Source: Candidatus Omnitrophota bacterium
GTDB lineage: Bacteria > Omnitrophota > Gorgyraeia > 1-14-0-20-64-10
NCBI GenBank assembly: GCA_016201735.1
Contig: JACQCH010000057.1
Span: 18-64,017 of the forward strand
DNA length: 64,000 nt
Direction: 5' to 3'
In this document: piece after piece, positions 1 through 64,000 of the stretch
How the letters are laid out: each line of letters starts with the position of its first letter
Position numbering within the stretch: the first letter of the stretch is position 1
Notes under the pieces: generated by a model
What the model was told of the DNA's origin: nothing
Database searches by the model: none
Seen by the model: the letters and a program-made list of their open reading frames with translations, nothing else
Made by a program: the position numbers and the translations under genes

Positions 1-510
1 ACTCGATGATGGCTGGCATAAAGCTCCCCTTTCGTGTTGGGGGAGCCACCTCCAATGCCTCAATTGAGGGAAAGGTTATGCCTATCATACGTCAGAGAGA
101 AGTGATTTTGCAAAAGTCCAGTTAGAATCAAAAACCTTAGGAAGGAGCAGCACCACAAAATCGCGTTGAAGTTGATCCGCAACTACGGCTTGATTGCTGT
201 GGAGTGCTTGGGTGTTCATAGAATGCTCAAGAACCACAGGCTTGCCCGTGCGATATCCGATGTCGCTTGGAGCAGCTTCATGAACATCCTGAAATCCAAG
301 GCTGAAAGTGCCGGGATTCCAGTTGTAGAAGTTGAATCGGGGGGAACGAGCCAAGTTTGTAGCGCTTGTGGCTGCGTAGTGGAAAAAATGCTGTCTGTTC
401 GTTGGCATCATTGCCATCGCTGTGGATTTTCCATTCATCGTGATCACAACGCTGCTCTCAATATTCTAGGTCGTGCTTTGCAGGCACGGACGGTGCCTGT
501 TGGGGCGTAA
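1..510 (+). pseudogene. tnpB: IS200/IS605-family TnpB (OrfB) C-terminal remnant, frameshifted and truncated; RuvC-II/III and zinc-finger region retained
   Basis: Frame 1 (112-510) reads ...HHKIALKLIRNYGLIAVECLGVHRMLKNHRLARAISDVAWSSF...TSQVCSACGCV...HCHRCGFSIHRDHNAALNIL, typical of the TnpB RuvC-II E, CxxC...CxxC finger and RuvC-III HRDxNAA. Frame 3 of 3-116 reads MAGIKLPF..., which is TnpB-like and interrupted by stops. A frameshift falls near nt 100-120. Confidence 0.7.
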
Positions 511-568
511 CGTGAGCTGCTGGGCTGTGCGTGCCCCAAGAAGCCGCCTGACTTATTGGGCGGAGTAG

Positions 569-1243
569 TCACAGTCTCCCGTCCTTTAATAAGAGGACAC
601 GCGAAGCGATTCGCTGGAGCACCGGCTCGTGAGTCACAATGACAAACGTCGTCCCCTGCTCCCGGTGAAGCCCCGCCAGCAGTTTCAAGATTTCTGATCC
701 GGTCTCGGAATCCAAGTTCCCGGTCGGCTCGTCGCAAAACAGGAGCGGCGGCCGGTTCACCAGGGCCCGGGCCAGCGCCACCCGCTGCTGCTCCCCGCCG
801 GAGAGTTCTGTCGGCCGATGGGAGAGCCGATGCCGCAAGCCGACCTGCTCCAGAATCTCCTGCGCCGCTTTAAGGGCCGATCGGGAAGGCCCCGCCCCGT
901 TGCGGATCCAGCCGGCCAGCGCCACATTCTCCAGCGCCGTCAACTCCGGAACCAGATGATAAGACTGGAACACGAATCCGAAGGAAAGGTTCCGGGTCCT
1001 TGCCAGCTCTCCATCCCCCAGGGCGTACAGATCCTTCCCTTGAAACCGGACCTTCCCGCCGGTCGGCCAGTCCAATCCTCCCAAAAGATGGAGCAGGGTC
1101 GACTTCCCCGACCCCGACGGGCCGACGATCACCACCGCCTCCCCCTCGGCGACGGAAAAGTCGACGCCGCGGAGCACCTCAACCTGCCGCGTCCCCTGCC
1201 GGTACGTCTTCTTCAGCCCGACCGCCTGCAACAGCGATTTCAT
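569..1243 (-). CDS. lolD: Lipoprotein-releasing system ATP-binding protein LolD (ABC ATPase)
   Basis: Has Walker A GPSGSGKST, LSGGEQQRVALARAL and the Walker B DEPTGNLD motif. MacB/LolD-type ABC ATPase; stop overlaps upstream lolC (ATGA). Confidence 0.85.
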   Translation of the reverse strand: MKSLLQAVGLKKTYRQGTRQVEVLRGVDFSVAEGEAVVIVGPSGSGKSTLLHLLGGLDWPTGGKVRFQGKDLYALGDGELARTRNLSFGFVFQSYHLVPELTALENVALAGWIRNGAGPSRSALKAAQEILEQVGLRHRLSHRPTELSGGEQQRVALARALVNRPPLLFCDEPTGNLDSETGSEILKLLAGLHREQGTTFVIVTHEPVLQRIASRVLLLKDGRL

Positions 1244-2427
1244 TCGTATCGCAGCGCCTCGGCCGGCTGCAGACGAGCCGCCACCCAGGCCGGATACACA
1301 CAGGAGGCCCAGCTGATCGCCAGCGCCGCCAATATCACCGCTCCCGCGTCCGGCCATTCCAACTTCACCGGCAGGCGGTCAATGTAATAAATCTCCGGCG
1401 GAAGCCGAATGAACTGATACTTCCCCAGCGCCGCGCAGAGGCTTAAGCCGATCCCCGCCCCGAGCAATGTCCCGGTCACCCCGATCAAAAGCCCCGCCCA
1501 GGTAAAGATCCGCCGGATCGAACGGGAGTTCGCCCCGATCGACTTTAAGATCCCGATCTCCTTGGTCTTGGCCACCACCATCATCAGGATCGTCGCGATG
1601 ATGTTGAAGCAGGCAACCAGAACGATCAGCGAAAGCAGAATGAACATCGCCGTCTTCTCCAGCTTCAGGGCATCGAAGAGGGTCCGGTTCGATTCCATCC
1701 AGCTGACCACCCAGTACGGAAATCCCAGCCGGCGCCGGAGTTCTTTTTTAACCGAAGCGGCCCGGACCGCTTGTTGAACCCGAACGCCGATCCCGGAGAT
1801 TTTCCCCGGCTGATTCAACAGGGCCTGCACCGTCGGCAGAGAGCAGAGGGCCAGGTGAAGATCGTAATCGTAATAGCCGGTCGTGAACGTCCCGCCGACC
1901 GTCGCCGACTGGGGTGTGGGTTTCTTGCCTGGCACGATCACGCTGATCGGGTCCCCCTCTTGAACCCCCAACCGCCCGGCAAGCTCCGACCCTAAAAAGA
2001 TCTCCCCCTCTCTCGGGGGCCATCTGCCGCTGACCACCGAGTCGGCCACCCCGGTGACCCGCTTCTCCCGGTCCGGCTCCACCCCCCGCAGGATCACCCC
2101 TTCGCCCCGCTCCTTCTGCTGAAGAAGCACCTCGGCGTGAATGTAGGGAGAGGCTGCCACCACTCCGGGAGTCTCTTCAATCCGTTTCAGAAGAGAGTCG
2201 ACATCGGCGATCCCTCCTTCGGCTTCCACCCGCAGATGGGGATTGGCCCCGACGATCTTCGCTTCCAGATCGGCGTCGAACCCGCTCATCACCCCCAGGA
2301 CCACGAGCAGGGCCGCCACGCCGACGGCCACGCCGAGCACCGAGATCGCCGCGATCACCGACACAAACGGCTGCTGCCGTTTCAGCCCCACCAGGTACCT
2401 CATCGCCAGAAACAGCTCGTACCGCAT
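1240..2427 (-). CDS. lolC: Lipoprotein-releasing system permease LolC/LolE (FtsX-like)
   Basis: MRYELFLAMRYL... N-terminal TM, large periplasmic loop, C-terminal FtsX-type 3-TM bundle; coupled to lolD. Confidence 0.8.
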   Translation of the reverse strand: MRYELFLAMRYLVGLKRQQPFVSVIAAISVLGVAVGVAALLVVLGVMSGFDADLEAKIVGANPHLRVEAEGGIADVDSLLKRIEETPGVVAASPYIHAEVLLQQKERGEGVILRGVEPDREKRVTGVADSVVSGRWPPREGEIFLGSELAGRLGVQEGDPISVIVPGKKPTPQSATVGGTFTTGYYDYDLHLALCSLPTVQALLNQPGKISGIGVRVQQAVRAASVKKELRRRLGFPYWVVSWMESNRTLFDALKLEKTAMFILLSLIVLVACFNIIATILMMVVAKTKEIGILKSIGANSRSIRRIFTWAGLLIGVTGTLLGAGIGLSLCAALGKYQFIRLPPEIYYIDRLPVKLEWPDAGAVILAALAISWASCVYPAWVAARLQPAEALRYE

Positions 2428-2430
2428 CCC

Positions 2431-2856
2431 CTAAACAGCCCTTCCCGATCGGCGTATTCTCTTGGCCGCTTTTCTCAAGACATTCTCCACGAACCGAAAA
2501 TAGTCCACTGCCTCTTTCTCAGTGACAATCGTCCCCCCTCCATAAAAATCGTCATTTCTTTTCATCCGCATGGCATTCCCAACCATCATAAGATCATCGT
2601 CGCGAAGAATCTCGCTCATTTTCCCCAATATCTTGACATGATGACCTGGAATACCCCTCACCCGCACCTGCCCCACATGAGCCAACAGGGCAATACCTGC
2701 CTTAATCAAGGCCTGGTAGCCGTATGAAAATTTAACTTCCGGGATAGAATCCTTCCGGGCGATCTCCAAATCTCGAAGCGCGTTTTTGAAATAACGCTCG
2801 ACCTGGTCCCGCGTGAACTCAAATCTTTGAAAATACTCTTTCTCAAAACCCTTCAC
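2431..2856 (-). CDS. HEPN-like / nucleotidyltransferase substrate-binding helical protein (toxin-like partner of MNT)
   Basis: 141-aa helical protein. 4-bp overlap with upstream nucleotidyltransferase gene. R-N-x-x-F-Y where HepT has RNxxxHxY. Locus GC ~48% versus ~62% genome. Confidence 0.5.
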   Translation of the reverse strand: MKGFEKEYFQRFEFTRDQVERYFKNALRDLEIARKDSIPEVKFSYGYQALIKAGIALLAHVGQVRVRGIPGHHVKILGKMSEILRDDDLMMVGNAMRMKRNDDFYGGGTIVTEKEAVDYFRFVENVLRKAAKRIRRSGRAV

Positions 2857-3395
2857 AGGACAATGACCTTGTCCTTCCGAACGATGGAGCGGATCAGCGG
2901 ATCGGATCTCTTCTTTTTTTCATATTCGGCCGGGCTCAGACTGACCACGTTCATCTCACGGTCGATCTTCCTCTGCAGCAAAGCGACCTGCCGCTGAAGA
3001 TCCACGGTGCTGTGGTCTCCAACCACAAGCAGGTCCAAATCGCTGGAAAGATTCATCCGATTCCCCGCGTACGACCCGAACAATACGGCCGACCGGATTC
3101 CCCGCACCTTGCCAAGCGCCTCACGCAAAAAGGCTTCCAGGCCAACGGTCTTTAAGACGATTTTTTTATACTCCTGAAGCAGGGGAAAAGAAGGGTTGAG
3201 CCGATAATAGCGCTGGTTCCCCTGCCATTCGCTCTTGAGGATTTTCTCTCCCTCTAATTCTTTCAATTTACGAATCAGGTTCCCGCGATCCACCCCAAAC
3301 CGACGGCACATCTCATTCACGTAGAGCTGGCTGCTCTCCTGAAGAAAGAAATGGCCTAAAACCTTTTGCGCGATTTCCGACCGAAGATTTACCAT
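2853..3395 (-). CDS. Winged-helix + minimal nucleotidyltransferase (MNT/MntA-like antitoxin)
   Basis: N-terminal wHTH (GVDRGNLIRKLKELE), then the NTase motif LFGSYAGN...SDLDLLVV. Paired with the downstream HEPN-like gene. Confidence 0.65.
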   Translation of the reverse strand: MVNLRSEIAQKVLGHFFLQESSQLYVNEMCRRFGVDRGNLIRKLKELEGEKILKSEWQGNQRYYRLNPSFPLLQEYKKIVLKTVGLEAFLREALGKVRGIRSAVLFGSYAGNRMNLSSDLDLLVVGDHSTVDLQRQVALLQRKIDREMNVVSLSPAEYEKKKRSDPLIRSIVRKDKVIVL

Positions 3396-3529
3396 GGCTA
3401 TGAGGCCGCCGTCTGAATATACACCAATGAGTGTAACTTAATACACTAATCTTTGCAAACGAAAAGGCCCCGCCGACTCGGCTAACACGAGATCTCCGCG
3501 GGCAAACGCTGTCCAATCATGCGGCTCGG

Positions 3530-3712
3530 TCATAGAGAACCTTCCCTTTGCCGTCGGGTGTCTTTCACGATCGCCAGATCAATGTCGCTCCATTCATGAG
3601 TGGTTCCTTGCGCTAATGATCCGAACAAGATGATGCGCTCTGGTTTGTATTCCCGAACAATCACTCGGATCATTCGCCGGAGTTCCTGTTCCAGCAAGGA
3701 TTTTCTGCTCAT
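3530..3712 (-). CDS. Truncated minimal nucleotidyltransferase (MNT) fragment, probably a decaying second TA module
   Basis: ILFGSLAQGTTHEWSDIDLAIV gives the GS...DxD NTase core, but the ORF is only 60 aa. It overlaps the lysS 3' end by 4 nt and is followed by an ATGA-coupled 31-aa ORF (3438-3533). Confidence 0.5.
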   Translation of the reverse strand: MSRKSLLEQELRRMIRVIVREYKPERIILFGSLAQGTTHEWSDIDLAIVKDTRRQREGSL

Positions 3713-5208
3713 GCTTTCGCTTCCTTCTCCTCGGGGCGGAGGGTTGGGAACAAAATCACGTCCCGGATCGACTCCTGCTGGGTCAGCAGCATCGCCAGCC
3801 GGTCGATGCCGATCCCTAGGCCGCCGGCCGGCGGCATTCCGTACTCCAGTGCCTCCAGGAAATCTTCGTCCACCGGCTGGGCCAGCTCTCCCCCAAAATC
3901 TTGGGAAGCCTGTAGGCTGTGGCGTTGCTCGATCGGGTCGTTCTGCTCGGTGTAGGCGTTGGCCACCTCCAGACCCCCGATAAAAAGCTCAAACCGGTCC
4001 GCAATCCCTGGCCGGTCTGTAATTGACTTGGCTAAAGGCGAAAAAAAGGAGAAGAAATCGATAACGAAGATGGGGGATTCCTCTTCTCCTTCTAGAACAA
4101 CTTCTTCCAACAATTCCGTCACAAGCTTGGCAAGTTGATTCCGAGGAATTCTGGCCAGACCTTTTTTCCCTTCTTTCAATTCCCCAGAGAATCCCTCGAG
4201 AGCGATCTGAGGGATTTTGCTCGCCATCTCCTCTAAGGAATCAGTCGGTTCAATCTTGTATCTTTGTCTAGCCATTTCGGCAAACGACACCGTCGGCCAG
4301 GGACGAGTCAGATCGATTGTCTTGCCACCATACTTCAGTTTCAAACCGCCCTTTAATTCTTGGGCCAACACGGTGATGAGGTCCTGGGTGAGATCCATCA
4401 TGGAGGCGCAGTTGCCGTACGCCTCGTACACCTCCAGCATGGTGAACTCCGGGTTGTGCCGGGTGGAGAGCCCTTCGTTGCGGAAGTTCCGGTTGATCTC
4501 GTAGACTTTGTCGAAGCCGCCCACCAGGAGTCGCTTCAGGTAAAGTTCCGGCGCGATCCGCAGATAAAGGTCCATTCCCAACGCGTTGTGATGGGTCTTG
4601 AACGGCTTGCCGGCCGCCCCACCCGGGATCGGCTGCATCATCGGGGTCTCCACCTCCAGGAATCCTCGTCCATCGAGAAACCGCCGGATCCCACTGACTA
4701 ACCGGCTTCGCAGTTGAAACGCCTCTCGGGTCTCCGGGTTGCTCATCAGGTCCAGGTACCGCTTCCGATATTTCAGCTCCCGGTTCTGGAGGCCGTGCCA
4801 TTTTTCCGGAGGAGGCCGCAGGGCCTTCGACAGCAGATGCCATTCGGAAACCCGGATCGTCTTTTCTCCGGTCTTCGTGGTGAAGGATTCTCCCTCGGCC
4901 GCGACGATATCTCCCAGATCGAGGGTCGCCGCGATGAGGGGATACTTCTCTTTCAGAATCTCCTCGGAGAAAAACAGCTGGATCTTGCCGGTCTGGTCCT
5001 TGAGATCCCCGAAAGCGATTTTCCCCTGGCCCCGCAGAGCGGTCAGCCGGCCGGCCACATGCAGAGTTTGCCCCTCTTTAAAACCGGCCAGAAGTTCTTG
5101 GATCGACCCGTCCCGTTTGAAGGCAGTCTGGTACGGATCGGGCCCGGTCTTTCGGGCCGCCTCTAATTTTGTAACTCGTTGTTTGACAAGCTGATCCAGC
5201 GCTTCCAT
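3709..5208 (-). CDS. lysS: Lysine--tRNA ligase, class II
   Basis: N-terminal OB anticodon-binding domain; class II motifs (FRNEG, GGLGIGIDRLAML); full-length 499 aa. Confidence 0.95.
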   Translation of the reverse strand: MEALDQLVKQRVTKLEAARKTGPDPYQTAFKRDGSIQELLAGFKEGQTLHVAGRLTALRGQGKIAFGDLKDQTGKIQLFFSEEILKEKYPLIAATLDLGDIVAAEGESFTTKTGEKTIRVSEWHLLSKALRPPPEKWHGLQNRELKYRKRYLDLMSNPETREAFQLRSRLVSGIRRFLDGRGFLEVETPMMQPIPGGAAGKPFKTHHNALGMDLYLRIAPELYLKRLLVGGFDKVYEINRNFRNEGLSTRHNPEFTMLEVYEAYGNCASMMDLTQDLITVLAQELKGGLKLKYGGKTIDLTRPWPTVSFAEMARQRYKIEPTDSLEEMASKIPQIALEGFSGELKEGKKGLARIPRNQLAKLVTELLEEVVLEGEEESPIFVIDFFSFFSPLAKSITDRPGIADRFELFIGGLEVANAYTEQNDPIEQRHSLQASQDFGGELAQPVDEDFLEALEYGMPPAGGLGIGIDRLAMLLTQQESIRDVILFPTLRPEEKEAKA

Positions 5209-5216
5209 TTTTCGGC

Positions 5217-6809
5217 CTAAAGTTCCTTATTATACCCCTTTCTCGACGGAAGGAAAGCCCATCCTAAAAACAACAAACAGAGCCAGATAAACCAATCTCC
5301 CCACCGGCCGTAAAAAGTGGGACGCGACATTGCCGCCGCCGGGACAGCCAGTTCCGCGGCGGCCACGCCCGGTTTGAAACGAGGAGCTTGGGAAGGAGGC
5401 GGTAATCGCCGGCCGCATGGATCCACAAATCCAGACCATCCGGTATTGGCCGCCCGAACCACCCAGACCCGATTTTCCACAGCCCGGAACACGGATGCCT
5501 GGAGATGTTGGAGCGAAGCGGCAGAGTGCTTGAACCAGGCATCGTTGGTAATCACTACCAGCCATTCGGCCCCTTCCCGGACAAAGCGGCGGGACAGCCC
5601 GGGAAAAAGATCCTCGAAGCAGATCAGGACAGAAAAGGGGGGCACCCCGGAACGAAATACTGTGTACCGGTTCCCCGGCGAGAATTCTCCCATCAAAACG
5701 AAGTTCCGCAGCCATCCCAGCACGGGTTGAAGCGGCAGGTATTCTCCGAAAGGAACCAGATGCACCTTGTCGTAACGTTCCAAGACCGTTCCATCCGACC
5801 CGATCAACGCCGCGCTGTTGTATTCCCGCTCGATCTGTCGCCCGGAAAGGTGGTCCGGCGCAGTCCTGATCAGAGGGACCCCTGCCAAAAAGGGCGTTCG
5901 GCTTTCTTGAGCAATCTTTCGAAGCCGATCGGCAACGAGCGCGTCATCGAGAAACCCAGGAACGGAAGTTTCAGGCCAGAGGATCAGATCCGGCTTCGCT
6001 TTCGCCGCTTCTTGGATCAACGACTCATACCGCTTCCAGATCGCCTCGGCGAAGGCGTCGTCCCACTTCTGCGGCTGGGGGATGTTCCCCTGCACGATCG
6101 ACACCTTGAAGGAGGAGGAGCCAGCATCCGCGGCCCCAATCTGTTGAAGGCGAACATTTCCGTAGACCAGCGCAAGGAGAAGGAATCCCCCAGCAATTAT
6201 GTCATCTCGAGCCACGAAGTGGCGAGAGATCTCGAGATCTCTCACTTCGTTCGAGATGACGCTTCGCGTCAGATTTCTCGGCTTCGCCTCGAAATGACGG
6301 CGTCGAACCCATTCCCAAACAGCGACGTTGACCAGAACGACTAAGAAGGAGACGCCGTAAACGCCGGTCAAGTCGGCGATCTGGATCAGGGAAATCCAAT
6401 TCCACTGGGTATGGGCCAGGAGATTCCAGCCCAGGCCGGTCAGAAGGTGCCCGCGCAAATATTCCAGGACCACCCACGCCGCCGGCAGCCCGAACAGAAG
6501 CCGAAGTGACAGGCCCGTTCCCGAGGGGACCGTGAGTCGACGCGCGAGCCACCCCCACACTCCGAAATACAACGCCAGGTACGGGATGAGTAGAATCGTG
6601 CCGGGGATCGTGACGTGAACCAACCATCCCATCGTGCCGCCGAAAAACAGCAGGCCGACGAGAGCACTGCGAAGGAAGGCCTGCCGGGGAGCCGCGGCCT
6701 GGATCGCGCAGAGCCAGGGCACAAGCGCGACCCAGGCCACCCACCCGAAATCAAAGGGGGGATAACTTAAGATCAGGAGGGCGGCAGATAGGAAAAGTTG
6801 TATCATCAA
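5217..6809 (-). CDS. lnt: Apolipoprotein N-acyltransferase
   Basis: Multi-TM N-terminus plus a CN-hydrolase domain (SIVQGNIPQ...LILWPETSVP...VLICFE); 530 aa. Confidence 0.9.
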   Translation of the reverse strand: MMIQLFLSAALLILSYPPFDFGWVAWVALVPWLCAIQAAAPRQAFLRSALVGLLFFGGTMGWLVHVTIPGTILLIPYLALYFGVWGWLARRLTVPSGTGLSLRLLFGLPAAWVVLEYLRGHLLTGLGWNLLAHTQWNWISLIQIADLTGVYGVSFLVVLVNVAVWEWVRRRHFEAKPRNLTRSVISNEVRDLEISRHFVARDDIIAGGFLLLALVYGNVRLQQIGAADAGSSSFKVSIVQGNIPQPQKWDDAFAEAIWKRYESLIQEAAKAKPDLILWPETSVPGFLDDALVADRLRKIAQESRTPFLAGVPLIRTAPDHLSGRQIEREYNSAALIGSDGTVLERYDKVHLVPFGEYLPLQPVLGWLRNFVLMGEFSPGNRYTVFRSGVPPFSVLICFEDLFPGLSRRFVREGAEWLVVITNDAWFKHSAASLQHLQASVFRAVENRVWVVRAANTGWSGFVDPCGRRLPPPSQAPRFKPGVAAAELAVPAAAMSRPTFYGRWGDWFIWLCLLFLGWAFLPSRKGYNKEL

Positions 6810-6832
6810 CGGCCGTCATTTGCGAACGTCCC

Positions 6833-7204
6833 TTACCGCTGGCTTCCCAGTTGAGGAATCCCCGTCGAGAGTACGATCTTCATCGCCTCTTCCTCGGTGA
6901 ATCCTTGGGCAATCAACGCCTTATAGTAATTTCGCATAAAGGTGGCCACATTCTGGGCGAACTCCGGTTTCGCCATCGCCCGGCCCATCCCTTCCATCAT
7001 CAACCCCATCATATTGCCCATCATCTGCTGCATCATCGCCTGCTGATCTTCCGCCGAAGGCCTTTCGGCCGGCTGCTCCAACGGGGCCGCTTCCTCGGAC
7101 GATCCGGCTCTCGGGCGATCCTTCTGGACCGGCGCCGCCGCGGCTGAAGTCACCAGCGATCCTGTAATCAAAATTCCAACAATCACCCACTCAAATCGAA
7201 TCAT
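6833..7204 (-). CDS. Small secreted Met-rich protein (possible periplasmic metal-binding/chaperone-like)
   Basis: Signal peptide; MMQQMMGNMMGLMMEGMG methionine cluster; good SD (GGGAGG) 8 nt upstream of ATG. Confidence 0.5.
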   Translation of the reverse strand: MIRFEWVIVGILITGSLVTSAAAAPVQKDRPRAGSSEEAAPLEQPAERPSAEDQQAMMQQMMGNMMGLMMEGMGRAMAKPEFAQNVATFMRNYYKALIAQGFTEEEAMKIVLSTGIPQLGSQR

Positions 7205-7226
7205 TTAGTATTCCTCCCATTCTGTC

Positions 7227-7278
7227 ATCCTCGCGAAAGCGAGGATCAACTCGGCATAGATTCCCGCTTCCGCGGGAA
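7227..7278 (-). terminator. Two tandem GC hairpins between secA 3' end and the next gene
   Basis: atcctcgcGAAAgcgaggat (GNRA loop) and ttcccgcTTCCgcgggaa; both read as minus-strand RNA downstream of secA stop. Confidence 0.4.
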
Positions 7279-7297
7279 TGACCGAACATTCGTTGAT

Positions 7298-10198
7298 TCA
7301 TGCGCCGTGGCACTTCTTATATTTCACTGGCTTCCCCTCTCCATCTACCTTGCCACAGGGACAGGGGTCGTTTCGACCCACCTTCGGCTGATCGCGCCGA
7401 ACCGGCGCGAAAGCTTCCCGAGCTGCTTGCGGGCCTGGCTCAAAACCGGGCGAGAGGGGATCCACGACCGTGTCGTAACGCATCGTCGGATTGGGCTGAG
7501 GAAAAACGGCGGCCGCCGCCGGGCTGGGGGCCTCGGGATGAAGGAACTGGGTCGGCTCCAGGATCCGAGCCGCCCGTTCCGCCCGGACCGCCTGAATCTT
7601 GAAGATCAGCTCGACCAGCTCCTGCCGGATCGATTCCACCATCCGGGTGAACATCTCGTACGCCTCATGCTGATACTCGACGAGCGGATCCTGCTGGCCG
7701 TACACCCGGTAGCTGATCCCCTCCCGAAGGTGGTCCATCCCGTACAGGTGATCCTTCCACTTGGCATCGATCACCTGCAGCATCACCCATTGTTCCAGGC
7801 GGCGGAATTGTTCTTTTCCAAACTCCAGCTCCCGGGCCTCGTACGCCTTGTGGGCCGCGTCGATCACCTGATCCACCAACGTTTTCCGGTCGGGGCGATC
7901 CTCCTCCTCGATCTGCCGGGCCGCTTCCAGCGGCATCTGAACGTTGAATTGGGACGACATCAGATCCCGCAGCCCCTTCAAATCCCATTCCTCCGGGGAC
8001 TGATGGTCCGGGGCGTGGAGGGCCAGGATTCCCTCGACCGCTTCGTCCAACATCCCCAGGATCTTCGGCCGCAGCAGCTCCCCTTCCAGGACGGCCCGCC
8101 TCTGCTTGTAAATCACTTCCCTCTGCCGGTTCATCACGTTGTCGTACTCGAGCAGGCGCTTCCGGATCTCAAAGTTCTGCATCTCCACCCGCTTCTGCGC
8201 CGTCTCGATCGCCCTGGAAAGCCATGGGTGTTCAATCGCCTCCCCCTCGGGGATCGCCGCCTTGGTCCACTCCAGCATCCGGTTCTCTCCGAAGAGCCGG
8301 ATCAGTTCATCCTCCAGCGAAAGGTAGAAGCGGCTCGACCCGGGGTCCCCCTGGCGGCCGGACCGGCCCCGCAGCTGGTTATCAATCCGACGGGCCTCGT
8401 GCCGCTCGGTGCCGAGCACATGGAGGCCTCCTAAAGCGACCACCTTCTGATGCTCCTCCTCCACCTGCCCCTGAACCCGGGCCTGGATCTCCTTCAACAA
8501 CTGCCCCTGCTTCTCGGGCGAAACTTCTTCTTTGGAGGGTTCCTCCAGCCGTTTGAACTCCGAGGCGACGAGGAATTGAAGATTCCCTCCGAGGAGGATG
8601 TCGGTTCCCCGCCCCGCCATGTTCGTGGCGATGGTCACCGCCCGGTGCCGGCCGGCCTGCGCGACGATCTGCGCTTCCATCTCGTGGTATTTGGCGTTCA
8701 AGACATGGTGCGGGATCTGGCGGGTTTTCAGGAGTTTGCTCAACCGCTCCGATTTCTCGATGGAAACCGTTCCCACCAGAACCGGCCGCCCCTTCTCATA
8801 GAGCTGGGCGATCTCCTCCACCACCGCTTTAAACTTCTCCCGTTCGCTCTTGAAAACCACGTCGGGGTGATTCGTCCGGATCAGGGCCTGGTTCGTTGGG
8901 ACCGTGATGACCTCCAGGGTGTAGATCTGATGAAATTCGGCCGCCTCCGTCGAGGCGGTGCCGGTCATCCCGGCGAGCTTGTCGTACATCCGGAAATAAT
9001 TCTGGAAGGTGATCGTCGCCAGGGTCTGATTCTCCCGCTCGATCTTGACCCCTTCCTTGGCCTCGATCGCCTGGTGCAGGCCGTCCGACCAGCGCCGCCC
9101 CGGCATGAGGCGGCCGGTGAATTCATCCACAATCACCACCTGGCCGTCCTTGAGCATGTAATCCACGTCCCGCTCGTAGAGCGTGTGCGCCCGGAGGGCC
9201 TGGTTGATGTGGTGGACCAGCGTGATGTTGGTGTCCTCGTACAGGTTCCCGACGTTGAGCAGCCCCTCCGCCTTCTTGACCCCTTCTTCGGTGAGGACCG
9301 CGGAGTGGGCCTTCTCGTCCACGGTGAAATCCGCCCCTTTGGCCAGGTTCGGGATGATCCGGTCGATCCGGTAATAAAGCTCGGTCGACTCCTCGGCCGG
9401 CCCGGAGATGATGAGCGGAGTCCTCGCCTCGTCGATCAGGATCGAGTCCACCTCATCGACGATCGCGTAGCACAACGGCCGCTGGACGCATTCCTCCACC
9501 GAGCCGGCCATGTTGTCCCGCAGATAATCGAACCCGAACTCGTTGTTCGTCCCGTAGGTGACGTCGCAGGCGTAGGCCGAGCGCCGGTCCTGCGGGTCCA
9601 TGTCGTGCTGGATCACCCCAACCGTCAAGCCCAGCGCCTCGTAGATCGGCCCCATCCAGTGCCGGTCCCGTTTGGCCAGGTAATCGTTCACCGTAACCAG
9701 ATGAACCCCCCGGCCCAACAGGGCGTTTAAGAAAACCGCCAGGGTGGCGACGAGTGTCTTCCCTTCTCCTGTCGCCATCTCGGCGATCTTTCCCTGATGG
9801 AGAACCATTCCCCCGATGAGCTGGACGTCGAAGTGCCGCATCGAAACGGTCCGGCGGCCCGCTTCCCGGACCAGGGCGAACGCCTCGGGCAGAATCTCAT
9901 CCATCGCTTGATTCTCTAGTTTGAGGCGGCGCTTCCTCCGCTGTTTCTTGACATCCTCATCCTCCGGTTCCATTTCCTGGTCCGGAACGGCTTCCGGCTC
10001 GAGGAGATCGCCGCCGAGCGCCTTGATCCGGCTCTGGAGCCGGGCCCGCAGATCCTGGGCCTTGGCCTTGAGCCCCGCGTCGTCCAGATTCTTCATCGAT
10101 GGCTCCAACCCATTGATCTGGGCGACGACGGGCCGTAGCTTCTTAATCAGGCGCTCGTTCTGAGAACCGATGATTTTGTCGACGATCCAATTCAACAT
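7298..10198 (-). CDS. secA: Preprotein translocase ATPase SecA
   Basis: 966 aa; DEAD-motor motifs, PPXD, C-terminal zinc finger [20 protein letters not shown]. Confidence 0.97.
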
Positions 10199-10228
10199 AT
10201 CAAGAAAGCGGTGAGAGGATTAATCCTC

Positions 10229-11333
10229 TCACCGCTTTTGCGCCTTCCAGCGCAGATACGCGTCGATGAACAGATCCAGCTCCTCCCCATTCAGCATCGC
10301 CTGGGTTTTCCCGGTTTCCAGATCGGTCCGGTGATCCTTCACCATCTGGTACGGCTGAAGGACATAGGAGCGGATCTGCGACCCCCATTCGATCTTCTGT
10401 TTCTGGGCGTACTGTTTGGCCAGGGCCTCTTCCCGGCGCTTCCGTTCCGCTTCGTAGAGCCGGGCCCGGAGCACCTTCATGGCGGAGGCCTTGTTCTTGT
10501 GCTGGGACCGTTCATTCTGGCACTGGACCACGATCCCCGTCGGAAGATGGGTGATTCGGACGGCGGAGTCGGTGGTGTTGACCCCCTGGCCGCCGGGGCC
10601 GCTGGCCCGGTAGACGTCGATTCGAAGATCCTTTTCCTGAACATCGACTTGGATGTCGTCGGGAATTTCAGGGATCGCATCCACCGCGGCGAACGAGGTG
10701 TGCCGCCGCTTGTTCGAATCAAACGGGGAAATCCGGACGAGGCGATGAACCCCCGATTCTCCCTGGAGAAGCCCGAAGGCATACTCCCCCTGGATCTCGA
10801 CCGTCACCGATTTGATCCCCGCCTCCTCGCCGGCCAGGTAATCCAACACTTGGGATTTAAATCCTTTCGACTCGACCCACCGGCTGTACATCCGGAACAG
10901 CATCGAGACCCAATCGCACGACTCCGTCCCGCCGGCCCCGGCAGTGATCGAGAGGATCGCGTTGTTGGCGTCCACTTCCCCTTGGAAAAGGGTTTTCCGC
11001 TCCAGGGCGGCCACTGCTTTTGAAAGGGCGTCCAACGAATGCTGGAGGTCCTTGACGGAGGCGGCATCGTTCGGATCGACGAGGGCCGCCAGCTCCTGCA
11101 GGGTCTCCATCTCCGCCCAGGCCACCCTCCAAGGTTCCGCGATGGACTTGAACCGCTTCAACTCCTGGATCGTGACGTTGGCCTTGGCCTGATCGTCCCA
11201 GAATCCGGGCGCGGCGAGGGCTTGTTCGAGGACCTTTATCCTGGATTCCGCGGAGTCCAGGTCAAAGATACCTCCGCAGGTTCGAGAGAGTCTCTCGGAG
11301 GTTGGTCAATTGAGTGGCGATGGTATCGAGCAC
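10229..11333 (-). CDS. prfB: Peptide chain release factor 2 with programmed +1 frameshift
   Basis: RF2 signatures SPFDSNKRRHTSFAAV and GGQGVNTTDSAVRITH. The short 0-frame ORF (..ATQLTNLRETLSNLRRYL*) ends in CTT TGA C at 11261-11267 and is preceded by an internal GGAGG. The +1 frame continues GGIFDLDSAESRIKVLEQ... to 10229. Confidence 0.9.
11255..11275 (-). promoter_or_regulatory. prfB: prfB autoregulatory +1 frameshift site (GGAGG-N3-CUU UGA C)
   Basis: Minus-strand sequence ggaggtatCTTTGAC read directly; matches the canonical RF2 recoding site. Confidence 0.85.
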
Positions 11334-11611
11334 GGAAGGATTATACCGTCCGGTGTCTATCGAGGCAAGGGTGACTCAGAGAGAACCGTGAGCGGAATTT
11401 CTTCAGGAGCGATGGTGCTGGTGGCGCCGACGGTGGCGGCGGTCGGACCAGTAAGTCCAAGCAATGCCTGTGAGTCCAACCGCTCCAAGGATGAGATACA
11501 TCGCAATCACGTTGTCCATCCTTAATCTCCTCTCCCATCAAGGGAGTAGCCCCACCTGAAGAAAATCAATGCGATGATCGACCCCAACACAAAAGATACC
11601 ACGTGGAAGGA

Positions 11612-13159
11612 TTACGCGGATCGGCGGCGGGCCAGCTGTTCTTCCAGCCCAACGGCATCGATCTGATCCAGAAGGGCGGCAGGAACCCCCATCGCCGCCA
11701 GGATCAGCCGGAAGGCAGCGTTCATATCCAGGAAGGAGACGGTGATGCTCGGCGGGACGACCCGCTCCAACCGCTGAGCGAGGGCGAGCCAGCCCAGCAC
11801 AGCGACCCGGTCCGCCTCCGGCATCGCGAGCAGGATTGGGATCAACGCGTTCAGATCATCCTTTTCAATCACCCGGACGCCGCGATTCAACTGCCGAAGC
11901 CGCTCGGCCCAGACGGCGCCGACCGCAAAGAAGACCATCCGGTGCAGAAGCTCCGGCGGCGCCCGCTTCACCATCTCCTCCAGCCCGGCCCGCACCTCCA
12001 ACCCCTCCGGCCCGATCACCACCACCCCGGCCCCCTGCGCCCCTTCCGCCAACGCGGCCAGCGCCCCCTCAACGTTTCTCTCCTCCATCCCGGCGGCGGG
12101 AGGAAGATTGGAAACGATCCAGCCATTCTGTCCCCCAACAATCCTCCATCTGCCTTGGCCGTCCACCAACTCAATCTGGACTTGCTGTTCTAGAATCTCA
12201 CTCATGTTCGGAAGCGTCGGACCTTGAAACTCGATTTCGGCAGCACCTCCCGCTGCCGCGATGTTGTCCATCATCTCGCGAAGAAGCTGTCGGTTGTCCT
12301 CCGTAACGTCCACGCCTACTTCCAGCTCGAGGGCCCTCCTACTAGAATCCGCATGATAATGAAAAAAGGCACCTTGCTCGGCGTGCATCGTCAGCAAGCC
12401 ATCCTCAGCCGTGTAAACCAATAGTCTCAGCGGCATGATCTGCCCGTAGGAGAACTTGAATTCTCCGGAGGAAGAGAACTCCGCCTCCGCATCGTAGAGC
12501 ACCTCCGTTCCTCGCAAGATGAGCTTTTGGAGAAGTCCCCGTTCATCCAGTTCCACCTGGAAGACCCCCTCCGAATTGATCCGTTGTTTCAACCTTTGCT
12601 CATAGGCCAGAAACGCCGGCGACACTTCCTCCATCCCGGCGGAGGGATCAGCAGAAAGCGGCTTGACAGGGAACAGGAATCCGATAGGCGCTGCAAAACC
12701 GATAGGCGCGTTTTCCCTTTTGAAGGTAAGCGTGTTGGAAATTCGAACAATCCAGATCTCATCACCTGAAAATTTCTGCAGCACAGCTTGTCCTCTGGGC
12801 GCACGCAGCCAGGCCAGCGGGTCGACGCGAAAGAATCCCTCGAAAGGCCGCCCCTCAAATCCTTCGCCCTGCTTAAGAACAGCTATCCTTTTCTGTTCGA
12901 CTCTCAAAAGAAGGTAGGGTTCGTTGAACGAATGAACGAGAAGGAACATCTGTCCGTTGGCCGCCTCTATGGTGTGCGTTTTCTCAAGTTTTATCGGAGG
13001 CTGCTGCCAGTCGATAGCGTATTCCTCCATCCCGGCGGCAGGTTGGAATCTTTCTTCCAAGGCGGAACGATCGAGTTCAGGGCGAAGAGCCCAGGCAGGG
13101 TTTGGCAAAGCCAGGGTGAAGCAGAGATAAAAAATAACCGCTCGGGGAATCGGTTTCAT
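11612..13159 (-). CDS. Secreted hypothetical protein with three copies of a P-[AS]-A-G-M-E-E motif
   Basis: Signal peptide MKPIPRAVIFYLCFTLALPNPAWA; motif copies PAAGMEEY, SAGMEEV, PAAGMEER; no recognisable catalytic domain. Confidence 0.6.
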   Translation of the reverse strand: MKPIPRAVIFYLCFTLALPNPAWALRPELDRSALEERFQPAAGMEEYAIDWQQPPIKLEKTHTIEAANGQMFLLVHSFNEPYLLLRVEQKRIAVLKQGEGFEGRPFEGFFRVDPLAWLRAPRGQAVLQKFSGDEIWIVRISNTLTFKRENAPIGFAAPIGFLFPVKPLSADPSAGMEEVSPAFLAYEQRLKQRINSEGVFQVELDERGLLQKLILRGTEVLYDAEAEFSSSGEFKFSYGQIMPLRLLVYTAEDGLLTMHAEQGAFFHYHADSSRRALELEVGVDVTEDNRQLLREMMDNIAAAGGAAEIEFQGPTLPNMSEILEQQVQIELVDGQGRWRIVGGQNGWIVSNLPPAAGMEERNVEGALAALAEGAQGAGVVVIGPEGLEVRAGLEEMVKRAPPELLHRMVFFAVGAVWAERLRQLNRGVRVIEKDDLNALIPILLAMPEADRVAVLGWLALAQRLERVVPPSITVSFLDMNAAFRLILAAMGVPAALLDQIDAVGLEEQLARRRSA

Positions 13160-13196
13160 GGTTTGTCTTTTGAAGAAAGCATACCAGAAATTCAGA

Positions 13197-13493
13197 TCAG
13201 CCGAGAACTTTTTCTTGGCGGAGGAGCCGGCGCTTGGCGGCCAGGCCGCCGGCGGCGGAATAGCCGCCGAGGGAACCGTCGCTGGCCACGACCCGGTGAC
13301 AGGGAATCTTGGGCGCCCAGCGGTTCCGCTTCAAGGCCTGCCCGACGGCCCGGGCTGCTTTCGGCTTACCGATCATCCGGGCGACCTCGGCGTAGGTGCG
13401 CACCTGCCCTCTCGGAATCCGCAAGATGGCCTCGTATACCTTCCGCTGGAAGGGAGTCGTGTAGAGTTTCCAATCCGTTCGATCTCCCTTCAT
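13197..13493 (-). CDS. ogt: Methylated-DNA--protein-cysteine methyltransferase DNA-binding/active-site domain protein (Ogt-like, 98 aa)
   Basis: PCHRVV active-site motif plus HTH (TYAEVARMIGKPKAARAVGQA); start overlaps vapC stop. Confidence 0.75.
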   Translation of the reverse strand: MKGDRTDWKLYTTPFQRKVYEAILRIPRGQVRTYAEVARMIGKPKAARAVGQALKRNRWAPKIPCHRVVASDGSLGGYSAAGGLAAKRRLLRQEKVLG

Positions 13494-13906
13494 GATCTCA
13501 CCTGTTTTAGGTGCAACACATGAGGAACCCCTTTAAGCTGGGAAAGGAGCCGTTCATCAGCCGTAATGAAACGGCAACGCAGTACTTCGGCTAAAACAAC
13601 GTAGCAGGCGTCGTAACCTGAAATTCCATGGCGACGCGAAATCTCAATGGCCCGGGTGAATTGGGGCGCCTCAAACGGGTAGATCTGGACTTCGGAGGCG
13701 TGAATTTCTCGGAAGAAATCGGCTGCCCTGTTTGTATCCGGCCACCTTCGAGGCAAAACGTTCGCAATTTCATACCACAACAGCTCCGGAGCCGTGATGG
13801 ATTCCGTTCCAGAAAGATGCCTTTGCCTTAAAGCCAAAGCCGCTTTGCGGTCCAACTCGTCAGGAAGAACCCACTTCAAGATCACCGAGGCGTCGACAAC
13901 AATCAT
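13490..13906 (-). CDS. vapC: PIN-domain toxin VapC
   Basis: MIVVDASVILKW... with acidic PIN residues (D5, E, D, D); 4-bp overlap with upstream antitoxin. Confidence 0.8.
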   Translation of the reverse strand: MIVVDASVILKWVLPDELDRKAALALRQRHLSGTESITAPELLWYEIANVLPRRWPDTNRAADFFREIHASEVQIYPFEAPQFTRAIEISRRHGISGYDACYVVLAEVLRCRFITADERLLSQLKGVPHVLHLKQVRS

Positions 13907-14184
13907 CGACTGTCTCGAAGCTTTCGGATCAGCGTCACCGCGTCGGGTCCCTTTTTCAAATACTTTGCGTTTCGCTCTACCAGCTCATCCATGCGGCGGG
14001 CGACTTCTGTCAGCCGCTTTCGACGCGCCTCTTGGTTCGTCCGCGCCTCATACACAGCGTAAGGCTCCATGACAACCATGGGGCGATTGGCCCGCGTGAT
14101 GGCAATGGGTTCCTTCCCTTTGGCGACCTCATCCAGAATCAAGCCAAACTGCTTCCTAACCGTCAGTGCCGACACCATCTTCAT
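13903..14184 (-). CDS. Phd/YefM-family antitoxin
   Basis: 93 aa; MKMVSALTVRKQFGLILDEVAKGKEPIAITRANRPMVVMEP is a typical Phd/YefM N-terminus; SD GGGAGGTGA. Confidence 0.75.
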   Translation of the reverse strand: MKMVSALTVRKQFGLILDEVAKGKEPIAITRANRPMVVMEPYAVYEARTNQEARRKRLTEVARRMDELVERNAKYLKKGPDAVTLIRKLRDSR

Positions 14185-14187
14185 GGT

Positions 14188-14228
14188 TTCTCACCTCCCT
14201 TAACTATAGTATAGCATATGATATACTA
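14188..14228 (-). promoter_or_regulatory. Promoter/operator of the phd-vapC-ogt operon with perfect inverted repeat
   Basis: TATAGTATA-gcatatga-TATACTATA palindrome in an AT-rich stretch immediately upstream of the antitoxin start, overlapping -10-like hexamers. Confidence 0.55.
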
Positions 14229-14239
14229 TATATCAGTAG

Positions 14240-15691
14240 TCATCGCTTCAGGCGCTGGTGGAGCCGCTGAGCGAGCATCTGGGAGATCCCCCGCACCTGG
14301 GTGAGATCCTCGATGGGGGCCCGGCGGATCGCCTCGACGGAACCGAACTGAACCAGGAGATCCTGCCTCCGGCGGGGGCCAATGCCGGGGATCTCATCGA
14401 GCGCGGAACGAAGAGCCTGTTTCCCCCGCAGGAGCCGGTGGTAGCCGATCGCGAACCGGTGGGCTTCATCCCGCAACCGCTGGATGATCTGCAGCGCCTT
14501 GGATTGGGGCGGCAGGAGGATCGGCTCCTTCTGGCTGCGGCTAGCGGAAGCCGCACCACTTGTAATCTCTGAGTCGTGCGCGGGGAGGAACAGCTCCTCG
14601 AACTCCTTGGCGATCCCAATCGCGGGCAAATTCAATTTCAGTTCTCCGAGAACCTCGAGAGCGGCGTTCAAATGCCCCTTGCCCCCGTCGATCACCACCA
14701 GATCCGGAACATCGGTACCGGCGGCGCGGTACCGGCGGCGGACGATTTCCCGCATCATCGCGTAGTCGTCGATCCCGGCAACGGTCTTGATCTTGAACCG
14801 CCGGTAGCCGTCCTTCCACGGTTTTCCGTCGACGAAAGTGACCATCGAGCCGACCGGCTCCCGGCCGTAGATGTTGGAGACATCAAACGCCTCGATCCTC
14901 CGAGGAAACTTCGGCAGCCGCAGGATCGACTGCAGATCCGCCAGCGCCTCGGATGGAATCAGCCGGCGGGGGCGGACGGTCAGTTGAATCAGCCCGGAGA
15001 CTTGATCCCGGAATTTCGCCGCCTCTTCGTACCGGCGGGCCTTGGAGGCCTCCTGCATCTTCCCCTCAAACTCTTTCAACACCTCCCCTTTCCTCCCCTC
15101 CATCAGGCGGATGATCCGGGACAGATTTTCCTGGTACGCCTCCTGCCCGATCTTCCCCTCGCAGGGAGCCGGGCAGAGCTTCAAGTAATAATCGAGGCAG
15201 GCCCGTTTCGGCAGGGTCCGGCAGGTCCGGAACGGGATGATCTGCCGGATCGCAAGAAAAGCCTGCTTCAAAAGGGTCGCGTTGGCGAACGGGCCGATCG
15301 ACTTGACACCCGGTTCCTGGCCCCGCCCGATGAACAGCCGGGGAAACGGTTCTTCCCCGGTGACCTTGATGAACGGATACGACTTGTCATCCCGGAGGGA
15401 AACGTTGTACTTGGGCTGTTTTTCCTTGATGAGACTGGATTCGTAGAGAAGGGCTTCCGCCTCGGAACCGGTGACGATCCAATCCAGGTCGGCGGTTTTC
15501 TGTATCAGCCAGGAGATTCTTGCTCCGTGCGGGCGGGTCGGCTGGAAATAGCTGGAGACCCGCTTGCGCAGGGAGACGGCCTTCCCGACGTAGAGGACCT
15601 GCCCCTGGGCATCCTTGAACAGATAGACCCCCGGGCGGTCGGGGACCTGCTTTAATTTCTCTTGAAGGCGCGGCTTTTCGTCAGAAACCAT
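14240..15691 (-). CDS. uvrC: Excinuclease ABC subunit C
   Basis: GIY-YIG N-terminus (PGVYLFKDAQGQVLYVGKA), UvrBC domain and C-terminal HhH. The annotated ORF carries a spurious 154-aa N-terminal extension; true start MVSDEK at 15691. Confidence 0.9.
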   Translation of the reverse strand: MVSDEKPRLQEKLKQVPDRPGVYLFKDAQGQVLYVGKAVSLRKRVSSYFQPTRPHGARISWLIQKTADLDWIVTGSEAEALLYESSLIKEKQPKYNVSLRDDKSYPFIKVTGEEPFPRLFIGRGQEPGVKSIGPFANATLLKQAFLAIRQIIPFRTCRTLPKRACLDYYLKLCPAPCEGKIGQEAYQENLSRIIRLMEGRKGEVLKEFEGKMQEASKARRYEEAAKFRDQVSGLIQLTVRPRRLIPSEALADLQSILRLPKFPRRIEAFDVSNIYGREPVGSMVTFVDGKPWKDGYRRFKIKTVAGIDDYAMMREIVRRRYRAAGTDVPDLVVIDGGKGHLNAALEVLGELKLNLPAIGIAKEFEELFLPAHDSEITSGAASASRSQKEPILLPPQSKALQIIQRLRDEAHRFAIGYHRLLRGKQALRSALDEIPGIGPRRRQDLLVQFGSVEAIRRAPIEDLTQVRGISQMLAQRLHQRLKR

Positions 15692-17184
15692 CCAACCATT
15701 TGGCCGATCTCTTCCACTCCGAGAAGCAGCCCGAATCCAAAAAAACTGGCAACTCCGCAGCCCACGGCAACGAGCAGCCACGGGACGGCCGCCCACGGAC
15801 CGATGCTTCCGAACGTCCGGATCCCGACGACCCAGACCCCCTGAGCCGTCAGCCCCATCCCGACGGAAGCAGCGACGATCCGGGACACCCAGATCCACAC
15901 CCGCCCATCGAAGGGGCCGATCCGCCGCCGGACCGCCAAGTACAGTTGAATGCTGTTCAATGTCGAACTGACCGATGTGGCCAGGGCAAGCCCGGCCAGC
16001 TTCATCGGCCAGACGAGCAGAAAATTTAAGATCACGTTCGCCGCCAGGGCGGCCGCCGCCGAGCGGACCGGCGTCCAGGTGTCGTGCAGGGCGTAGAGGG
16101 TGTTGGCCAGCACCTTGACCGCGCACATCGAGGCCAGCCCCAGCGCGTACCACTGCAGGGTTCTTACCGTCGTCGCCGTCGCCTCCGGGGAGAAAGCGCC
16201 CCGCTCGAGCAGGGTCTGGACGATCGGGTATCCTAAGAACACCAACCCCACGCTCGCCGGGATCGCGATCAACAGAGAGGAACGCAGCGCCATCCCGCAG
16301 GTCTCTCTCATGGCATCCAGATCCTTCTCCGCCGCCTGCCTCGACAAGGTGGGCAGGGCGGCCTGGGCCATTGAAATCCCGAACAGGGCCATGGGGAGCT
16401 GGAGAAACCGGTGGGCGAAATACAAGGCGGCGATTCCGCCGGCTCCCACCAACTGCGAAAAGGAGGCGAAGATCGTGTCGACGAGCACACTCACCTGGTA
16501 GACCCCGGTGCCGATGAGACGAGGGAAAAGCAGCCGGCGGATCTGCCCGACCCCAGGATTCTTCTCAAAACTGAATCGAAATCTTACCCCGGCCTTTCTT
16601 AAGAGAGGAACCTGAACCGCCAACTGGATCACTCCGCCGGCGATCACCCCCCAGGCCAGCCCCACCGCGTCCGGCCGCCAAAGGAAAAGGCCGCCGATCA
16701 TGCAGAGGTTTAGGATCGCGGGGCCCACGCTCGGCAGGGCAAAATGATGGATGCTGTTTAACAGCCCCATGAAGAAAGCAGAAAGCCCGACCAGCCCGAT
16801 GAAAGGGAACAGGATCCGGGTCAGCCGGGTCGTCAGCCCCACCAACTGGGGATCGGCGTGAAAACCGGGCGCCACCAGCGTGACCAGCCACGGAGCCGCG
16901 ACGACCCCGATGATCGACACCCCGAAGAACCCGATCAAGGCCTGGCTCCAGACCGCCTGAGCCAGTTTTGCCCAGGCGGCTTCCCCGCCGAGCATCCGGG
17001 TGCGGCTGAAGACCGGAACGAAAGCGGCGTTGGCCGCCCCCTCGCCCGATAAATCCCGAAGAAGGTTCGGGATCCGGAAGGCGACGACGAAGGCCTGGGC
17101 CGGCGCGGAAGTCCCGTAGGCCGCCGCGATCAGCGCGTCCCGGACGAATCCCAGGATCCGGCTTAAGGCCGTAAAGCCCCCCAT
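15652..17184 (-). CDS. murJ: Lipid II flippase MurJ (MviN)
   Basis: 14-TM MOP flippase; N-terminus MGGFTALSRILGFVRDALIAAAYG matches the MurJ consensus. Confidence 0.85.
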   Translation of the reverse strand: MGGFTALSRILGFVRDALIAAAYGTSAPAQAFVVAFRIPNLLRDLSGEGAANAAFVPVFSRTRMLGGEAAWAKLAQAVWSQALIGFFGVSIIGVVAAPWLVTLVAPGFHADPQLVGLTTRLTRILFPFIGLVGLSAFFMGLLNSIHHFALPSVGPAILNLCMIGGLFLWRPDAVGLAWGVIAGGVIQLAVQVPLLRKAGVRFRFSFEKNPGVGQIRRLLFPRLIGTGVYQVSVLVDTIFASFSQLVGAGGIAALYFAHRFLQLPMALFGISMAQAALPTLSRQAAEKDLDAMRETCGMALRSSLLIAIPASVGLVFLGYPIVQTLLERGAFSPEATATTVRTLQWYALGLASMCAVKVLANTLYALHDTWTPVRSAAAALAANVILNFLLVWPMKLAGLALATSVSSTLNSIQLYLAVRRRIGPFDGRVWIWVSRIVAASVGMGLTAQGVWVVGIRTFGSIGPWAAVPWLLVAVGCGVASFFGFGLLLGVEEIGQMVGWFLTKSRAFKRN

Positions 17185-17279
17185 CACCCCGGCCGCTCTA
17201 AAAATCCGCGATGGGGGATGCGTTGAAGAACTGCTTTCTGTTGACAGGGATGGATTCATTGTGCTACCTTTCAACCACC

Positions 17280-17555
17280 ATGCCAATCACTCGCTCAGCG
17301 GCAAAACGGGTGCGGGCCGACCGGAAACGGCACCTGTGGAACCTCGAGATCAAATCGGAACTCAAGACCCTGACTCGGAATTTCCTGAAGTCAATCAAGG
17401 AAGGAGGCGCCGATAAAGCCCGGAGCGCCCTGGGGACTCTTCTCAAGCGGCTGGACCAGGCCGCCAGCAAGAAAACCATTCATCGGAACACCGCTTCCCG
17501 CTTAAAAAGCCGACTGAGCCGCCGTTTTTCCAAGCTCACCAAGTCTGCTTCTTAA
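17280..17555 (+). CDS. rpsT: 30S ribosomal protein S20
   Basis: MPITRSAAKRVRADRKRH...IHRNTASRLKSRLS; divergent from murJ. Confidence 0.85.
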   Translation: MPITRSAAKRVRADRKRHLWNLEIKSELKTLTRNFLKSIKEGGADKARSALGTLLKRLDQAASKKTIHRNTASRLKSRLSRRFSKLTKSAS

Positions 17556-18403
17556 CTTCCAAGCCGCAGCAGCAGCTGATCCGCCAGGAACTCCGGCGCC
17601 GGGTGTCCCAATTTCAGATCCACCTCCGCCTGGAGAAGCTGTTCCATCGCTTCCTGAATCCGGAGGGTCGGCTTTCGCTTCCACGCCGTCCGGTAATACC
17701 AACCCAGCGCTCCCATGAACTGTTCGATCGTCAGATGCCCCTGCGCGATCGCCTGTTTGAGTTTCATCATGGCCGGACCCGGCTGCCCCGCCGCCGCGGT
17801 GTCCAAAAGTTCAAAGACAGTTTCCCTGATCGATGGAACGATCAACCCCTCGACGTGGGCCTTGGTGATTTTTTCCGGTAACCCGGCAAAGAGGGTTAAG
17901 CCCTCCACCGCCTGGGCCAACGACTGGAGCCCGTTCCCCAAACGCCGGATCAAAAGAGCCGCCGCTTCCGGTTCGATCCCGGCGCCGGCGGCTACGGCTT
18001 GAGCGGCCACCCAATTTTCCAATTCCCTTCCTTTCAACGGCTGACACCAGAGAATTTCGGCTCGGCCTAGAACACCCTCCCCCGCCCGCTCCCCGCAGAG
18101 GAGAAGACAGCTTCTGCCGGGGGGATGGACGAGGAGATCGGACAGCCAAGGGATGGACTTCTCCTCCAATTGAGTGAATCCTTGAACGACCACCAGACGG
18201 GCCGGGGATCCGAACGGAAGGGTCCGGACCGCTTCCAGGATCATCCGGGGATCGGTCGGAGGGTCTAAGAAGAGGGTGACGTCCATCTCCTCAAAACCGG
18301 GGGAGACCCATTCCTTCTTAAGGCGCTGAATCGCCTGCTCCCGCAGCCATTTCTCCGGGCCGATGCAGAAGAGGACCGGGGGCGGGTGGTTACCAGTCTT
18401 CAA
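17552..18403 (-). CDS. holA: DNA polymerase III delta subunit
   Basis: 283 aa with a delta-subunit-like N-terminal fold; conserved lptE-holA gene order as in the leuS-lptE-holA arrangement. Confidence 0.7.
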   Translation of the reverse strand: MKTGNHPPPVLFCIGPEKWLREQAIQRLKKEWVSPGFEEMDVTLFLDPPTDPRMILEAVRTLPFGSPARLVVVQGFTQLEEKSIPWLSDLLVHPPGRSCLLLCGERAGEGVLGRAEILWCQPLKGRELENWVAAQAVAAGAGIEPEAAALLIRRLGNGLQSLAQAVEGLTLFAGLPEKITKAHVEGLIVPSIRETVFELLDTAAAGQPGPAMMKLKQAIAQGHLTIEQFMGALGWYYRTAWKRKPTLRIQEAMEQLLQAEVDLKLGHPAPEFLADQLLLRLGS

Positions 18404-18977
18404 TGATCCGCTCCACCACGCGCTTGGAAAAATCGGTCATCAGCTTCGTCACGGCGGACGACTCGCTCACCGCGGAGCTCCCGGCGGCAAGGTAGGTGGT
18501 GTCTCCGATAAAGCTGGGTTCCGAAAAAATCAGTTTCCCGGAGCGGTCCCGGAGGTTCAGGGAAGCGACGAGGTTCAGCCGGTACTCCTCGACGGTGTTG
18601 TCCGGCAGGCGCTTGAGCGCCTGCCGGAAGAAATCCAGCAGTTTCCCATCGAGGATAAGGTCCGCTTCCTCCCGTTTGGTCGTCACCCTCAGGTTCCCGT
18701 CGATCAGGAACTGGCTGATCAGCTCCCGGGTCACGGTTTCTTCCAGCGCCGGCAGGGTGGTCGTCAGGCCGGTCCGCTCGTCGGGCTCCTTGGTGAACTG
18801 GATCCCGTTCCGGAACGGCTCAATGTAGATGGCCCGGTAATTGCTCGGAAGAAGCCGCGTCGTCGAGTAGCCGCACCCGGCAACGACCGCCAGGAAACAA
18901 ACAACGGCAACCGTTGCCGTTCGCCCTGAGCCCCCGATCAAGTCGGGGGCAGGCTCCGTCGAAGGGCGAACGGTCAT
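18390..18977 (-). CDS. lptE: LptE-like LPS-assembly lipoprotein
   Basis: Lipobox VVAGCGY; ~190 aa; sits immediately upstream of holA. Confidence 0.5.
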   Translation of the reverse strand: MTVRPSTEPAPDLIGGSGRTATVAVVCFLAVVAGCGYSTTRLLPSNYRAIYIEPFRNGIQFTKEPDERTGLTTTLPALEETVTRELISQFLIDGNLRVTTKREEADLILDGKLLDFFRQALKRLPDNTVEEYRLNLVASLNLRDRSGKLIFSEPSFIGDTTYLAAGSSAVSESSAVTKLMTDFSKRVVERIIEDW

Positions 18978-19951
18978 TGCTTCGCTCCCCCAGCCGGCTC
19001 CAGCTCGGCGATCTTGGCGACGGCCTGCGCCGCCTCGGTGGAATCCGGATACTCCTTAAGGATCTGCCGGTAATAGAAGAGGGCGCTCTCTTTCTTTCCC
19101 TGGATTTCATAGAAATGAGCCGTCTGGCTTAAGCCCTGGGCCTTAAACCCCTTCAGATGGGCGAGACTCTCCTTCGCCTCGGGAATCAGTTCACTCTCCG
19201 GATGGGTGGAGATGAAGGTCTCGTACCAGTTGATCGCTTCATCCGTGGCCGATTGGTCGTAGCTGGGTTTCAAGGACATCTGATACGCGCAGAACGCCAC
19301 GTTGTATTTGGCCTGCTCCGCGAAGAGGGAATTCGGGTACTCGTCCAGCACCTTCTGGAAAGCCCGGCTGGCCTCCTCAAACCGTTTCTGCTTCCGGTAA
19401 CATTCCCCCAGCCGGAACTGAGCTTGCGCTCCGTAATCCCCGTAGGGGGCCTGACTGACGATGTGCTCGTACACCTCAATCGCCTTATCCAAAGAAGGAA
19501 AGCTCACCGGCCCGATGAGCCGGAGCCGCTTGCCGGAAAAGAACAACTCCCCGATCGCGAACTCCCGTTCAGTCGCATCCTTGAACCGGGCGGAAAAAGG
19601 ATAGATCTCCACCAGCTTTTTGTAGGCGCCGAACGCCTCCGCCGGCCGATCCATCATCTCATAGGAGACCCCGGTCAAATATTGGGCCTCGGGGGCCAGC
19701 TCGGAGCGGGGATAGGTTTTCACCAACCGGACAAACTCCTTCATCGCCCTGGCGTACTCCTTCGTCTCAAAGAAACCGACCGCCCAATCCATCTGCGCGC
19801 GGGGGGTGTCTTTCGCCGTGTATTTGGGGTTGACCCATCGGCGGGTCTGGGGGGTCCAGATCCAAGCCGCCGCCGCCGTCGGTGGGAAAACCGCTCCGGC
19901 CGCAAGCGCCCCGCTTAGAAAGAAAGGGAAGAATCGCCAGCCGTTTTTCAC
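18974..19951 (-). CDS. TPR-repeat outer-membrane assembly lipoprotein (BamD/YfiO-like)
   Basis: Signal peptide, multiple TPR-like repeats (AQYLTGVSYEMM, AQFRLGECYRKQ, AKYNVAFCAYQM). Confidence 0.55.
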   Translation of the reverse strand: MKNGWRFFPFFLSGALAAGAVFPPTAAAAWIWTPQTRRWVNPKYTAKDTPRAQMDWAVGFFETKEYARAMKEFVRLVKTYPRSELAPEAQYLTGVSYEMMDRPAEAFGAYKKLVEIYPFSARFKDATEREFAIGELFFSGKRLRLIGPVSFPSLDKAIEVYEHIVSQAPYGDYGAQAQFRLGECYRKQKRFEEASRAFQKVLDEYPNSLFAEQAKYNVAFCAYQMSLKPSYDQSATDEAINWYETFISTHPESELIPEAKESLAHLKGFKAQGLSQTAHFYEIQGKKESALFYYRQILKEYPDSTEAAQAVAKIAELEPAGGAKQ

Positions 19952-20322
19952 GCGGTAATCCCCTGTTCAATGTATTGGGCGATTGCCTCCCGGTCCTCCG
20001 GGGCAACCTCGATAAACTGCAGACCGCAATCGCAGGCCTCGGCAAGGCCCGGTTCCTGGGTCCAGACCACCCGGGCGATCGCCCGAATGGGTTTAAGCGA
20101 ATGGGGCAGGGACAGAAGCAGGACGAGCCTCGACTCCACCGAAAAAAAAGAAAAGACCCTCATCCGAATCCCTGAAACCGACAGATCCTTGGAGAGTGAC
20201 CCTGCAAAAGGATCCTGCGGTTCCAAAACGGACCGGAGTTGAACTGGAGCGGAACAGACCAGGCGAGAAAACCGACGCCGTTCAACCACGAAATTATTTA
20301 TACCATAAATCACACCCATTCC
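19948..20322 (-). CDS. PilZ-domain (c-di-GMP-binding) protein
   Basis: RRRFSR (RxxxR) and DLSVSGIRM (DxSxxG) motifs; the ORF's N-terminal extension is likely spurious. Confidence 0.55.
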   Translation of the reverse strand, partial: GMGVIYGINNFVVERRRFSRLVCSAPVQLRSVLEPQDPFAGSLSKDLSVSGIRMRVFSFFSVESRLVLLLSLPHSLKPIRAIARVVWTQEPGLAEACDCGLQFIEVAPEDREAIAQYIEQGITA

Positions 20323-21851
20323 CAAGAAGCGCCGGGGAGGGACGCAGCCGCAGTCACCGCCCAGGTCAACCCATGCGCCATCCAAGAGAAGCTGGCCGCC
20401 GCCGGAAGCGCCAACCCGCTGTGGAGCAGGATCAACCCGTACAGAATCAGGCCGATGGCGATCAGAGCGGAGGTCCAGGGGATCACCCACAGATTGGCCG
20501 CCAGGGCAATGGGGCTGACCGAGTGAAAATGCCACGCCGCGACGGGAGAGACGGCAACCCACGCTCCAGCGGAGGCCGCCAGTCCTTTGACGATCTGCCG
20601 CCAAATCCCCTGACTCCACCCTCTTCCCTCCACGAAGGGGGCGAGCTTCTCCTCGATCCACGGCGATAATCCCAGCAGTCCTCCCATCGCCGCGAAGGAA
20701 AGCTGGAAACTGACATCCGCCAAGGCCCGGGGATCCACCCCAAGGATCAGAAGCGCCGCCAGACCGAGGCCGTTCACGGAGGAACTCTCCCGCCCTGTGA
20801 TTTTTCCGAGAGAAAATAGAAGCCCCATAATCGTGGCCCGAAGGATCGGCGGGTCGGACCCGGTCAGGGTGCAGTAAAGGGTCATTCCTGCCCCGACCAA
20901 CAGATATCGGGTGGCGCGGGGGATCCGGACGATCGATGAACCGATGAAGATCATCGTTCCGATGAGCCCCACCTGCAGGCCTGACACCACCAGAACATGG
21001 ACCGTCCCGGTCTTCCGGAAGGCGTCATGGATCTCCAGCGGAAGCCGATGCGGCTCGGCCAACAGGAGACTCTCCAGGTAACCGGCCTCGATCGGCCCCA
21101 GCCAGGATCGTCCCGATTCCCTCAACTCCCGGCGCAGATCGGCGACCCATCGCCGATAGCGGACCCAAAGAGTCTGCGGTGAGTCAAGTCTCGTTACCGC
21201 GTCCGGGCCGCTGACGGTCAGCCGCCCGGACGCGCCCCGCAGCCAGAACCATTCGGCCTCACTGAAACCGCCGATTCCCGGATCCTTAACGGCTCTCGGC
21301 CTCCGGACCTCTCCATTCAGTCTCACCCGATCTCCAAAACCCGGCGGAACTCCTCTCGACCGAATCCCAACCTCCATTGGGAGCCGGATGAGGAGCCGGC
21401 CGCAGGCCGGAACCCATCCATCCGCCTGCCGGACTTGCGCCAACTCCATCCATCCCCGCAGATGGGCCGGCCCGTGAGCCGGCCGAACCCAGTCCACCTC
21501 GCTGACCAAGATTCCCTCGCAGGTAACCGGCTGCGGAGATTCCGTGAGGATCCATGATATAGAGGAAGGGGGCACCCGAGCATTGACTCCGGCCCGGAAC
21601 GCCCCCAGCGCCATGACGAGCGCCAAGATCAAAAGGTTCCCGGTCGCGGCTGCGGCTAGAGGAAGCCGCACCACTTGTAATCTCTGAGTCGTGGCTCGAC
21701 CTTTCGCCCACCCCAGGCCGACCGCCCCGAGCAGAAGACCGCTCCCTAGAATCAACGGCGGCGGCTTCAGCCACCAACCCAGCCCAATTCCAACTGCGAA
21801 AAAAACAGCAACAAACGCCAGTGGCGCCCGCAAATTAATCAAAGCGAACAT
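20310..21851 (-). CDS. comEC: ComEC/Rec2-family DNA internalisation channel (competence domain only, no C-terminal beta-lactamase domain)
   Basis: Multi-TM with the competence-domain motif HDAFRKTGTVHVLVVSGLQVGLIG. Confidence 0.75.
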   Translation of the reverse strand: MFALINLRAPLAFVAVFFAVGIGLGWWLKPPPLILGSGLLLGAVGLGWAKGRATTQRLQVVRLPLAAAATGNLLILALVMALGAFRAGVNARVPPSSISWILTESPQPVTCEGILVSEVDWVRPAHGPAHLRGWMELAQVRQADGWVPACGRLLIRLPMEVGIRSRGVPPGFGDRVRLNGEVRRPRAVKDPGIGGFSEAEWFWLRGASGRLTVSGPDAVTRLDSPQTLWVRYRRWVADLRRELRESGRSWLGPIEAGYLESLLLAEPHRLPLEIHDAFRKTGTVHVLVVSGLQVGLIGTMIFIGSSIVRIPRATRYLLVGAGMTLYCTLTGSDPPILRATIMGLLFSLGKITGRESSSVNGLGLAALLILGVDPRALADVSFQLSFAAMGGLLGLSPWIEEKLAPFVEGRGWSQGIWRQIVKGLAASAGAWVAVSPVAAWHFHSVSPIALAANLWVIPWTSALIAIGLILYGLILLHSGLALPAAASFSWMAHGLTWAVTAAASLPGASWEWV

Positions 21852-22197
21852 AACCTTGAAGTTGATTCAGCGTCTTGCGGCTCACTCCCTTGACCCGCTT
21901 CAAGTCGGCCAGCGTGAGAAAATGGCCGTGGCGCTGGCGGTCCTCCACGATCCGCTGGGCCACGGTCGGCCCGATGCCGGGGAGGCCGGCGATTTCAGGA
22001 GCGGAGGCGGTGTTGACCCGTACCGCGAGGCGGACGGAAGCGTCCTGCGCCGGGCTCATCCAGGGGACCCTCCCCCGCCACAAACCCAGGAGAATCATCC
22101 CTCCCAAGGCCGCTCCGATGATGAATCCGAGCGCCAGCCGCTCCTGCCGAGTGAAGATCCCATCCAGGAACCCCGGCAAATGAGGTTTCCCATTCAC
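21835..22197 (-). CDS. comEA: ComEA-like helix-hairpin-helix DNA receptor
   Basis: N-terminal TM; HhH motif VNTASAPEIAGLPGIGPTVAQRIVEDRQRHGHF. Confidence 0.75.
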   Translation of the reverse strand: MNGKPHLPGFLDGIFTRQERLALGFIIGAALGGMILLGLWRGRVPWMSPAQDASVRLAVRVNTASAPEIAGLPGIGPTVAQRIVEDRQRHGHFLTLADLKRVKGVSRKTLNQLQGYVRFD

Positions 22198-22246
22198 GAG
22201 TATAAATTATCATAATCTGCAAATACCGGGGAAACAAAAATACCGC

Positions 22247-24067
22247 TTATGCGTACAACTCCGTCAGGCCGGCCCGCATCTCATCCGCGTTCAAACCCCT
22301 CAGGCGCAGGTAATGCGTCACATTGACGGCAAAAATCTCTGACCCCGAAGCCACCGCCCTGGAAAGTACCAGGAGCATCAGTTCCTTGGGAATCGGATCC
22401 CGCATCCGATCCTCTCCATCCCGGGTAATCCGAACGATCCGGTACCCTCGCTCCCGGTAGGCCGTCTCAGTTTTTTCGGACCATGGATCGATCTGGAGCA
22501 TCACCTCCTCCGGCCACGCAAAGACTCCTCTGAGATTTCCTGCCATCTCCCAAAGTTCAAGCGGAGGTTCGCTGGGATCCTTCGGCATCCAACCCGGAGG
22601 CAGAAGCTCCGGCTTGATGAGGATCGCCACCCGGTCCGTCATGATCGCCGGATCATGGACCCGATGGACCGACTCGGCCAACTCCTCCGGCGTCATCACC
22701 GACTCCAGCCACTCCGGCATCCGCCCCCTGAGCCCCTCCTGCTCCTCCAGCCCGGCGGAGGAAGCGTTCCCCGAGGCCAGCTCTTGCGCAACCTGTCTTA
22801 GAGTCTCTTCAACCTGCTGACGGGACCGATTAATCTTCCCTTCAGCATTCTCATCATCGCGAAAGATGCTCACTTCCACACCTTTATATTTGAACCCTGA
22901 CAAGAGCATGTCGAAGAAGCTCCTCGCATCCCGAGGATAATCCTTCTGGCTCTTTCTCAAACGTTCAAAGATCGGCTTGATCTGGGAATCCAGCCGACCC
23001 TGCCGGTTGCGCCCATATTGCTGCGTCAAGTAATCGGAAACCTTTTTCTCCAAGTCCGCCAGGTCCAAACGGGCCACATCCCGCACGATGGGCTTCAGTT
23101 CTCCTATATCAATCCGGTCCGTCAGCTCAAGAGGGTCGATTCGGAGCTGCCGGAGTTTCGGGGCGTTTTCTTCTCTCGTGCTGCCAGCTAGGCCAATGAA
23201 ATCATGTACCGCGAAATAATTGAAGATCAAGTGCTGTATGAAGGATTCCTGACCTTCCATCTCCGGATGGAACGCCTGCTCCGCGTCAAACATCATTGAC
23301 AGCTTCGTGGAATCTTCCAGGGGGCCGGAGTTATTGTCATGGATATCCCAGAGCCGGATAAACAAAGCGGCTCCGATCCTCCGAGCCTGTTCCTTCAAAG
23401 GATCCGTTTGGAAGACTTCCGGATCCTTAAGCAAGTAATTGGAGCTTAACTGAACAAGAAAGAGAGAATCGGGGTCTGGGGGTGGCCTTACCATCTCAGC
23501 CAATCTCTTTCTCGTCTGCGGATCCGGAATCTCCACATCGCAGACATTGCAGCCAAGGGCGCGAAGCAGCCGGGCGGCAATCACTTCTCGAACAGGATTA
23601 TTGATGTCGGGCCAAACGGCCCGCCCACGGACTTCTTCCACATTTTCGATTCTACTTTTAACCAAGAAATAGCGCCAGCGCCCATCCATTTTCCGTTTGA
23701 CGAGTCGACTCTGATATGCTGGCAGACGGTTGGCCCAGTTCAGCCGCTCCCGGAGCCATGGAATCTCTGAAAGATCCGCCTTCTGGTAATCTTGCTGCCA
23801 GCCGGCCGAGGCCTTCTCCATCCCGACGGCAGGAGCAAGAGGGTGCCGAAGGTTCTTTCTTAATTCCTCGCCGACGGGGGATTCCTCCATGCCGGCGTTG
23901 GCGGGGCGCAGGGTTTGAACCGGCCGTCGTGCTTCGACAAGCTCAGCACGAACGGACGGCTGAATTCCGGCAGGAGATGGGGGCAGCCCGAGGGATAGGA
24001 TTAGAAATCCGCTTAGGATACGGGCAAAAAATAACTGGCCCGGTCGGCGCAGGAAGTTACGATTCAT
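22247..24067 (-). CDS. Secreted/membrane-anchored hypothetical protein with atypical kinase-like catalytic motif (PI3/4K/HipA-like DxHxxN...MFD)
   Basis: N-terminal hydrophobic segment; LWDIHDNNSG followed 15 aa later by MFDAEQ; also carries the AGMEE-type motifs (ANAGMEES, PAVGMEKA). Confidence 0.45.
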   Translation of the reverse strand: MNRNFLRRPGQLFFARILSGFLILSLGLPPSPAGIQPSVRAELVEARRPVQTLRPANAGMEESPVGEELRKNLRHPLAPAVGMEKASAGWQQDYQKADLSEIPWLRERLNWANRLPAYQSRLVKRKMDGRWRYFLVKSRIENVEEVRGRAVWPDINNPVREVIAARLLRALGCNVCDVEIPDPQTRKRLAEMVRPPPDPDSLFLVQLSSNYLLKDPEVFQTDPLKEQARRIGAALFIRLWDIHDNNSGPLEDSTKLSMMFDAEQAFHPEMEGQESFIQHLIFNYFAVHDFIGLAGSTREENAPKLRQLRIDPLELTDRIDIGELKPIVRDVARLDLADLEKKVSDYLTQQYGRNRQGRLDSQIKPIFERLRKSQKDYPRDARSFFDMLLSGFKYKGVEVSIFRDDENAEGKINRSRQQVEETLRQVAQELASGNASSAGLEEQEGLRGRMPEWLESVMTPEELAESVHRVHDPAIMTDRVAILIKPELLPPGWMPKDPSEPPLELWEMAGNLRGVFAWPEEVMLQIDPWSEKTETAYRERGYRIVRITRDGEDRMRDPIPKELMLLVLSRAVASGSEIFAVNVTHYLRLRGLNADEMRAGLTELYA

Positions 24068-24142
24068 CGTATTACCAAGTATACCTACCGCTTCTCTCAA
24101 ATTCAAGTATCGAAACAAGATATGTATTACCATTTACATTTG

Positions 24143-26677
24143 CTACACGACGACGTTGACGAGGCGGTTGGGGACGACCACCATCTGCTTGGGCGGTTTA
24201 CCGTCGAGCCACTTCCGGACAGCTGGATCGGCGAGGACCTTCGCCTTCAAATCCTCGCTGCTCGAGCCGGCCGGAACGGTGAGACGGGAGCGGACCTTCC
24301 CGTTGACCTGCACGACCAAGGTCACTTCCTTCTCTTCAAGCAGGGCGGCCTCATAAGCCGGCCAAGATTTGCCGGCCAGCATTTCTCTGTGTCCGAGCCG
24401 GGCCCAAAGTTCCTCGGTCATGTGCGGCGCAAACGGATTGAGCAGATGGACCAGCGCCTCCACCGCCCCGCGAACATCGGGGCCGGACCCTTGAGCGGCG
24501 CTTTTCTCAATGGCGCTTCGAAACTCCATGAGAGCGCTGATCGCCGTGTTGAACTTGAACGATTCCAGATCCCCGGTGACCCTCTTGATCGCGGCGTGGG
24601 TAACGCGGCGGAGTTGAGCGGTCCGGTCACCCTGAGGCTCTCGAAGGGTGATCGGCCTGGTTCGTCCTTCGACAGGCTCAGGACGAACGGGCACGGACCC
24701 GGCCGCGATGACACTTTCCACCAACTCCCAGACCCGATTCAGGAACCGCCAGCTTCCGTCGATCGCATTGTCATTCCATTCCAGCGAATCCTCGGGAGGT
24801 GCCGCGAACAGGATGAACAGCCGCAAGGTGTCGGCCCCATAACGCTGGATCACCCCATCGGGGTCGACGACGTTTCCCTTCGACTTGGACATCACCTCCC
24901 CTTCCTTCAAAACCATTCCCTGCGTGAGCAGTCGGGCAAACGGCTCGTCCAGCTTTAAAAGCCCGATGTCCCGCAGAAACTTGGTGAAGAAGCGGGAATA
25001 TAAAAGGTGCAGGATCGCGTGCTCGATCCCGCCGATGTATTGGTCCACCGGCATCCAGAATTCCGCCTCCTTCGGGTCGAAAGGGAGCGTCGACTCTTTC
25101 GGGGAGCAGAACCGGAGGAAATACCAGGAGGAATCGAAGAAGGTGGCCATGGTGTCGGTCTCCCGGCGGGCCGGTTTGCGGCAGCGGGGGCAGGTTGTTT
25201 CAACAAAACTCTTCATCTTCCCCAAGGGTGACCCCCCCTCGCCGGTGATCGAAACTTCTTTGGGCAGGATCACCGGCAACTGATCGTCGGGGACGGGGAC
25301 CACGCCGCAGGCGGAACAGTAAATGATTGGGATCGGTGTCCCCCAGTACCTCTGCCGGGAAATCAGCCAGTCCCTCAGCCGCCAGTGGATGGTCCGCTTA
25401 CCCGTTTTCTTTTCTTCCATCCAGGCAGCGATCCTTCTCTTCCCCCCGGTGCTGGGCAGTTCGTCGAACTGGGCGGAATTGACCTGTGTTCCTTCCCCTT
25501 CAAAGGCCTCGGACCAACTTTTCGGATCCGGATCTCCCTCGGGCGGCCGGATCACGACCCGGATCGGAAGTTTATGCTCCCGAGCGAACAGAAAGTCCCG
25601 CTGGTCATGCGCGGGGACCGCCATGATCGCGCCGGTGCCGTATTCCATCAGGACGTAATCGGCCACCCAGATCGGGACCACTTCCCCGTTGACCGGATTG
25701 ATGGCGTATCCTCCGGTGAACAACCCTTCCTTCTTGACTCCCTCAGCGGCCCGGTCCTGTTTGCTCCGGCGGGAGACCCGCTCAACGAATTGGCGAACTT
25801 GCGCTTCCTGCGGTTTGCCTCGGATCAGTTCCTCAACGAGCGGATGTTCGCAGGCGAGCACCACGTAGGTGGCCCCGAAGATCGTGTCCGGCCGGGTGGT
25901 GAAGACCGGGATTCTCTTCCCCGAATCCTGCACCGGTGAACCGGCCTGCACGGTGAACCAGATCTCGACCCCTTCGCTTCGGCCGATCCAGTTCCTCTGC
26001 ATCGCAATGACCCGCTCCGGCCAATCGGAGAGTTTTCCCAAGTCGGCAAGAAGCGGCTCGGCGTAGGCGCTGATTTTCAGGAACCACTGCTCCAGCTCCT
26101 TCGGCTCGACGGCCGTCGAGCAGCGCCAGCAGTTTCCTTGGATCACCTCCTCGTTGGCCAGGGTGGTTTTACAGCTCGGGCACCAGTTGACCGCAGCACC
26201 CGCCCGGTAGGCCAGCCCCTTCTCGAACATCTTGAGGAAGATCCATTGATTCCACCGGTAATAGGCCGGATCGCAGGTGGCAACTTCCCGGTTCCAGTCG
26301 TAGGAGAAACCGAGCCGCTTGAGCCCCTCCCGCATCTGCTGAACGCAGCGATCCGTCCAGGTGGCCGGATCGACTCCTTGCTTGATCGCCGCGTTCTCCG
26401 CCGGCTGGCCGAAGGCGTCGAATCCCATCGGGTGCAGGACCCGGTACCCCTGGGCGAAGCGGAACCGGGCCAGGACGTCGCCGATCGTGTAGTTGCGGAC
26501 ATGCCCCATGTGGATCCGCCCCGACGGGTACGGGAACATCTCGAGGAGGTAATATTCCCTCTCCCGGTACCGGGTACCCTCCGCGGTACCCGGTACCGGG
26601 CTGATGGCCCGGAAAACGCCGGCCTCCTCCCACCGCCTCTGCCACTTGGGCTCTATCTCGTTAAAGGGGTAACTCAT
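24143..26677 (-). CDS. leuS: Leucine--tRNA ligase
   Basis: 844 aa; [12 protein letters not shown] (HIGH-class), KMSKSKGN, CP1 editing domain. Confidence 0.97.
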
Positions 26678-26741
26678 CGTCGAGAACTGATTCTAGCATG
26701 CCGCGGGAAAGATTGACAATGTGAGGGCCGTCCCGGTAGAC

Positions 26742-27521
26742 TTAGAGCCGAGAAATTAACGTGGGGCCGTGGCGTAGCGGGAGCGCACCGCGATGGCATC
26801 GCGGAGGTGAGAGTTCAACTCTCTCCGGCTCCACCATCTTTAAAGCTTCTTCTCCCAAACTCTGCAGGGTAAATTGCAGAGTTGTACTCGAATACTGAAC
26901 GGCACAAACTCCCTTATAATCCTGGCGTTTGGTTATTTTCCCCATCGTGCGCAAATCAGGTTTTCGCCGATAGAAATGACTCTCTGGAATTCCGGTAACT
27001 TTAGACCAATACTGAATAAGTAATTTTTGAGATTGATCGCATCGATGTCCCACTTCTCCGCGCAATCTCTGTTCATCAATAACAAAATACGTTCGTAGCA
27101 ATTGAAGGAAGAATCGAATCATCTGCGGATCAGAGTTCCCAAAACGCATTCCTTGGGTCGAAGGATACTTGGCCCCTTCACAGATATAAAGCAGAGCGCA
27201 GAGCAATTTCCCTAGAACGGGGGAAAGTGTAACATTTTGAACTATAGCTCGAACTTCCTCGCGTATTCCTTGTTTCCAATCCTCTATCTTTTTCCGATTA
27301 GCAATCACAGCAAGTGGCTGCCCGATTCGAGCTGCCGCCACAACTCGGGAATGGATTCGGTTCCTGGCTTCCGTCGAAAGCGAAACAGATCTTACCCATC
27401 CTTGCACCGTCGTTTTTGGAACGTGAAGTTGGACGCTCAATTCATCCAGAGAATACCCCTTCCGACGAAGCTGGATCGCCTGCATTTTGATTTCAGGAGG
27501 ATATCGCTGATATACAGACAT
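26742..27521 (-). CDS. Low-GC (~42%) foreign gene with N-terminal HTH, possibly a degenerate homing-endonuclease/transposase-like protein
   Basis: GC drops sharply from ~62% to ~42%. HTH segment GYSLDELSVQLHVPKTTVQGWV; possible degenerate LAGLIDADG-like motif LLCALLYICEGAKY. The C-terminal ~31 codons are antisense to tRNA-Ala. Confidence 0.5.
   Translation of the reverse strand: MSVYQRYPPEIKMQAIQLRRKGYSLDELSVQLHVPKTTVQGWVRSVSLSTEARNRIHSRVVAAARIGQPLAVIANRKKIEDWKQGIREEVRAIVQNVTLSPVLGKLLCALLYICEGAKYPSTQGMRFGNSDPQMIRFFLQLLRTYFVIDEQRLRGEVGHRCDQSQKLLIQYWSKVTGIPESHFYRRKPDLRTMGKITKRQDYKGVCAVQYSSTTLQFTLQSLGEEALKMVEPERVELSPPRCHRGALPLRHGPTLISRL
26763..26836 (+). tRNA. tRNA-Ala (anticodon GGC), CCA encoded
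   Basis: Manual fold: acceptor GGGGCCG/CGGCTCC with G3:U70 Ala identity pair, D stem GCGT/GCGC, anticodon stem CCGCG/CGCGG with loop AUGGCAU, T loop TTCAACT, then ACCA. Confidence 0.85.
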
Positions 27522-27586
27522 AAGTATACTATACCAGACTTCTTACCTTTGTCAACGTGAAGTAATATAATGAGTCCACACTTTTT

Positions 27587-27670
27587 GCCGAGGTGGCGAA
27601 ACCGGCAGACGCGCGAGCCTCAAAAGCTCGTGAGGGCAACCTCATGAGAGTTCGATTCTCTCCCTCGGCA
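27587..27670 (+). tRNA. tRNA-Leu (anticodon CAA), long variable arm
   Basis: Manual fold: acceptor GCCGAGG/CCTCGGC, anticodon stem CGAGC/GCTCG with loop CUCAAAA, variable arm TGAGGGCAACCTCA, T arm GAGAG-TTCGATT-CTCTC. Upstream TATAAT at 27566. Confidence 0.85.
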
Positions 27671-27718
27671 CAACACAGGCGAGGCCCGTTTACGGGAAAA
27701 TCAGAATGGAGAAGATAA

Positions 27719-28105
27719 ATGCCGACATTTAAACCGAAGATTCTGGTGGTGGATGACGAGGAGGAAGCCCGGACCGGGCTGGCCCGGAGTCTCCGTTCGA
27801 AAGGCTACGACGTTCTGGAGGCCGCGACGGGCGGCGAGGTGGTTGCCCGGGCCAAGGCGGAGTGGCCGGCGCTCATCATTCTGGACATCGTTCTGCCGGA
27901 TCTGCCGGGCACCGAGGTGTTTGAATCCCTCCGGGCCGATCCGATCACCAAAGCGATCCCCGTCCTCCTGTTGACCGCGAAACCGGACATCGTCGCGCAG
28001 GTTCCTGCGGTGCGTGAAAAGTCGGAGCAGTATCGTTTCTTGGAAAAACCGGGGCGCATTGAGGATCTGCTCAAGATCATTCAGGAGATGCTGACCGGAA
28101 AATGA
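27719..28105 (+). CDS. Stand-alone response-regulator receiver (CheY-like)
   Basis: VVDDEEE...ILDIVLPD (phospho-acceptor Asp)...LLLTAK. Confidence 0.8.
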   Translation: MPTFKPKILVVDDEEEARTGLARSLRSKGYDVLEAATGGEVVARAKAEWPALIILDIVLPDLPGTEVFESLRADPITKAIPVLLLTAKPDIVAQVPAVREKSEQYRFLEKPGRIEDLLKIIQEMLTGK

Positions 28106-28229
28106 GTCTGCTCAAAATGGTCTCGGATGCGAGGCGCATGCAAGTGACCGCGGAGGCGTACGTCAACATGTACGCCGCACAAGGGAGCGCAGCATGCAAC
28201 GAAGCAGACGAGCCATTTTCAGCAGACTA

Positions 28230-28781
28230 CTAGTAGTCGACTCCCTGCTGGGCGGGAATCCCCTGCTTCATCGGGTGTTTGATTTCCCGCATCTCGGTGA
28301 CCAGGTCGGCCGCTTCAATCACTTTGGGGTGGGCGTTCCGGCCGGTTAAGATCAAGTGAAGTTCCGGCGGTTTGGTCCGGATCAACTCCAGAACATCCTC
28401 CAGTTCAATCAGCCGAAAGTCCATGTACCCCAGCGCGTAGTTGACCTCGTCGAGGATGATCAGGTCGTATTGGCCCGAAAAGACTTTCTCCTTGGTGAGC
28501 GCCAAAGCCGCCTTGGCCGCCTCGACATGCTCTGAAAACGGTTTCTTGTCCCCCATGATCTTCACGAAACCGCGGCCCAGCTGAAGGACCTCGAATTGGG
28601 GATAAAGTTTCTTGGCCAGCTCCAGCTCTCCATACACCACCGGCCAATCTCCTTTGAAGAACTGGATCACCAGCACCTTCCAGCCGTGACCGAGCGCCCG
28701 CATGGCCGCGCCCAGCGCGGCGGAGGTTTTCCCCTTGCCGTCGCCGGTGTAGACGATCGTCAGTCCCTTGCGTTTGGGCAT
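28230..28781 (-). CDS. cobO: ATP:cob(I)alamin adenosyltransferase (CobO/BtuR/CobA type)
   Basis: P-loop YTGDGKGKTSAALG plus the conserved LILDEVNYALGY. Confidence 0.85.
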   Translation of the reverse strand: MPKRKGLTIVYTGDGKGKTSAALGAAMRALGHGWKVLVIQFFKGDWPVVYGELELAKKLYPQFEVLQLGRGFVKIMGDKKPFSEHVEAAKAALALTKEKVFSGQYDLIILDEVNYALGYMDFRLIELEDVLELIRTKPPELHLILTGRNAHPKVIEAADLVTEMREIKHPMKQGIPAQQGVDY

Positions 28782-29744
28782 TTACACCTCGGTGAAGAGC
28801 CCCATCTTCCGGAATTTCGCGTGGCGCCCGGCGATTAATTCCTCGGGGGAAAGTTTTTTAAGTTCCTGAAGGTTCCGTTGGAGGGCGGATTTGAGATTCT
28901 CCGCGGCGGTGTCCGGGTCCCGGTGCGCCCCGCCCAGCGGCTCGGGCACCACCTCATCGATCAACTTCAACTCCAAGAGATCCTTCGCCGTCAATTTCAG
29001 GCAGGCGGCCGCTTCCGGGGCCTTCGCCCGGTTCTTCCAGAGAATCGCCGCGCACCCTTCCGGGGAAATGACCGAGTAATAGGCATTCTCCATCACCAGG
29101 ATCCGATCCCCCACTCCGATTCCCAGCGCCCCGCCCGATCCTCCCTCTCCGATCACCGCCACCACGATCGGCACGGAGAGCCGGCCCATCTCCCGAAGGT
29201 TGTAGGCGATCGCCTGCGCCTGGCCCCGCTCCTCCGCCCCGATGCCGGGATAGGCCCCGGGGGTGTCGACAAGGCAGAGGATCGGTAAATGGAATTTCGC
29301 CGCCATCTGCATCAGGCGGATCGCCTTCCGGTACCCTTCCGGATGGGCGGACCCGAAGTTTCGGTACAGGTTCTCCTTGGTGTCCCTCCCCTTCTGATGC
29401 CCAAGCACCAGAAGTTTCATCTCTCCCAGCTTGGCGAACCCTCCGATCAATGCTTTGTCGTCGGCAAAGACCCGGTCCCCGTGAAGCTCGATGAAGTCGG
29501 TCATGAACTTGGCGATGTAATCCAGGGTATAGGGACGCTTCGGATGCCGGGCCAGCTGGACCCTCTGCCAGGGAGTCAGCCGCTCGTAAACCTCCCGGCG
29601 GGCCTGAGCCAGTTTTTCTTCCAGCTGTTCAATCTCGTTGTCGAGGTCGATGGACTTGGAGGCGGGCAGGGCTTTGAGCTCTTGGATCTTCTGCTCCAAT
29701 TCAAGGATGGGGCGCTCGAAATCGAGAGCGAATCCGTTGGCCAT
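28782..29744 (-). CDS. accA: Acetyl-CoA carboxylase carboxyltransferase alpha subunit
   Basis: 320 aa; PGAYPGIGAEERGQAQAIAYNL and GEGGSGGALG motifs. Confidence 0.95.
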   Translation of the reverse strand: MANGFALDFERPILELEQKIQELKALPASKSIDLDNEIEQLEEKLAQARREVYERLTPWQRVQLARHPKRPYTLDYIAKFMTDFIELHGDRVFADDKALIGGFAKLGEMKLLVLGHQKGRDTKENLYRNFGSAHPEGYRKAIRLMQMAAKFHLPILCLVDTPGAYPGIGAEERGQAQAIAYNLREMGRLSVPIVVAVIGEGGSGGALGIGVGDRILVMENAYYSVISPEGCAAILWKNRAKAPEAAACLKLTAKDLLELKLIDEVVPEPLGGAHRDPDTAAENLKSALQRNLQELKKLSPEELIAGRHAKFRKMGLFTEV

Positions 29745-29760
29745 GGGTTTTGCGGGCAGT

Positions 29761-30600
29761 TTAGTCGACGATGATGACGGAGGTTCCTTCCGGCAGAAGA
29801 ATGAACAGCTCTTCCACCTCCGCGTTGGCCAGGCGGACGCAGCCCTGGGTTACCGCTTTGCCGATCGAGGCCGGATCCGTGGTCCCATGAATCCCGTAGC
29901 CGGGCTGGTCAAATCCCATCCATCGGCTTCCCAAAACATTCCGGGGATCCCCGGCGGGAATCATTCCCTGCGGGGTAAACCAGGGAGGATTGACGATCCG
30001 ATTCACAATCTTGAACTTGCCCGTCGGGGTGTTGCCTCCGGCGCCGGTGGAGCACCGGTACACCCTCAGGACCTCCTCGTCATTTTTCAAGACCAGCGTG
30101 TTCTGGGATTTGTCCACCACGACGCTGAAGTTGGCCTTGGTCACCTTGAGGCGCTGCTCGGGACGGATCCGGTCGCTGGTGAGGCCGTTAGCGATCTTTA
30201 ACAGGTCGATCGTGGTGTGGAACTCCTTCGCGATCTTGGTGAGGGTATCCCCCGGCTGCACCAGGTAAGTGACCGAGCCGGGAGTCAGGGTGGGAGAGAA
30301 AATTAGTTTCAGGTTCACTTCACCCAGCCGCTGCTGGGCGGCCGTGGCCGCCTCGCTGGTGGGCATCTGCTGAAGGATCTGCTGGTAAAGCTGCTTGGCG
30401 TCGAGGAGAGATCCCTGCACCCTGGCCCGTTCCGCCTGAGCAAAGAGAACCCGGGCCGCCGGGGCATCGGAGGACGGCGCTTCGGGAATCCCTCCCTCAA
30501 CAGAAATCGGGGGCCGTCTCAACGCAACGATCCCAAAACCCAGAAGCAGAATCGCCGCCCCTGCGAGTCCGAGAGACAACCCGCGCCTTGTTATCGACAT
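29761..30600 (-). CDS. L,D-transpeptidase (YkuD) with LysM domain
   Basis: Signal peptide; LysM (VQPGDTLTKIAKEFHTTIDLLKIANGL); catalytic IHGTTDPASIGKAVTQGCVRL. Confidence 0.85.
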   Translation of the reverse strand: MSITRRGLSLGLAGAAILLLGFGIVALRRPPISVEGGIPEAPSSDAPAARVLFAQAERARVQGSLLDAKQLYQQILQQMPTSEAATAAQQRLGEVNLKLIFSPTLTPGSVTYLVQPGDTLTKIAKEFHTTIDLLKIANGLTSDRIRPEQRLKVTKANFSVVVDKSQNTLVLKNDEEVLRVYRCSTGAGGNTPTGKFKIVNRIVNPPWFTPQGMIPAGDPRNVLGSRWMGFDQPGYGIHGTTDPASIGKAVTQGCVRLANAEVEELFILLPEGTSVIIVD

Positions 30601-31037
30601 ATCGGTATCGCGATGAGAATTCCGATCGCAGACCCCGCAACCACTTCAATCGGCGTGTGTCCCACCAACTCGATCAGATGCTCTTCCTTGAATTGCCCGC
30701 TCACATAAACTTCATTGATCATCTTGTTCAAAACCATCGCCTGCCGCCCGGCCGCCCGGCGCACCCCTTGAGCATCAAACATGGTGACCAGAGCGAACAT
30801 GGCCGCCACAGCAAAGGCGGGGGTGTGGAAACCCAACTCGAGACCTACCCCGGTGGCCAAGGCAGAGACCCCGGCCGAATGGGACGAAGGCATCCCCCCT
30901 GTCCCCAGGAACCACCGGAAATCAAACCGGCGGTCACGGCGGGCGGCCAAGAGGGACTTGATCGTCTGGGCGATAACCCAAGCCACTATGGTCGCGATCA
31001 AAACCCGGTTTTGAAGAAACTCTCCGAGGGGGGTCAT
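30591..31037 (-). CDS. Divergent PAP2-family membrane protein (DUF212/YuiD-like)
   Basis: 148 aa, 4 TM, motifs GGMPSSHSAGVSAL and FDAQGVRR. Confidence 0.65.
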   Translation of the reverse strand: MTPLGEFLQNRVLIATIVAWVIAQTIKSLLAARRDRRFDFRWFLGTGGMPSSHSAGVSALATGVGLELGFHTPAFAVAAMFALVTMFDAQGVRRAAGRQAMVLNKMINEVYVSGQFKEEHLIELVGHTPIEVVAGSAIGILIAIPICR

Positions 31038-32038
31038 TGTTTCTTTAAGGAAGCTATTCTATCCTTAATCTGGACGGCTGACAACCCCAAGGTTTCTTTG
31101 GCCCGGATCAGATCGGTCAACAGCCCGTTAACGGGCGTGGGAATCCGATGCCGGATCCCCATCCGGACGATGGCGCCGTTTAAGGCGCCGATCTCCGTCT
31201 TCTTTCTCCGACGGAGGTCCTGAAGCATCGAGGGATGATGGGCCGCCGTGGCCGGAATCAACCGGTCGAACAGCTCCTTGGAATATTCTTCGGCAGTGGA
31301 AGGGGCCAAATCCATCCCCTCGGCCCGCCCTACCTGATAGGATTCCTTCACCACACCGCGCATCAGATGGCGAGTCGCTTCAGTCTCTAGAAGCCGGCCG
31401 TACGGAACCTCCAGCAGGGTCGAGAGGGGGTTTAAGGCGCAGTTGTAAATCACCTTGCTCCAGAGCGCTTCCCGAATCCGATCGGTGACTTGGGTCTTCA
31501 AGCCCGCCGAGGTCAAGCCCTCCGCGATTGGTTTTAAACGCTCCAACGGCAGGGCCGGGGCGAGCGCCCCCAACAAGATATCTCCTCCCCAGACCGTGAC
31601 CGTGGCGACACCGGGTTCAAGCTCGACGCCGAAGATCACCCGGCCGCCGACCAGTTGAGAAACCGGCAGGTGCTCCGCCAACGTTTCCCAATTCCCGAGT
31701 CCGTTCTGCAGGGAGATCACCTGGGTTGAGGATTGAATCCGATCCGCCAAACCCCGGGCCGCCTCGAGCGTGTCGTTGGATTTCACCGTCACCAGGACGA
31801 CGTCCCACGTTTCACGGGGAAGCTCCTCGAACTCCAGAGCGACTCGGCAATCTCTGATCTGATGTTCCCCAAGGATTCCCCGAAGGACCAGCCCATTGCG
31901 GCGAACCTCGTCGAGATGCCAGGGCCTCCCCAGCAGGCAGACCCGTTGTCCGGATTTCGCCAGAAGGCCGCCGACCACCGAACCAATGGCCCCCGCCCCG
32001 ACAACGAGCCAGTTCCCCTTATCCGTCGAGAGATTCAC
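31034..32038 (-). CDS. panE: 2-dehydropantoate 2-reductase (ketopantoate reductase)
   Basis: Rossmann motif VVGAGAIGSVVGG plus an ApbA C-terminal domain. Likely GTG start overlapping the upstream stop (GTGA); the ORF's longer N-terminal extension is probably non-coding. Confidence 0.75.
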   Translation of the reverse strand: MNLSTDKGNWLVVGAGAIGSVVGGLLAKSGQRVCLLGRPWHLDEVRRNGLVLRGILGEHQIRDCRVALEFEELPRETWDVVLVTVKSNDTLEAARGLADRIQSSTQVISLQNGLGNWETLAEHLPVSQLVGGRVIFGVELEPGVATVTVWGGDILLGALAPALPLERLKPIAEGLTSAGLKTQVTDRIREALWSKVIYNCALNPLSTLLEVPYGRLLETEATRHLMRGVVKESYQVGRAEGMDLAPSTAEEYSKELFDRLIPATAAHHPSMLQDLRRRKKTEIGALNGAIVRMGIRHRIPTPVNGLLTDLIRAKETLGLSAVQIKDRIASLKKQ

Positions 32039-32625
32039 CCCTCGAGGCGCCCGGTGATCTCTTCCAGGGCCTGGCGGAATGGTTGGTTGTCCACCACCGG
32101 GACGGTTCCCTCGATGGGAACCGGCGTCGAAAGGGGCACCCAAGATTTACAGCCGGCGTATTCCGGCCGGACCGGATGAACAATTTCCTTCTTTAACCGA
32201 TAGGCCCGCAGAACCACCGCCAGCATCGGGGAGATCGGCCGGTATCTCATCCGCTCCTGGATAAATTCCGGGGTCCAGATGTGGAACTTTTCCAATCCGG
32301 CAATCCGCTGGGGATCTTGAACCTGGGCGCAGTAGGCAACGCCGGCATACACCTTTAGAGGGACGCTCTGCGGGGCCGGCGGCTGCGTGAACAGCTCCTT
32401 GTAACGTTCCCGAAACTCGGGACGGACGCGGCACTCCGGGGATTCTCTTTGATGTTCCCAGGTCGGATAAAGGAAGAACTCCCGATGCTCCAGCTGGAAG
32501 GCCCCCTTCGGATCCCGAATCCCTCCTTTACGCAACAGGAGGATCTGCCGGCCCTCTGCCATGGCCTGGACCACCACTGCCCATTCTTTCAGCGCTACAT
32601 CCGATGTCATCATGGAAGCTTTCAT
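32035..32625 (-). CDS. Conserved hypothetical cytoplasmic protein
   Basis: 196-aa ORF with good codon periodicity; coupled to panE; no recognisable motif. Confidence 0.45.
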   Translation of the reverse strand: MKASMMTSDVALKEWAVVVQAMAEGRQILLLRKGGIRDPKGAFQLEHREFFLYPTWEHQRESPECRVRPEFRERYKELFTQPPAPQSVPLKVYAGVAYCAQVQDPQRIAGLEKFHIWTPEFIQERMRYRPISPMLAVVLRAYRLKKEIVHPVRPEYAGCKSWVPLSTPVPIEGTVPVVDNQPFRQALEEITGRLEG

Positions 32626-32760
32626 TATATACTAATCGGCCTCCGGGGTCCTGTCGGGGGCGGGCCGGCTCCCGGCATCGGGGTGGCAGGGGGCAGGCCA
32701 GATTCCGCCAGCAGGGCCGACCCATGAGGCTCAAGCCCTTCTTGAATGGGAAACCTAAGC

Positions 32761-32964
32761 TGACCCCGCCCCTCCATGGGTTTCTCTGGAGCAAGGTGGG
32801 GGAGTACGTATGGGTGTGCTCTTCCGAACATGAGAGGTCAGACAGGGTACATCGAGGTAACTTCCAACTTGCTCCAGAGAATAAAAGCTCCTGGAGCTTT
32901 TCGGGACGCCCCCGATTCTTGTCCACCCAGCGAGGGCGTCCCGACCCATGGAGGGGCGGGGTGA
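32761..32964 (+). repeat. Structured repeat element copy E1 (19-bp terminal inverted repeats TGACCCCGCCCCTCCATGGGT / ACCCATGGAGGGGCGGGGTGA; nested hairpins)
   Basis: Perfect 19-bp inverted repeat closes a three-hairpin cluster: TCTCTGGAGCAAG...CTTGCTCCAGAGA, AAAGCTCC/GGAGCTTT and CGGGACGCCC...GGGCGTCCCG. The 3' end GGAGGGGCGGGGTGAAATG supplies SD + GTG/ATG for a 24-41-aa ORF. Confidence 0.6.
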
Positions 32965-33500
32965 AATGTACGACTTTCCATGGAACGTCCTGTTGGGTTC
33001 GGCCATCTCCCTATGCTCTGACATCGTTACTGTGAACAATCCATCCAGTAAGGCTCGATGCCGGAACTGGCCTGCCCTCTGACAGGACCCCGAGGAGCCA
33101 ACTCCACCCCGAGATGGGGTCGACGAGCGGGCCTGAGAAGCCCTCCCACGAGACGGGGCATATTCGATAAAGTGGTATGAAAGCCAGCCGACATTTTTTC
33201 TTGACAGGATCCAACCCCTTGCGGTACAAGAGAACCGTACCCTCAAGATCTTGTGGGGGAGGGAGCGCGACAGCTTGAGAGGTCCCCGTCAGCCTGATGG
33301 CAGGCAGAGGAGGTCCTCCTAAAGCCAAGAGTGAAACAGGCTTCATCCTAATGCTCCCCGAAGGACGATTCCTTCCCAGTCACAAGGATCCCAAGGACGT
33401 AGGGTATAATACAAATTAGGGGTTTTAAGGACACGGCAACTAGCCACGTGGGGGGTGGTGCTGTCTCACCCATCCCAAAGCGAAGAGGAGTTTTTACGCG

Positions 33501-36500
33501 ATGATCAAGGACACCAAACCGGTTACCTGGGGGCAAACTTCCGCTGCTGAGCACCCCAACGGCCAGCCGCAGGAGTTTGCCGCTCCCACGCACGGCCTGA
33601 ACATCCCCCTTTATTTCTCGGAAGCGGGAGTGGATCCGTTTCGCCAGGTGACCTGGGAGCTGCGGACCGCCTCCATCACCAATGAGCATGGAGAGGTGGT
33701 TTTCGAACAGGCGCAGGTGGAGGTGCCTTCCTTCTGGTCCCAGATCGCCACGAACGTGGTGGTCTCCAAGTATTTCCGCGGAGCCCTGGGCACCCCCCAG
33801 AGAGAAAACTCGGTCAAGCAGCTCATCAGCCGGGTGGCCAACACCGTTACGGAATGGGGAATTAAGGATAAATACTTCGCGACCCCCCAGGAGGCCGAAA
33901 ATTTCAGGGCGGAATTGAGCACCCTCCTGCTGACGCAACGGGCCTCTTTTAATTCCCCGGTCTGGTTCAATGTCGGGATCGAACCTCACCCCCAGTGCTC
34001 GGCCTGCTTCATCCTGTCGGTGGAAGACAAGATGGAGTCGATCCTGGACTGGTACCGGGTGGAAGGAATGATCTTCAAGTACGGGTCCGGGTCAGGGATC
34101 AACCTTTCCCCGATCCGATCCGCCAGGGAGCCCCTGGCCGGAGGGGGAACGGCCAGCGGGCCGGTCTCCTTCATGAGGGCGGCCGACGCTTCCGCCGGAG
34201 TGATCAAGTCGGGTGGAAAAACCCGCAGAGCGGCAAAGATGGTGGTGCTCAACGCCGACCATCCGGACATCGAGAAATTCATCTGCTGCAAATGGCAGGA
34301 GGAAAAGAAGGCCTGGACCCTGGTGGACGCCGGTTACGATTCCTCCATCGACGGAGAGGCCTACTCCAGCGTCTTCTTCCAGAACGCCAATAACTCCGTC
34401 CGGGCAACCGACGAATTCATGAAGGCGGCCCTGGAAGATAAGCCGTGGGATTTGAAGGCCGTCACCACGGCCCAGCCGTTTCAGACGGTCCGGGCCCGGG
34501 AGCTGCTCCATTTGATTGCCGAAGCGACGTGGAACTGCGGCGATCCCGGCATGCAGTTTGATACGACGATCAACCGCTGGCACACCTGCCCCAACACCGG
34601 GCGGATCAACGCCAGCAACCCCTGTTTTACAGGCGACGCCAAAGTCTACACCGATCGGGGGCTTATTCCGTTCAAAGAACTAGCCGAACGTGTTTCCCTT
34701 GGTGAGACCTTTCGAGTTTTCACTCATGATGCGACGAACGCTCATTCTCCGGCAGAGACGGTCAGCCTGACCCGGCCAACCCAGATCATGCAGACAGGCG
34801 TGAATGAGGTGTACCGGCTGCGATTCTCAAATGGGATAGAAGTGACCTGCACCAAGAATCATCGCTTCTTTACCCGGAACCGGGGCATGGTAGCCGCAGA
34901 GGATCTTCAACCGGATGATGAGATTCTAACGCTCAACCAGCCGGTCGAGTTCCCGGCCTCTTCCTTGGCCATCGATGCGGACCACGCAGCCATTTTTTCC
35001 GGCGGGCGGGCATCGGGGGGGGCCACCCACGGCTACAAACCGGTTCAATTACCGTCCGTCTGGACGACCCCCCTTGCGGAGTATCTTGGATATCTCGTCG
35101 GGGACGGCTGCATCAGGGACGGCTCTGATTCGCGCAACCGCCTCAGTACCGCCAGCGTTGTCTTTGGCGCTCCAGCAGACGCAGAAGAACTGGCGCCTCG
35201 CTTCCGCGCTCTCTTTCAGGAAATGGGCGTAGAGGAATTGCAGGAAGTGGAGATGCCCAATGGGACGTCGCAATTGCGAGTCAACCGAACGCCGGTGATC
35301 CGTTTCTTCAAGCAGCTCGGGGTTTCTACCGCCAAGGCGCCCGAAAAAGTGATTCCGCACACTCTGTTTAAAGCCCCAAAACATATCGTCGCAGGATTTC
35401 TCCGCGGACTCTTTACGGCGGACGGCTGCGTGTACGATGGAAAGAAATCTCGCTACGTTGGCTTGGGCAGCGTTTCAAAACAACTTTTGCTCGAAACCCA
35501 ACAGCTTCTGGCCAGTTTTGGAATCAAGAGCGGGATCTATTCAACCAGGGAACCCTTCGAGGCTTTCCCCTATACCAAGCGGGATGGGAGCCGCGTAGTG
35601 TACCGCACTCACCAGATCTATGATTTGCGAGTCAGCGGCCCAAGCATCGCCCGCTTCAAGGAACAGATCGGGTTCCTGACGGCAAACAAGCAGGCAAAGC
35701 TGGATCGGCTCATTGCTGAACACGAACTCTATCAGGTCAAGGAAACGGTCCGGCTGAAAGAGCGGACCTTCGTTGGTCTGGAGACGACCTACAACCTGAC
35801 GGAACCCAAGAACCACAGCTACATCGTGAATTCGTTAATAGTATCTAACTGCAGTGAATACATGCATTTAGATAACTCGGCGTGCAACCTCGCTTCATTA
35901 AATCTCATGAGGTTTCTCGACGACAGCGGCCGATTCAAGATCGCCGACTTCCGGGCGGCGGTGCGAACCATGACGATCGCGATGGACATCCTCGTGGATA
36001 ACTCTTCCTACCCGACGCCGAAGATCACGGAGAACGCCAAGAACTTCCGGGAACTGGGATTGGGGTACGCCAACCTGGGAGCCCTTCTGATGTCGCTGGG
36101 AGTTCCCTACGACTCCGATGAGGGCCGGGCCTACGCCGCCACCGTGACGGCCTTGATGTGCGGCGAGGCGTACCGGACCTCCGCGGAGATCTCCGGAGTC
36201 AAAGGGTCCTACGCCGGGTTCGTCAAAAACAAGGAACCTCAGCTTCACGTCATCCGGATGCACCGGGACGCCCTCATCCATGTGGACGATCGCATTGTCC
36301 CCGAAGAAATGTTCGCCGCCGCCGCCCGCACCTGGGAGGAGGCCCTGCGGCTGGGGACGCTCCAGGGGATCCGGAATTCGCAAGTCACCGTCCTGGCTCC
36401 CACCGGCACGATCGGATTCATGATGGACTGCGACACGACCGGCGTTGAGCCGGACATCGCCCTGATCAAATACAAGAAACTCGTGGGCGGGGGCTTGATC

Positions 36501-37517
36501 AAGATCGTCAACAACACGGTCCCTCGGGCTTTAAAGAAGCTCGGCTACTCTCCGGAACAGATTCAGGCGATCTGCGATTACCTGAACAAAGAGGGAATGG
36601 TCGAGGGAGCGCCGGGCCTGGACCCGAAACATCTGCCGGTTTTTGACTGCGCCTTCAAACCAATGAAAGGGACCCGGTCCATCCATTACATGGGTCACAT
36701 CCGGATGATGGGAGCCGTCCAGCCGTTCATCAGCGGGGCAATCTCCAAAACCGTTAACGTTCCTCCCGACGCTACGGTGGATGAGATCATGCAGAGCTAC
36801 ACCGAAGCATGGAAACTCGGCGTCAAGGCCGTTGCGATCTACCGGGACGGTTCCAAACGGGTGCAGCCGCTGTCCACCGGAAAAACCGAGGTGGCCGAGA
36901 AAGAATCTTCGGACCCCCCCAAGCACCGGCCGCAGCGGCGCTATCTGCCCGATGAGCGAAACGCCCTCACTCACAAATTCTCGATCGCCGGCCACGATGG
37001 GTACGTGACGGTCGGGCTCTACGAGGACGGAAAACCGGGCGAGATTTTCATTGTGATGTCCAAGGAAGGAACGGTGATCTCCGGCCTCCTGGACGCCTTC
37101 GCCACGGCGATCTCCCTGGCCCTGCAGTACGGAGTTCCTCTGGAGGCTCTGGTGAAGAAATTCAGCCACATGCGGTTTGAGCCGGCGGGGATCACTTCCA
37201 ATCCGCAGATCCGGTTCGCCCAATCGATTCTCGACTATGTCTTCCGCTGGATGGCTCTGAAATTCTTGCCTGCGGACAAGCAGCCCACTCCGCCAGCGAC
37301 CGTGACGGACCTGGCGGCCAATCAGGCCGACGTGACGCAGCCGAACTCGACCGCCGGAACCGGCTCCACCCTGGAGCCAAGCCGGCAGGCCATTCAAAGT
37401 CAATCCTTCCAGGGCCAAGTGGACGCTCCTCCCTGTCCGGACTGCGGGGCGATGATGATTCGTTCCGGCAGCTGCTACAAGTGCTTCAACTGCGGAGCCA
37501 CTTCCGGCTGCAGCTAA
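33501..37517 (+). CDS. nrdJ: Class II (adenosylcobalamin-dependent) ribonucleotide reductase NrdJ, intein-containing
   Basis: 1338-aa ORF. Exteins carry RNR motifs (...INASNP|CSEYMHLDNSACNLASLNL, C-terminal zinc ribbon CPDCG...CFNCG). SD aagaggag sits 8 nt upstream of ATG. Confidence 0.93.
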   Translation: MIKDTKPVTWGQTSAAEHPNGQPQEFAAPTHGLNIPLYFSEAGVDPFRQVTWELRTASITNEHGEVVFEQAQVEVPSFWSQIATNVVVSKYFRGALGTPQRENSVKQLISRVANTVTEWGIKDKYFATPQEAENFRAELSTLLLTQRASFNSPVWFNVGIEPHPQCSACFILSVEDKMESILDWYRVEGMIFKYGSGSGINLSPIRSAREPLAGGGTASGPVSFMRAADASAGVIKSGGKTRRAAKMVVLNADHPDIEKFICCKWQEEKKAWTLVDAGYDSSIDGEAYSSVFFQNANNSVRATDEFMKAALEDKPWDLKAVTTAQPFQTVRARELLHLIAEATWNCGDPGMQFDTTINRWHTCPNTGRINASNPCFTGDAKVYTDRGLIPFKELAERVSLGETFRVFTHDATNAHSPAETVSLTRPTQIMQTGVNEVYRLRFSNGIEVTCTKNHRFFTRNRGMVAAEDLQPDDEILTLNQPVEFPASSLAIDADHAAIFSGGRASGGATHGYKPVQLPSVWTTPLAEYLGYLVGDGCIRDGSDSRNRLSTASVVFGAPADAEELAPRFRALFQEMGVEELQEVEMPNGTSQLRVNRTPVIRFFKQLGVSTAKAPEKVIPHTLFKAPKHIVAGFLRGLFTADGCVYDGKKSRYVGLGSVSKQLLLETQQLLASFGIKSGIYSTREPFEAFPYTKRDGSRVVYRTHQIYDLRVSGPSIARFKEQIGFLTANKQAKLDRLIAEHELYQVKETVRLKERTFVGLETTYNLTEPKNHSYIVNSLIVSNCSEYMHLDNSACNLASLNLMRFLDDSGRFKIADFRAAVRTMTIAMDILVDNSSYPTPKITENAKNFRELGLGYANLGALLMSLGVPYDSDEGRAYAATVTALMCGEAYRTSAEISGVKGSYAGFVKNKEPQLHVIRMHRDALIHVDDRIVPEEMFAAAARTWEEALRLGTLQGIRNSQVTVLAPTGTIGFMMDCDTTGVEPDIALIKYKKLVGGGLIKIVNNTVPRALKKLGYSPEQIQAICDYLNKEGMVEGAPGLDPKHLPVFDCAFKPMKGTRSIHYMGHIRMMGAVQPFISGAISKTVNVPPDATVDEIMQSYTEAWKLGVKAVAIYRDGSKRVQPLSTGKTEVAEKESSDPPKHRPQRRYLPDERNALTHKFSIAGHDGYVTVGLYEDGKPGEIFIVMSKEGTVISGLLDAFATAISLALQYGVPLEALVKKFSHMRFEPAGITSNPQIRFAQSILDYVFRWMALKFLPADKQPTPPATVTDLAANQADVTQPNSTAGTGSTLEPSRQAIQSQSFQGQVDAPPCPDCGAMMIRSGSCYKCFNCGATSGCS
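34623..35849 (+). mobile_element. Intein (409 aa) with LAGLIDADG homing-endonuclease domain, inserted immediately before the catalytic Cys of NrdJ
   Basis: Begins CFTGDAKVYT (block A Cys1), block B TCTKNHRF, two LAGLIDADG motifs (LGYLVGDGC and AGFLRGLFTADGC), and ends ...IVNSLIVSN|C (Asn + Cys+1). Confidence 0.9.
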
Positions 37518-37906
37518 TCAAACAGAGGCGGGCACTCCGTCGCGGCCTCAGCGAACCGACCTAACAAGTCCTGATCCGGATATCGGTGCGCTTTCCGGCG
37601 AAGTTGATCCAAGGACAATCCCAACGAAGGCTCGATAACCTCTGGACTGAAACTCGGTTCCGGCACTTGAGAGACCGGAATGGTTACCCCGAGAGAAATA
37701 TCCGCCGTTCGGCTCAAGCTCATCGAAGATCGATTCACGGATTGAACTGCTTGAACTTGAACCGGTGAACCGGCTTGAACAGCCGGTAAGATTTTCACCG
37801 GGGATGGGGAGTCGATTGTTGCCGCAAATCCCCCAGAGGAATTGAATAGAAGTCCTACGGTTCCCACAAACACCCACACGCCCAAGATCCTTGCTAACTT
37901 CATCAC
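37514..37906 (-). CDS. Small secreted P/S/V-rich hypothetical protein downstream of tpsA
   Basis: Signal peptide MMKLARILGVWVFVGTVGLL; low-complexity mature part; convergent 4-nt overlap with nrdJ. Confidence 0.4.
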   Translation of the reverse strand: MMKLARILGVWVFVGTVGLLFNSSGGFAATIDSPSPVKILPAVQAGSPVQVQAVQSVNRSSMSLSRTADISLGVTIPVSQVPEPSFSPEVIEPSLGLSLDQLRRKAHRYPDQDLLGRFAEAATECPPLFD

Positions 37907-38222
37907 CCGACCCTCCGCGTTTTCCTCCTTCAGCGCGCGAGGGCCTTGGGTCTCTTTCTGAACCTGGCAACTGGCTACCCGCCACTTTTGGCGGGCCCTT
38001 TAGCTTTGCGACCCCGGATTACTCCGGGTGTGCCTTGAGACAGGTCCCCGCGTCTTTCAACCCATCTAGTTAATTTATACCTTACAAACCGGCTAGAAAT
38101 CAAGAGGTAAACATCGTAACTTAAATAGAATCATATATTTATAAACAAGCTTCTTTCTGTCTAGCGGCGCTTAGAACTGCTTAAATCCACTTAGGGTTTC
38201 AGGTGGCTAGAGGGGACTTTAG

Positions 38223-41200
38223 TTAGCTCGCCAGCGTCCGGGCGCGGCGCCGATTCTCTGGAGAAAAGACAAAGGAGAGGTACTGACTGAGGAAATCCAG
38301 GAAGACCCCCGTATTCGAGGTAACCACCAAAGGTCCTGCCGTCGGCAAAGGCGCAGGGGGAGGTGGAGGGGGAGAATAAATCACCGCTCCGTTAAAGATC
38401 ACCTGCCCTGGCGGGCTGTTGAGCAGACTCAGTGTCCCGCTCGGGGTGACGGTGCCTGAAATGTCCACGGAAACCCCGCTCACCTCAGAAGCGGCTGAAA
38501 CACCCAAGGAAGCCCCAGTGACCAGGACATCGAATGGATCGGCCAACAGGCCGATGACGCCGCCGGCCGTCAGAGAAGAATTGCCTCCCGCCGTCAGATT
38601 CAGAGCGGAGCCGTTGCCATCCAGGATCGATCCGCCGGCCGTCAGAACCACAGCCCCGGTGGTGGAGACTGTTCCAACGGTGATGTCGCCGCCCGGAACC
38701 AACGTCAGGTTCTTTGAACCTTGGGTGAGGCCATCCACCGCCATCGCTCCGGCGGTGGAATTGCCGATGGTGAGGACGCCGGTGGTCGTGACTTGATCCA
38801 GCTCCCCGTCGGTCAGGTTGAAATGCCCGGCGCCGGCTCCCAAGCCGACCGTGACTCCTGTGGAGGGCAGCAGGGTTACGCTGCCCGACCCGCTGTTGAT
38901 GAAGCCGTTTAACGCAATGTCGTCCGCTGTGATCTGCGCCGGCTGGCCCAGCGCGTTGATCGTCCTGGCGGCTGCCACGGTAAAGGTGCCGACCCCGTCC
39001 GTATTGGAGTCGGCGTTGGCCGTGAAGCCACCGGTCGTCACCGTCAGATTCCGGTCGACGGTGATGCCGTCCGCTCCGTTTGCAACCAGCCCTTTGAAGG
39101 TAGAGTCTCCGGTGGCGAAGCTCACCGTCTTTGCCGCTCCTGTCGCGCTTAAGGTAACGGTCCCGACGTTTCCGCTGTTGGCCGCGGTGATTCCATTCAC
39201 GATCACGTTGCCCGCCGTCTGAAGGGTCAGCCCATTGGAGGTGATCCGCTGGAGCTCCGCGCCGCTCACGTTCACTCCATTCGTAACGGCAGTACCGCCC
39301 AAACCGATTCCAGTCCCGTCGGAGTCGTTCAGGATCAGCGCCGCGGTCCCGCTGGTGATGCTGCCGGAAGCGGCCAGGTCGAAATTGTTCACAGTAAGGG
39401 TCAGGGGGTTGTTTGAAGTTGAAAGGGTCCGGCCGTTGGCAACGGTCAATGTTCCGCTGTTATCCCCAAAATTCCGGTCGGTGTCGATCACGGCCATCTG
39501 GTTCGTGGTCAGAGAACGGTTGAGCGTGATCCCATTATTGGCAAAAAGCTCTACCCCGCTTCCGCTGGCAGCGCCGATGGTCACATCCGAGGCCCCCTGG
39601 ACCGTGATGGAGCTGGCCCGACGCGTTAAGGCCCCCGCTCCCGACCCGTTGGTGCCGCGGGTTAAAGCTTCTCCGAGAGTAAGGGTGCCGGTGGTCTGCA
39701 GCCGGTCCATCTCGCTCTGGATCAGCAGGCCGGTCGATCCGATCGTCAAAGAAGCGTGCTGCGACCGGGCCAGATGAATCGCTCCGGATCCGGCATCGAC
39801 ATCCGCGTTGAGGGCAAAGTTGGCGCCCATTAAGGTCACCTCCCCTCCATTCGAAGCAACAGCGCTGTCGACGGTCAGAGTGCCCGTCCCGTCCGCGGCG
39901 CCGGATGTGCTGTGGGGAGAATCGGCTTCCAGGTAAAGGCCGCCGCCGGCCGTCGTGATCGGCCCGCTTACGGTGATGTGCCGCCCCGCCTGAAGGGTGG
40001 CTGATTTTCCAGTTCCATTAACCACGATGCTGGCCGCTGCGATGTCCGTGCCGGCGGCCACGGCAATCGACCCATCGGTCGTAGAAAGGTCCGTCAGGGT
40101 AATCGCATCCGCCTCACGAAGAGCGATGCCGCCCGTGCCGCTGACTGCCGCAATGACATCGCTCACGACTGTGTCCAGATTGATTCCAGTCACCGCCGAC
40201 AGGGTCAGTGTCGAACCGGTCACATTCGCGGCGGCCCCGTTGCCGTCGGTAATGGCGCCTCCAGAGGTGAGACTCACGGTGCTGGTCGTCCGGACCTGCC
40301 CCACAGCGAACCCGTTCGCGTCCCGGTAGGTGAGCGCCCCAGCCGCGTTCGCCGAGTCCGCCGCGTTGCGGGCGCTTAAGTTGACCGTGGTGAAGTCGTT
40401 GCTGGCGTTGTCCAGGGTGACCGCTGCACCAGAGTTGTTCAAGGTTTTGACCGCCAGCGTCGAACCCGCCATCGCACCGCTCTGCGTGATCGCCCCGCCG
40501 CCCGTCAGCGTCACTGTACCCGTCGTGTTCGCCGCCGCCGCATCAAACCCGTTTGCGTCCCGGTAGCTCAGTGCCCCCGCCGCATTCGACGTGTCCGCCC
40601 CGTTCCGGGCTCGCAGATCCACCGTCGTAAAGTCATTGCCAGCGTTGTTCAGCGTGATCGCTGACCCTGCATTGTTCAAGGTCTTCGCCGTCAGCGTCGT
40701 GCCGGTCATCGCACCGATCTGCGTGATCGCTCCCCCGCCGGTCAGTGTCACCGTGCCTGTCGTCCGAACTCCGGAGACGCGAAAGCCGTTCGTGTCCCGG
40801 TAAACCAGCGCCCCACCAACGTTCGCGTTGTCCGCCGCGTTGCGGGTGCTCAAGTTGACCGTGGTGAAGTCGTTGCTGGCGTTGTCCAGGGTGACCGCTG
40901 CACCAGAGTTGTTCAAGGTTTTCACCGTCAGCGTCGAGCCGGTTATCGCGCCGCTCTGGGTAATCACCCCGCCGGCTGTCAGCGTCACCGTGCCCGTCGT
41001 GTTCGCCGCCGCCGCATCGAACCCGTTCGCATCCCGGTAGGCGATCGCCCCCGCGGCATTGGCGCTGTCCGCCGTATCCCGAGACCGAAGGTCGACCGTG
41101 GTCGCATCGTTGGTGGCGGAGTTGAGCGTAATCGCAGCCCCCCCATTGATCAGCGTCTTGGCCGTCAGGGTGTTGGCGCTGATCGTGCCGCTGGGCTGGG

Positions 41201-43190
41201 TAATGCCGCCGTTGCGGCCGGTGATTGTGACATTGCCGGTGGTGGTCAGGGAGCGGACCGTGATCGTCCCAGCCGTATTGAGAGTTCCCATGGTGAGGGT
41301 GATGTCCTGGTTCCCTGCGTTAAGGGTTGTGCCCACCGCCATTGTCATGTTTGCGGCGCCCGCCGTGCGATTCGCCGATTGCGCCGCAGAATCATTGGCG
41401 GTCAGTGAGATGGCGCCGTTATTGGTTGTGATGTTGTTGTTGATCAGAACCGACCGGCCGGCCTGGATGGTCAGCGTCTTCCCCGCCGAGATCATATTGA
41501 TCGGGTCGGTCACGGTGACATCCGTATTGGCCTGCAGAAGAATGTTGGCGGCAGCGGCGGCGATGGACGCCGGCGTGATGACGTTGGTGCCGGCCGGGTT
41601 ATTGCCAAACAGGTTGTTGACCCCGCTGTTGTAAGCAGATCCCCCCGCCGTTCGGACCATCAGGAATTTTGGATCCAGCAGCAGGGTGCCGACCGCGCCC
41701 TGGGGAGCGAGGAGGTTAACGTTGCCGTTGAAATCCAGCTCCTCCTTGCCCGACACCTCAGCGAATCCGCCGTCGCCGGAGAAGAGCCCCCCTTGAGCCG
41801 TGATGGAGCCGTAAAACCGATTGGCGTCATCCGCCCAGACGATCACCCGGCCGCCGTTGCCTTGATTCAGGGAATCCGCCCGGATTGCAGCATCCGGACT
41901 CGCATAAGTCCTCCAAGCGTTGGGCACCGTCCCTTTCCCCTGGAAATCACCGCCCATCAAGACCGTGCCTCCGCCGACATCTCCGGATACATCAACGAGC
42001 GCGTTCTCCAAAAGTCCAACCTTCTGTGCTAAGAGATGGATCGTCCCGCCCTTTCCCCCGGCGAAGCGGCCCGTCGCCTCTGTCTGGCTGTGCCCGGCGA
42101 GGAGAGTTTCATCGACGCCGACGATCTCAATCTGTCCGGCCTGTCCGCCAGGACCTGCGTTGGCGGTCACCGTTCCCATCTGGACGATTCGTGTTCCCTT
42201 CAGAGAAATCTGGCCGGCATCCGGAGAATTTGATGTGCCGTCCGCGTGAATCATCCCCCCCTGCTCAAGAGTTCCCCCTTCCCCGACGAATGCGATCCGC
42301 CCCCCTTGATTCTCCAATCGGCTGGCCTCCACCAACCCGCTGTTATTGACCACCCGGTCAAAGAGATTCTCCAACGACTCCGCCTTAATCAACACATTCC
42401 CACCAGGAGCGGAAATCGTTCCGGCTTGCTGGACCGCCGCGGAGACCGGACGGCCTTCCAGGTCCATGACAATCTGGGAAAGAGGTTTGTCGACCGTCAC
42501 GGCGATCTGCTCGGTCGGATCCAAGGTGAGCGTCATCTGCTCCCCGGAGCCCAAGGCGACGGTTCCCTGCTGCGCCACCAGCAATCCCTTGTTCACCACC
42601 GCGCCTCCCAAGAGGGCGATCAGGCCGCCGGGTCCAACGGCCTCGATGCTTCCTCTATTAACCAGTTCCGCGGGGAAGAACCCATCCGGCTGGCTGAAGC
42701 GGTAGGACCCCTGGGCAAAATCAAGATTGGAGATATCCAGGGTGGAGGCCACAAAGGTAGGGGCTTGAATCCTCGCCGTGTCGGCAATCTGTATCCCGCT
42801 GGGGTTGACATGGAAGAAGGGGACGTTCGAAGTTAAAGTGCCGGCGATGTCCGAAGGATCCCCGCCGGTGACGCGGGTCAGGACCCGGGAAGTATCGGTC
42901 GGCTGATGGAGATGGAAGACGATCGTTTCTTGGGGTGCCAGATTAAACTGGTTGTATTGGAGAATCGCCTGATCCGACTCGATGTGAACATGCTCTCTCT
43001 GTGGGTCGACTTGTTCGGAGGAAGCGGTCCCCTCTTCAACGGTGAAGCCGGTAGGCAAAGCAAGGACACCCACCGGAAGGATCAACCCTTGCACAAGGGC
43101 TAAGAATCCCACCAGAAATTTCAGCGCCGCCGCGCGTAGTTCATGGCGACGCAGCGCGTTGAGCCAACCCCAGCGGCTCACGCGTTGCAA
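38223..43190 (-). CDS. Two-partner-secretion exoprotein TpsA (filamentous haemagglutinin-like, 1655 aa)
   Basis: Extended signal peptide; N-terminal TPS domain (...VLTRVTGGDPSDIAGTL...FHVNPSGIQIAD...); long beta-helical repeat region; poly-Pro then a hydrophobic/basic tail FLDFLSQYLSFVFSPENRRRARTLAS. Confidence 0.85.
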   Translation of the reverse strand: MQRVSRWGWLNALRRHELRAAALKFLVGFLALVQGLILPVGVLALPTGFTVEEGTASSEQVDPQREHVHIESDQAILQYNQFNLAPQETIVFHLHQPTDTSRVLTRVTGGDPSDIAGTLTSNVPFFHVNPSGIQIADTARIQAPTFVASTLDISNLDFAQGSYRFSQPDGFFPAELVNRGSIEAVGPGGLIALLGGAVVNKGLLVAQQGTVALGSGEQMTLTLDPTEQIAVTVDKPLSQIVMDLEGRPVSAAVQQAGTISAPGGNVLIKAESLENLFDRVVNNSGLVEASRLENQGGRIAFVGEGGTLEQGGMIHADGTSNSPDAGQISLKGTRIVQMGTVTANAGPGGQAGQIEIVGVDETLLAGHSQTEATGRFAGGKGGTIHLLAQKVGLLENALVDVSGDVGGGTVLMGGDFQGKGTVPNAWRTYASPDAAIRADSLNQGNGGRVIVWADDANRFYGSITAQGGLFSGDGGFAEVSGKEELDFNGNVNLLAPQGAVGTLLLDPKFLMVRTAGGSAYNSGVNNLFGNNPAGTNVITPASIAAAAANILLQANTDVTVTDPINMISAGKTLTIQAGRSVLINNNITTNNGAISLTANDSAAQSANRTAGAANMTMAVGTTLNAGNQDITLTMGTLNTAGTITVRSLTTTGNVTITGRNGGITQPSGTISANTLTAKTLINGGAAITLNSATNDATTVDLRSRDTADSANAAGAIAYRDANGFDAAAANTTGTVTLTAGGVITQSGAITGSTLTVKTLNNSGAAVTLDNASNDFTTVNLSTRNAADNANVGGALVYRDTNGFRVSGVRTTGTVTLTGGGAITQIGAMTGTTLTAKTLNNAGSAITLNNAGNDFTTVDLRARNGADTSNAAGALSYRDANGFDAAAANTTGTVTLTGGGAITQSGAMAGSTLAVKTLNNSGAAVTLDNASNDFTTVNLSARNAADSANAAGALTYRDANGFAVGQVRTTSTVSLTSGGAITDGNGAAANVTGSTLTLSAVTGINLDTVVSDVIAAVSGTGGIALREADAITLTDLSTTDGSIAVAAGTDIAAASIVVNGTGKSATLQAGRHITVSGPITTAGGGLYLEADSPHSTSGAADGTGTLTVDSAVASNGGEVTLMGANFALNADVDAGSGAIHLARSQHASLTIGSTGLLIQSEMDRLQTTGTLTLGEALTRGTNGSGAGALTRRASSITVQGASDVTIGAASGSGVELFANNGITLNRSLTTNQMAVIDTDRNFGDNSGTLTVANGRTLSTSNNPLTLTVNNFDLAASGSITSGTAALILNDSDGTGIGLGGTAVTNGVNVSGAELQRITSNGLTLQTAGNVIVNGITAANSGNVGTVTLSATGAAKTVSFATGDSTFKGLVANGADGITVDRNLTVTTGGFTANADSNTDGVGTFTVAAARTINALGQPAQITADDIALNGFINSGSGSVTLLPSTGVTVGLGAGAGHFNLTDGELDQVTTTGVLTIGNSTAGAMAVDGLTQGSKNLTLVPGGDITVGTVSTTGAVVLTAGGSILDGNGSALNLTAGGNSSLTAGGVIGLLADPFDVLVTGASLGVSAASEVSGVSVDISGTVTPSGTLSLLNSPPGQVIFNGAVIYSPPPPPPAPLPTAGPLVVTSNTGVFLDFLSQYLSFVFSPENRRRARTLAS
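40090..41160 (-). repeat. Intragenic tandem repeats (~237 bp / ~79 aa, 4-5 copies) within tpsA
   Basis: Repeated peptide TLxxKTLNNSGAAVTLDNASNDFTTVNLSxRNAADxANAAGALxYRDANGF...TTGTVTLTGGGAITQ; plus-strand shadow ORFs start with ~237-nt periodicity (40330, 40591, 40828, 41059). Confidence 0.65.
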
Positions 43191-43389
43191 ACTTTCTATT
43201 TACCGGGGTTGGCTATTTTTTCTCAATTTCATTTCAATCTCTTACATATCCAAGATTACTTGATCGTTAACGGAAAATTCAAGAGGGAAGAACGGTTTTT
43301 TTTCGAGTTTGGACCAAAGGGGAAAAGTTGCAACTACATAAATTGACACGGGGTGATACCGTTGTGATACGGTCTGGAGAGAGGCGTTT

Positions 43390-45195
43390 TTAAAACCCAA
43401 CGCGGCAAATCAGGTGCAGGCGAGGGCGGTCCTTCTCCTGGTCCCGATCCCCGATCGCCCAGCCAAAATCCATCTGAAGGAAACTCTCAGAGGTCGGCCG
43501 AAGTCGAAACCCACATCCCACCCCGCTTAATCTCATGTCCGCGTCCTCGTTGCTCTGTGGAGAGCGAAGGAACCCCTCCGCGAAATCCCAGAACCCGACC
43601 AGAAGGAGGGAGCGCCGCAGATGGTTGAACGTGGAGCGGGCGTTCGCGGGCCCCGGGACAAACCGTTCCAGCGGCGCCCGAAGCTCCACGGTAGTCTGAA
43701 CCCCGTAATCGGCGAGGAACTCTCCCTCGGGATAGCCCCGGACCGTGTCGAACCCACCCAGCCGGAACTGTTCCGCGGGAACCAGCCGATTGGTGGTCAA
43801 CTGAAAGGCCCCCCGAAGAATCAGAGAAGTTCCCCAGGGTGCCTGTTGGACCCGAACCCCATTTCCGTTCCAACGAAAGAAGGATCCCCCTGCGTTGGCC
43901 CGGCTGGCGGCTGGATCTTCCGCGTGAGATCCCCCTAACAGACTTCCTATCCCCCACCGGAGCTCCTGGGTAAGAAGGGACTGTCCCTTTCTATCCTGTT
44001 CCAGAAGATTGGTTCCTAGATAGAGGACTCGAAGGTCATCCTTGGAGGTAATCCGGTCATCCAGCCGGGTCCGGATTCGTTTCCAGTCGAACCCGGTATT
44101 TACCTCCAGCTCCATCCCGGTATGGTAGACCCAGGGGATAATCAGGCCTGGGCTCACCGTCAATGCGTCTCCTCGGGCAAGGAGACCTTTCAAATCTCCT
44201 CCGATCGAAGATTTCACCCCGCTCACATCCAAGGTGGCCGTTAGACCCGATGGCTGAAGCGGCCGCAGGTAACTGAACGTCCCTCCCTTCAACCCTCCGA
44301 ATTCGCTCACGATCCCTCGAACAGACACCTGATCCTCACGACCGGTCAGATTGCCGTGCGAGAGTAGAATACTCTGGCGAATCTGTCCGGTCACCTTGGT
44401 TCCTAATGTATCGATGCTGTAGCTGGCGTGGAAGGGCCGATGGTCGGTGACTTGCAGAACCAGGTCGGTGGTCCCGGGTTGAGTCCCGGGGGTAAGGACC
44501 AGCTTCGCCTTCCGGTCCGGGTGGGCGTTGATCCGGTTCAACTGCTTCTGGAGGCGCGGCAGCCAGAGGATTTCCCCCGGCTGAACCTTCATCTGTCTGG
44601 CCAGAAGCTCCGTCGAGAAGAACCGGTTCCCCACCACCTGCAGACGGCCCACCTTCCCTTCGATGACCCGAACCCGAATCAGACCTTCCTCGACGGTCTG
44701 AGCGGGAATGACCGCCCGGGAGGTCACGTAGCCCCTTCCCCGGTACCAGCGGGTGATCCCCTCGGCCGCCGCTTTCAGTTCCTCCAGCGTGACGGTCCGG
44801 TTGATGATGGGACCCACCAATTTCCTCAATTCCTCATCGGGCAGGAGAGTGGCTCCCTCGACCGCCACACGGCGGACAGTGACCTCGGGGACTTGAAGGG
44901 TCGGGGCGGACGTCGGTTCCTCCGGAGGAACTTCAACAGGAGCGGGAACAGGAGCGGGTGCTTCTAACTTTTTGGGACGGCGCAGCCGTTCTTCCTCCGA
45001 GCCGACTTCCGTCTGCCGGGTGGAATCATCGGCAGATGCAGCCCTGATCCAGCCAAACCCTAGAGAGAGCCCCAGCAGACAAACCGAAACTGACGTCTTG
45101 AGAGTGCCCGTTAAGTTCACCGGACGGTGAGGACCTTGGTCGTTTTCCCGTCGGAAAGAACCACCTGCTTCTTTCGAATCTCCATCACCTGCCAC
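43390..45195 (-). CDS. TpsB outer-membrane transporter (ShlB/FhaC/HecB family, Omp85 superfamily)
   Basis: Signal peptide; POTRA region (VRRVAVEGATLLPDEELRKLV...RVIEGKVGRLQVVGNRFF); 16-strand barrel ending ...ICRVGF. Confidence 0.85.
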   Translation of the reverse strand: MAGDGDSKEAGGSFRRENDQGPHRPVNLTGTLKTSVSVCLLGLSLGFGWIRAASADDSTRQTEVGSEEERLRRPKKLEAPAPVPAPVEVPPEEPTSAPTLQVPEVTVRRVAVEGATLLPDEELRKLVGPIINRTVTLEELKAAAEGITRWYRGRGYVTSRAVIPAQTVEEGLIRVRVIEGKVGRLQVVGNRFFSTELLARQMKVQPGEILWLPRLQKQLNRINAHPDRKAKLVLTPGTQPGTTDLVLQVTDHRPFHASYSIDTLGTKVTGQIRQSILLSHGNLTGREDQVSVRGIVSEFGGLKGGTFSYLRPLQPSGLTATLDVSGVKSSIGGDLKGLLARGDALTVSPGLIIPWVYHTGMELEVNTGFDWKRIRTRLDDRITSKDDLRVLYLGTNLLEQDRKGQSLLTQELRWGIGSLLGGSHAEDPAASRANAGGSFFRWNGNGVRVQQAPWGTSLILRGAFQLTTNRLVPAEQFRLGGFDTVRGYPEGEFLADYGVQTTVELRAPLERFVPGPANARSTFNHLRRSLLLVGFWDFAEGFLRSPQSNEDADMRLSGVGCGFRLRPTSESFLQMDFGWAIGDRDQEKDRPRLHLICRVGF

Positions 45196-45551
45196 TGATC
45201 CAAGGTGTCTCCCACGGCGACCAGCCGGTTATTCACGACGGCCGACGGAATTCTTGAATCCCAAAGAATTCCGCTTAACACCCAGCCGTCGGAGCCCTCT
45301 TGCGCCTGCCCGGAGAGACGGCGGTCGATCTGGAAAGGGCTGTCCCCCCATTCCGTGGAACGGGGCCGCGCAGCCCCCTCGATCATTTTCCCTCTCCCCT
45401 GAGAGGAGAGGGTGGGAACCAGAGGGGCCGGCGCCGTTGGATTCGCCGGCCCCCTGGATCGGGCCGGCTTTACGGTCAGTCCCCGCGCCCAGAGGAGCAC
45501 TCCCAAAACAACCAGGGCCGCTGCCGCCAAACGCTGTTTCTTAGGATCCAC
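45117..45551 (-). CDS. pilP: PilP-like pilus assembly protein
   Basis: N-terminal TM, Pro-rich linker, C-terminal beta domain VNNRLVAVGDTLDQWQVMEIRKKQVVL; follows pilO. Confidence 0.5.
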   Translation of the reverse strand: MDPKKQRLAAAALVVLGVLLWARGLTVKPARSRGPANPTAPAPLVPTLSSQGRGKMIEGAARPRSTEWGDSPFQIDRRLSGQAQEGSDGWVLSGILWDSRIPSAVVNNRLVAVGDTLDQWQVMEIRKKQVVLSDGKTTKVLTVR

Positions 45552-46095
45552 TCTCCGCCTCGCTCAAGAAAATCTCCAACGACAGCCGCCCCCTCAAGTG
45601 AGGCAGGAGCCGCTCCTCCCGGTCAATCGATAACTGCCGCACAAAGGTTCCACTCAAAGAGGGTGTTCGAGCCAGTGCCCCCAGGAATTCTCCCCAAGAC
45701 CGATACACTCCTTCCAGAGTAAGCTCCACCGGTAGGATAACCAACCCCGGAGGATCGCCAGCGCGCGCGGCTCCGGGGGAAACTTGAATAAATTGGATTT
45801 GCTTCGACCGGGCCACGGTGTTGAGCTGTTTCAATACCGTCGAGATCGCGTCCGCGCGGGGCAATAAAGGAACCTCTCCCCGACGAATCGGGTCGACCGT
45901 CTTTCGGACATCGATTAATTCGGTTTTCAGGCGGAGCCATTCCGCATGGGACCGCCGGATCGACTGGAAGGCCGGCGCGTAAACGGCCCAGATCAGGACC
46001 AGGCCCCCGATGAACACTCCGGCCAGAACGAACCGGGGTTGGCGGAAAAGCCACACCCGGGTCTGGCGGATCGATTCGGTCACATCAGGGAACAT
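45541..46095 (-). CDS. pilO: PilO-like pilus assembly protein
   Basis: Single TM, coiled coil, C-terminal domain LTLEGVYRSWGEFLGAL; its position after pilN. Confidence 0.6.
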   Translation of the reverse strand: MFPDVTESIRQTRVWLFRQPRFVLAGVFIGGLVLIWAVYAPAFQSIRRSHAEWLRLKTELIDVRKTVDPIRRGEVPLLPRADAISTVLKQLNTVARSKQIQFIQVSPGAARAGDPPGLVILPVELTLEGVYRSWGEFLGALARTPSLSGTFVRQLSIDREERLLPHLRGRLSLEIFLSEAESGS

Positions 46096-47657
46096 CGAAT
46101 CTCAAACTCCGATTCTTTCGCCGGGCCTTCCAATTGTCTGGAGGAAATCAGCCGCACCTGGGTGAAAAATCTCTCTTCTTCCAGGGCCCGCAGAAAATCG
46201 GCCAGCACCTGATCCGAAGGCCGGCCTTGCTCCCGCACTTGGCCTCGAAGAGTGACTTCGTTCCCACTCAAGGTAAGCCCCGTGAGATAAATCTCCCTCG
46301 GAAGAACGTGGGTTAATTCCTTGAACAGATCTTCCCAGCGCGGTTGGCTGCGCTGCTTCTCTTGAGTAACAAAAGCGATCCTCGCCTGGACAAGCTCCGA
46401 TGCGACCGCCGCCCGTTCCAACGAAAAAGCAGTGATCTGCGTCCGAAGGGTTCTCTCATAAACCCCCATCCCGATCCGAATGAGCAGTGCTCCCACCACG
46501 GTGGCCGTTAGGACTCCGGTCAAGGCCGCCCGTTGGATCCGCATCTGATGGGCTTGCTTTATTTCCGCCGGCAACAGGTTGATCCCGAGGCCTTCGGTGA
46601 GAGCGGCTCCGAGGACCGGGACGAAGCTCAAGGGGGTCGCGCTGGCAGGTCCCTGGAGGGCCGCAGGCGTCTGCTGGAACCCCTCCAGGGGATCTGGTAC
46701 CTGTACCTGGATTTTAAGGTGTTCCTGCAGCCGATCGGACAAGCCCTTCAGGTGAGCTCCTCCTCCGACGAGAATCAACTCTGAGACCGCGGGCCCACCG
46801 GTTGACTCCCCATAGAAGACAAGGGAACGCTCCACCTCGGCGGTCAGCCGCTCAAGATTCCCTCGGAGAAGCGCGCAGAGCTGCGTCCCGGAAATTCCCT
46901 TCGCCCCCGTTTCGGAAAGAGGATCCTGAGGAATTCCCAGGGACCGTTTGATTGTCTCCGCTTCGGACTCGGTGAGGCGCGTCTGGCCTTGTTCCGTCAT
47001 CAAAGTGCCGGTCATCCCTTTGGTAAAATCGACCCCGGAGACCGGAACCTTCCGGGTAAACAGGGGTTGTCCTCCTTCAACCACAATGAACTCCGAGGAA
47101 CTCCCTCCCAAATACAGCAGGCCGACCGGTCCATCCTTCCGGGGAGATTTTTGTTGAACCCAACGAGCAACGGCAACCGCTTTCAGAAACAACTGCGTCG
47201 GCCGGACCCCCGCCTCCGAAAGGAGATTCAGATGTTTTTGGATCGCCGCTTTCGGAAGGGCCGCCGCCAAAAGTTTCTGCTTCTTGACCCCTGAAACCTC
47301 CACCTCCCCCGAAGGTTGATAATCCACCATGGCTTCCTCAGGAGGAACCGCTAAATGCTGCTGGAGCTCCGATCGGACCGCTCCGAGGAGTTCTCCTGCC
47401 GGCATAGGAGGGACCAGCACATGGCACAGACAGGCGAATGGATCATCCACGACGCTGACCACCTGCGCGAACTCCGCCGGGAAGATTCCCTGAAGCAGCT
47501 GTTTCAAGGCCGCCTGCCGGGCCGCTTCATCGCACCCCGGCGGAAGCTCCAGAAATCTCATCTGGGTCACCAGTGGTCTGGATTCTCTCCATTCCAAGAG
47601 GACCAGCTTGAAGGTACAGCTCCCCAGATCCAGCCCCAGAACCGGCTTACCTTTCAT
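46080..47657 (-). CDS. pilMN: PilM-PilN fusion (actin-like ATPase fused to inner-membrane PilN)
   Basis: N-terminus LGLDLGSCTFKLVLLE (PilM/FtsA-like); residues ~350-525 carry the INLLPAEIKQ PilN signature plus a TM. Confidence 0.8.
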   Translation of the reverse strand: MKGKPVLGLDLGSCTFKLVLLEWRESRPLVTQMRFLELPPGCDEAARQAALKQLLQGIFPAEFAQVVSVVDDPFACLCHVLVPPMPAGELLGAVRSELQQHLAVPPEEAMVDYQPSGEVEVSGVKKQKLLAAALPKAAIQKHLNLLSEAGVRPTQLFLKAVAVARWVQQKSPRKDGPVGLLYLGGSSSEFIVVEGGQPLFTRKVPVSGVDFTKGMTGTLMTEQGQTRLTESEAETIKRSLGIPQDPLSETGAKGISGTQLCALLRGNLERLTAEVERSLVFYGESTGGPAVSELILVGGGAHLKGLSDRLQEHLKIQVQVPDPLEGFQQTPAALQGPASATPLSFVPVLGAALTEGLGINLLPAEIKQAHQMRIQRAALTGVLTATVVGALLIRIGMGVYERTLRTQITAFSLERAAVASELVQARIAFVTQEKQRSQPRWEDLFKELTHVLPREIYLTGLTLSGNEVTLRGQVREQGRPSDQVLADFLRALEEERFFTQVRLISSRQLEGPAKESEFEIRCSLM

Positions 47658-47660
47658 CCG

Positions 47661-48518
47661 TCACTGCTCCACCCAGTCCGGCTCATAGTAGGCCACCTGG
47701 TTCTGGGGGGCAGCGTCGTCCGTCACGACCGTCTGCACCACCGTCCGGGTCAACGTGTTCCCGCCAGTCACCACCGTCCCGGTAGAGCTGATCTTGCGCC
47801 CGATGACCTCCAAGGTCGAGACCCGGACGTGGCCGCCGCCGCCGGACCGGGTCACCCGGAGCCGAAGATAGTTCACATTCGACTGCGCGGAGAAGGTATC
47901 CGTCACGTCGGTGGCCCCGTTGCCGACGACCGACAGGACGGTCGTGTAGCTGCTGTTGTCCGCGGAGACCTGCCAGGAATAATCCCGGGGCCGGGTGGCT
48001 GCGGTGTTCGCTATAAAATGGACCTTGTTGACCGTCAGGGTATAAGGAAACGTGATCGTGATGAATTGCGGAGTCCCGTTGCCCGAGCCGGCGCCGGCGC
48101 CTGGATTGAATTGGGACTCCCAAAAAGTGACATTGTTGCCGTCAATCGCCCTGGAGGGGACGTTCACTCCGTTGGATGAATTCGCGGAGGCGGTCGAGCC
48201 GTTGGCCGCCAGCGCGAAATCCCAGAACGTCACCGCCATCGTGTAGGTATTGTTCACGTCGGGCAGATTTTCCGTCAGGGTCACCGTACCGGAAGCCGGC
48301 CAGTTTTCTCCGCGGCCACCGGAAGCCACCGGGGTCATCAAATACCAGATCGCCTTCTGCAGGCCGGCCTCCGCCAACCATAAAACCTTCGCGTCGGTTT
48401 CCTCCCAGCCGCTGTTCTTGATGAAGACGCCGATGGCGTAGAGGAAAGACCCGATGAGAGTGACGAGGAGGATCATCACCGCCAGCGTCATGATAAGAAG
48501 AGATCCCCTATTCTTCAT
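47661..48518 (-). CDS. PilX_N-type pseudopilin fused to an F5/8 type C (discoidin) carbohydrate-binding domain
   Basis: N-terminus MKNRGSLLIMTLAVMILLVTLIGSFLYA (PilX_N-like); AIDGNNVTFWESQ...YSWQV is the discoidin hallmark. Confidence 0.55.
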   Translation of the reverse strand: MKNRGSLLIMTLAVMILLVTLIGSFLYAIGVFIKNSGWEETDAKVLWLAEAGLQKAIWYLMTPVASGGRGENWPASGTVTLTENLPDVNNTYTMAVTFWDFALAANGSTASANSSNGVNVPSRAIDGNNVTFWESQFNPGAGAGSGNGTPQFITITFPYTLTVNKVHFIANTAATRPRDYSWQVSADNSSYTTVLSVVGNGATDVTDTFSAQSNVNYLRLRVTRSGGGGHVRVSTLEVIGRKISSTGTVVTGGNTLTRTVVQTVVTDDAAPQNQVAYYEPDWVEQ

Positions 48519-49054
48519 AAGTTGCGTCTCTTGACCCGTTCGATCAGGCGGAAGGTTTCATCCCCCCGGATCAAGGTGAGATCCAGCGTCGCCACCGAGC
48601 CGCTGACCGACAAGGCGGAGGCCGCCGGCGGCTGGACATCTCGCATCAGCAGATCGCCGCTTCCGTAGGTGAAGGTGCCGCCGATCCCCCCGGTGAGGGC
48701 GGCCTTCCTGAGTTGATAACTCGACTGCGTGTAGGTGTTGTCCCATGCGGCGTCGCTGGCGTTGTAAAAGTAAAGGATGTAGCTGTTATTGATGCCGCTC
48801 TCCCGGACCGTGAACCGGATCGCCGCGGTCACTGTGGCGTCGTTCTGCATCGCCCCGGCCAGCCGGAGATCCCGGATCCCTCTCTCCAATCCGAGCTGGA
48901 TCTGCCGCTGGAGATTCATCCGATCCTGGTGGCTCGACCAGGCCAGGAGAATTGGATTGAGTGACATTGCCGCCGCCGACAGGAGGACCGCGAAAAGAAG
49001 GAGGACGATGACCACCTCGATCAGCGTCCACCCCTGGAAAGGTCGTATCCTCAT
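48515..49054 (-). CDS. Prepilin-type minor pilin/pseudopilin
   Basis: Prepilin leader plus G|WTLIEVVIVLLLFAVLL (class III signal). Confidence 0.65.
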   Translation of the reverse strand: MRIRPFQGWTLIEVVIVLLLFAVLLSAAAMSLNPILLAWSSHQDRMNLQRQIQLGLERGIRDLRLAGAMQNDATVTAAIRFTVRESGINNSYILYFYNASDAAWDNTYTQSSYQLRKAALTGGIGGTFTYGSGDLLMRDVQPPAASALSVSGSVATLDLTLIRGDETFRLIERVKRRNL

Positions 49055-49770
49055 TAAAACTGGACGTTCAGTTTTGTCCCCAGGATCTGATTGCTGCTCC
49101 GGTCGTGCCGGGCGCCGAGCAGACTTTGATTCATATAATAGAGGTCCACACTGGAACGAACTCCTTTGACTTCCTTCATCGGAATCACCACCCCCAGGAA
49201 GGCCCGGTTTTGGTTCCAGGCCTTGCGGGTATAATCGTAGAAGGCGTCGTTGGCGATATAGGGAGTCACCTTGTGGCCGAAGATTTCCATCGAATAAGCA
49301 ATCTTAGGCATCAACCGGATCTGAAATTCCTGTTCGCCGGAACTGCCCTGAACCGTCTTGAGCGCGACACGGCCTCTCATGGAAAAATCCCAGGGACCCC
49401 ATTTTGTTTTGGGGGTGATGTCCAATTCCCCGGTGTGTTCATCCCGATTCTTGCCGGAGGAGTTTTCGCTGCGAGCAAAGAGGTAATTCAGGCCGAACTC
49501 AAGGTGATTCGACGGCTTCCAACGGAGTCCCTGCCGGTATTCGTGATAGAAAAGGTGGCTGGCCCCGTCCTCCATCCGGATCTCGGGCCGGAAAAACAGA
49601 TCCCACTTTGGATTCAACCGCTTGACGAGCTCCAAGGTGTTCCAATATTGAAAGTCATCTTTCCCCTGAGCCGGGAGCGCAGCCAGCAAGATAACACCGA
49701 TCATTAAGCCACTAAGCCAAATGGACCGGATTTTAGAGCCCCTTTCAATTATTATTGACGTTGGCCACAT
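49054..49770 (-). CDS. Putative outer-membrane beta-barrel protein (DUF2490-like) embedded in the pilin cluster
   Basis: Signal peptide; alternating amphipathic beta-strand pattern; C-terminal ...KLNVQF aromatic terminus; not a secretin. Confidence 0.45.
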   Translation of the reverse strand: MWPTSIIIERGSKIRSIWLSGLMIGVILLAALPAQGKDDFQYWNTLELVKRLNPKWDLFFRPEIRMEDGASHLFYHEYRQGLRWKPSNHLEFGLNYLFARSENSSGKNRDEHTGELDITPKTKWGPWDFSMRGRVALKTVQGSSGEQEFQIRLMPKIAYSMEIFGHKVTPYIANDAFYDYTRKAWNQNRAFLGVVIPMKEVKGVRSSVDLYYMNQSLLGARHDRSSNQILGTKLNVQF

Positions 49771-50125
49771 AACTGGTCAGAGAGGTGGAAAGCTCCGCCG
49801 CACCCGGCGTCCAGTAGACGGTCACCACGACCTGTTTGAAGTTGGCGTTGGTTCCGGCCGGTTGAGTGATATCGACCTGGCGGGAGAAACCGGTCCAGCT
49901 GGAGACAGCCGCTTTTGCCTCGTTGGCGATGGAAGCGAAGGCCGTCCCTCGGAGGTTCTCCATCCTCTCCTGGGCGAGAGCGACGGCCTGCTCGAGGGTT
50001 TCGGTGTCGGCGGCGGCGAACATACCGCGGCTCATGGCAAAGGTGGCGGCGGCAACCCCTCCCACCAGCAGAAGGATGGCAATCATCAATTCAATGAGGG
50101 TAAACCCACCCCGCCGTGAGCTCAT
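49745..50125 (-). CDS. Prepilin-type pilin-like protein
   Basis: GGFTLIELMIAILLLVGG class III signal; 126 aa. Confidence 0.65.
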   Translation of the reverse strand: MSSRRGGFTLIELMIAILLLVGGVAAATFAMSRGMFAAADTETLEQAVALAQERMENLRGTAFASIANEAKAAVSSWTGFSRQVDITQPAGTNANFKQVVVTVYWTPGAAELSTSLTSYVANVNNN

Positions 50126-50157
50126 ACCCCTATATTATACGCCACGCCCCTGTCGTT

Positions 50158-51807
50158 TTACGCGGCAACCTTCTTCTGCTCTTTCAAAACTTTGGCGGTG
50201 AATCTTGGCAGGGTAAAGGTGAAGATGGTCCCCACTCCTGGGGCGCTTTCCACCCGGATTGTTCCCTGCTGCAGCTCAATCAGTTCCTTGGCGATCGCCA
50301 AGCCTAAGCCGGTGCCTTTGGCTGCTTTATCCGAGGTGCGGCTAAACTGCTCAAATTTTTGGAACACCTTGGGAAGATTCTCAGCCGCGATTCCAATACC
50401 GGTATCCGAAACGGCGCACTCGATGAAATCTTCCTTGGCCTGAGCGGAGATCTCAATGGAACCCTTCTCCGTAAACCTCAAGGCATCGTCCACCAGATTG
50501 GTCAGGACTTGGATGACCTTATCGCTGTCGGCGTAAGCCTCCATCTGCTCCGAGGGAAAACCCATCTTTAACTCCAGGCCTTTCTGTTCCACCTCGGGCT
50601 GGAAGGTTGCAGCCACCTGACGGACGAGATCCTTCAGATCCACCCGTTCCATCCGGAGAGTCACCTTGCCCGCTTCCAACTTGGAGATGTCCAGAAGATC
50701 GCTGATGATCCGGCTTAAGCGGTCGATGTTTTTCCCGCTGATATCGAGAAGTTTATCCTGCTGTTCATTGAGCTCTCCCACCGCCCGATCGAACAAGAGT
50801 CCCACTCCTTCTTTGATGATGGACAGGGGGGTGCGCAGCTCATGGCTGACGGTGGCCACGAACTTATCCTTGAGGGCGGAGAGTTCCTGATACCGCTTAT
50901 TCGCCACCCGAAGCGCCTCTTCCACCTGCTTGCGGTGGATGATTTCCCGTTGAAGCCCCCGGTTGGTCGTTTCCAGCTGCGCGGTTCTCTCTTTGACCCG
51001 CCGTTCCAAATCTTCACTGAACCGCTGGGACTTCTCCTTTTCCCTTCGGAGCGCATTGGGGATCTCATCGAAGGAGCGGGCAAGCCGGCTTAATTCATGT
51101 GGGCTGCCCGCCATCCCGGTCCGGACGCTGAAGTCTCCTCTGCGGATCCGATCCACCGCATCCTCAAGAAGATTCACCGGACGAATCACCAAGAAGTGGC
51201 CGATGAACCAGGCCTCCAGAAGCGCCAGGAGGCCGATGAACACAAACCCCCAAACGGATCGGGGGAAAAACGGATTGAACTTAGAAAAAACCCTCTCCTT
51301 GGGAATGCTCACCGCCACGGTGAGATCCCTCTCCGGCTTCTTTTCCAACGGGGAAAAAGCCGCCAGGCACGGGACGCCGTCCAGACCCGCAACCTCCGCA
51401 GTTCCTTCCCTCGAAGCCAGGAGGACCCGAATCAGCGGGGCTTGGCGCATCGATCTTCCCACCCACTTCTTGGACTCGGGGTAATGAAACAAGATCGTCC
51501 CCTCCCGATCGATCACCGCGAACCGCCCCCCTTTGGGCAGTTGGGCTAAGATCGTCTGGAGCAGCGACTCAGAGCTTACAAGTGGTGCGGCCTCCTCTGG
51601 CCGCAGCCAGGACTCATTCTCGATGAGCCGCCTCTGCTGGGAAGCCGCCATCCGGGTGAACCGCAGCAGGTTTTCCTTCGCTTCAGAGACAGCGACCCGT
51701 CCCTGCTCCGAGCCGTTGTAAAGCAGGATCCCCAGCGCCGGGACCACGGCCATCAGCACGAGAAACAATAAGCGGAAACGAATGGATGAAAAATGAACTC
51801 CGTCCAT
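50158..51807 (-). CDS. Sensor histidine kinase (periplasmic sensor-HAMP-HisKA-HATPase)
   Basis: Two TM segments flanking a periplasmic domain; H-box VATVSHELRTPLSII; N/G1/G2 boxes (DTGIGI, GTGLGLAI). Confidence 0.85.
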   Translation of the reverse strand: MDGVHFSSIRFRLLFLVLMAVVPALGILLYNGSEQGRVAVSEAKENLLRFTRMAASQQRRLIENESWLRPEEAAPLVSSESLLQTILAQLPKGGRFAVIDREGTILFHYPESKKWVGRSMRQAPLIRVLLASREGTAEVAGLDGVPCLAAFSPLEKKPERDLTVAVSIPKERVFSKFNPFFPRSVWGFVFIGLLALLEAWFIGHFLVIRPVNLLEDAVDRIRRGDFSVRTGMAGSPHELSRLARSFDEIPNALRREKEKSQRFSEDLERRVKERTAQLETTNRGLQREIIHRKQVEEALRVANKRYQELSALKDKFVATVSHELRTPLSIIKEGVGLLFDRAVGELNEQQDKLLDISGKNIDRLSRIISDLLDISKLEAGKVTLRMERVDLKDLVRQVAATFQPEVEQKGLELKMGFPSEQMEAYADSDKVIQVLTNLVDDALRFTEKGSIEISAQAKEDFIECAVSDTGIGIAAENLPKVFQKFEQFSRTSDKAAKGTGLGLAIAKELIELQQGTIRVESAPGVGTIFTFTLPRFTAKVLKEQKKVAA

Positions 51808-51830
51808 TGGGATATCCCTTTTATCTCAGA

Positions 51831-52286
51831 TTAGAATCCGCCGGAGCCGCTGGTCCCATTGGAGACATAGATGTCGTCGCCCGCCGCGCCGGTGAGAGCC
51901 CCAGTATTATCAATGCCGGTAATGCCTGCCGTGTTGTCGATCGACACCGACCAGATGATGTAGTATAAGCCATTGGCGGACTTCCCGTACTGGTACTGGG
52001 CGCTGGAAGTCGAGAAGGCGTCGATGAGGGCCGTGCCGATCATTTTCGGCGAGGCGCCCGTTAAGGCCGACTCCCAGGTAGCTCCTGTGGCCGGGTAGGC
52101 CTTGCTGTGGTGGATGTAGTACGATTCCACGGCCGCCTGCAGAGCTCCACACTCTGCCGCCGCCTTAGCGACGTTCCCTTCATCGATCATGCCTCGCAAC
52201 CTCGGCAGGGCAATCCCCAGTAAAATGGCAATCACTGCGATGACGATGACTAACTCAATTAAGGTGAAACCTTTTTCTTTTTTCAT
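51831..52286 (-). CDS. Major pilin / GspG-like pseudopilin
   Basis: KGFTLIELVIVIAVIAILLGIALP; AAAECGALQAAVESYYIHHSKAYP resembles the GspG alpha-beta loop. Confidence 0.75.
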   Translation of the reverse strand: MKKEKGFTLIELVIVIAVIAILLGIALPRLRGMIDEGNVAKAAAECGALQAAVESYYIHHSKAYPATGATWESALTGASPKMIGTALIDAFSTSSAQYQYGKSANGLYYIIWSVSIDNTAGITGIDNTGALTGAAGDDIYVSNGTSGSGGF

Positions 52287-53509
52287 CGAATCCCTCCATG
52301 TTGAAGAACCTTCACCATATCGAACATAGGAAACAATAATGAAGCCATGATAAACGCGACGACACCGCCCATCACGATGAGAAGAATCGGTTCTAAAAGA
52401 GTCATCATCTGCTTCAAGCTGTAATTCACCCGCAGTTCATAGTAGTCGGCAATCTTTTCCAGCATGGTGTCCAGCCGGCCCGACTCCTCTCCTACCTGAA
52501 TCATCTGGATCACGTCCGGATAGAAGACCTTCCCCACAGAAAGGGTGGCCGCCATCCGTTCTCCCTGCTCCACAGCGGTCTTTACCCGTTTCAATTCCTG
52601 AAAGATCACCTGATTGTCCACCACCCCGCCGGCCGTCTCCAGGGCGCCGACAATGGGGACACTGCTCTCCACCAAGGTGGCCAAGGTCCGGGCGAACCGG
52701 GCCACCACCGTCTGATGAAGCGCCAAACCCAGAACAGGAATCTTTAGAAGAAACCGGTCGATTCTGAAACGCAACGTGGGGATCCGGGCCGCGGCCCCCA
52801 AACCGACCATCGCTCCGACGGCGGCCGGGAGGATGACCCACCCGTGGGACCGGAGAGCGCTCCCAATAACCAGCAGGATCTGTGTCGGCAGTGGAAGAGG
52901 GATCCCCGCCTTAGCGAAAAGACTGGCGAACTGCGGCACCACAAAGGCAACGAGGAACAGGATCAGCAGAGTCGCCGCACCCAACAGCACGGCCGGATAA
53001 AGGAGCGCCCCCTTGACCGCCCGGGTCAATGCCAGGTCCCTCTCGATAAAGTTCGCGAAACGGGTCAGGATGGTATCCAGCTGGCCGCTGGCCTCCCCCA
53101 CCGCCGCGAGATTCACCATCAGTTTCGGGAAGACGGCGGGGTAGTGACTTAACGCTTGAGAGAAGGGCTCCCCTCCTTCAACCTCCCGGGAAAGCCCTTC
53201 GAACGCCTCCCGGAGGAGTCGGTCTGTCGTCTGGGATCCGACGGCTTGAAGAGACGCAATCAAAGCAACCCCTGCCCCCACTAGGTTGGACAATTGGATC
53301 GAAGCCAGAAGCAGTGCCTCCTGCGAGACACTCCCTCCCAGCCGGACGGTCAAGATTCCCCGGAACCCGGCCGCCATCTCCTCCATCCGGGTAACCAGGT
53401 ATCCCATCTTCCGCAGGCGATCGACGAGAGACTCCTTCGAGTCCGCCTCCAGAACCCCTTTCACGAGGCGACCCTGTTCATCCCGAGCTTGATAAGCAAA
53501 GGCCGGCAT
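52283..53509 (-). CDS. pilC: Pilus/T2SS inner-membrane platform protein (PilC/GspF family)
   Basis: Two GspF repeats, 3 TM; ATG immediately preceded by GGAGGGGCGGGGTG from element E2. Confidence 0.85.
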   Translation of the reverse strand: MPAFAYQARDEQGRLVKGVLEADSKESLVDRLRKMGYLVTRMEEMAAGFRGILTVRLGGSVSQEALLLASIQLSNLVGAGVALIASLQAVGSQTTDRLLREAFEGLSREVEGGEPFSQALSHYPAVFPKLMVNLAAVGEASGQLDTILTRFANFIERDLALTRAVKGALLYPAVLLGAATLLILFLVAFVVPQFASLFAKAGIPLPLPTQILLVIGSALRSHGWVILPAAVGAMVGLGAAARIPTLRFRIDRFLLKIPVLGLALHQTVVARFARTLATLVESSVPIVGALETAGGVVDNQVIFQELKRVKTAVEQGERMAATLSVGKVFYPDVIQMIQVGEESGRLDTMLEKIADYYELRVNYSLKQMMTLLEPILLIVMGGVVAFIMASLLFPMFDMVKVLQHGGIR

Positions 53510-53690
53510 CACCCCGCCCCTCCGGAGTCATGAAGCGGCCGCGGCCGCTTCACTGTGCCGAAGGCACAGATGCCCTCGGCTGTCTCTCGCTTTAATCGAT
53601 CACCCCATTCAAAAAACATCTGTTGCGCCTCCTTGAACCTTAAAGAATCCATCCTCTCTGCCGAGGGCATACTCCGGAGGGGCGGGGTCA
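53510..53690 (-). repeat. Structured repeat element copy E2 in the pilB-pilC intergenic region
   Basis: Terminal inverted repeats TGACCCCGCCCCTCCGGAGT (just after pilB TGA) and ACTCCGGAGGGGCGGGGTG (SD + GTGATG of pilC). Internal hairpins: an 11-bp stem ATGCCCTCGGC/GCCGAGGGCAT, CUGUGCC-UUCG-GGCACAG, and the GAAGCGGCCGCGGCCGCTTC palindrome. Confidence 0.6.
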
Positions 53691-53692
53691 AT

Positions 53693-55381
53693 TCAAATCT
53701 CCTGTGTGACGCGCAGCACCTCATCCAGGGTCGTCACCCCGGCGGCCGCCTTGGCGAGACCATCCTCCCGAAGGGCCCGCATCCCCTTCCCCACCGCATG
53801 AGATTTAAGCTGTCCTGAAGAGCTCTTTCCAATCGTCAGGCGGTTCATCTCCTCATCCATCACCATCAATTCAAAGATCCCGATCCGTCCTCGGTACCCG
53901 GCCTGACTGCACTTCCGGCACCCTTTCCCTTTCATCCAATGGCCGGCCGCCCCAATGCCAAGACGCTTCCCCGCCTCCTCTTGGGTCGGGTCCGCCACCT
54001 TGCAGTCAGGACAAACGGTCCGGACCAGACGCTGAGCGGCCACCCCGATCAGGCTTGAGGCGACGAGAAATGGTTCGATCCCCATATCGAGCAGGCGCGT
54101 GACGGCGGTGGCGGCGTCGTTGGTGTGCAGGGTGGAAAAAACCAGGTGCCCCGTCAGGGCCGCCTGAATGGCGATCTCCGCCGTCTCCCGGTCCCGGATC
54201 TCTCCCACCATGATGACATTCGGATCCTGCCGCAGGATGGACCGAAGTCCCGTCGCGAAGGTCAGCCCCACCCCCGGATTGACCGGAATCTGCCGCACCC
54301 CATGCAGACGGTACTCGACCGGATCTTCAATGGTCACGATGTTCTGCTCCGTGGCGTTCAGGGTAGCCATGGAAGCATACAGGGTGGTTGTCTTTCCCGA
54401 GCCGGTCGGGCCGGTGACAAGAACAATCCCCCAGCTCCGTTTTAAAAGATCCTGATACCGGGAGAGAAGTTCCGGATCCATCCCCAGCTCCGCCAATCCG
54501 ATCTGAAGACCCTTGGTGTCCAGGAGCCTCAGCACCACCGTTTCCCCGTCGATCGCCGGCATCACCGAAACCCGCAGATCCACCTCATGCCCTTCCATGG
54601 CGACTCTGAAACGGCCGTCTTGGGGTTTCCGCCGCTCCGCGATGTCCAGGCCGGCCAGGATCTTGACGCGGGAGACGATCGCCGACTCCAAATGTTTGGG
54701 CAGAACCGTCGCTTCCCGCAAGATGCCATCCACCCGGAATCGAACCCGAAAAATATCCCTTTCCGGCTCCAGGTGAATGTCCGAGGCCCGGGCCCGAATC
54801 GCGTCGCTCAAGAGGAGATTCACCAGGCGGACGACCGGCGGTTCCGAGACCAATCCCTGAAGATGTTTGAGTTCCAGGGACTGGCCGGCCTTAAGCCCCA
54901 GCCTTTCCTGACTCAGATCGGCAACCAGATCGTCGAGGCGCCCCTTGGCCCCGTAATATTCCTCCAGGGCCTGCAGGATCTCATGCTCCGTCGCCACGAC
55001 CGGTTCCACCGTCAAGCCGGTGCGCAGGCGCAGCTCATCCATCGCGATCAGATTCAACGGATCGGCCGTGGCCACTGTTAAGGTTTGTCCCAATTTGAAC
55101 AAGGGAATCAGCTGATGCTTCCTCGCCAGCGCTTCCGGGACAACATCCAGGACCTGCGGGTCAATCAGATAGCTTGCCAGTTCGACCCGGGGGACCCCCA
55201 GGAGACGACTCAGCCAGTGCGCCATGGTCGGCGGATCGAGAAACTTCAGGCGGATCAGGGTTTGCCGGATCGTCTGTCCCGTACGGACCGCTTCCCCCTG
55301 GGCCTGATGCATCTGTTCAGCGGTAATCAAGCCCTCTTCCACCAGCTTCTCTTCGGGCCGCTTCACTGCTTCTGTTTTCAC
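53693..55381 (-). CDS. pilB: Pilus/T2SS assembly ATPase (PilB/GspE family)
   Basis: N-terminal GspE_N domain; Walker A GPTGSGKTT; Asp box; tetracysteine CPDCK...CRKC; GTG start inside a GAGGCGGGGTGA junction. Confidence 0.9.
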   Translation of the reverse strand: MKTEAVKRPEEKLVEEGLITAEQMHQAQGEAVRTGQTIRQTLIRLKFLDPPTMAHWLSRLLGVPRVELASYLIDPQVLDVVPEALARKHQLIPLFKLGQTLTVATADPLNLIAMDELRLRTGLTVEPVVATEHEILQALEEYYGAKGRLDDLVADLSQERLGLKAGQSLELKHLQGLVSEPPVVRLVNLLLSDAIRARASDIHLEPERDIFRVRFRVDGILREATVLPKHLESAIVSRVKILAGLDIAERRKPQDGRFRVAMEGHEVDLRVSVMPAIDGETVVLRLLDTKGLQIGLAELGMDPELLSRYQDLLKRSWGIVLVTGPTGSGKTTTLYASMATLNATEQNIVTIEDPVEYRLHGVRQIPVNPGVGLTFATGLRSILRQDPNVIMVGEIRDRETAEIAIQAALTGHLVFSTLHTNDAATAVTRLLDMGIEPFLVASSLIGVAAQRLVRTVCPDCKVADPTQEEAGKRLGIGAAGHWMKGKGCRKCSQAGYRGRIGIFELMVMDEEMNRLTIGKSSSGQLKSHAVGKGMRALREDGLAKAAAGVTTLDEVLRVTQEI

Positions 55382-55773
55382 CCCGCCTCTCCCTCATCCA
55401 TCGGCTCACCCAACGCCGTGCGGACCTTCTGAATCAGCTCCGCCGCCCGATAGGGCTTGCCTAGGATCGCGTAACTTTCTGTGAGATCCAAACTCTTTTG
55501 GGTCACGGAAATATCCTGCGATAAAGCGGTCAGGAAAATCACCGGGATCCGCTGTGTGATGGGATCTTCCCTTAAAGTGTGATAGGTCTCCACCCCGTCC
55601 TGATTCGGCATCAGGATGTCCAGCAGAATCAGATCCGGTTTTTCCTCCCGAGCCACGGCAATTCCCGAGGGGCCGTCCGGGGCTTCCAGGATTTCAAACC
55701 CGTTGGCGGCCAGCCGCGAGTTCAAGAGAGCTCTCACGTCCGGTTCGTCATCCACAATCAGTATTTTTTTCAC
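55378..55773 (-). CDS. Stand-alone response-regulator receiver
   Basis: ILIVDDEPD...LILLDILMP...; GTG start inside a partial copy of the repeat element. Confidence 0.8.
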   Translation of the reverse strand: MKKILIVDDEPDVRALLNSRLAANGFEILEAPDGPSGIAVAREEKPDLILLDILMPNQDGVETYHTLREDPITQRIPVIFLTALSQDISVTQKSLDLTESYAILGKPYRAAELIQKVRTALGEPMDEGEAG

Positions 55774-57437
55774 CCCGCCCCTCCTTTGGTCTCTCTGCTT
55801 AAGAGACCTTGGCTTTCCCTCTGTTCTCTCGCCCGCCGTTGGGCCAGCTTCAGAACAACCGCCAGCTCCGATCCTTCTTCAGGAACAAATGCCGATCCCC
55901 AGCGCAGCCGCTCCGGGTGGATCCATTCCGGGGAGGACCCCAACACCGCTTCCAGCCGCTGGCGTATCGCCTGAAAGCCGTCGGAATCGGTCACGGAAAG
56001 AAGCACCAGGCCTCCCTCCGGGTTGACCAGCACCCGGTCCTCCCGAGAGATGTGCCGGCGCAGCAGGTTCATCACCTCGGAACGCTCCAGAGAACCGTTC
56101 GACTCCGCCCAAAGAACCTGGCAGGCCAGAGAGGTCCCTTCCCGGGCCGCCTGCTCCCGCATGACCCGAAATTCTTCCGTCAAGGCAAAGGCCGGCGTAT
56201 ACAAAGGGAGGCTCACCGTGAAGGTGGTTCCTTGACCCGGCTCGGAGGCCGCCCGAATGGTCCCCCCATGAAGCTGGACGATCTCCTTGACGATCGTCAG
56301 CCCCAGGCCGGTTCCCCGCTGTGCGATCTGGTCCGGGGCCTTGGGCTGGAAAAATTTTTGGAACAACTTGTACTGTTCCTTCTTCGGAATCCCGATTCCC
56401 GTATCCGAAACGGACAATTCCGCGGACCGGCCGTGGGCGTTTAAACTCACGGTGATCGATCCTTCCGCCGGCGTGAACTTGATGGCGTTGGTCAGCAGGT
56501 TCTCGACCACCTGGCCCAGCCGGACCCGGTCCCCGTAGACTGCAGGAATCGAGTCCGCCGCCAACTTCAATTTCCTTGACAGAATCAACGGCTGGCAATG
56601 GGTCTGCACCTCCCGGACCACCTCCGCCAGATCCATCGGCTTGCGATGGAGGACCATCCGTCCCGCCTCTATCCTGGAAACATCCAAGAGCTCGGTGACG
56701 AGCTTGATCATCCGCTCCGACTGATTCTTGACGAGACGAAGCGTTTCCGTCTGCCTGGAACTTAAAGATCCCCCCAAACCATCCAGGAGTTGCTGGGTTC
56801 CCTCCATGATCAAGGTCAGCGGGGTTCGAATCTCGTGGCTCACCTGCGCCACCGTCTCGGAAGTTACCTTCGCCTTTAATCTCCAACGTTGAGAGGCCGT
56901 TTCCATTTCACGGAGAAGAACCGCCTGAGCGATGACCTGCCCCAACCGCTGGAGGAACCGCTGGGCGGCCGGTTCCCTCAACCAGAGGAACCGGCGAGAG
57001 GAGGAAAAGCTGGACAAGTTCACAACCCCCACGGTTTGCCCTTCCACAACCAGGGGGAGACAACAGATGGTCTTGACCGGACGGAACCGGCCGTTCGCCT
57101 TCCTCGGAGGAAGAACGAATCGGGGATCCTTGGTCGCGTCCAGGACGCAAAAGGCTTTTTGGGATCGGGCCACCCAGCCGCAAAGTCCTTCTCCCATCCG
57201 GAATTTCATGTTCCGCCCATGAGGTTTGACTCGAGCCCCGTGGGCCCAGCGGACGGACAGCTCCTCGGTAGATCCGTCCAGGACCATGATCGAGATCCGA
57301 TCCGCCTCGGAGAGCTCCAAAAGGGCTTTGCAGCAGCCAACCATCAGCTGCTCCAGATCCAACTGGATCTCCAGTTTCTTAAGCCAGCGATCCAACAATC
57401 CCTTAGACCGAACGCGCATCGCCCCTCCCATTTCCAA
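55770..57437 (-). CDS. GAF-domain sensor histidine kinase with C-terminal extension
   Basis: GAF region (LCGWVARSQKAF), H-box VSHEIRTPLTLI, HATPase (DTGIGI, GTGLGLTI), ~130-aa C-terminal tail whose last 13 codons lie inside the partial repeat element. Confidence 0.85.
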   Translation of the reverse strand: MEMGGAMRVRSKGLLDRWLKKLEIQLDLEQLMVGCCKALLELSEADRISIMVLDGSTEELSVRWAHGARVKPHGRNMKFRMGEGLCGWVARSQKAFCVLDATKDPRFVLPPRKANGRFRPVKTICCLPLVVEGQTVGVVNLSSFSSSRRFLWLREPAAQRFLQRLGQVIAQAVLLREMETASQRWRLKAKVTSETVAQVSHEIRTPLTLIMEGTQQLLDGLGGSLSSRQTETLRLVKNQSERMIKLVTELLDVSRIEAGRMVLHRKPMDLAEVVREVQTHCQPLILSRKLKLAADSIPAVYGDRVRLGQVVENLLTNAIKFTPAEGSITVSLNAHGRSAELSVSDTGIGIPKKEQYKLFQKFFQPKAPDQIAQRGTGLGLTIVKEIVQLHGGTIRAASEPGQGTTFTVSLPLYTPAFALTEEFRVMREQAAREGTSLACQVLWAESNGSLERSEVMNLLRRHISREDRVLVNPEGGLVLLSVTDSDGFQAIRQRLEAVLGSSPEWIHPERLRWGSAFVPEEGSELAVVLKLAQRRAREQRESQGLLSRETKGGAG

Positions 57438-57801
57438 GCAGGTTGTGAACCTGATCCATCAGAACGTCCAATTGCAATGGTTTGACCAGACACCCATCGG
57501 CGCCGCATTCGACCGCCTGCGTCAAATCCCCGGCGTCCCCCCGGGCCGTAATCACCAAGATCGGGATTCCCCGGTACCGCTCATCGGACTTGAGCAGTTT
57601 TAAAACATGGTACCCATCCAGTCCCGGAAGCATCAGGTCCAGAAGGATCAGATGAGGAATCTCTTTTCGGGCCAACTCCAAGGCATTGTTTCCATCCTGA
57701 GCCGTCAGGACCTGGTAGCCCTGCAGTTCCAGCCCCTCCTTCAGGCAATCGATCATCCCCTGTTCATCGTCCACCAGCAGTACCTTCTGAGGTTCCATCA
57801 A
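57403..57801 (-). CDS. Stand-alone response-regulator receiver
   Basis: VLLVDDEQG...LILLDLMLPGLDG...LVITAR. Confidence 0.8.
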   Translation of the reverse strand: MMEPQKVLLVDDEQGMIDCLKEGLELQGYQVLTAQDGNNALELARKEIPHLILLDLMLPGLDGYHVLKLLKSDERYRGIPILVITARGDAGDLTQAVECGADGCLVKPLQLDVLMDQVHNLLGNGRGDARSV

Positions 57802-57802
57802 A

Positions 57803-58201
57803 TTATTCCTTCTTGCACGCCGTTTTCGCTGTGTCCAGAAGTTCTTTGATCTTTGCCAGAAGCACCGAGGCCTCGAACGGCTTGGTCAGGTAGGCGTCGG
57901 CCCCGCAGTCCATGGCAAGCTTAATGTCCTCCGCCTGAGCCCGGGCGGTAAAGATCAGGACCGGGACTTTCTGATACCGTTCATCGAATTTGAGCAGCCG
58001 GCAAACCTTGTAGCCATCCATCTTGGGAAGCATCAGGTCCAGAATGATCAGGTCCGGCCTGGACTGCTTCACCCGATCCAACGCCTCCTGGCCATCGTAG
58101 GCAACCGCCACCTCATAGCCGGCGGTGTTCAGACGAAGGCAGACCAGTTGTACCAAATCCGGCTCATCGTCGACCAATAAAAGTTTCGTTTTATCGCTCA
58201 T
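57803..58201 (-). CDS. Stand-alone response-regulator receiver
   Basis: LLLVDDEPD...LIILDLMLPKMDG...LIFTAR. Confidence 0.8.
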   Translation of the reverse strand: MSDKTKLLLVDDEPDLVQLVCLRLNTAGYEVAVAYDGQEALDRVKQSRPDLIILDLMLPKMDGYKVCRLLKFDERYQKVPVLIFTARAQAEDIKLAMDCGADAYLTKPFEASVLLAKIKELLDTAKTACKKE

Positions 58202-58424
58202 GGACCCCCCTCTGAAGCCGAAGGTTCTCTGCTTCCAGCTTGGCTACCTGAGCCCGATCCACCATCCAAGATTCCATCGCATCCCGCCGGAAGCGCCAGC
58301 GGCCCCCCACTTTAAAACCGGGCAACTTCCCCTCCTTAGACAACCGGTAAACCGTCATCGCGTGTAAATGGAGAAGTTCCGCAACTTGCCCAACGGTTAA
58401 AATGTCAGATTCCATTTTTAGCAA
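58191..58424 (-). CDS. Excisionase/MerR-superfamily HTH DNA-binding protein
   Basis: LTVGQVAELLHLHAMTVYRLSKEGKLPGFKVGGRWRF matches the excisionase-family HTH; AT-rich promoter region upstream (58425-58540). Confidence 0.6.
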   Translation of the reverse strand: MLKMESDILTVGQVAELLHLHAMTVYRLSKEGKLPGFKVGGRWRFRRDAMESWMVDRAQVAKLEAENLRLQRGVHER

Positions 58425-58540
58425 TCCTAAGTTTTTGAAAGTTAAGTTTGATAATTTTTATTACTCTTCATCACTTTTAAGTGTGGCCGATTGGAGCAGA
58501 AAAAATCAAGGGGGTTTAAAAAATTTAGTAGTCTATAAAT

Positions 58541-59653
58541 CTATCTAGACCGCAAAGCCCAGCTGACCAGACCAGCCAAGAGGATGAATCCTACGGGGGT
58601 AAAGGTCCAGGAATTGTTGACCCAGGTTTTACTGCAGGCAATCAGGGTTGTCGACCAGAGGAAAATCAGAAAAAGGGCCTTCAGCTGATGGGGCAACCAG
58701 GAGGTGACAAAGGTGCGGCCCCGGCGGATCTCCAACCAACCCCAAAGGACCAGCCCGACGAGAATGAGAAGCAAAACCAGACCAACTGCCTTTCCTACCC
58801 AGACCGGAAGAACCGCCCGTTCAACGATCCAAAAGTCAAGATTGTTCGCGATTAACCAGGCTGGGAGAACCCACAAAACCCAGGTCACCGCGAACCAACG
58901 TTCCAGCGGACGGACGGCCAGAGGCAAGGTCCAGGTGGGCTCCAAGGTAAGAATTGCTATCCCAAGACTGATTCCTCCGCACAGCCCAATCAGATGCTCG
59001 GCCACCTTCCACCAGTCCACCGGAATTCCTAGGGTACCGCCGATCCCCTGCACCCAGGCGGCCAGCGGAAACCCAATCCCAAATCCAATCGCCCCCGCTA
59101 CCGCCAGCTTCAAGGAGGTCCTGTCCTGCCGCCACACCCCAACGTAAGCGGAAACCAGCGCCCAGCTGCTTAAAAGAATCACCGCCATTAATTCCCGGGT
59201 CGCCAAATCCTGGGGACCCGCCAGCCGTCCCCAGATAAGACGATCCACAAGAAACCAGACCAGGAAAAGGCCGCCGGCGATTATTGCCCGTTCCCAAGGG
59301 CGATATTTCGGAAGACTCAAGCCCAATCCGAGCCCAAGAGCTCCCAGGCCTCCCCAGGCGAACCCGATCAATCCCAGGGAACCGATCGCCTCCCAAGAAC
59401 CTTGATACGCGAGAGAGACGAATCGGCCGTAGCTTAACGCCCCACCCACGGCAAAGCTAAGAGATCCAATGACAGCCGCTCCAACCCAACGTGGGCCCCC
59501 TGTCACCGCGGCGATGCTCAAACCGGCCATCGCCCCGGCAATCGCGGACCCCCGCTCATGGCCATGCTGGCCCCGAATCCCCCACGCCAAGGTCATGGCC
59601 AGGGTGATCACGGCCAACTCCCGCCAACGAAGTCGAATCCGAGAGAAACTCAC
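58541..59653 (-). CDS. Polytopic inner-membrane protein of unknown function
   Basis: About 10 predicted TM helices; GTG start (59653) supplied by the 3' end of repeat element E3 (GGAGGGGCGGGGTGAGTTTC...). Confidence 0.5.
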   Translation of the reverse strand: MSFSRIRLRWRELAVITLAMTLAWGIRGQHGHERGSAIAGAMAGLSIAAVTGGPRWVGAAVIGSLSFAVGGALSYGRFVSLAYQGSWEAIGSLGLIGFAWGGLGALGLGLGLSLPKYRPWERAIIAGGLFLVWFLVDRLIWGRLAGPQDLATRELMAVILLSSWALVSAYVGVWRQDRTSLKLAVAGAIGFGIGFPLAAWVQGIGGTLGIPVDWWKVAEHLIGLCGGISLGIAILTLEPTWTLPLAVRPLERWFAVTWVLWVLPAWLIANNLDFWIVERAVLPVWVGKAVGLVLLLILVGLVLWGWLEIRRGRTFVTSWLPHQLKALFLIFLWSTTLIACSKTWVNNSWTFTPVGFILLAGLVSWALRSR

Positions 59654-59798
59654 CCCGCCCCTCCTTTGGTAGGGACGCCTTTCAGGCGTCCCAGAAATCT
59701 TTCGTAAGATTTCTCTCTCTGGCACAGGTGACTCGCCGACCCCTCTCGGTTGACCACCCTCCACCTGTGCCAGAGAGCCCAAAGGAGGGGCGGGGTCA
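59650..59798 (-). repeat. Structured repeat element copy E3 forming the 5' leader of the membrane-protein gene
   Basis: Terminal inverted repeats TGACCCCGCCCCTCCTTTGGG / CCAAAGGAGGGGCGGGGTG. Internal 16-bp stem CTCTCTGGCACAGGTG/CACCTGTGCCAGAGAG, hairpin AGAAATCTT-ACGA-AAGATTTCT, and hairpin GGGACGCC-TGAAA-GGCGTCCC, which is homologous to E1. Confidence 0.6.
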
Positions 59799-59825
59799 TT
59801 CGTGTTCCACGTATTTTAACAAAAA

Positions 59826-59870
59826 GCCCCGCACCTTTGCACTGCAGTACTTTTTCTTAAGCAAAGGTGC
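59826..59870 (-). terminator. Intrinsic terminator (15-bp perfect stem + U-run on minus strand)
   Basis: GCCCCGCACCTTTGC...GCAAAGGTGCGGGGC followed on the minus strand by TTTTTGTT. Confidence 0.6.
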
Positions 59871-59913
59871 GGGGCTGTGACCAGCCACCGGCCGTCACCG
59901 GCGATGCAGAAAT

Positions 59914-60162
59914 CTACGCCGATCGAGCCCGAACTGCCACGGCCCGCATTTCATCGGCCCATCGATCCGACATCTTCCCGAAAGAATCCGATCCCTCAGA
60001 CAACCTGCGCTCCTTAGAAGAGAAATCAGAAACCTTATCCGAATAAAATCTTTTTTCGGAAGGATCAGGCCTTGTTCCCAACATTGCCGGCGGGAGAACC
60101 GTGGAGTTTAAAACCAACAACCCAAAAGCAAACCACTTGTCGACTGGCAACCCTGCAGCCAT
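59914..60162 (-). CDS. Small hypothetical protein (82 aa) with hydrophobic N-terminus
   Basis: ORF followed by a strong terminator hairpin; no motif. Confidence 0.3.
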   Translation of the reverse strand: MAAGLPVDKWFAFGLLVLNSTVLPPAMLGTRPDPSEKRFYSDKVSDFSSKERRLSEGSDSFGKMSDRWADEMRAVAVRARSA

Positions 60163-60328
60163 GAGAACCTCCTTCTTTTAGGCCAGCGGTTTTGCGCCCC
60201 CGTCTTTCAGCGGGTTTGCCATTTCTCAGCCGAATCCGTTTTCTAAAACTTCTATTTTAAGTATAGCTGGCCCACGGCGACAATTCAAGAGAAATTGGGG
60301 TAATTTTCCTTGACGGTTCCTCTCAGAG

Positions 60329-61237
60329 ATGCTACCCTTTAAGCCAACTATGATGACACCTTCTCTCGACCGTTTGCGGATCAAATGGGGCAGCGTGGTG
60401 GGTTTCACCTTGATTCACCTGGTCGCCCTGGGGACTTTTTTCACGTTCAGTTGGCCCGCCTTCTGGGTTTTCTTCACCCTCCAGTGGGTAACAGGAGGCC
60501 TGGGAATCTGCCTTTGCTACCACCGACTTTTGACCCATCGCTCTTTTCAGCTTTGGAAACCGCTGGAATATCTCCTGGCACTGTTCGGTTGCCTGGCTTA
60601 CCAGAACGGCCCCATCAAGTGGGTTGCCATCCACCGGCTCCATCACGCCCGGTCGGACCAGCCGAACGATCCTCACAGCCCCACCAAAGGGTTTTGGTGG
60701 GCTCATATGGGATGGCTGTTCGGCTTCAATGAGGATCTGGATCTGTACGAGCGATACAAGGCCTACGCGCCGGAACTGGCTCGGGATCCGGTTTACCGGT
60801 TCCTCAACGCCACCCACGGACTTTACCAGGTGATTCTCGGAGTCCTTCTGTATCTCTGGGGCGGCTGGCCCTTCGTCATTTGGGGAGTATTCCTTCGCAC
60901 CGTTTTCATGTGGCACTGCACCTGGCTGGTCAACTCGGCTTCCCACACCTGGGGTTACCGGGTTTGGGCGACCGGCGACCAATCCACCAACAACTGGTGG
61001 GTGGCCCTGTTGACCTACGGAGAAGGTTGGCACAACAATCACCATGCCTTCCTCCGGTCCGCCGCCCACGGCCTGGCCTGGTGGGAGTTCGATCTGACAT
61101 ACCTGACCATCCGGACCTTGGCTGCCCTTAAGTTAGCTTCCAGAATCCAACTGCCGAACCTGGAACTGAAGAAACAGCGTACCCTCGACAGATCGGCCGC
61201 AGACCCGGCCCGTTCCCCCGACGCCGTCGCCGCGTAA
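60329..61237 (+). CDS. Membrane fatty-acid (acyl-CoA/acyl-lipid delta-9-type) desaturase
   Basis: Three His boxes (HRLLTH, HRLHH, HNNHH), four TM; TTGACG -35 at 60311. Confidence 0.85.
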   Translation: MLPFKPTMMTPSLDRLRIKWGSVVGFTLIHLVALGTFFTFSWPAFWVFFTLQWVTGGLGICLCYHRLLTHRSFQLWKPLEYLLALFGCLAYQNGPIKWVAIHRLHHARSDQPNDPHSPTKGFWWAHMGWLFGFNEDLDLYERYKAYAPELARDPVYRFLNATHGLYQVILGVLLYLWGGWPFVIWGVFLRTVFMWHCTWLVNSASHTWGYRVWATGDQSTNNWWVALLTYGEGWHNNHHAFLRSAAHGLAWWEFDLTYLTIRTLAALKLASRIQLPNLELKKQRTLDRSAADPARSPDAVAA

Positions 61238-61306
61238 CATCTAAGCATCCGTTCGTGCTGAGCCCCCGATCGAGTCGAGGGCAGGCTCTGTCGAAGCACG
61301 AATGCT

Positions 61307-61525
61307 CTACCTGGGCAGACGCTTCGGTTCCTCGAGCAACTCCTCAATCTCCCGCCCTTTCGCACCGAATTCCTTCGCCACGGCGATAAAGTCGGCGCAC
61401 TGCTCATACCGCTGCTTTAAGAGCGCTTCCCTCAAGTACAACAACGCTGTCAGTTTCACCGGATCCCTTTTGACCCGCAACAAGGTCAGGGTCGGGGGTC
61501 TCGCATTGGCTTGGATCGCTGCCAT
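61307..61525 (-). CDS. Small helical hypothetical protein (72 aa)
   Basis: Strong SD AAGGAG 9 nt upstream of ATG; coding-like composition. Confidence 0.35.
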   Translation of the reverse strand: MAAIQANARPPTLTLLRVKRDPVKLTALLYLREALLKQRYEQCADFIAVAKEFGAKGREIEELLEEPKRLPR

Positions 61526-61880
61526 GGTTTTCTTCTCCTTTCTCGTGCTGGTTAGACAAATAAAAAACCCATGTCGGTTTTCCGATCATGGGTTCGGTGC
61601 TTCCTCTCTCGACGAATCTACTGCTTAACCGACGCTTGCCTCCTCATAACCCATGACCGGCATGCCTTCGTGGTCTAGACAGACGAAGGCCGTCTTGCGC
61701 CAGATGGCCTTATTCACATCCAGCGCGTACCGAATCATGGGCACTGTTCTGTTGGGTTCGAGTCGGTTCATTTTCTTCTCTAGAAACGAATCCATTGTAC
61801 CACAACCCCATCCCAAAAGCCACCGGGCCCGCCAATCTTCTCGGCGGGCCCGGCGCTTAAAACTCAAACAGGTGTTGGCG

Positions 61881-62090
61881 TTACGCTGCCGCTAACCGCT
61901 TGACGTTTGCCGCTTGCTCGCCCTTGGGACCACGGGTAACTTCAAACTCGACGGATTCGCCTTCGCGAAGCGTCTTGAAGCCATCCCCAAGGATTGCGCT
62001 GTAATGGACGAACACGTCCTTACCGTTCTCCGGGGTAATGAACCCGTAGCCTTTCTGATCCGAAAACCACTTGACTGTTCCTTTTGGCAT
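61881..62090 (-). CDS. cspA: Cold-shock protein CspA family
   Basis: [33 protein letters not shown] with RNP1/RNP2 motifs; a long ~190-nt 5' UTR follows upstream (62091-62280). Confidence 0.9.
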
Positions 62091-62278
62091 CCTGAACTAA
62101 AACCTCCTTCTTTTCTTTAACGTCACACCGTGGTCCGGCAAACAATAACGACCGTCAGTTTGAGTACCACCAACGGTCGTCTTTAGTCACAATCTGTTTT
62201 CCTAGGTCCTCGGGCACGTCTCAAACTTACTCCGACATCAAATTTTACACATCGTCGGCCGTCTGTCAAGGAAAATAG

Positions 62279-62419
62279 CTAGGGCTGTTGTTCAGGAGAA
62301 GATTCCTGGGCGTGGGCGTAGCATTCCGGGCAGGCATACAGAATCTCGTTGCCCCGTTCCAGGATCTGGAGGAGGGCATCCTCCACCACCTGCCCGCATA
62401 AATCGCAGGGGACCTTCAC
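62279..62419 (-). CDS. Putative 46-aa zinc-ribbon micro-protein (CxxC...CPxC)
   Basis: GTG immediately after the TAG of the upstream gene, with SD GAGGAAGGG; encodes KVPCDLCGQVVEDALLQILERGNEILYACPECYAHAQESSPEQQP. Confidence 0.35.
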   Translation of the reverse strand: MKVPCDLCGQVVEDALLQILERGNEILYACPECYAHAQESSPEQQP

Positions 62420-63232
62420 CTAACGCCCTTCCTCTTTAAATTCCACCAGCTCGATGATCGCTTGAGGGGAGCCGGGGCCGCCGACGGGTCCTTGATAGCG
62501 GACCCAGTAATGAGGAAGGTCCTTCGTGCACCAGAGAGACATCCTCGGCGCCAAGCGGCTCAAAGGCCCGAACAGCTTCGGAGCCAGGTTCACCCGATAG
62601 CAGGAAAAGGTCCCGGCAGGGGTGGTAATTCTTTCGGTGCCGGCCATCTGCGCCTGCATCCGGATCCGCTGGGTCGGAGAAACCATCAGCATGCACTCCC
62701 CGCCCTGGCCAAAGGGAAGGGTCCGGGCCCAGTGAAACAGCAGTTCGTCCGGAACCATCTGCGGCGTCCAGGGGAACACGGCCGACTGCGGGGTCTTCCC
62801 GGTCTCTGAATCCTGGTACAGGATGCGCTGATGTTCCGGGTCCGCCTGAATCTGAAGTTGGCTGATCAGCTTCCCCCCTTGGTTCCAGCGGGAACCTTCC
62901 ACCAACTGGAATTGAAGAGGGTGGATTGAACTGTCCGATGGGGCCTGGAAAACCATCCGCTTCTTCCAACTCACCGGTTCCTTGTAGCGCAAGGGCTGCC
63001 CTTCTCCCTGTTCATGGATCTCCACCTGTTTGTTGTCGCCCGCCTGCTTCGTCACCGTCGTTTCCCAGGCCACTTTCCAGAGAATCTTGCCGGTGGATGC
63101 GATCCGGACCTGGTAGGCCCCTCTTTCCTTCGGGCTGGGCCATCGGTCGGAGCGCAACGCGCCCCACGCCGGGGAGGCAGCCGTGAGGACCGCCAGCGTT
63201 ACCGTTAGACGGAACCAGTCTTCTCGACTCAT
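62420..63232 (-). CDS. Secreted hypothetical protein (DUF3108-like periplasmic/lipoprotein)
   Basis: Signal peptide MSREDWFRLTVTLAVLTAASPAWG; beta-rich. Confidence 0.5.
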   Translation of the reverse strand: MSREDWFRLTVTLAVLTAASPAWGALRSDRWPSPKERGAYQVRIASTGKILWKVAWETTVTKQAGDNKQVEIHEQGEGQPLRYKEPVSWKKRMVFQAPSDSSIHPLQFQLVEGSRWNQGGKLISQLQIQADPEHQRILYQDSETGKTPQSAVFPWTPQMVPDELLFHWARTLPFGQGGECMLMVSPTQRIRMQAQMAGTERITTPAGTFSCYRVNLAPKLFGPLSRLAPRMSLWCTKDLPHYWVRYQGPVGGPGSPQAIIELVEFKEEGR

Positions 63233-64000
63233 GCTCCTATTGTAGCAAAGAGGCGCTGGATGCCTTCGCGGAAAATCTCCGGCAGGGGCAGAAGAGAGAG
63301 GACCAGATGGCCCGGCTCTTCGAAATCGAAGAAATAGCCCGGGTGGACGAGAAGGTGTTCCCGTTCCAGCAGATCCAGGACGAAGGCCTCTTCATCCCGA
63401 ATCGCCGGCAGACGCAGGACGGCGTTCCAGCCCCCGTCCGCCTGCAGGCATTGGGCGGAGGAACCTGCCGGATCGATCTGTTCCAGAAGCGCCTTCCGGT
63501 TCTCTAGAATCCGACGGCGAATCTGAGATTGAATCGCCGGCGCATTGGCCAGCCATTGGGGAACTGCCCGCTGCACCGGCGTATTCACCGACAGGTAGGT
63601 GTCGGCGATCATCTCCAGCCGTTCCATGGCCGGATGAAGAAGATCGGCGGGACCGGTCACAGCCATCCAGGCCAGTTTCATCTGGGGCAGCGCAAGGAAT
63701 TTCGAGAGACCCCCCAGGCAAAAGGTCAGCAGATCCGGATTCCCCGCCAGGGTGCGGGGAATCCCAGGGTTCGGATCGTGCCAATAATCGGCGAAAACTT
63801 CGTCGACGATCAAGGCCGCCTTTTTCTGCCGGCAAAGAGAAGCCAGTTGGCTTGTCTCTTCCAAGGTCAGGCCCGAACCGGTCGGATTGTTGGGGTGGAC
63901 GGCGACGATCCCCCGGGTTCTGGCTGAGATTGCGCGGCCCAAACTTCCGAAATCGATGCCCCACCTCTGATCGCACCGCAGGCGGTAGGCCGAGAGTTCA
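63229..64000 (-). CDS. PLP-dependent aminotransferase class I/II (C-terminal part; 5' end beyond window)
   Basis: ...HPNNPTGSGLTLEE...LIVDEVFADYW...GGLSKFLALPQMKLAWM (Lys-pyridoxal region); ORF open to the window edge. Confidence 0.75.
   Translation of the reverse strand, partial: ELSAYRLRCDQRWGIDFGSLGRAISARTRGIVAVHPNNPTGSGLTLEETSQLASLCRQKKAALIVDEVFADYWHDPNPGIPRTLAGNPDLLTFCLGGLSKFLALPQMKLAWMAVTGPADLLHPAMERLEMIADTYLSVNTPVQRAVPQWLANAPAIQSQIRRRILENRKALLEQIDPAGSSAQCLQADGGWNAVLRLPAIRDEEAFVLDLLEREHLLVHPGYFFDFEEPGHLVLSLLPLPEIFREGIQRLFATIGA

Follow-up and report, generated by a model that had tools for sequence, protein, structure and literature searches.

The pilus genes and the two-partner secretion (TPS) genes examined here are probably two ordinary, separable modules lying end to end, with TpsB no substitute for PilQ and the secretin encoded somewhere else. 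The window, that is, the whole 64-kb stretch of DNA analysed, comes from a Candidatus Omnitrophica MAG. In this window, the minus strand carries pilB and pilC, then four genes for pilin-like proteins, a fusion of pilM with pilN, pilO, a small gene of the PilP/GspC-like kind and, last, tpsB and tpsA. Pfam domain content agrees with the order pilMN-pilO-pilP, followed by tpsB and tpsA, described in an earlier note on this DNA, and the comEA and comEC genes that it placed nearby are present in the window as well. The relevant features are:

57803–58201, minus strand: receiver-only response regulator (Pfam Response_reg, E 1.5e-30)
57403–57801, minus strand: second receiver-only response regulator (Response_reg, E 3.2e-27)
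55770–57437, minus strand: GAF-domain histidine kinase (GAF, HisKA, HATPase_c)
55378–55773, minus strand: third receiver-only response regulator (Response_reg, E 2.4e-23)
53693–55381, minus strand: assembly ATPase PilB/GspE (T2SSE, E 4.6e-135; MshEN, E 4.1e-25)
52283–53512, minus strand: inner-membrane platform protein PilC/GspF (two T2SSF domains, E 7.1e-57)
51831–52286, minus strand: probable major (pseudo)pilin, 151 aa (N_methyl, E 9.1e-10)
50158–51807, minus strand: HAMP histidine kinase (HAMP, HisKA, HATPase_c)
49745–50125, minus strand: minor pilin, 126 aa (N_methyl, E 4.6e-6)
49054–49770, minus strand: DUF2490 protein (DUF2490, E 2.2e-25)
48515–49054, minus strand: minor pilin-like protein, 179 aa (N_methyl, E 7e-5)
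47661–48518, minus strand: F5/8 type C (discoidin) protein (F5_F8_type_C, E 8.9e-12)
46080–47657, minus strand: PilM-PilN fusion, 525 aa (PilM_2, residues 86–346; PilN, residues 444–524)
45541–46095, minus strand: PilO/GspM-like protein, 184 aa (PilO, E 2.5e-5, above the gathering score)
45117–45551, minus strand: PilP/GspC-position protein, 144 aa (13-orthologue alignment, hhalign)
43390–45120, minus strand: TpsB, FhaC/ShlB/CdiB-type Omp85 transporter, 576 aa (POTRA_2, ShlB)
38223–43190, minus strand: TpsA exoprotein, up to 1655 aa (TPS, E 1e-22; five DUF5649 domains)
21835–22197: comEA
20310–21851: comEC

The same arrangement recurs in the independent assemblies L001, L024 and L029, L001 being a separate assembly of the window's own sequence, and hence it is not an assembly artefact. 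The tpsA gene falls outside the coordinates originally assigned to the finding. Neither pilD nor pilT was seen within the 64-kb window.

Synteny was compared across nine lineages with sequence beyond pilP. In four of these, tpsB-tpsA follows pilP, once with dinB intervening (L002). In L016, tpsA follows pilP and tpsB lies at the opposite end of the pil cluster; with this flanking arrangement included, 5 of 9 lineages have the TPS genes in linkage with the pil cluster. The remaining four (L017, L021, L023 and L028) have no tpsBA or remnant of it at the pil cluster, which ends at pilP. L034 retains the window's right flank and dinB-tpsB, and the whole pil cluster is missing. The earlier note had regarded a canonical pilQ elsewhere in the genome, together with tpsBA at unrelated loci in related genomes, as a mark of coincidental adjacency, and such tpsBA loci do occur: homologues with 53–67% identity lie beside EPS genes, LemA or a pseudouridine synthase gene in L006, L009, L010 and L035. 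Possibly these are paralogues whose genomes have retained another copy next to pil genes. A tpsA follows the TpsB homologue in all lineages examined except L034, which has none, and L016, where the pil cluster lies between tpsB and tpsA. Simple neighbour-joining trees without support values intermix loci with and without tpsBA (PilMN) and place EPS-linked TpsBs within the pil-linked set (TpsB). The tpsBA slot of the window is a variable stretch between pilP and a ribonucleotide reductase gene. Our comparison thus indicates that the pil cluster has no constant association with the TPS pair and that the modules come and go independently; a secretin elsewhere and coincidental adjacency appear to fit the comparative data best. 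Yet linkage in 5/9 lineages is commoner than would be expected for an arbitrary neighbour, and hence a functional link beyond common descent is possible.

Read as two modules, the first would be a type IV pilus/T2SS-like assembly operon typical of one family-level Omnitrophota clade. Its parts would be regulators, PilB and PilC, a single major pilin and three minor pilin-like proteins (one with a discoidin lectin domain), as well as the fusion of PilM and PilN, PilO and an anchor protein resembling GspC/PilP. The second would be a canonical two-partner secretion pair, in which TpsB exports its own TpsA, a beta-helical adhesin-like exoprotein of ~1650 aa. The pair probably entered the clade early and has since undergone several losses, moves or interruptions.

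In the window, tpsB would form the tail of the pil transcript. In the sequence itself, its GTG start shares 4 nt (GTGA) with the stop of pilP, in line with the 576-aa database gene call; the overlap claimed earlier is therefore real, but shorter than the ~79 nt that the longest ORF would give. Because this overlap would put tpsB on the pil transcript, pili and adhesin are probably co-expressed, which for this genome supports the earlier suggestion of transcriptional coupling. Co-expression would probably be governed by the upstream block of kinases and response regulators, making the locus a putative surface-attachment island. Such an island would be in keeping with an epibiotic or predatory way of life, as proposed for Omnitrophota.

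The regulatory block is itself conserved. Its first gene, the regulator at 57803–58201, also heads the cluster in L011, L016, L017, L022, L028 and L029, and the second regulator is kept in L016, L017, L022 and L029. Orthologues of the GAF histidine kinase, 58–60% identical, lie upstream of pilB in relatives, and the third regulator overlaps the start of pilB. The HAMP histidine kinase is embedded among the pilin genes; it has the same position in most relatives and is absent from it in L016 and L028.

An alternative explanation might be that tpsBA is transcribed from its own promoter, shares no regulation with the pilus genes and merely abuts pilP here. The varying contexts of tpsBA are consistent with this, and the AT-rich spacer of 199 nt between tpsB and tpsA could hold a promoter; scans for consensus promoters and terminators gave counts near shuffled expectation. 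However, with a 4-nt overlap neither a terminator nor a promoter can fit between pilP and tpsB, the two genes lie on the same strand with short gaps in L024 and L029, and the linkage is kept across several genera. We therefore consider independent expression unlikely.

The pilus module shares features with both type IVa pili and T2SS. As in the pilMNOPQ clusters of Pseudomonas, Myxococcus and Neisseria (pilMNOWQ in Thermus), PilM, PilN and PilO come in this order and are followed, at the PilP position, by a small anchored protein, and PilB, PilC and pilins are present. In contrast to these clusters, PilM and PilN are fused, no pilQ follows, the PilP-like protein, with a membrane anchor in place of a lipobox, is closer to GspC/GspB than to PilP, and pilB, pilC and the pilin genes share one operon with the alignment genes. 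The order E-F-G-minor pseudopilins-L-M matches that of gsp operons, with the GspL-like architecture of the PilM-PilN fusion and with PilO as the GspM counterpart. PilC scores slightly better as GspF (344 bits) than as PilC (324 bits) in NCBIfam, and the top match of the major pilin, in its N-terminal region only, is GspG. The ATPase gives 622 bits as PilB and 617 bits as GspE, both slightly under the cut-off; its N-terminal domain is of the c-di-GMP-binding MshEN type. Unlike T2SS, the window lacks GspD, its GspC-like gene comes last instead of first, and no family score reaches its equivalog cut-off. A minor pilin with a lectin domain also suggests an exposed pilus and not a periplasmic piston. 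The PilM-PilN fusion matches the NCBIfam families pilM and Amuc_1101 (NF045709, E 8e-24), both under their cut-offs; with 84 bits against a cut-off of 650, it is not a member of the Amuc_1101 family. The corresponding Akkermansia muciniphila cluster, Amuc_1098-1102, presumably includes the secretin Amuc_1098. Homologues of the fusion number ~40 at 45–67% identity before similarity drops to 27%, which delimits one clade, and PilO is kept after pilMN in all relatives.

The major (pseudo)pilin is 67–78% identical to its counterparts in relatives. The 126-aa minor pilin has weak NCBIfam matches to PilV, GspJ and GspH, and the 179-aa protein, conserved in relatives, a weak GspH-type match. The DUF2490 protein had been noticed among the pilin genes, and Pfam bears out its position; the gene call in L001 is 216 aa (49054–49704). 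Its occurrence is, however, limited to this genome, with no homologue in any of the relatives' loci covering that stretch, and the gene is most readily seen as a lineage-specific insertion. The proposed fusion of PilX_N with a discoidin domain holds for the discoidin part (F5_F8_type_C), but PilX_N gave no Pfam match even at E<=10, and only an N-terminal hydrophobic segment is visible. This protein occupies the position of the large minor pilin, its gene is kept directly upstream of pilMN in relatives, and it is a candidate tip lectin.

The claim that the window lacks a secretin stands. No Pfam Secretin match was obtained among the scanned ORFs (nearly all non-nested ones of at least 120 aa and some smaller), and a jackhmmer secretin profile matched none of the six-frame window ORFs of at least 70 aa. 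Likewise, no secretin was found in roughly 15 relatives' loci, inspected to ~10 kb from their pil clusters. In the nearest outgroup, L032, a PilMN fusion, PilO and a PilP homologue are followed by a canonical Secretin. From this comparison, the clade's secretin gene, ancestrally located after pilP, appears no longer to be in the pil operon.

The PilP-position protein bears on whether a secretin is still used. It has an N-terminal membrane anchor, a linker, a W-x-x-x-P-F motif conserved among the orthologues and, at the C-terminus, a beta domain of ~55 aa. The label pilP is backed by its position and by homology to the pre-secretin protein of L032 (hhalign probability 97.6%), although no family match exceeds the threshold. 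Sub-threshold matches to T2SSB occur in 10 of 13 orthologues and to T2SSC in 4 of 13, and the top Foldseek matches, which are non-significant, are GspB and the HR domain of GspC. Judging from these sub-threshold matches and a low-confidence model, the C-terminal domain is probably of the HR (secretin-N0-binding) type. Since the family keeps a domain with GspB/GspC-like matches, a secretin partner is probably still used. The pilus would most likely cross the outer membrane via a secretin encoded elsewhere in the genome.

It is considerably less probable that the clade has lost its secretin altogether and operates a secretin-independent type IV filament system, either a periplasmic pseudopilus (for DNA uptake with ComEA/ComEC, or as a T2SS-like piston) or a filament with a non-secretin outer-membrane conduit. 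The absence of a secretin from the window and from the relatives' loci, its presence in L032 and the proximity of comEA and comEC would fit such a system. The pil genes, moreover, are intact across 45–70% divergence, and hence the system works without a secretin in cis. However, absence from the operon does not equal absence from the genome, the C-terminal domain of the PilP/GspC-like protein is strongly conserved and probably of the kind that docks to secretin N0, and the discoidin-bearing minor pilin suggests a surface-exposed tip. The organism is also a diderm, as LptE, a BamD-like protein, Lnt and TpsB in the window testify, and to our knowledge every characterised diderm type IV filament system uses a secretin. 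The preferred reading, with a secretin encoded elsewhere, is in agreement with reports of secretins in the phylum, namely RcpA, and gspD close to giant genes (PMC10066038; bioRxiv 10.1101/2023.11.21.568195).

Both TPS proteins carry the expected domains (POTRA_2 and ShlB; TPS and DUF5649), in agreement with the earlier description of TpsB followed by a 1655-aa TpsA after pilP. The AF2 model of TpsB (pLDDT 84.7) has two POTRA domains and 16 strands, with the N-terminal plug helix H1 not confidently modelled. Its best PDB match in Foldseek is CdiB (6WIM, E 3.5e-32), followed by FhaC, and the VRGY motif of loop 6 is invariant or nearly so across homologues. On this model, TpsB is a canonical FhaC/CdiB-type transporter. 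The TpsA translation shows a 'VNPSGI' TPS-type motif and G/A/T-rich repeats, suggesting a filamentous-haemagglutinin-like beta-helix adhesin; no toxin or immunity module was recognised with the TpsA/TpsB of the window. Type Vb systems such as FhaC/FhaB (Bordetella), ShlB/ShlA (Serratia) and CdiB/CdiA share this transporter architecture and have a TpsA whose N-terminal TPS domain is likewise joined to a long, repetitive passenger. The window differs in its Omnitrophota host, in the translational overlap between tpsB and the gene that ends a pilus operon and in the DUF5649 repeats of the passenger.

Although tpsB holds the pilQ position, overlaps pilP and has TPS genes at the cluster in 5/9 lineages, it is very improbable that TpsB, alone or with TpsA, docks PilP in place of PilQ and physically links pilus assembly to adhesin export, since a standard 16-strand barrel of this type passes an unfolded polypeptide and not a pilus fibre ~6 nm wide, four lineages keep pilP and intact pil genes without adjacent tpsBA, dinB is tolerated between pilP and tpsB, L034 has tpsB without a pil cluster, and close TpsB homologues at unrelated loci each have their own TpsA.

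Large surface or adhesion proteins beside machinery of the type IV filament family have a parallel within the phylum, where T2SS/Tad-like loci with gspD/rcpC-type components precede genes of >20 kb (West-Roberts et al., bioRxiv 10.1101/2023.11.21.568195; bioRxiv 10.64898/2026.06.07.730766). In contrast to those loci, the machinery in the window is of the PilMNO type without a secretin, and its large protein is a TpsA encoded by 5 kb with its own TpsB exporter.

The pilus and two-partner secretion (TPS) genes form a single minus-strand run in the Pfam annotation. In line with the earlier note, a string of pil genes is followed by the transporter TpsB and its exoprotein partner TpsA, with no secretin in the window according to both Pfam on the window ORFs and jackhmmer.

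Genes of the pilus and TPS region of the window (Pfam)
55378-58201, minus strand: three receiver-only response regulators and a GAF histidine kinase
53693-55381, minus strand: PilB/GspE with MshEN domain
52283-53512, minus strand: PilC/GspF
51831-52286, minus strand: pilin, 151 aa
50158-51807, minus strand: HAMP histidine kinase
49745-50125, minus strand: pilin, 126 aa
49054-49770, minus strand: DUF2490 protein
48515-49054, minus strand: pilin-like protein, 179 aa
47661-48518, minus strand: F5/8 type C discoidin domain protein with hydrophobic N-terminus
46080-47657, minus strand: PilM-PilN fusion, 525 aa
45541-46095, minus strand: PilO
45117-45551, minus strand: 144-aa protein ('PilP'), no family match above threshold
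43390-45120, minus strand: TpsB, POTRA_2 and ShlB domains
38223-43190, minus strand: TpsA, 1655 aa, TPS domain and DUF5649 repeats

The GTG start of tpsB and the stop codon of the preceding gene share GTGA in the sequence, so that pilP and tpsB overlap by 4 nt. Hence, the overlap noted previously exists, but it is shorter than the maximal ORF implies. TpsB is called as a 576-aa protein in the database, and the longest TpsB ORF had no exact-protein match because the true start is this internal GTG. The spacer between tpsB and tpsA is 199 nt long and AT-rich. A scan for promoter and terminator consensus sequences gave counts near shuffled expectation and was not used. An assembly chimera was rejected, since the junction is identical in independent assemblies. 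The DUF2490 gene (49054-49770, minus strand) among the pilin genes was found only in this genome; the minor pilin genes that flank it adjoin each other in every relative's locus spanning this stretch.

The module has the core of a type IVa pilus (T4aP), with Pfam matches to T2SSE plus MshEN, to T2SSF (twice) and to N_methyl in three proteins. PilM_2 and PilN lie within one 525-aa protein and PilO in the next, all above the Pfam gathering scores. Neither PilD nor PilT was found, as the window ORFs scanned contained no Peptidase_A24 domain and no second T2SSE protein. On the side of the type II secretion system (T2SS), no GspD was found, and the GspE, GspF and GspG matches all fell below the NCBIfam cut-offs. 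PilB matched the PilB and GspE models equally, PilC was slightly better as GspF (all below equivalog cut-offs), and the best match of the major pilin was GspG, again below the equivalog cut-off. Moreover, the PilM-PilN fusion has the same architecture as GspL of the T2SS. By sequence, the pilus module thus appears intermediate between T4aP and T2SS. The fusion (46080-47657, minus strand) also has a weak, sub-threshold similarity to the Amuc_1101 family of Akkermansia muciniphila (NCBIfam NF045709), a hint that PilMN fusions may be a trait common to PVC-related phyla. Two loci of relatives carry a second, shorter PilB-like ATPase a few kb past the ribonucleotide reductase (RNR) gene (L017, 18340-19857; L023, 17424-18848; both minus strand), with 30-38% identity to PilB over the core; the window has no counterpart.

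Loci of relatives were fetched from the TpsB side by exact-protein look-ups and from the PilMN side by a metagenome scan, and every fetched locus was annotated through BLAST comparison with the window's proteins. For the PilMN fusion, about 40 homologues fall at 45-67% identity and the next at 27%, a drop that marks one discrete clade. A scan of genome contigs with PilMN yielded one Omnitrophota genome and two unrelated phyla. The order pilB-pilC-pilin-(HK)-pilin-pilin-discoidin-pilMN-pilO-'pilP' was kept in every locus of sufficient length. What follows 'pilP' could be compared in nine lineages.

Genes after 'pilP' in lineages with sequence past it
Window (= L001, an independent assembly of the same sequence), L024, L029: tpsB-tpsA directly after 'pilP'
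L002/L003/L011: dinB (Y-family polymerase) between 'pilP' and tpsB-tpsA
L016: tpsA alone after 'pilP', with tpsB (41% identity) at the opposite end of the cluster
L017, L021, L023, L028: no TPS gene after 'pilP'

In the last four loci, tblastn found no TPS remnants past 'pilP'. A convergent class II RNR gene is the conserved downstream neighbour (window, L002, L017, L021, L023) while the TPS genes vary, so the slot that the TPS pair fills between 'pilP' and the RNR gene is a variable one. In L016, tpsB (3-1655) is found upstream of the first response regulator, and tpsA (12567-16565) comes directly after 'pilP', an arrangement that looks like the entire pil cluster (10.5 kb) placed between the pair.

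The pilMNOPQ operons of well-studied diderms keep the secretin gene in the operon. In the window, Pfam was run on nearly all ORFs of at least 120 aa not nested in a longer ORF, as well as on some smaller ones, and none of these contained a Secretin domain. A jackhmmer profile of three secretins from outgroup loci (two of one Desulfurobacteriaceae MAG and one of a Burkholderiales MAG) matched nothing among the six-frame ORFs of at least 70 aa in the window and the Omnitrophota loci L001-L031. PilQ (PF00263) was found neither in the window nor within about 10 kb of the relatives' pil clusters. Three large, unannotated ORFs (11612-13159, 22247-24133 and 58541-59782) were considered as divergent secretins and rejected by their sequences and by jackhmmer. 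A homology search with the secretin of the outgroup locus L032 returned 273 secretins; none of the best 120 was labelled Omnitrophota, these being records of unclassified 'bacterium', KSB1, Calditrichota and Deferribacteres.

The organism is a diderm, and the window encodes the diderm markers LptE, a BamD-like lipoprotein, Lnt and the Omp85-family TpsB. Previous studies found T4aP components to be common in all Omnitrophota classes and the secretins RcpA and gspD to occur in this phylum (PMC10066038; bioRxiv 10.1101/2023.11.21.568195, 10.64898/2026.06.07.730766). Neither pilQ nor a secretin is listed in the supplements of PMC10066038, and a literature search on Omnitrophota with secretin or PilQ gave nothing relevant.

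The gene in front of the missing secretin is informative in this respect. In the 13 orthologues of 'PilP', an N-terminal anchor and a W-x-x-x-P-F motif are combined with a C-terminal domain of ~55 aa that is highly conserved. The protein has no above-threshold family match, a profile search of PDB sequences was empty, and hhalign comparisons with E. coli GspC, E. coli GspB and an Aquificota protein in the PilP position were not significant. Below threshold, T2SSB matched 10 of the 13 orthologues (best E 2.6e-4) and T2SSC matched 4 (best E 3.7e-4); in the latter case, the L002 orthologue spans positions 5-140 of the 141-position GspC model. A single-sequence AF2 model was poor (pLDDT 52), and its non-significant Foldseek list (E ~0.4-0.7) is headed by GspB 4WFW and includes 3OSS_C, the GspC HR domain in complex with GspD. 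The outgroup locus L032, from an unclassified bacterium, carries the closest PilMN fusion outside the clade (27% identity) in the order PilMN-PilO-162 aa-secretin (PF00263), and its 162-aa protein is homologous to the 'PilP' family of the window (hhalign 97.6%, E 4.5e-12). Because the sub-threshold matches, the Foldseek list and the homology with L032 agree, the gene after pilO appears to be of PilP/GspC type. The ancestral gene order would then have had a secretin after this gene, and the clade has presumably lost or relocated it, while a presumed secretin-docking domain was kept under strong conservation. We take this conservation as an indirect sign that the clade still uses a secretin.

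An alternative explanation is a secretin-independent type IV filament system, in line with the absence of a secretin from the operon in all clade loci searched. The conserved, presumed docking domain speaks for a secretin still in use, and we consider this alternative improbable. In its full form, a family-level clade of diderms would possess a conserved PilB/C/MN/O/GspC-like machine and no secretin genome-wide, would build a periplasmic pseudopilus or use an unrecognised outer-membrane exit, and would have repeatedly kept a TPS adhesin on the 3' side as surface arm; we give this only a small chance. Should the clade genomes prove to contain no secretin, they would offer the first example of a diderm type IV filament system that lacks one.

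Turning to the TPS genes, TpsB has matches to POTRA_2 (E 6.5e-23), POTRA (E 6.6e-11) and ShlB (E 1.7e-16) in Pfam. Its AF2 model, built from 41 homologues (pLDDT 84.7), predicts two beta-alpha-alpha-beta-beta units at residues ~80-226 (pLDDT >90), i.e., two POTRA domains N-terminal to the barrel, followed by 16 long strands at residues 230-575. The best Foldseek match of this model in the PDB is CdiB 6WIM (E 3.5e-32), followed by FhaC 4QL0/4QKY (E 1e-26 to 3e-25). The loop-6 motif (V/I)RG(Y/F) is present as 'DTVRGYPEGE'; across the 41 homologues R461 is invariant, and V460, G462 and Y463 are at least 90% conserved. Where the plug helix H1 was sought, between the signal peptide and POTRA1, only a short helix is predicted (residues 41-47, pLDDT <50). 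Judged from sequence and model, TpsB is a canonical TPS transporter. TpsA has a TPS domain (Pfam, E 1e-22, residues 56-314) and a passenger of long G/A/T-rich repeats. Its 'FHVNPSGIQI' (with 'VNPSGI' as the NPNG-type motif) and 'ILQYNQFNL' were read as NPNL/NPNG-type motifs, an equivalence judged by eye. TpsB and TpsA are also paired in L002, L004, L006-L010, L024, L029 and L035.

The earlier note had named tpsBA at unrelated loci in relatives, together with a pilQ elsewhere in the genome, as what would make the adjacency coincidental, and close TpsB homologues were found at such loci. They follow an exopolysaccharide (EPS) cluster in L010 (64% identity) and L009 (59%), LemA/TPM genes in L006 (53%), and a pseudouridine synthase gene and a 2741-aa WD40 protein in L035 (67%). 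More distant Omnitrophota TpsBs (30-35%) also occupy unrelated loci, each with a TpsA. The most telling locus is L034 (1-15996), with a TpsB of about 70% identity. It has the right flank of the window (aminotransferase, DUF3108-like protein, fatty-acid desaturase, a 413-aa membrane protein at 74% and a response regulator), which runs straight into dinB-tpsB, with the entire pil cluster absent. HTH_17 and HATPase_c_4 genes follow tpsB there instead of tpsA. This arrangement points to a deletion through recombination of receiver-domain paralogues, or else to a mobile element. In neighbour-joining trees without support values, pil loci with and without tpsBA interleave, and EPS-linked TpsBs nest within pil-linked ones, which would fit early acquisition of the TPS genes followed by several losses and relocations.

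Hence, the region consists of two complete canonical modules that are joined here by a translational overlap and are each present or absent independently in relatives. A direct coupling of PilP with TpsB is very improbable, because TpsB is canonical and some lineages keep one module without the other; the literature search returned no report of TPS-T4P coupling.

The following mode of action is proposed for the two modules. The kinase/response-regulator block and the c-di-GMP-type MshEN domain would control the pilus, whose tip complex may carry the discoidin lectin and which would exit via a secretin encoded elsewhere. The pil transcript would run on into tpsB and probably tpsA, such that pili and a filamentous adhesin could be made together for attachment.

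If this explanation is true, the region is ordinary genome organisation: the pilus operon and the pair for adhesin export together make up a variable island for attachment, in an uncultured phylum whose members presumably live on other cells. The modules are of known kinds, their arrangement is variable, and the evidence speaks against the more exciting interpretation. Large surface proteins of Omnitrophota often lie beside pilus or T2SS-like loci (PMC10066038; bioRxiv 10.1101/2023.11.21.568195, 10.64898/2026.06.07.730766), and our results add a small example of this tendency. One point is of broader interest: the secretin has left the operon in a whole clade, but is still there in the closest relative beyond that clade.

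Several other features of the window deserve mention. The class II (B12-dependent) RNR (33501-37517, plus strand, 1338 aa) contains an intein with a LAGLIDADG homing-endonuclease domain (Intein_splicing at ~400-783, LAGLIDADG_3 at 630-724); the RNRs of relatives are 922-935 aa long and lack the insert. Both comEA and comEC, which the earlier note had placed in the neighbourhood, are present in the window, 21 kb from the pil region. They belong to a run of envelope and DNA-uptake genes (17552-22197, minus strand) comprising comEA, comEC, a PilZ-domain protein, a BamD-like TPR lipoprotein, LptE and holA. ComEC has Competence and DUF4131 domains only, and the gene for the PilZ-domain protein overlaps the 3' part of its ORF. 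Directly upstream of comEA-comEC lies 22247-24133 (minus strand, 628 aa). This protein and that of 11612-13159 (minus strand, 515 aa) have no Pfam match, signal-peptide-like N-termini and recurring short 'AGMEE/VGMEK/SAGMEE' motifs. Finally, an ORF of 259 aa with a weak HTH of transposase type (26742-27521, minus strand) overlaps tRNA-Ala on the opposite strand (26763-26836, plus strand); this ORF is possibly spurious, or an integration remnant by tRNA-Ala and tRNA-Leu.
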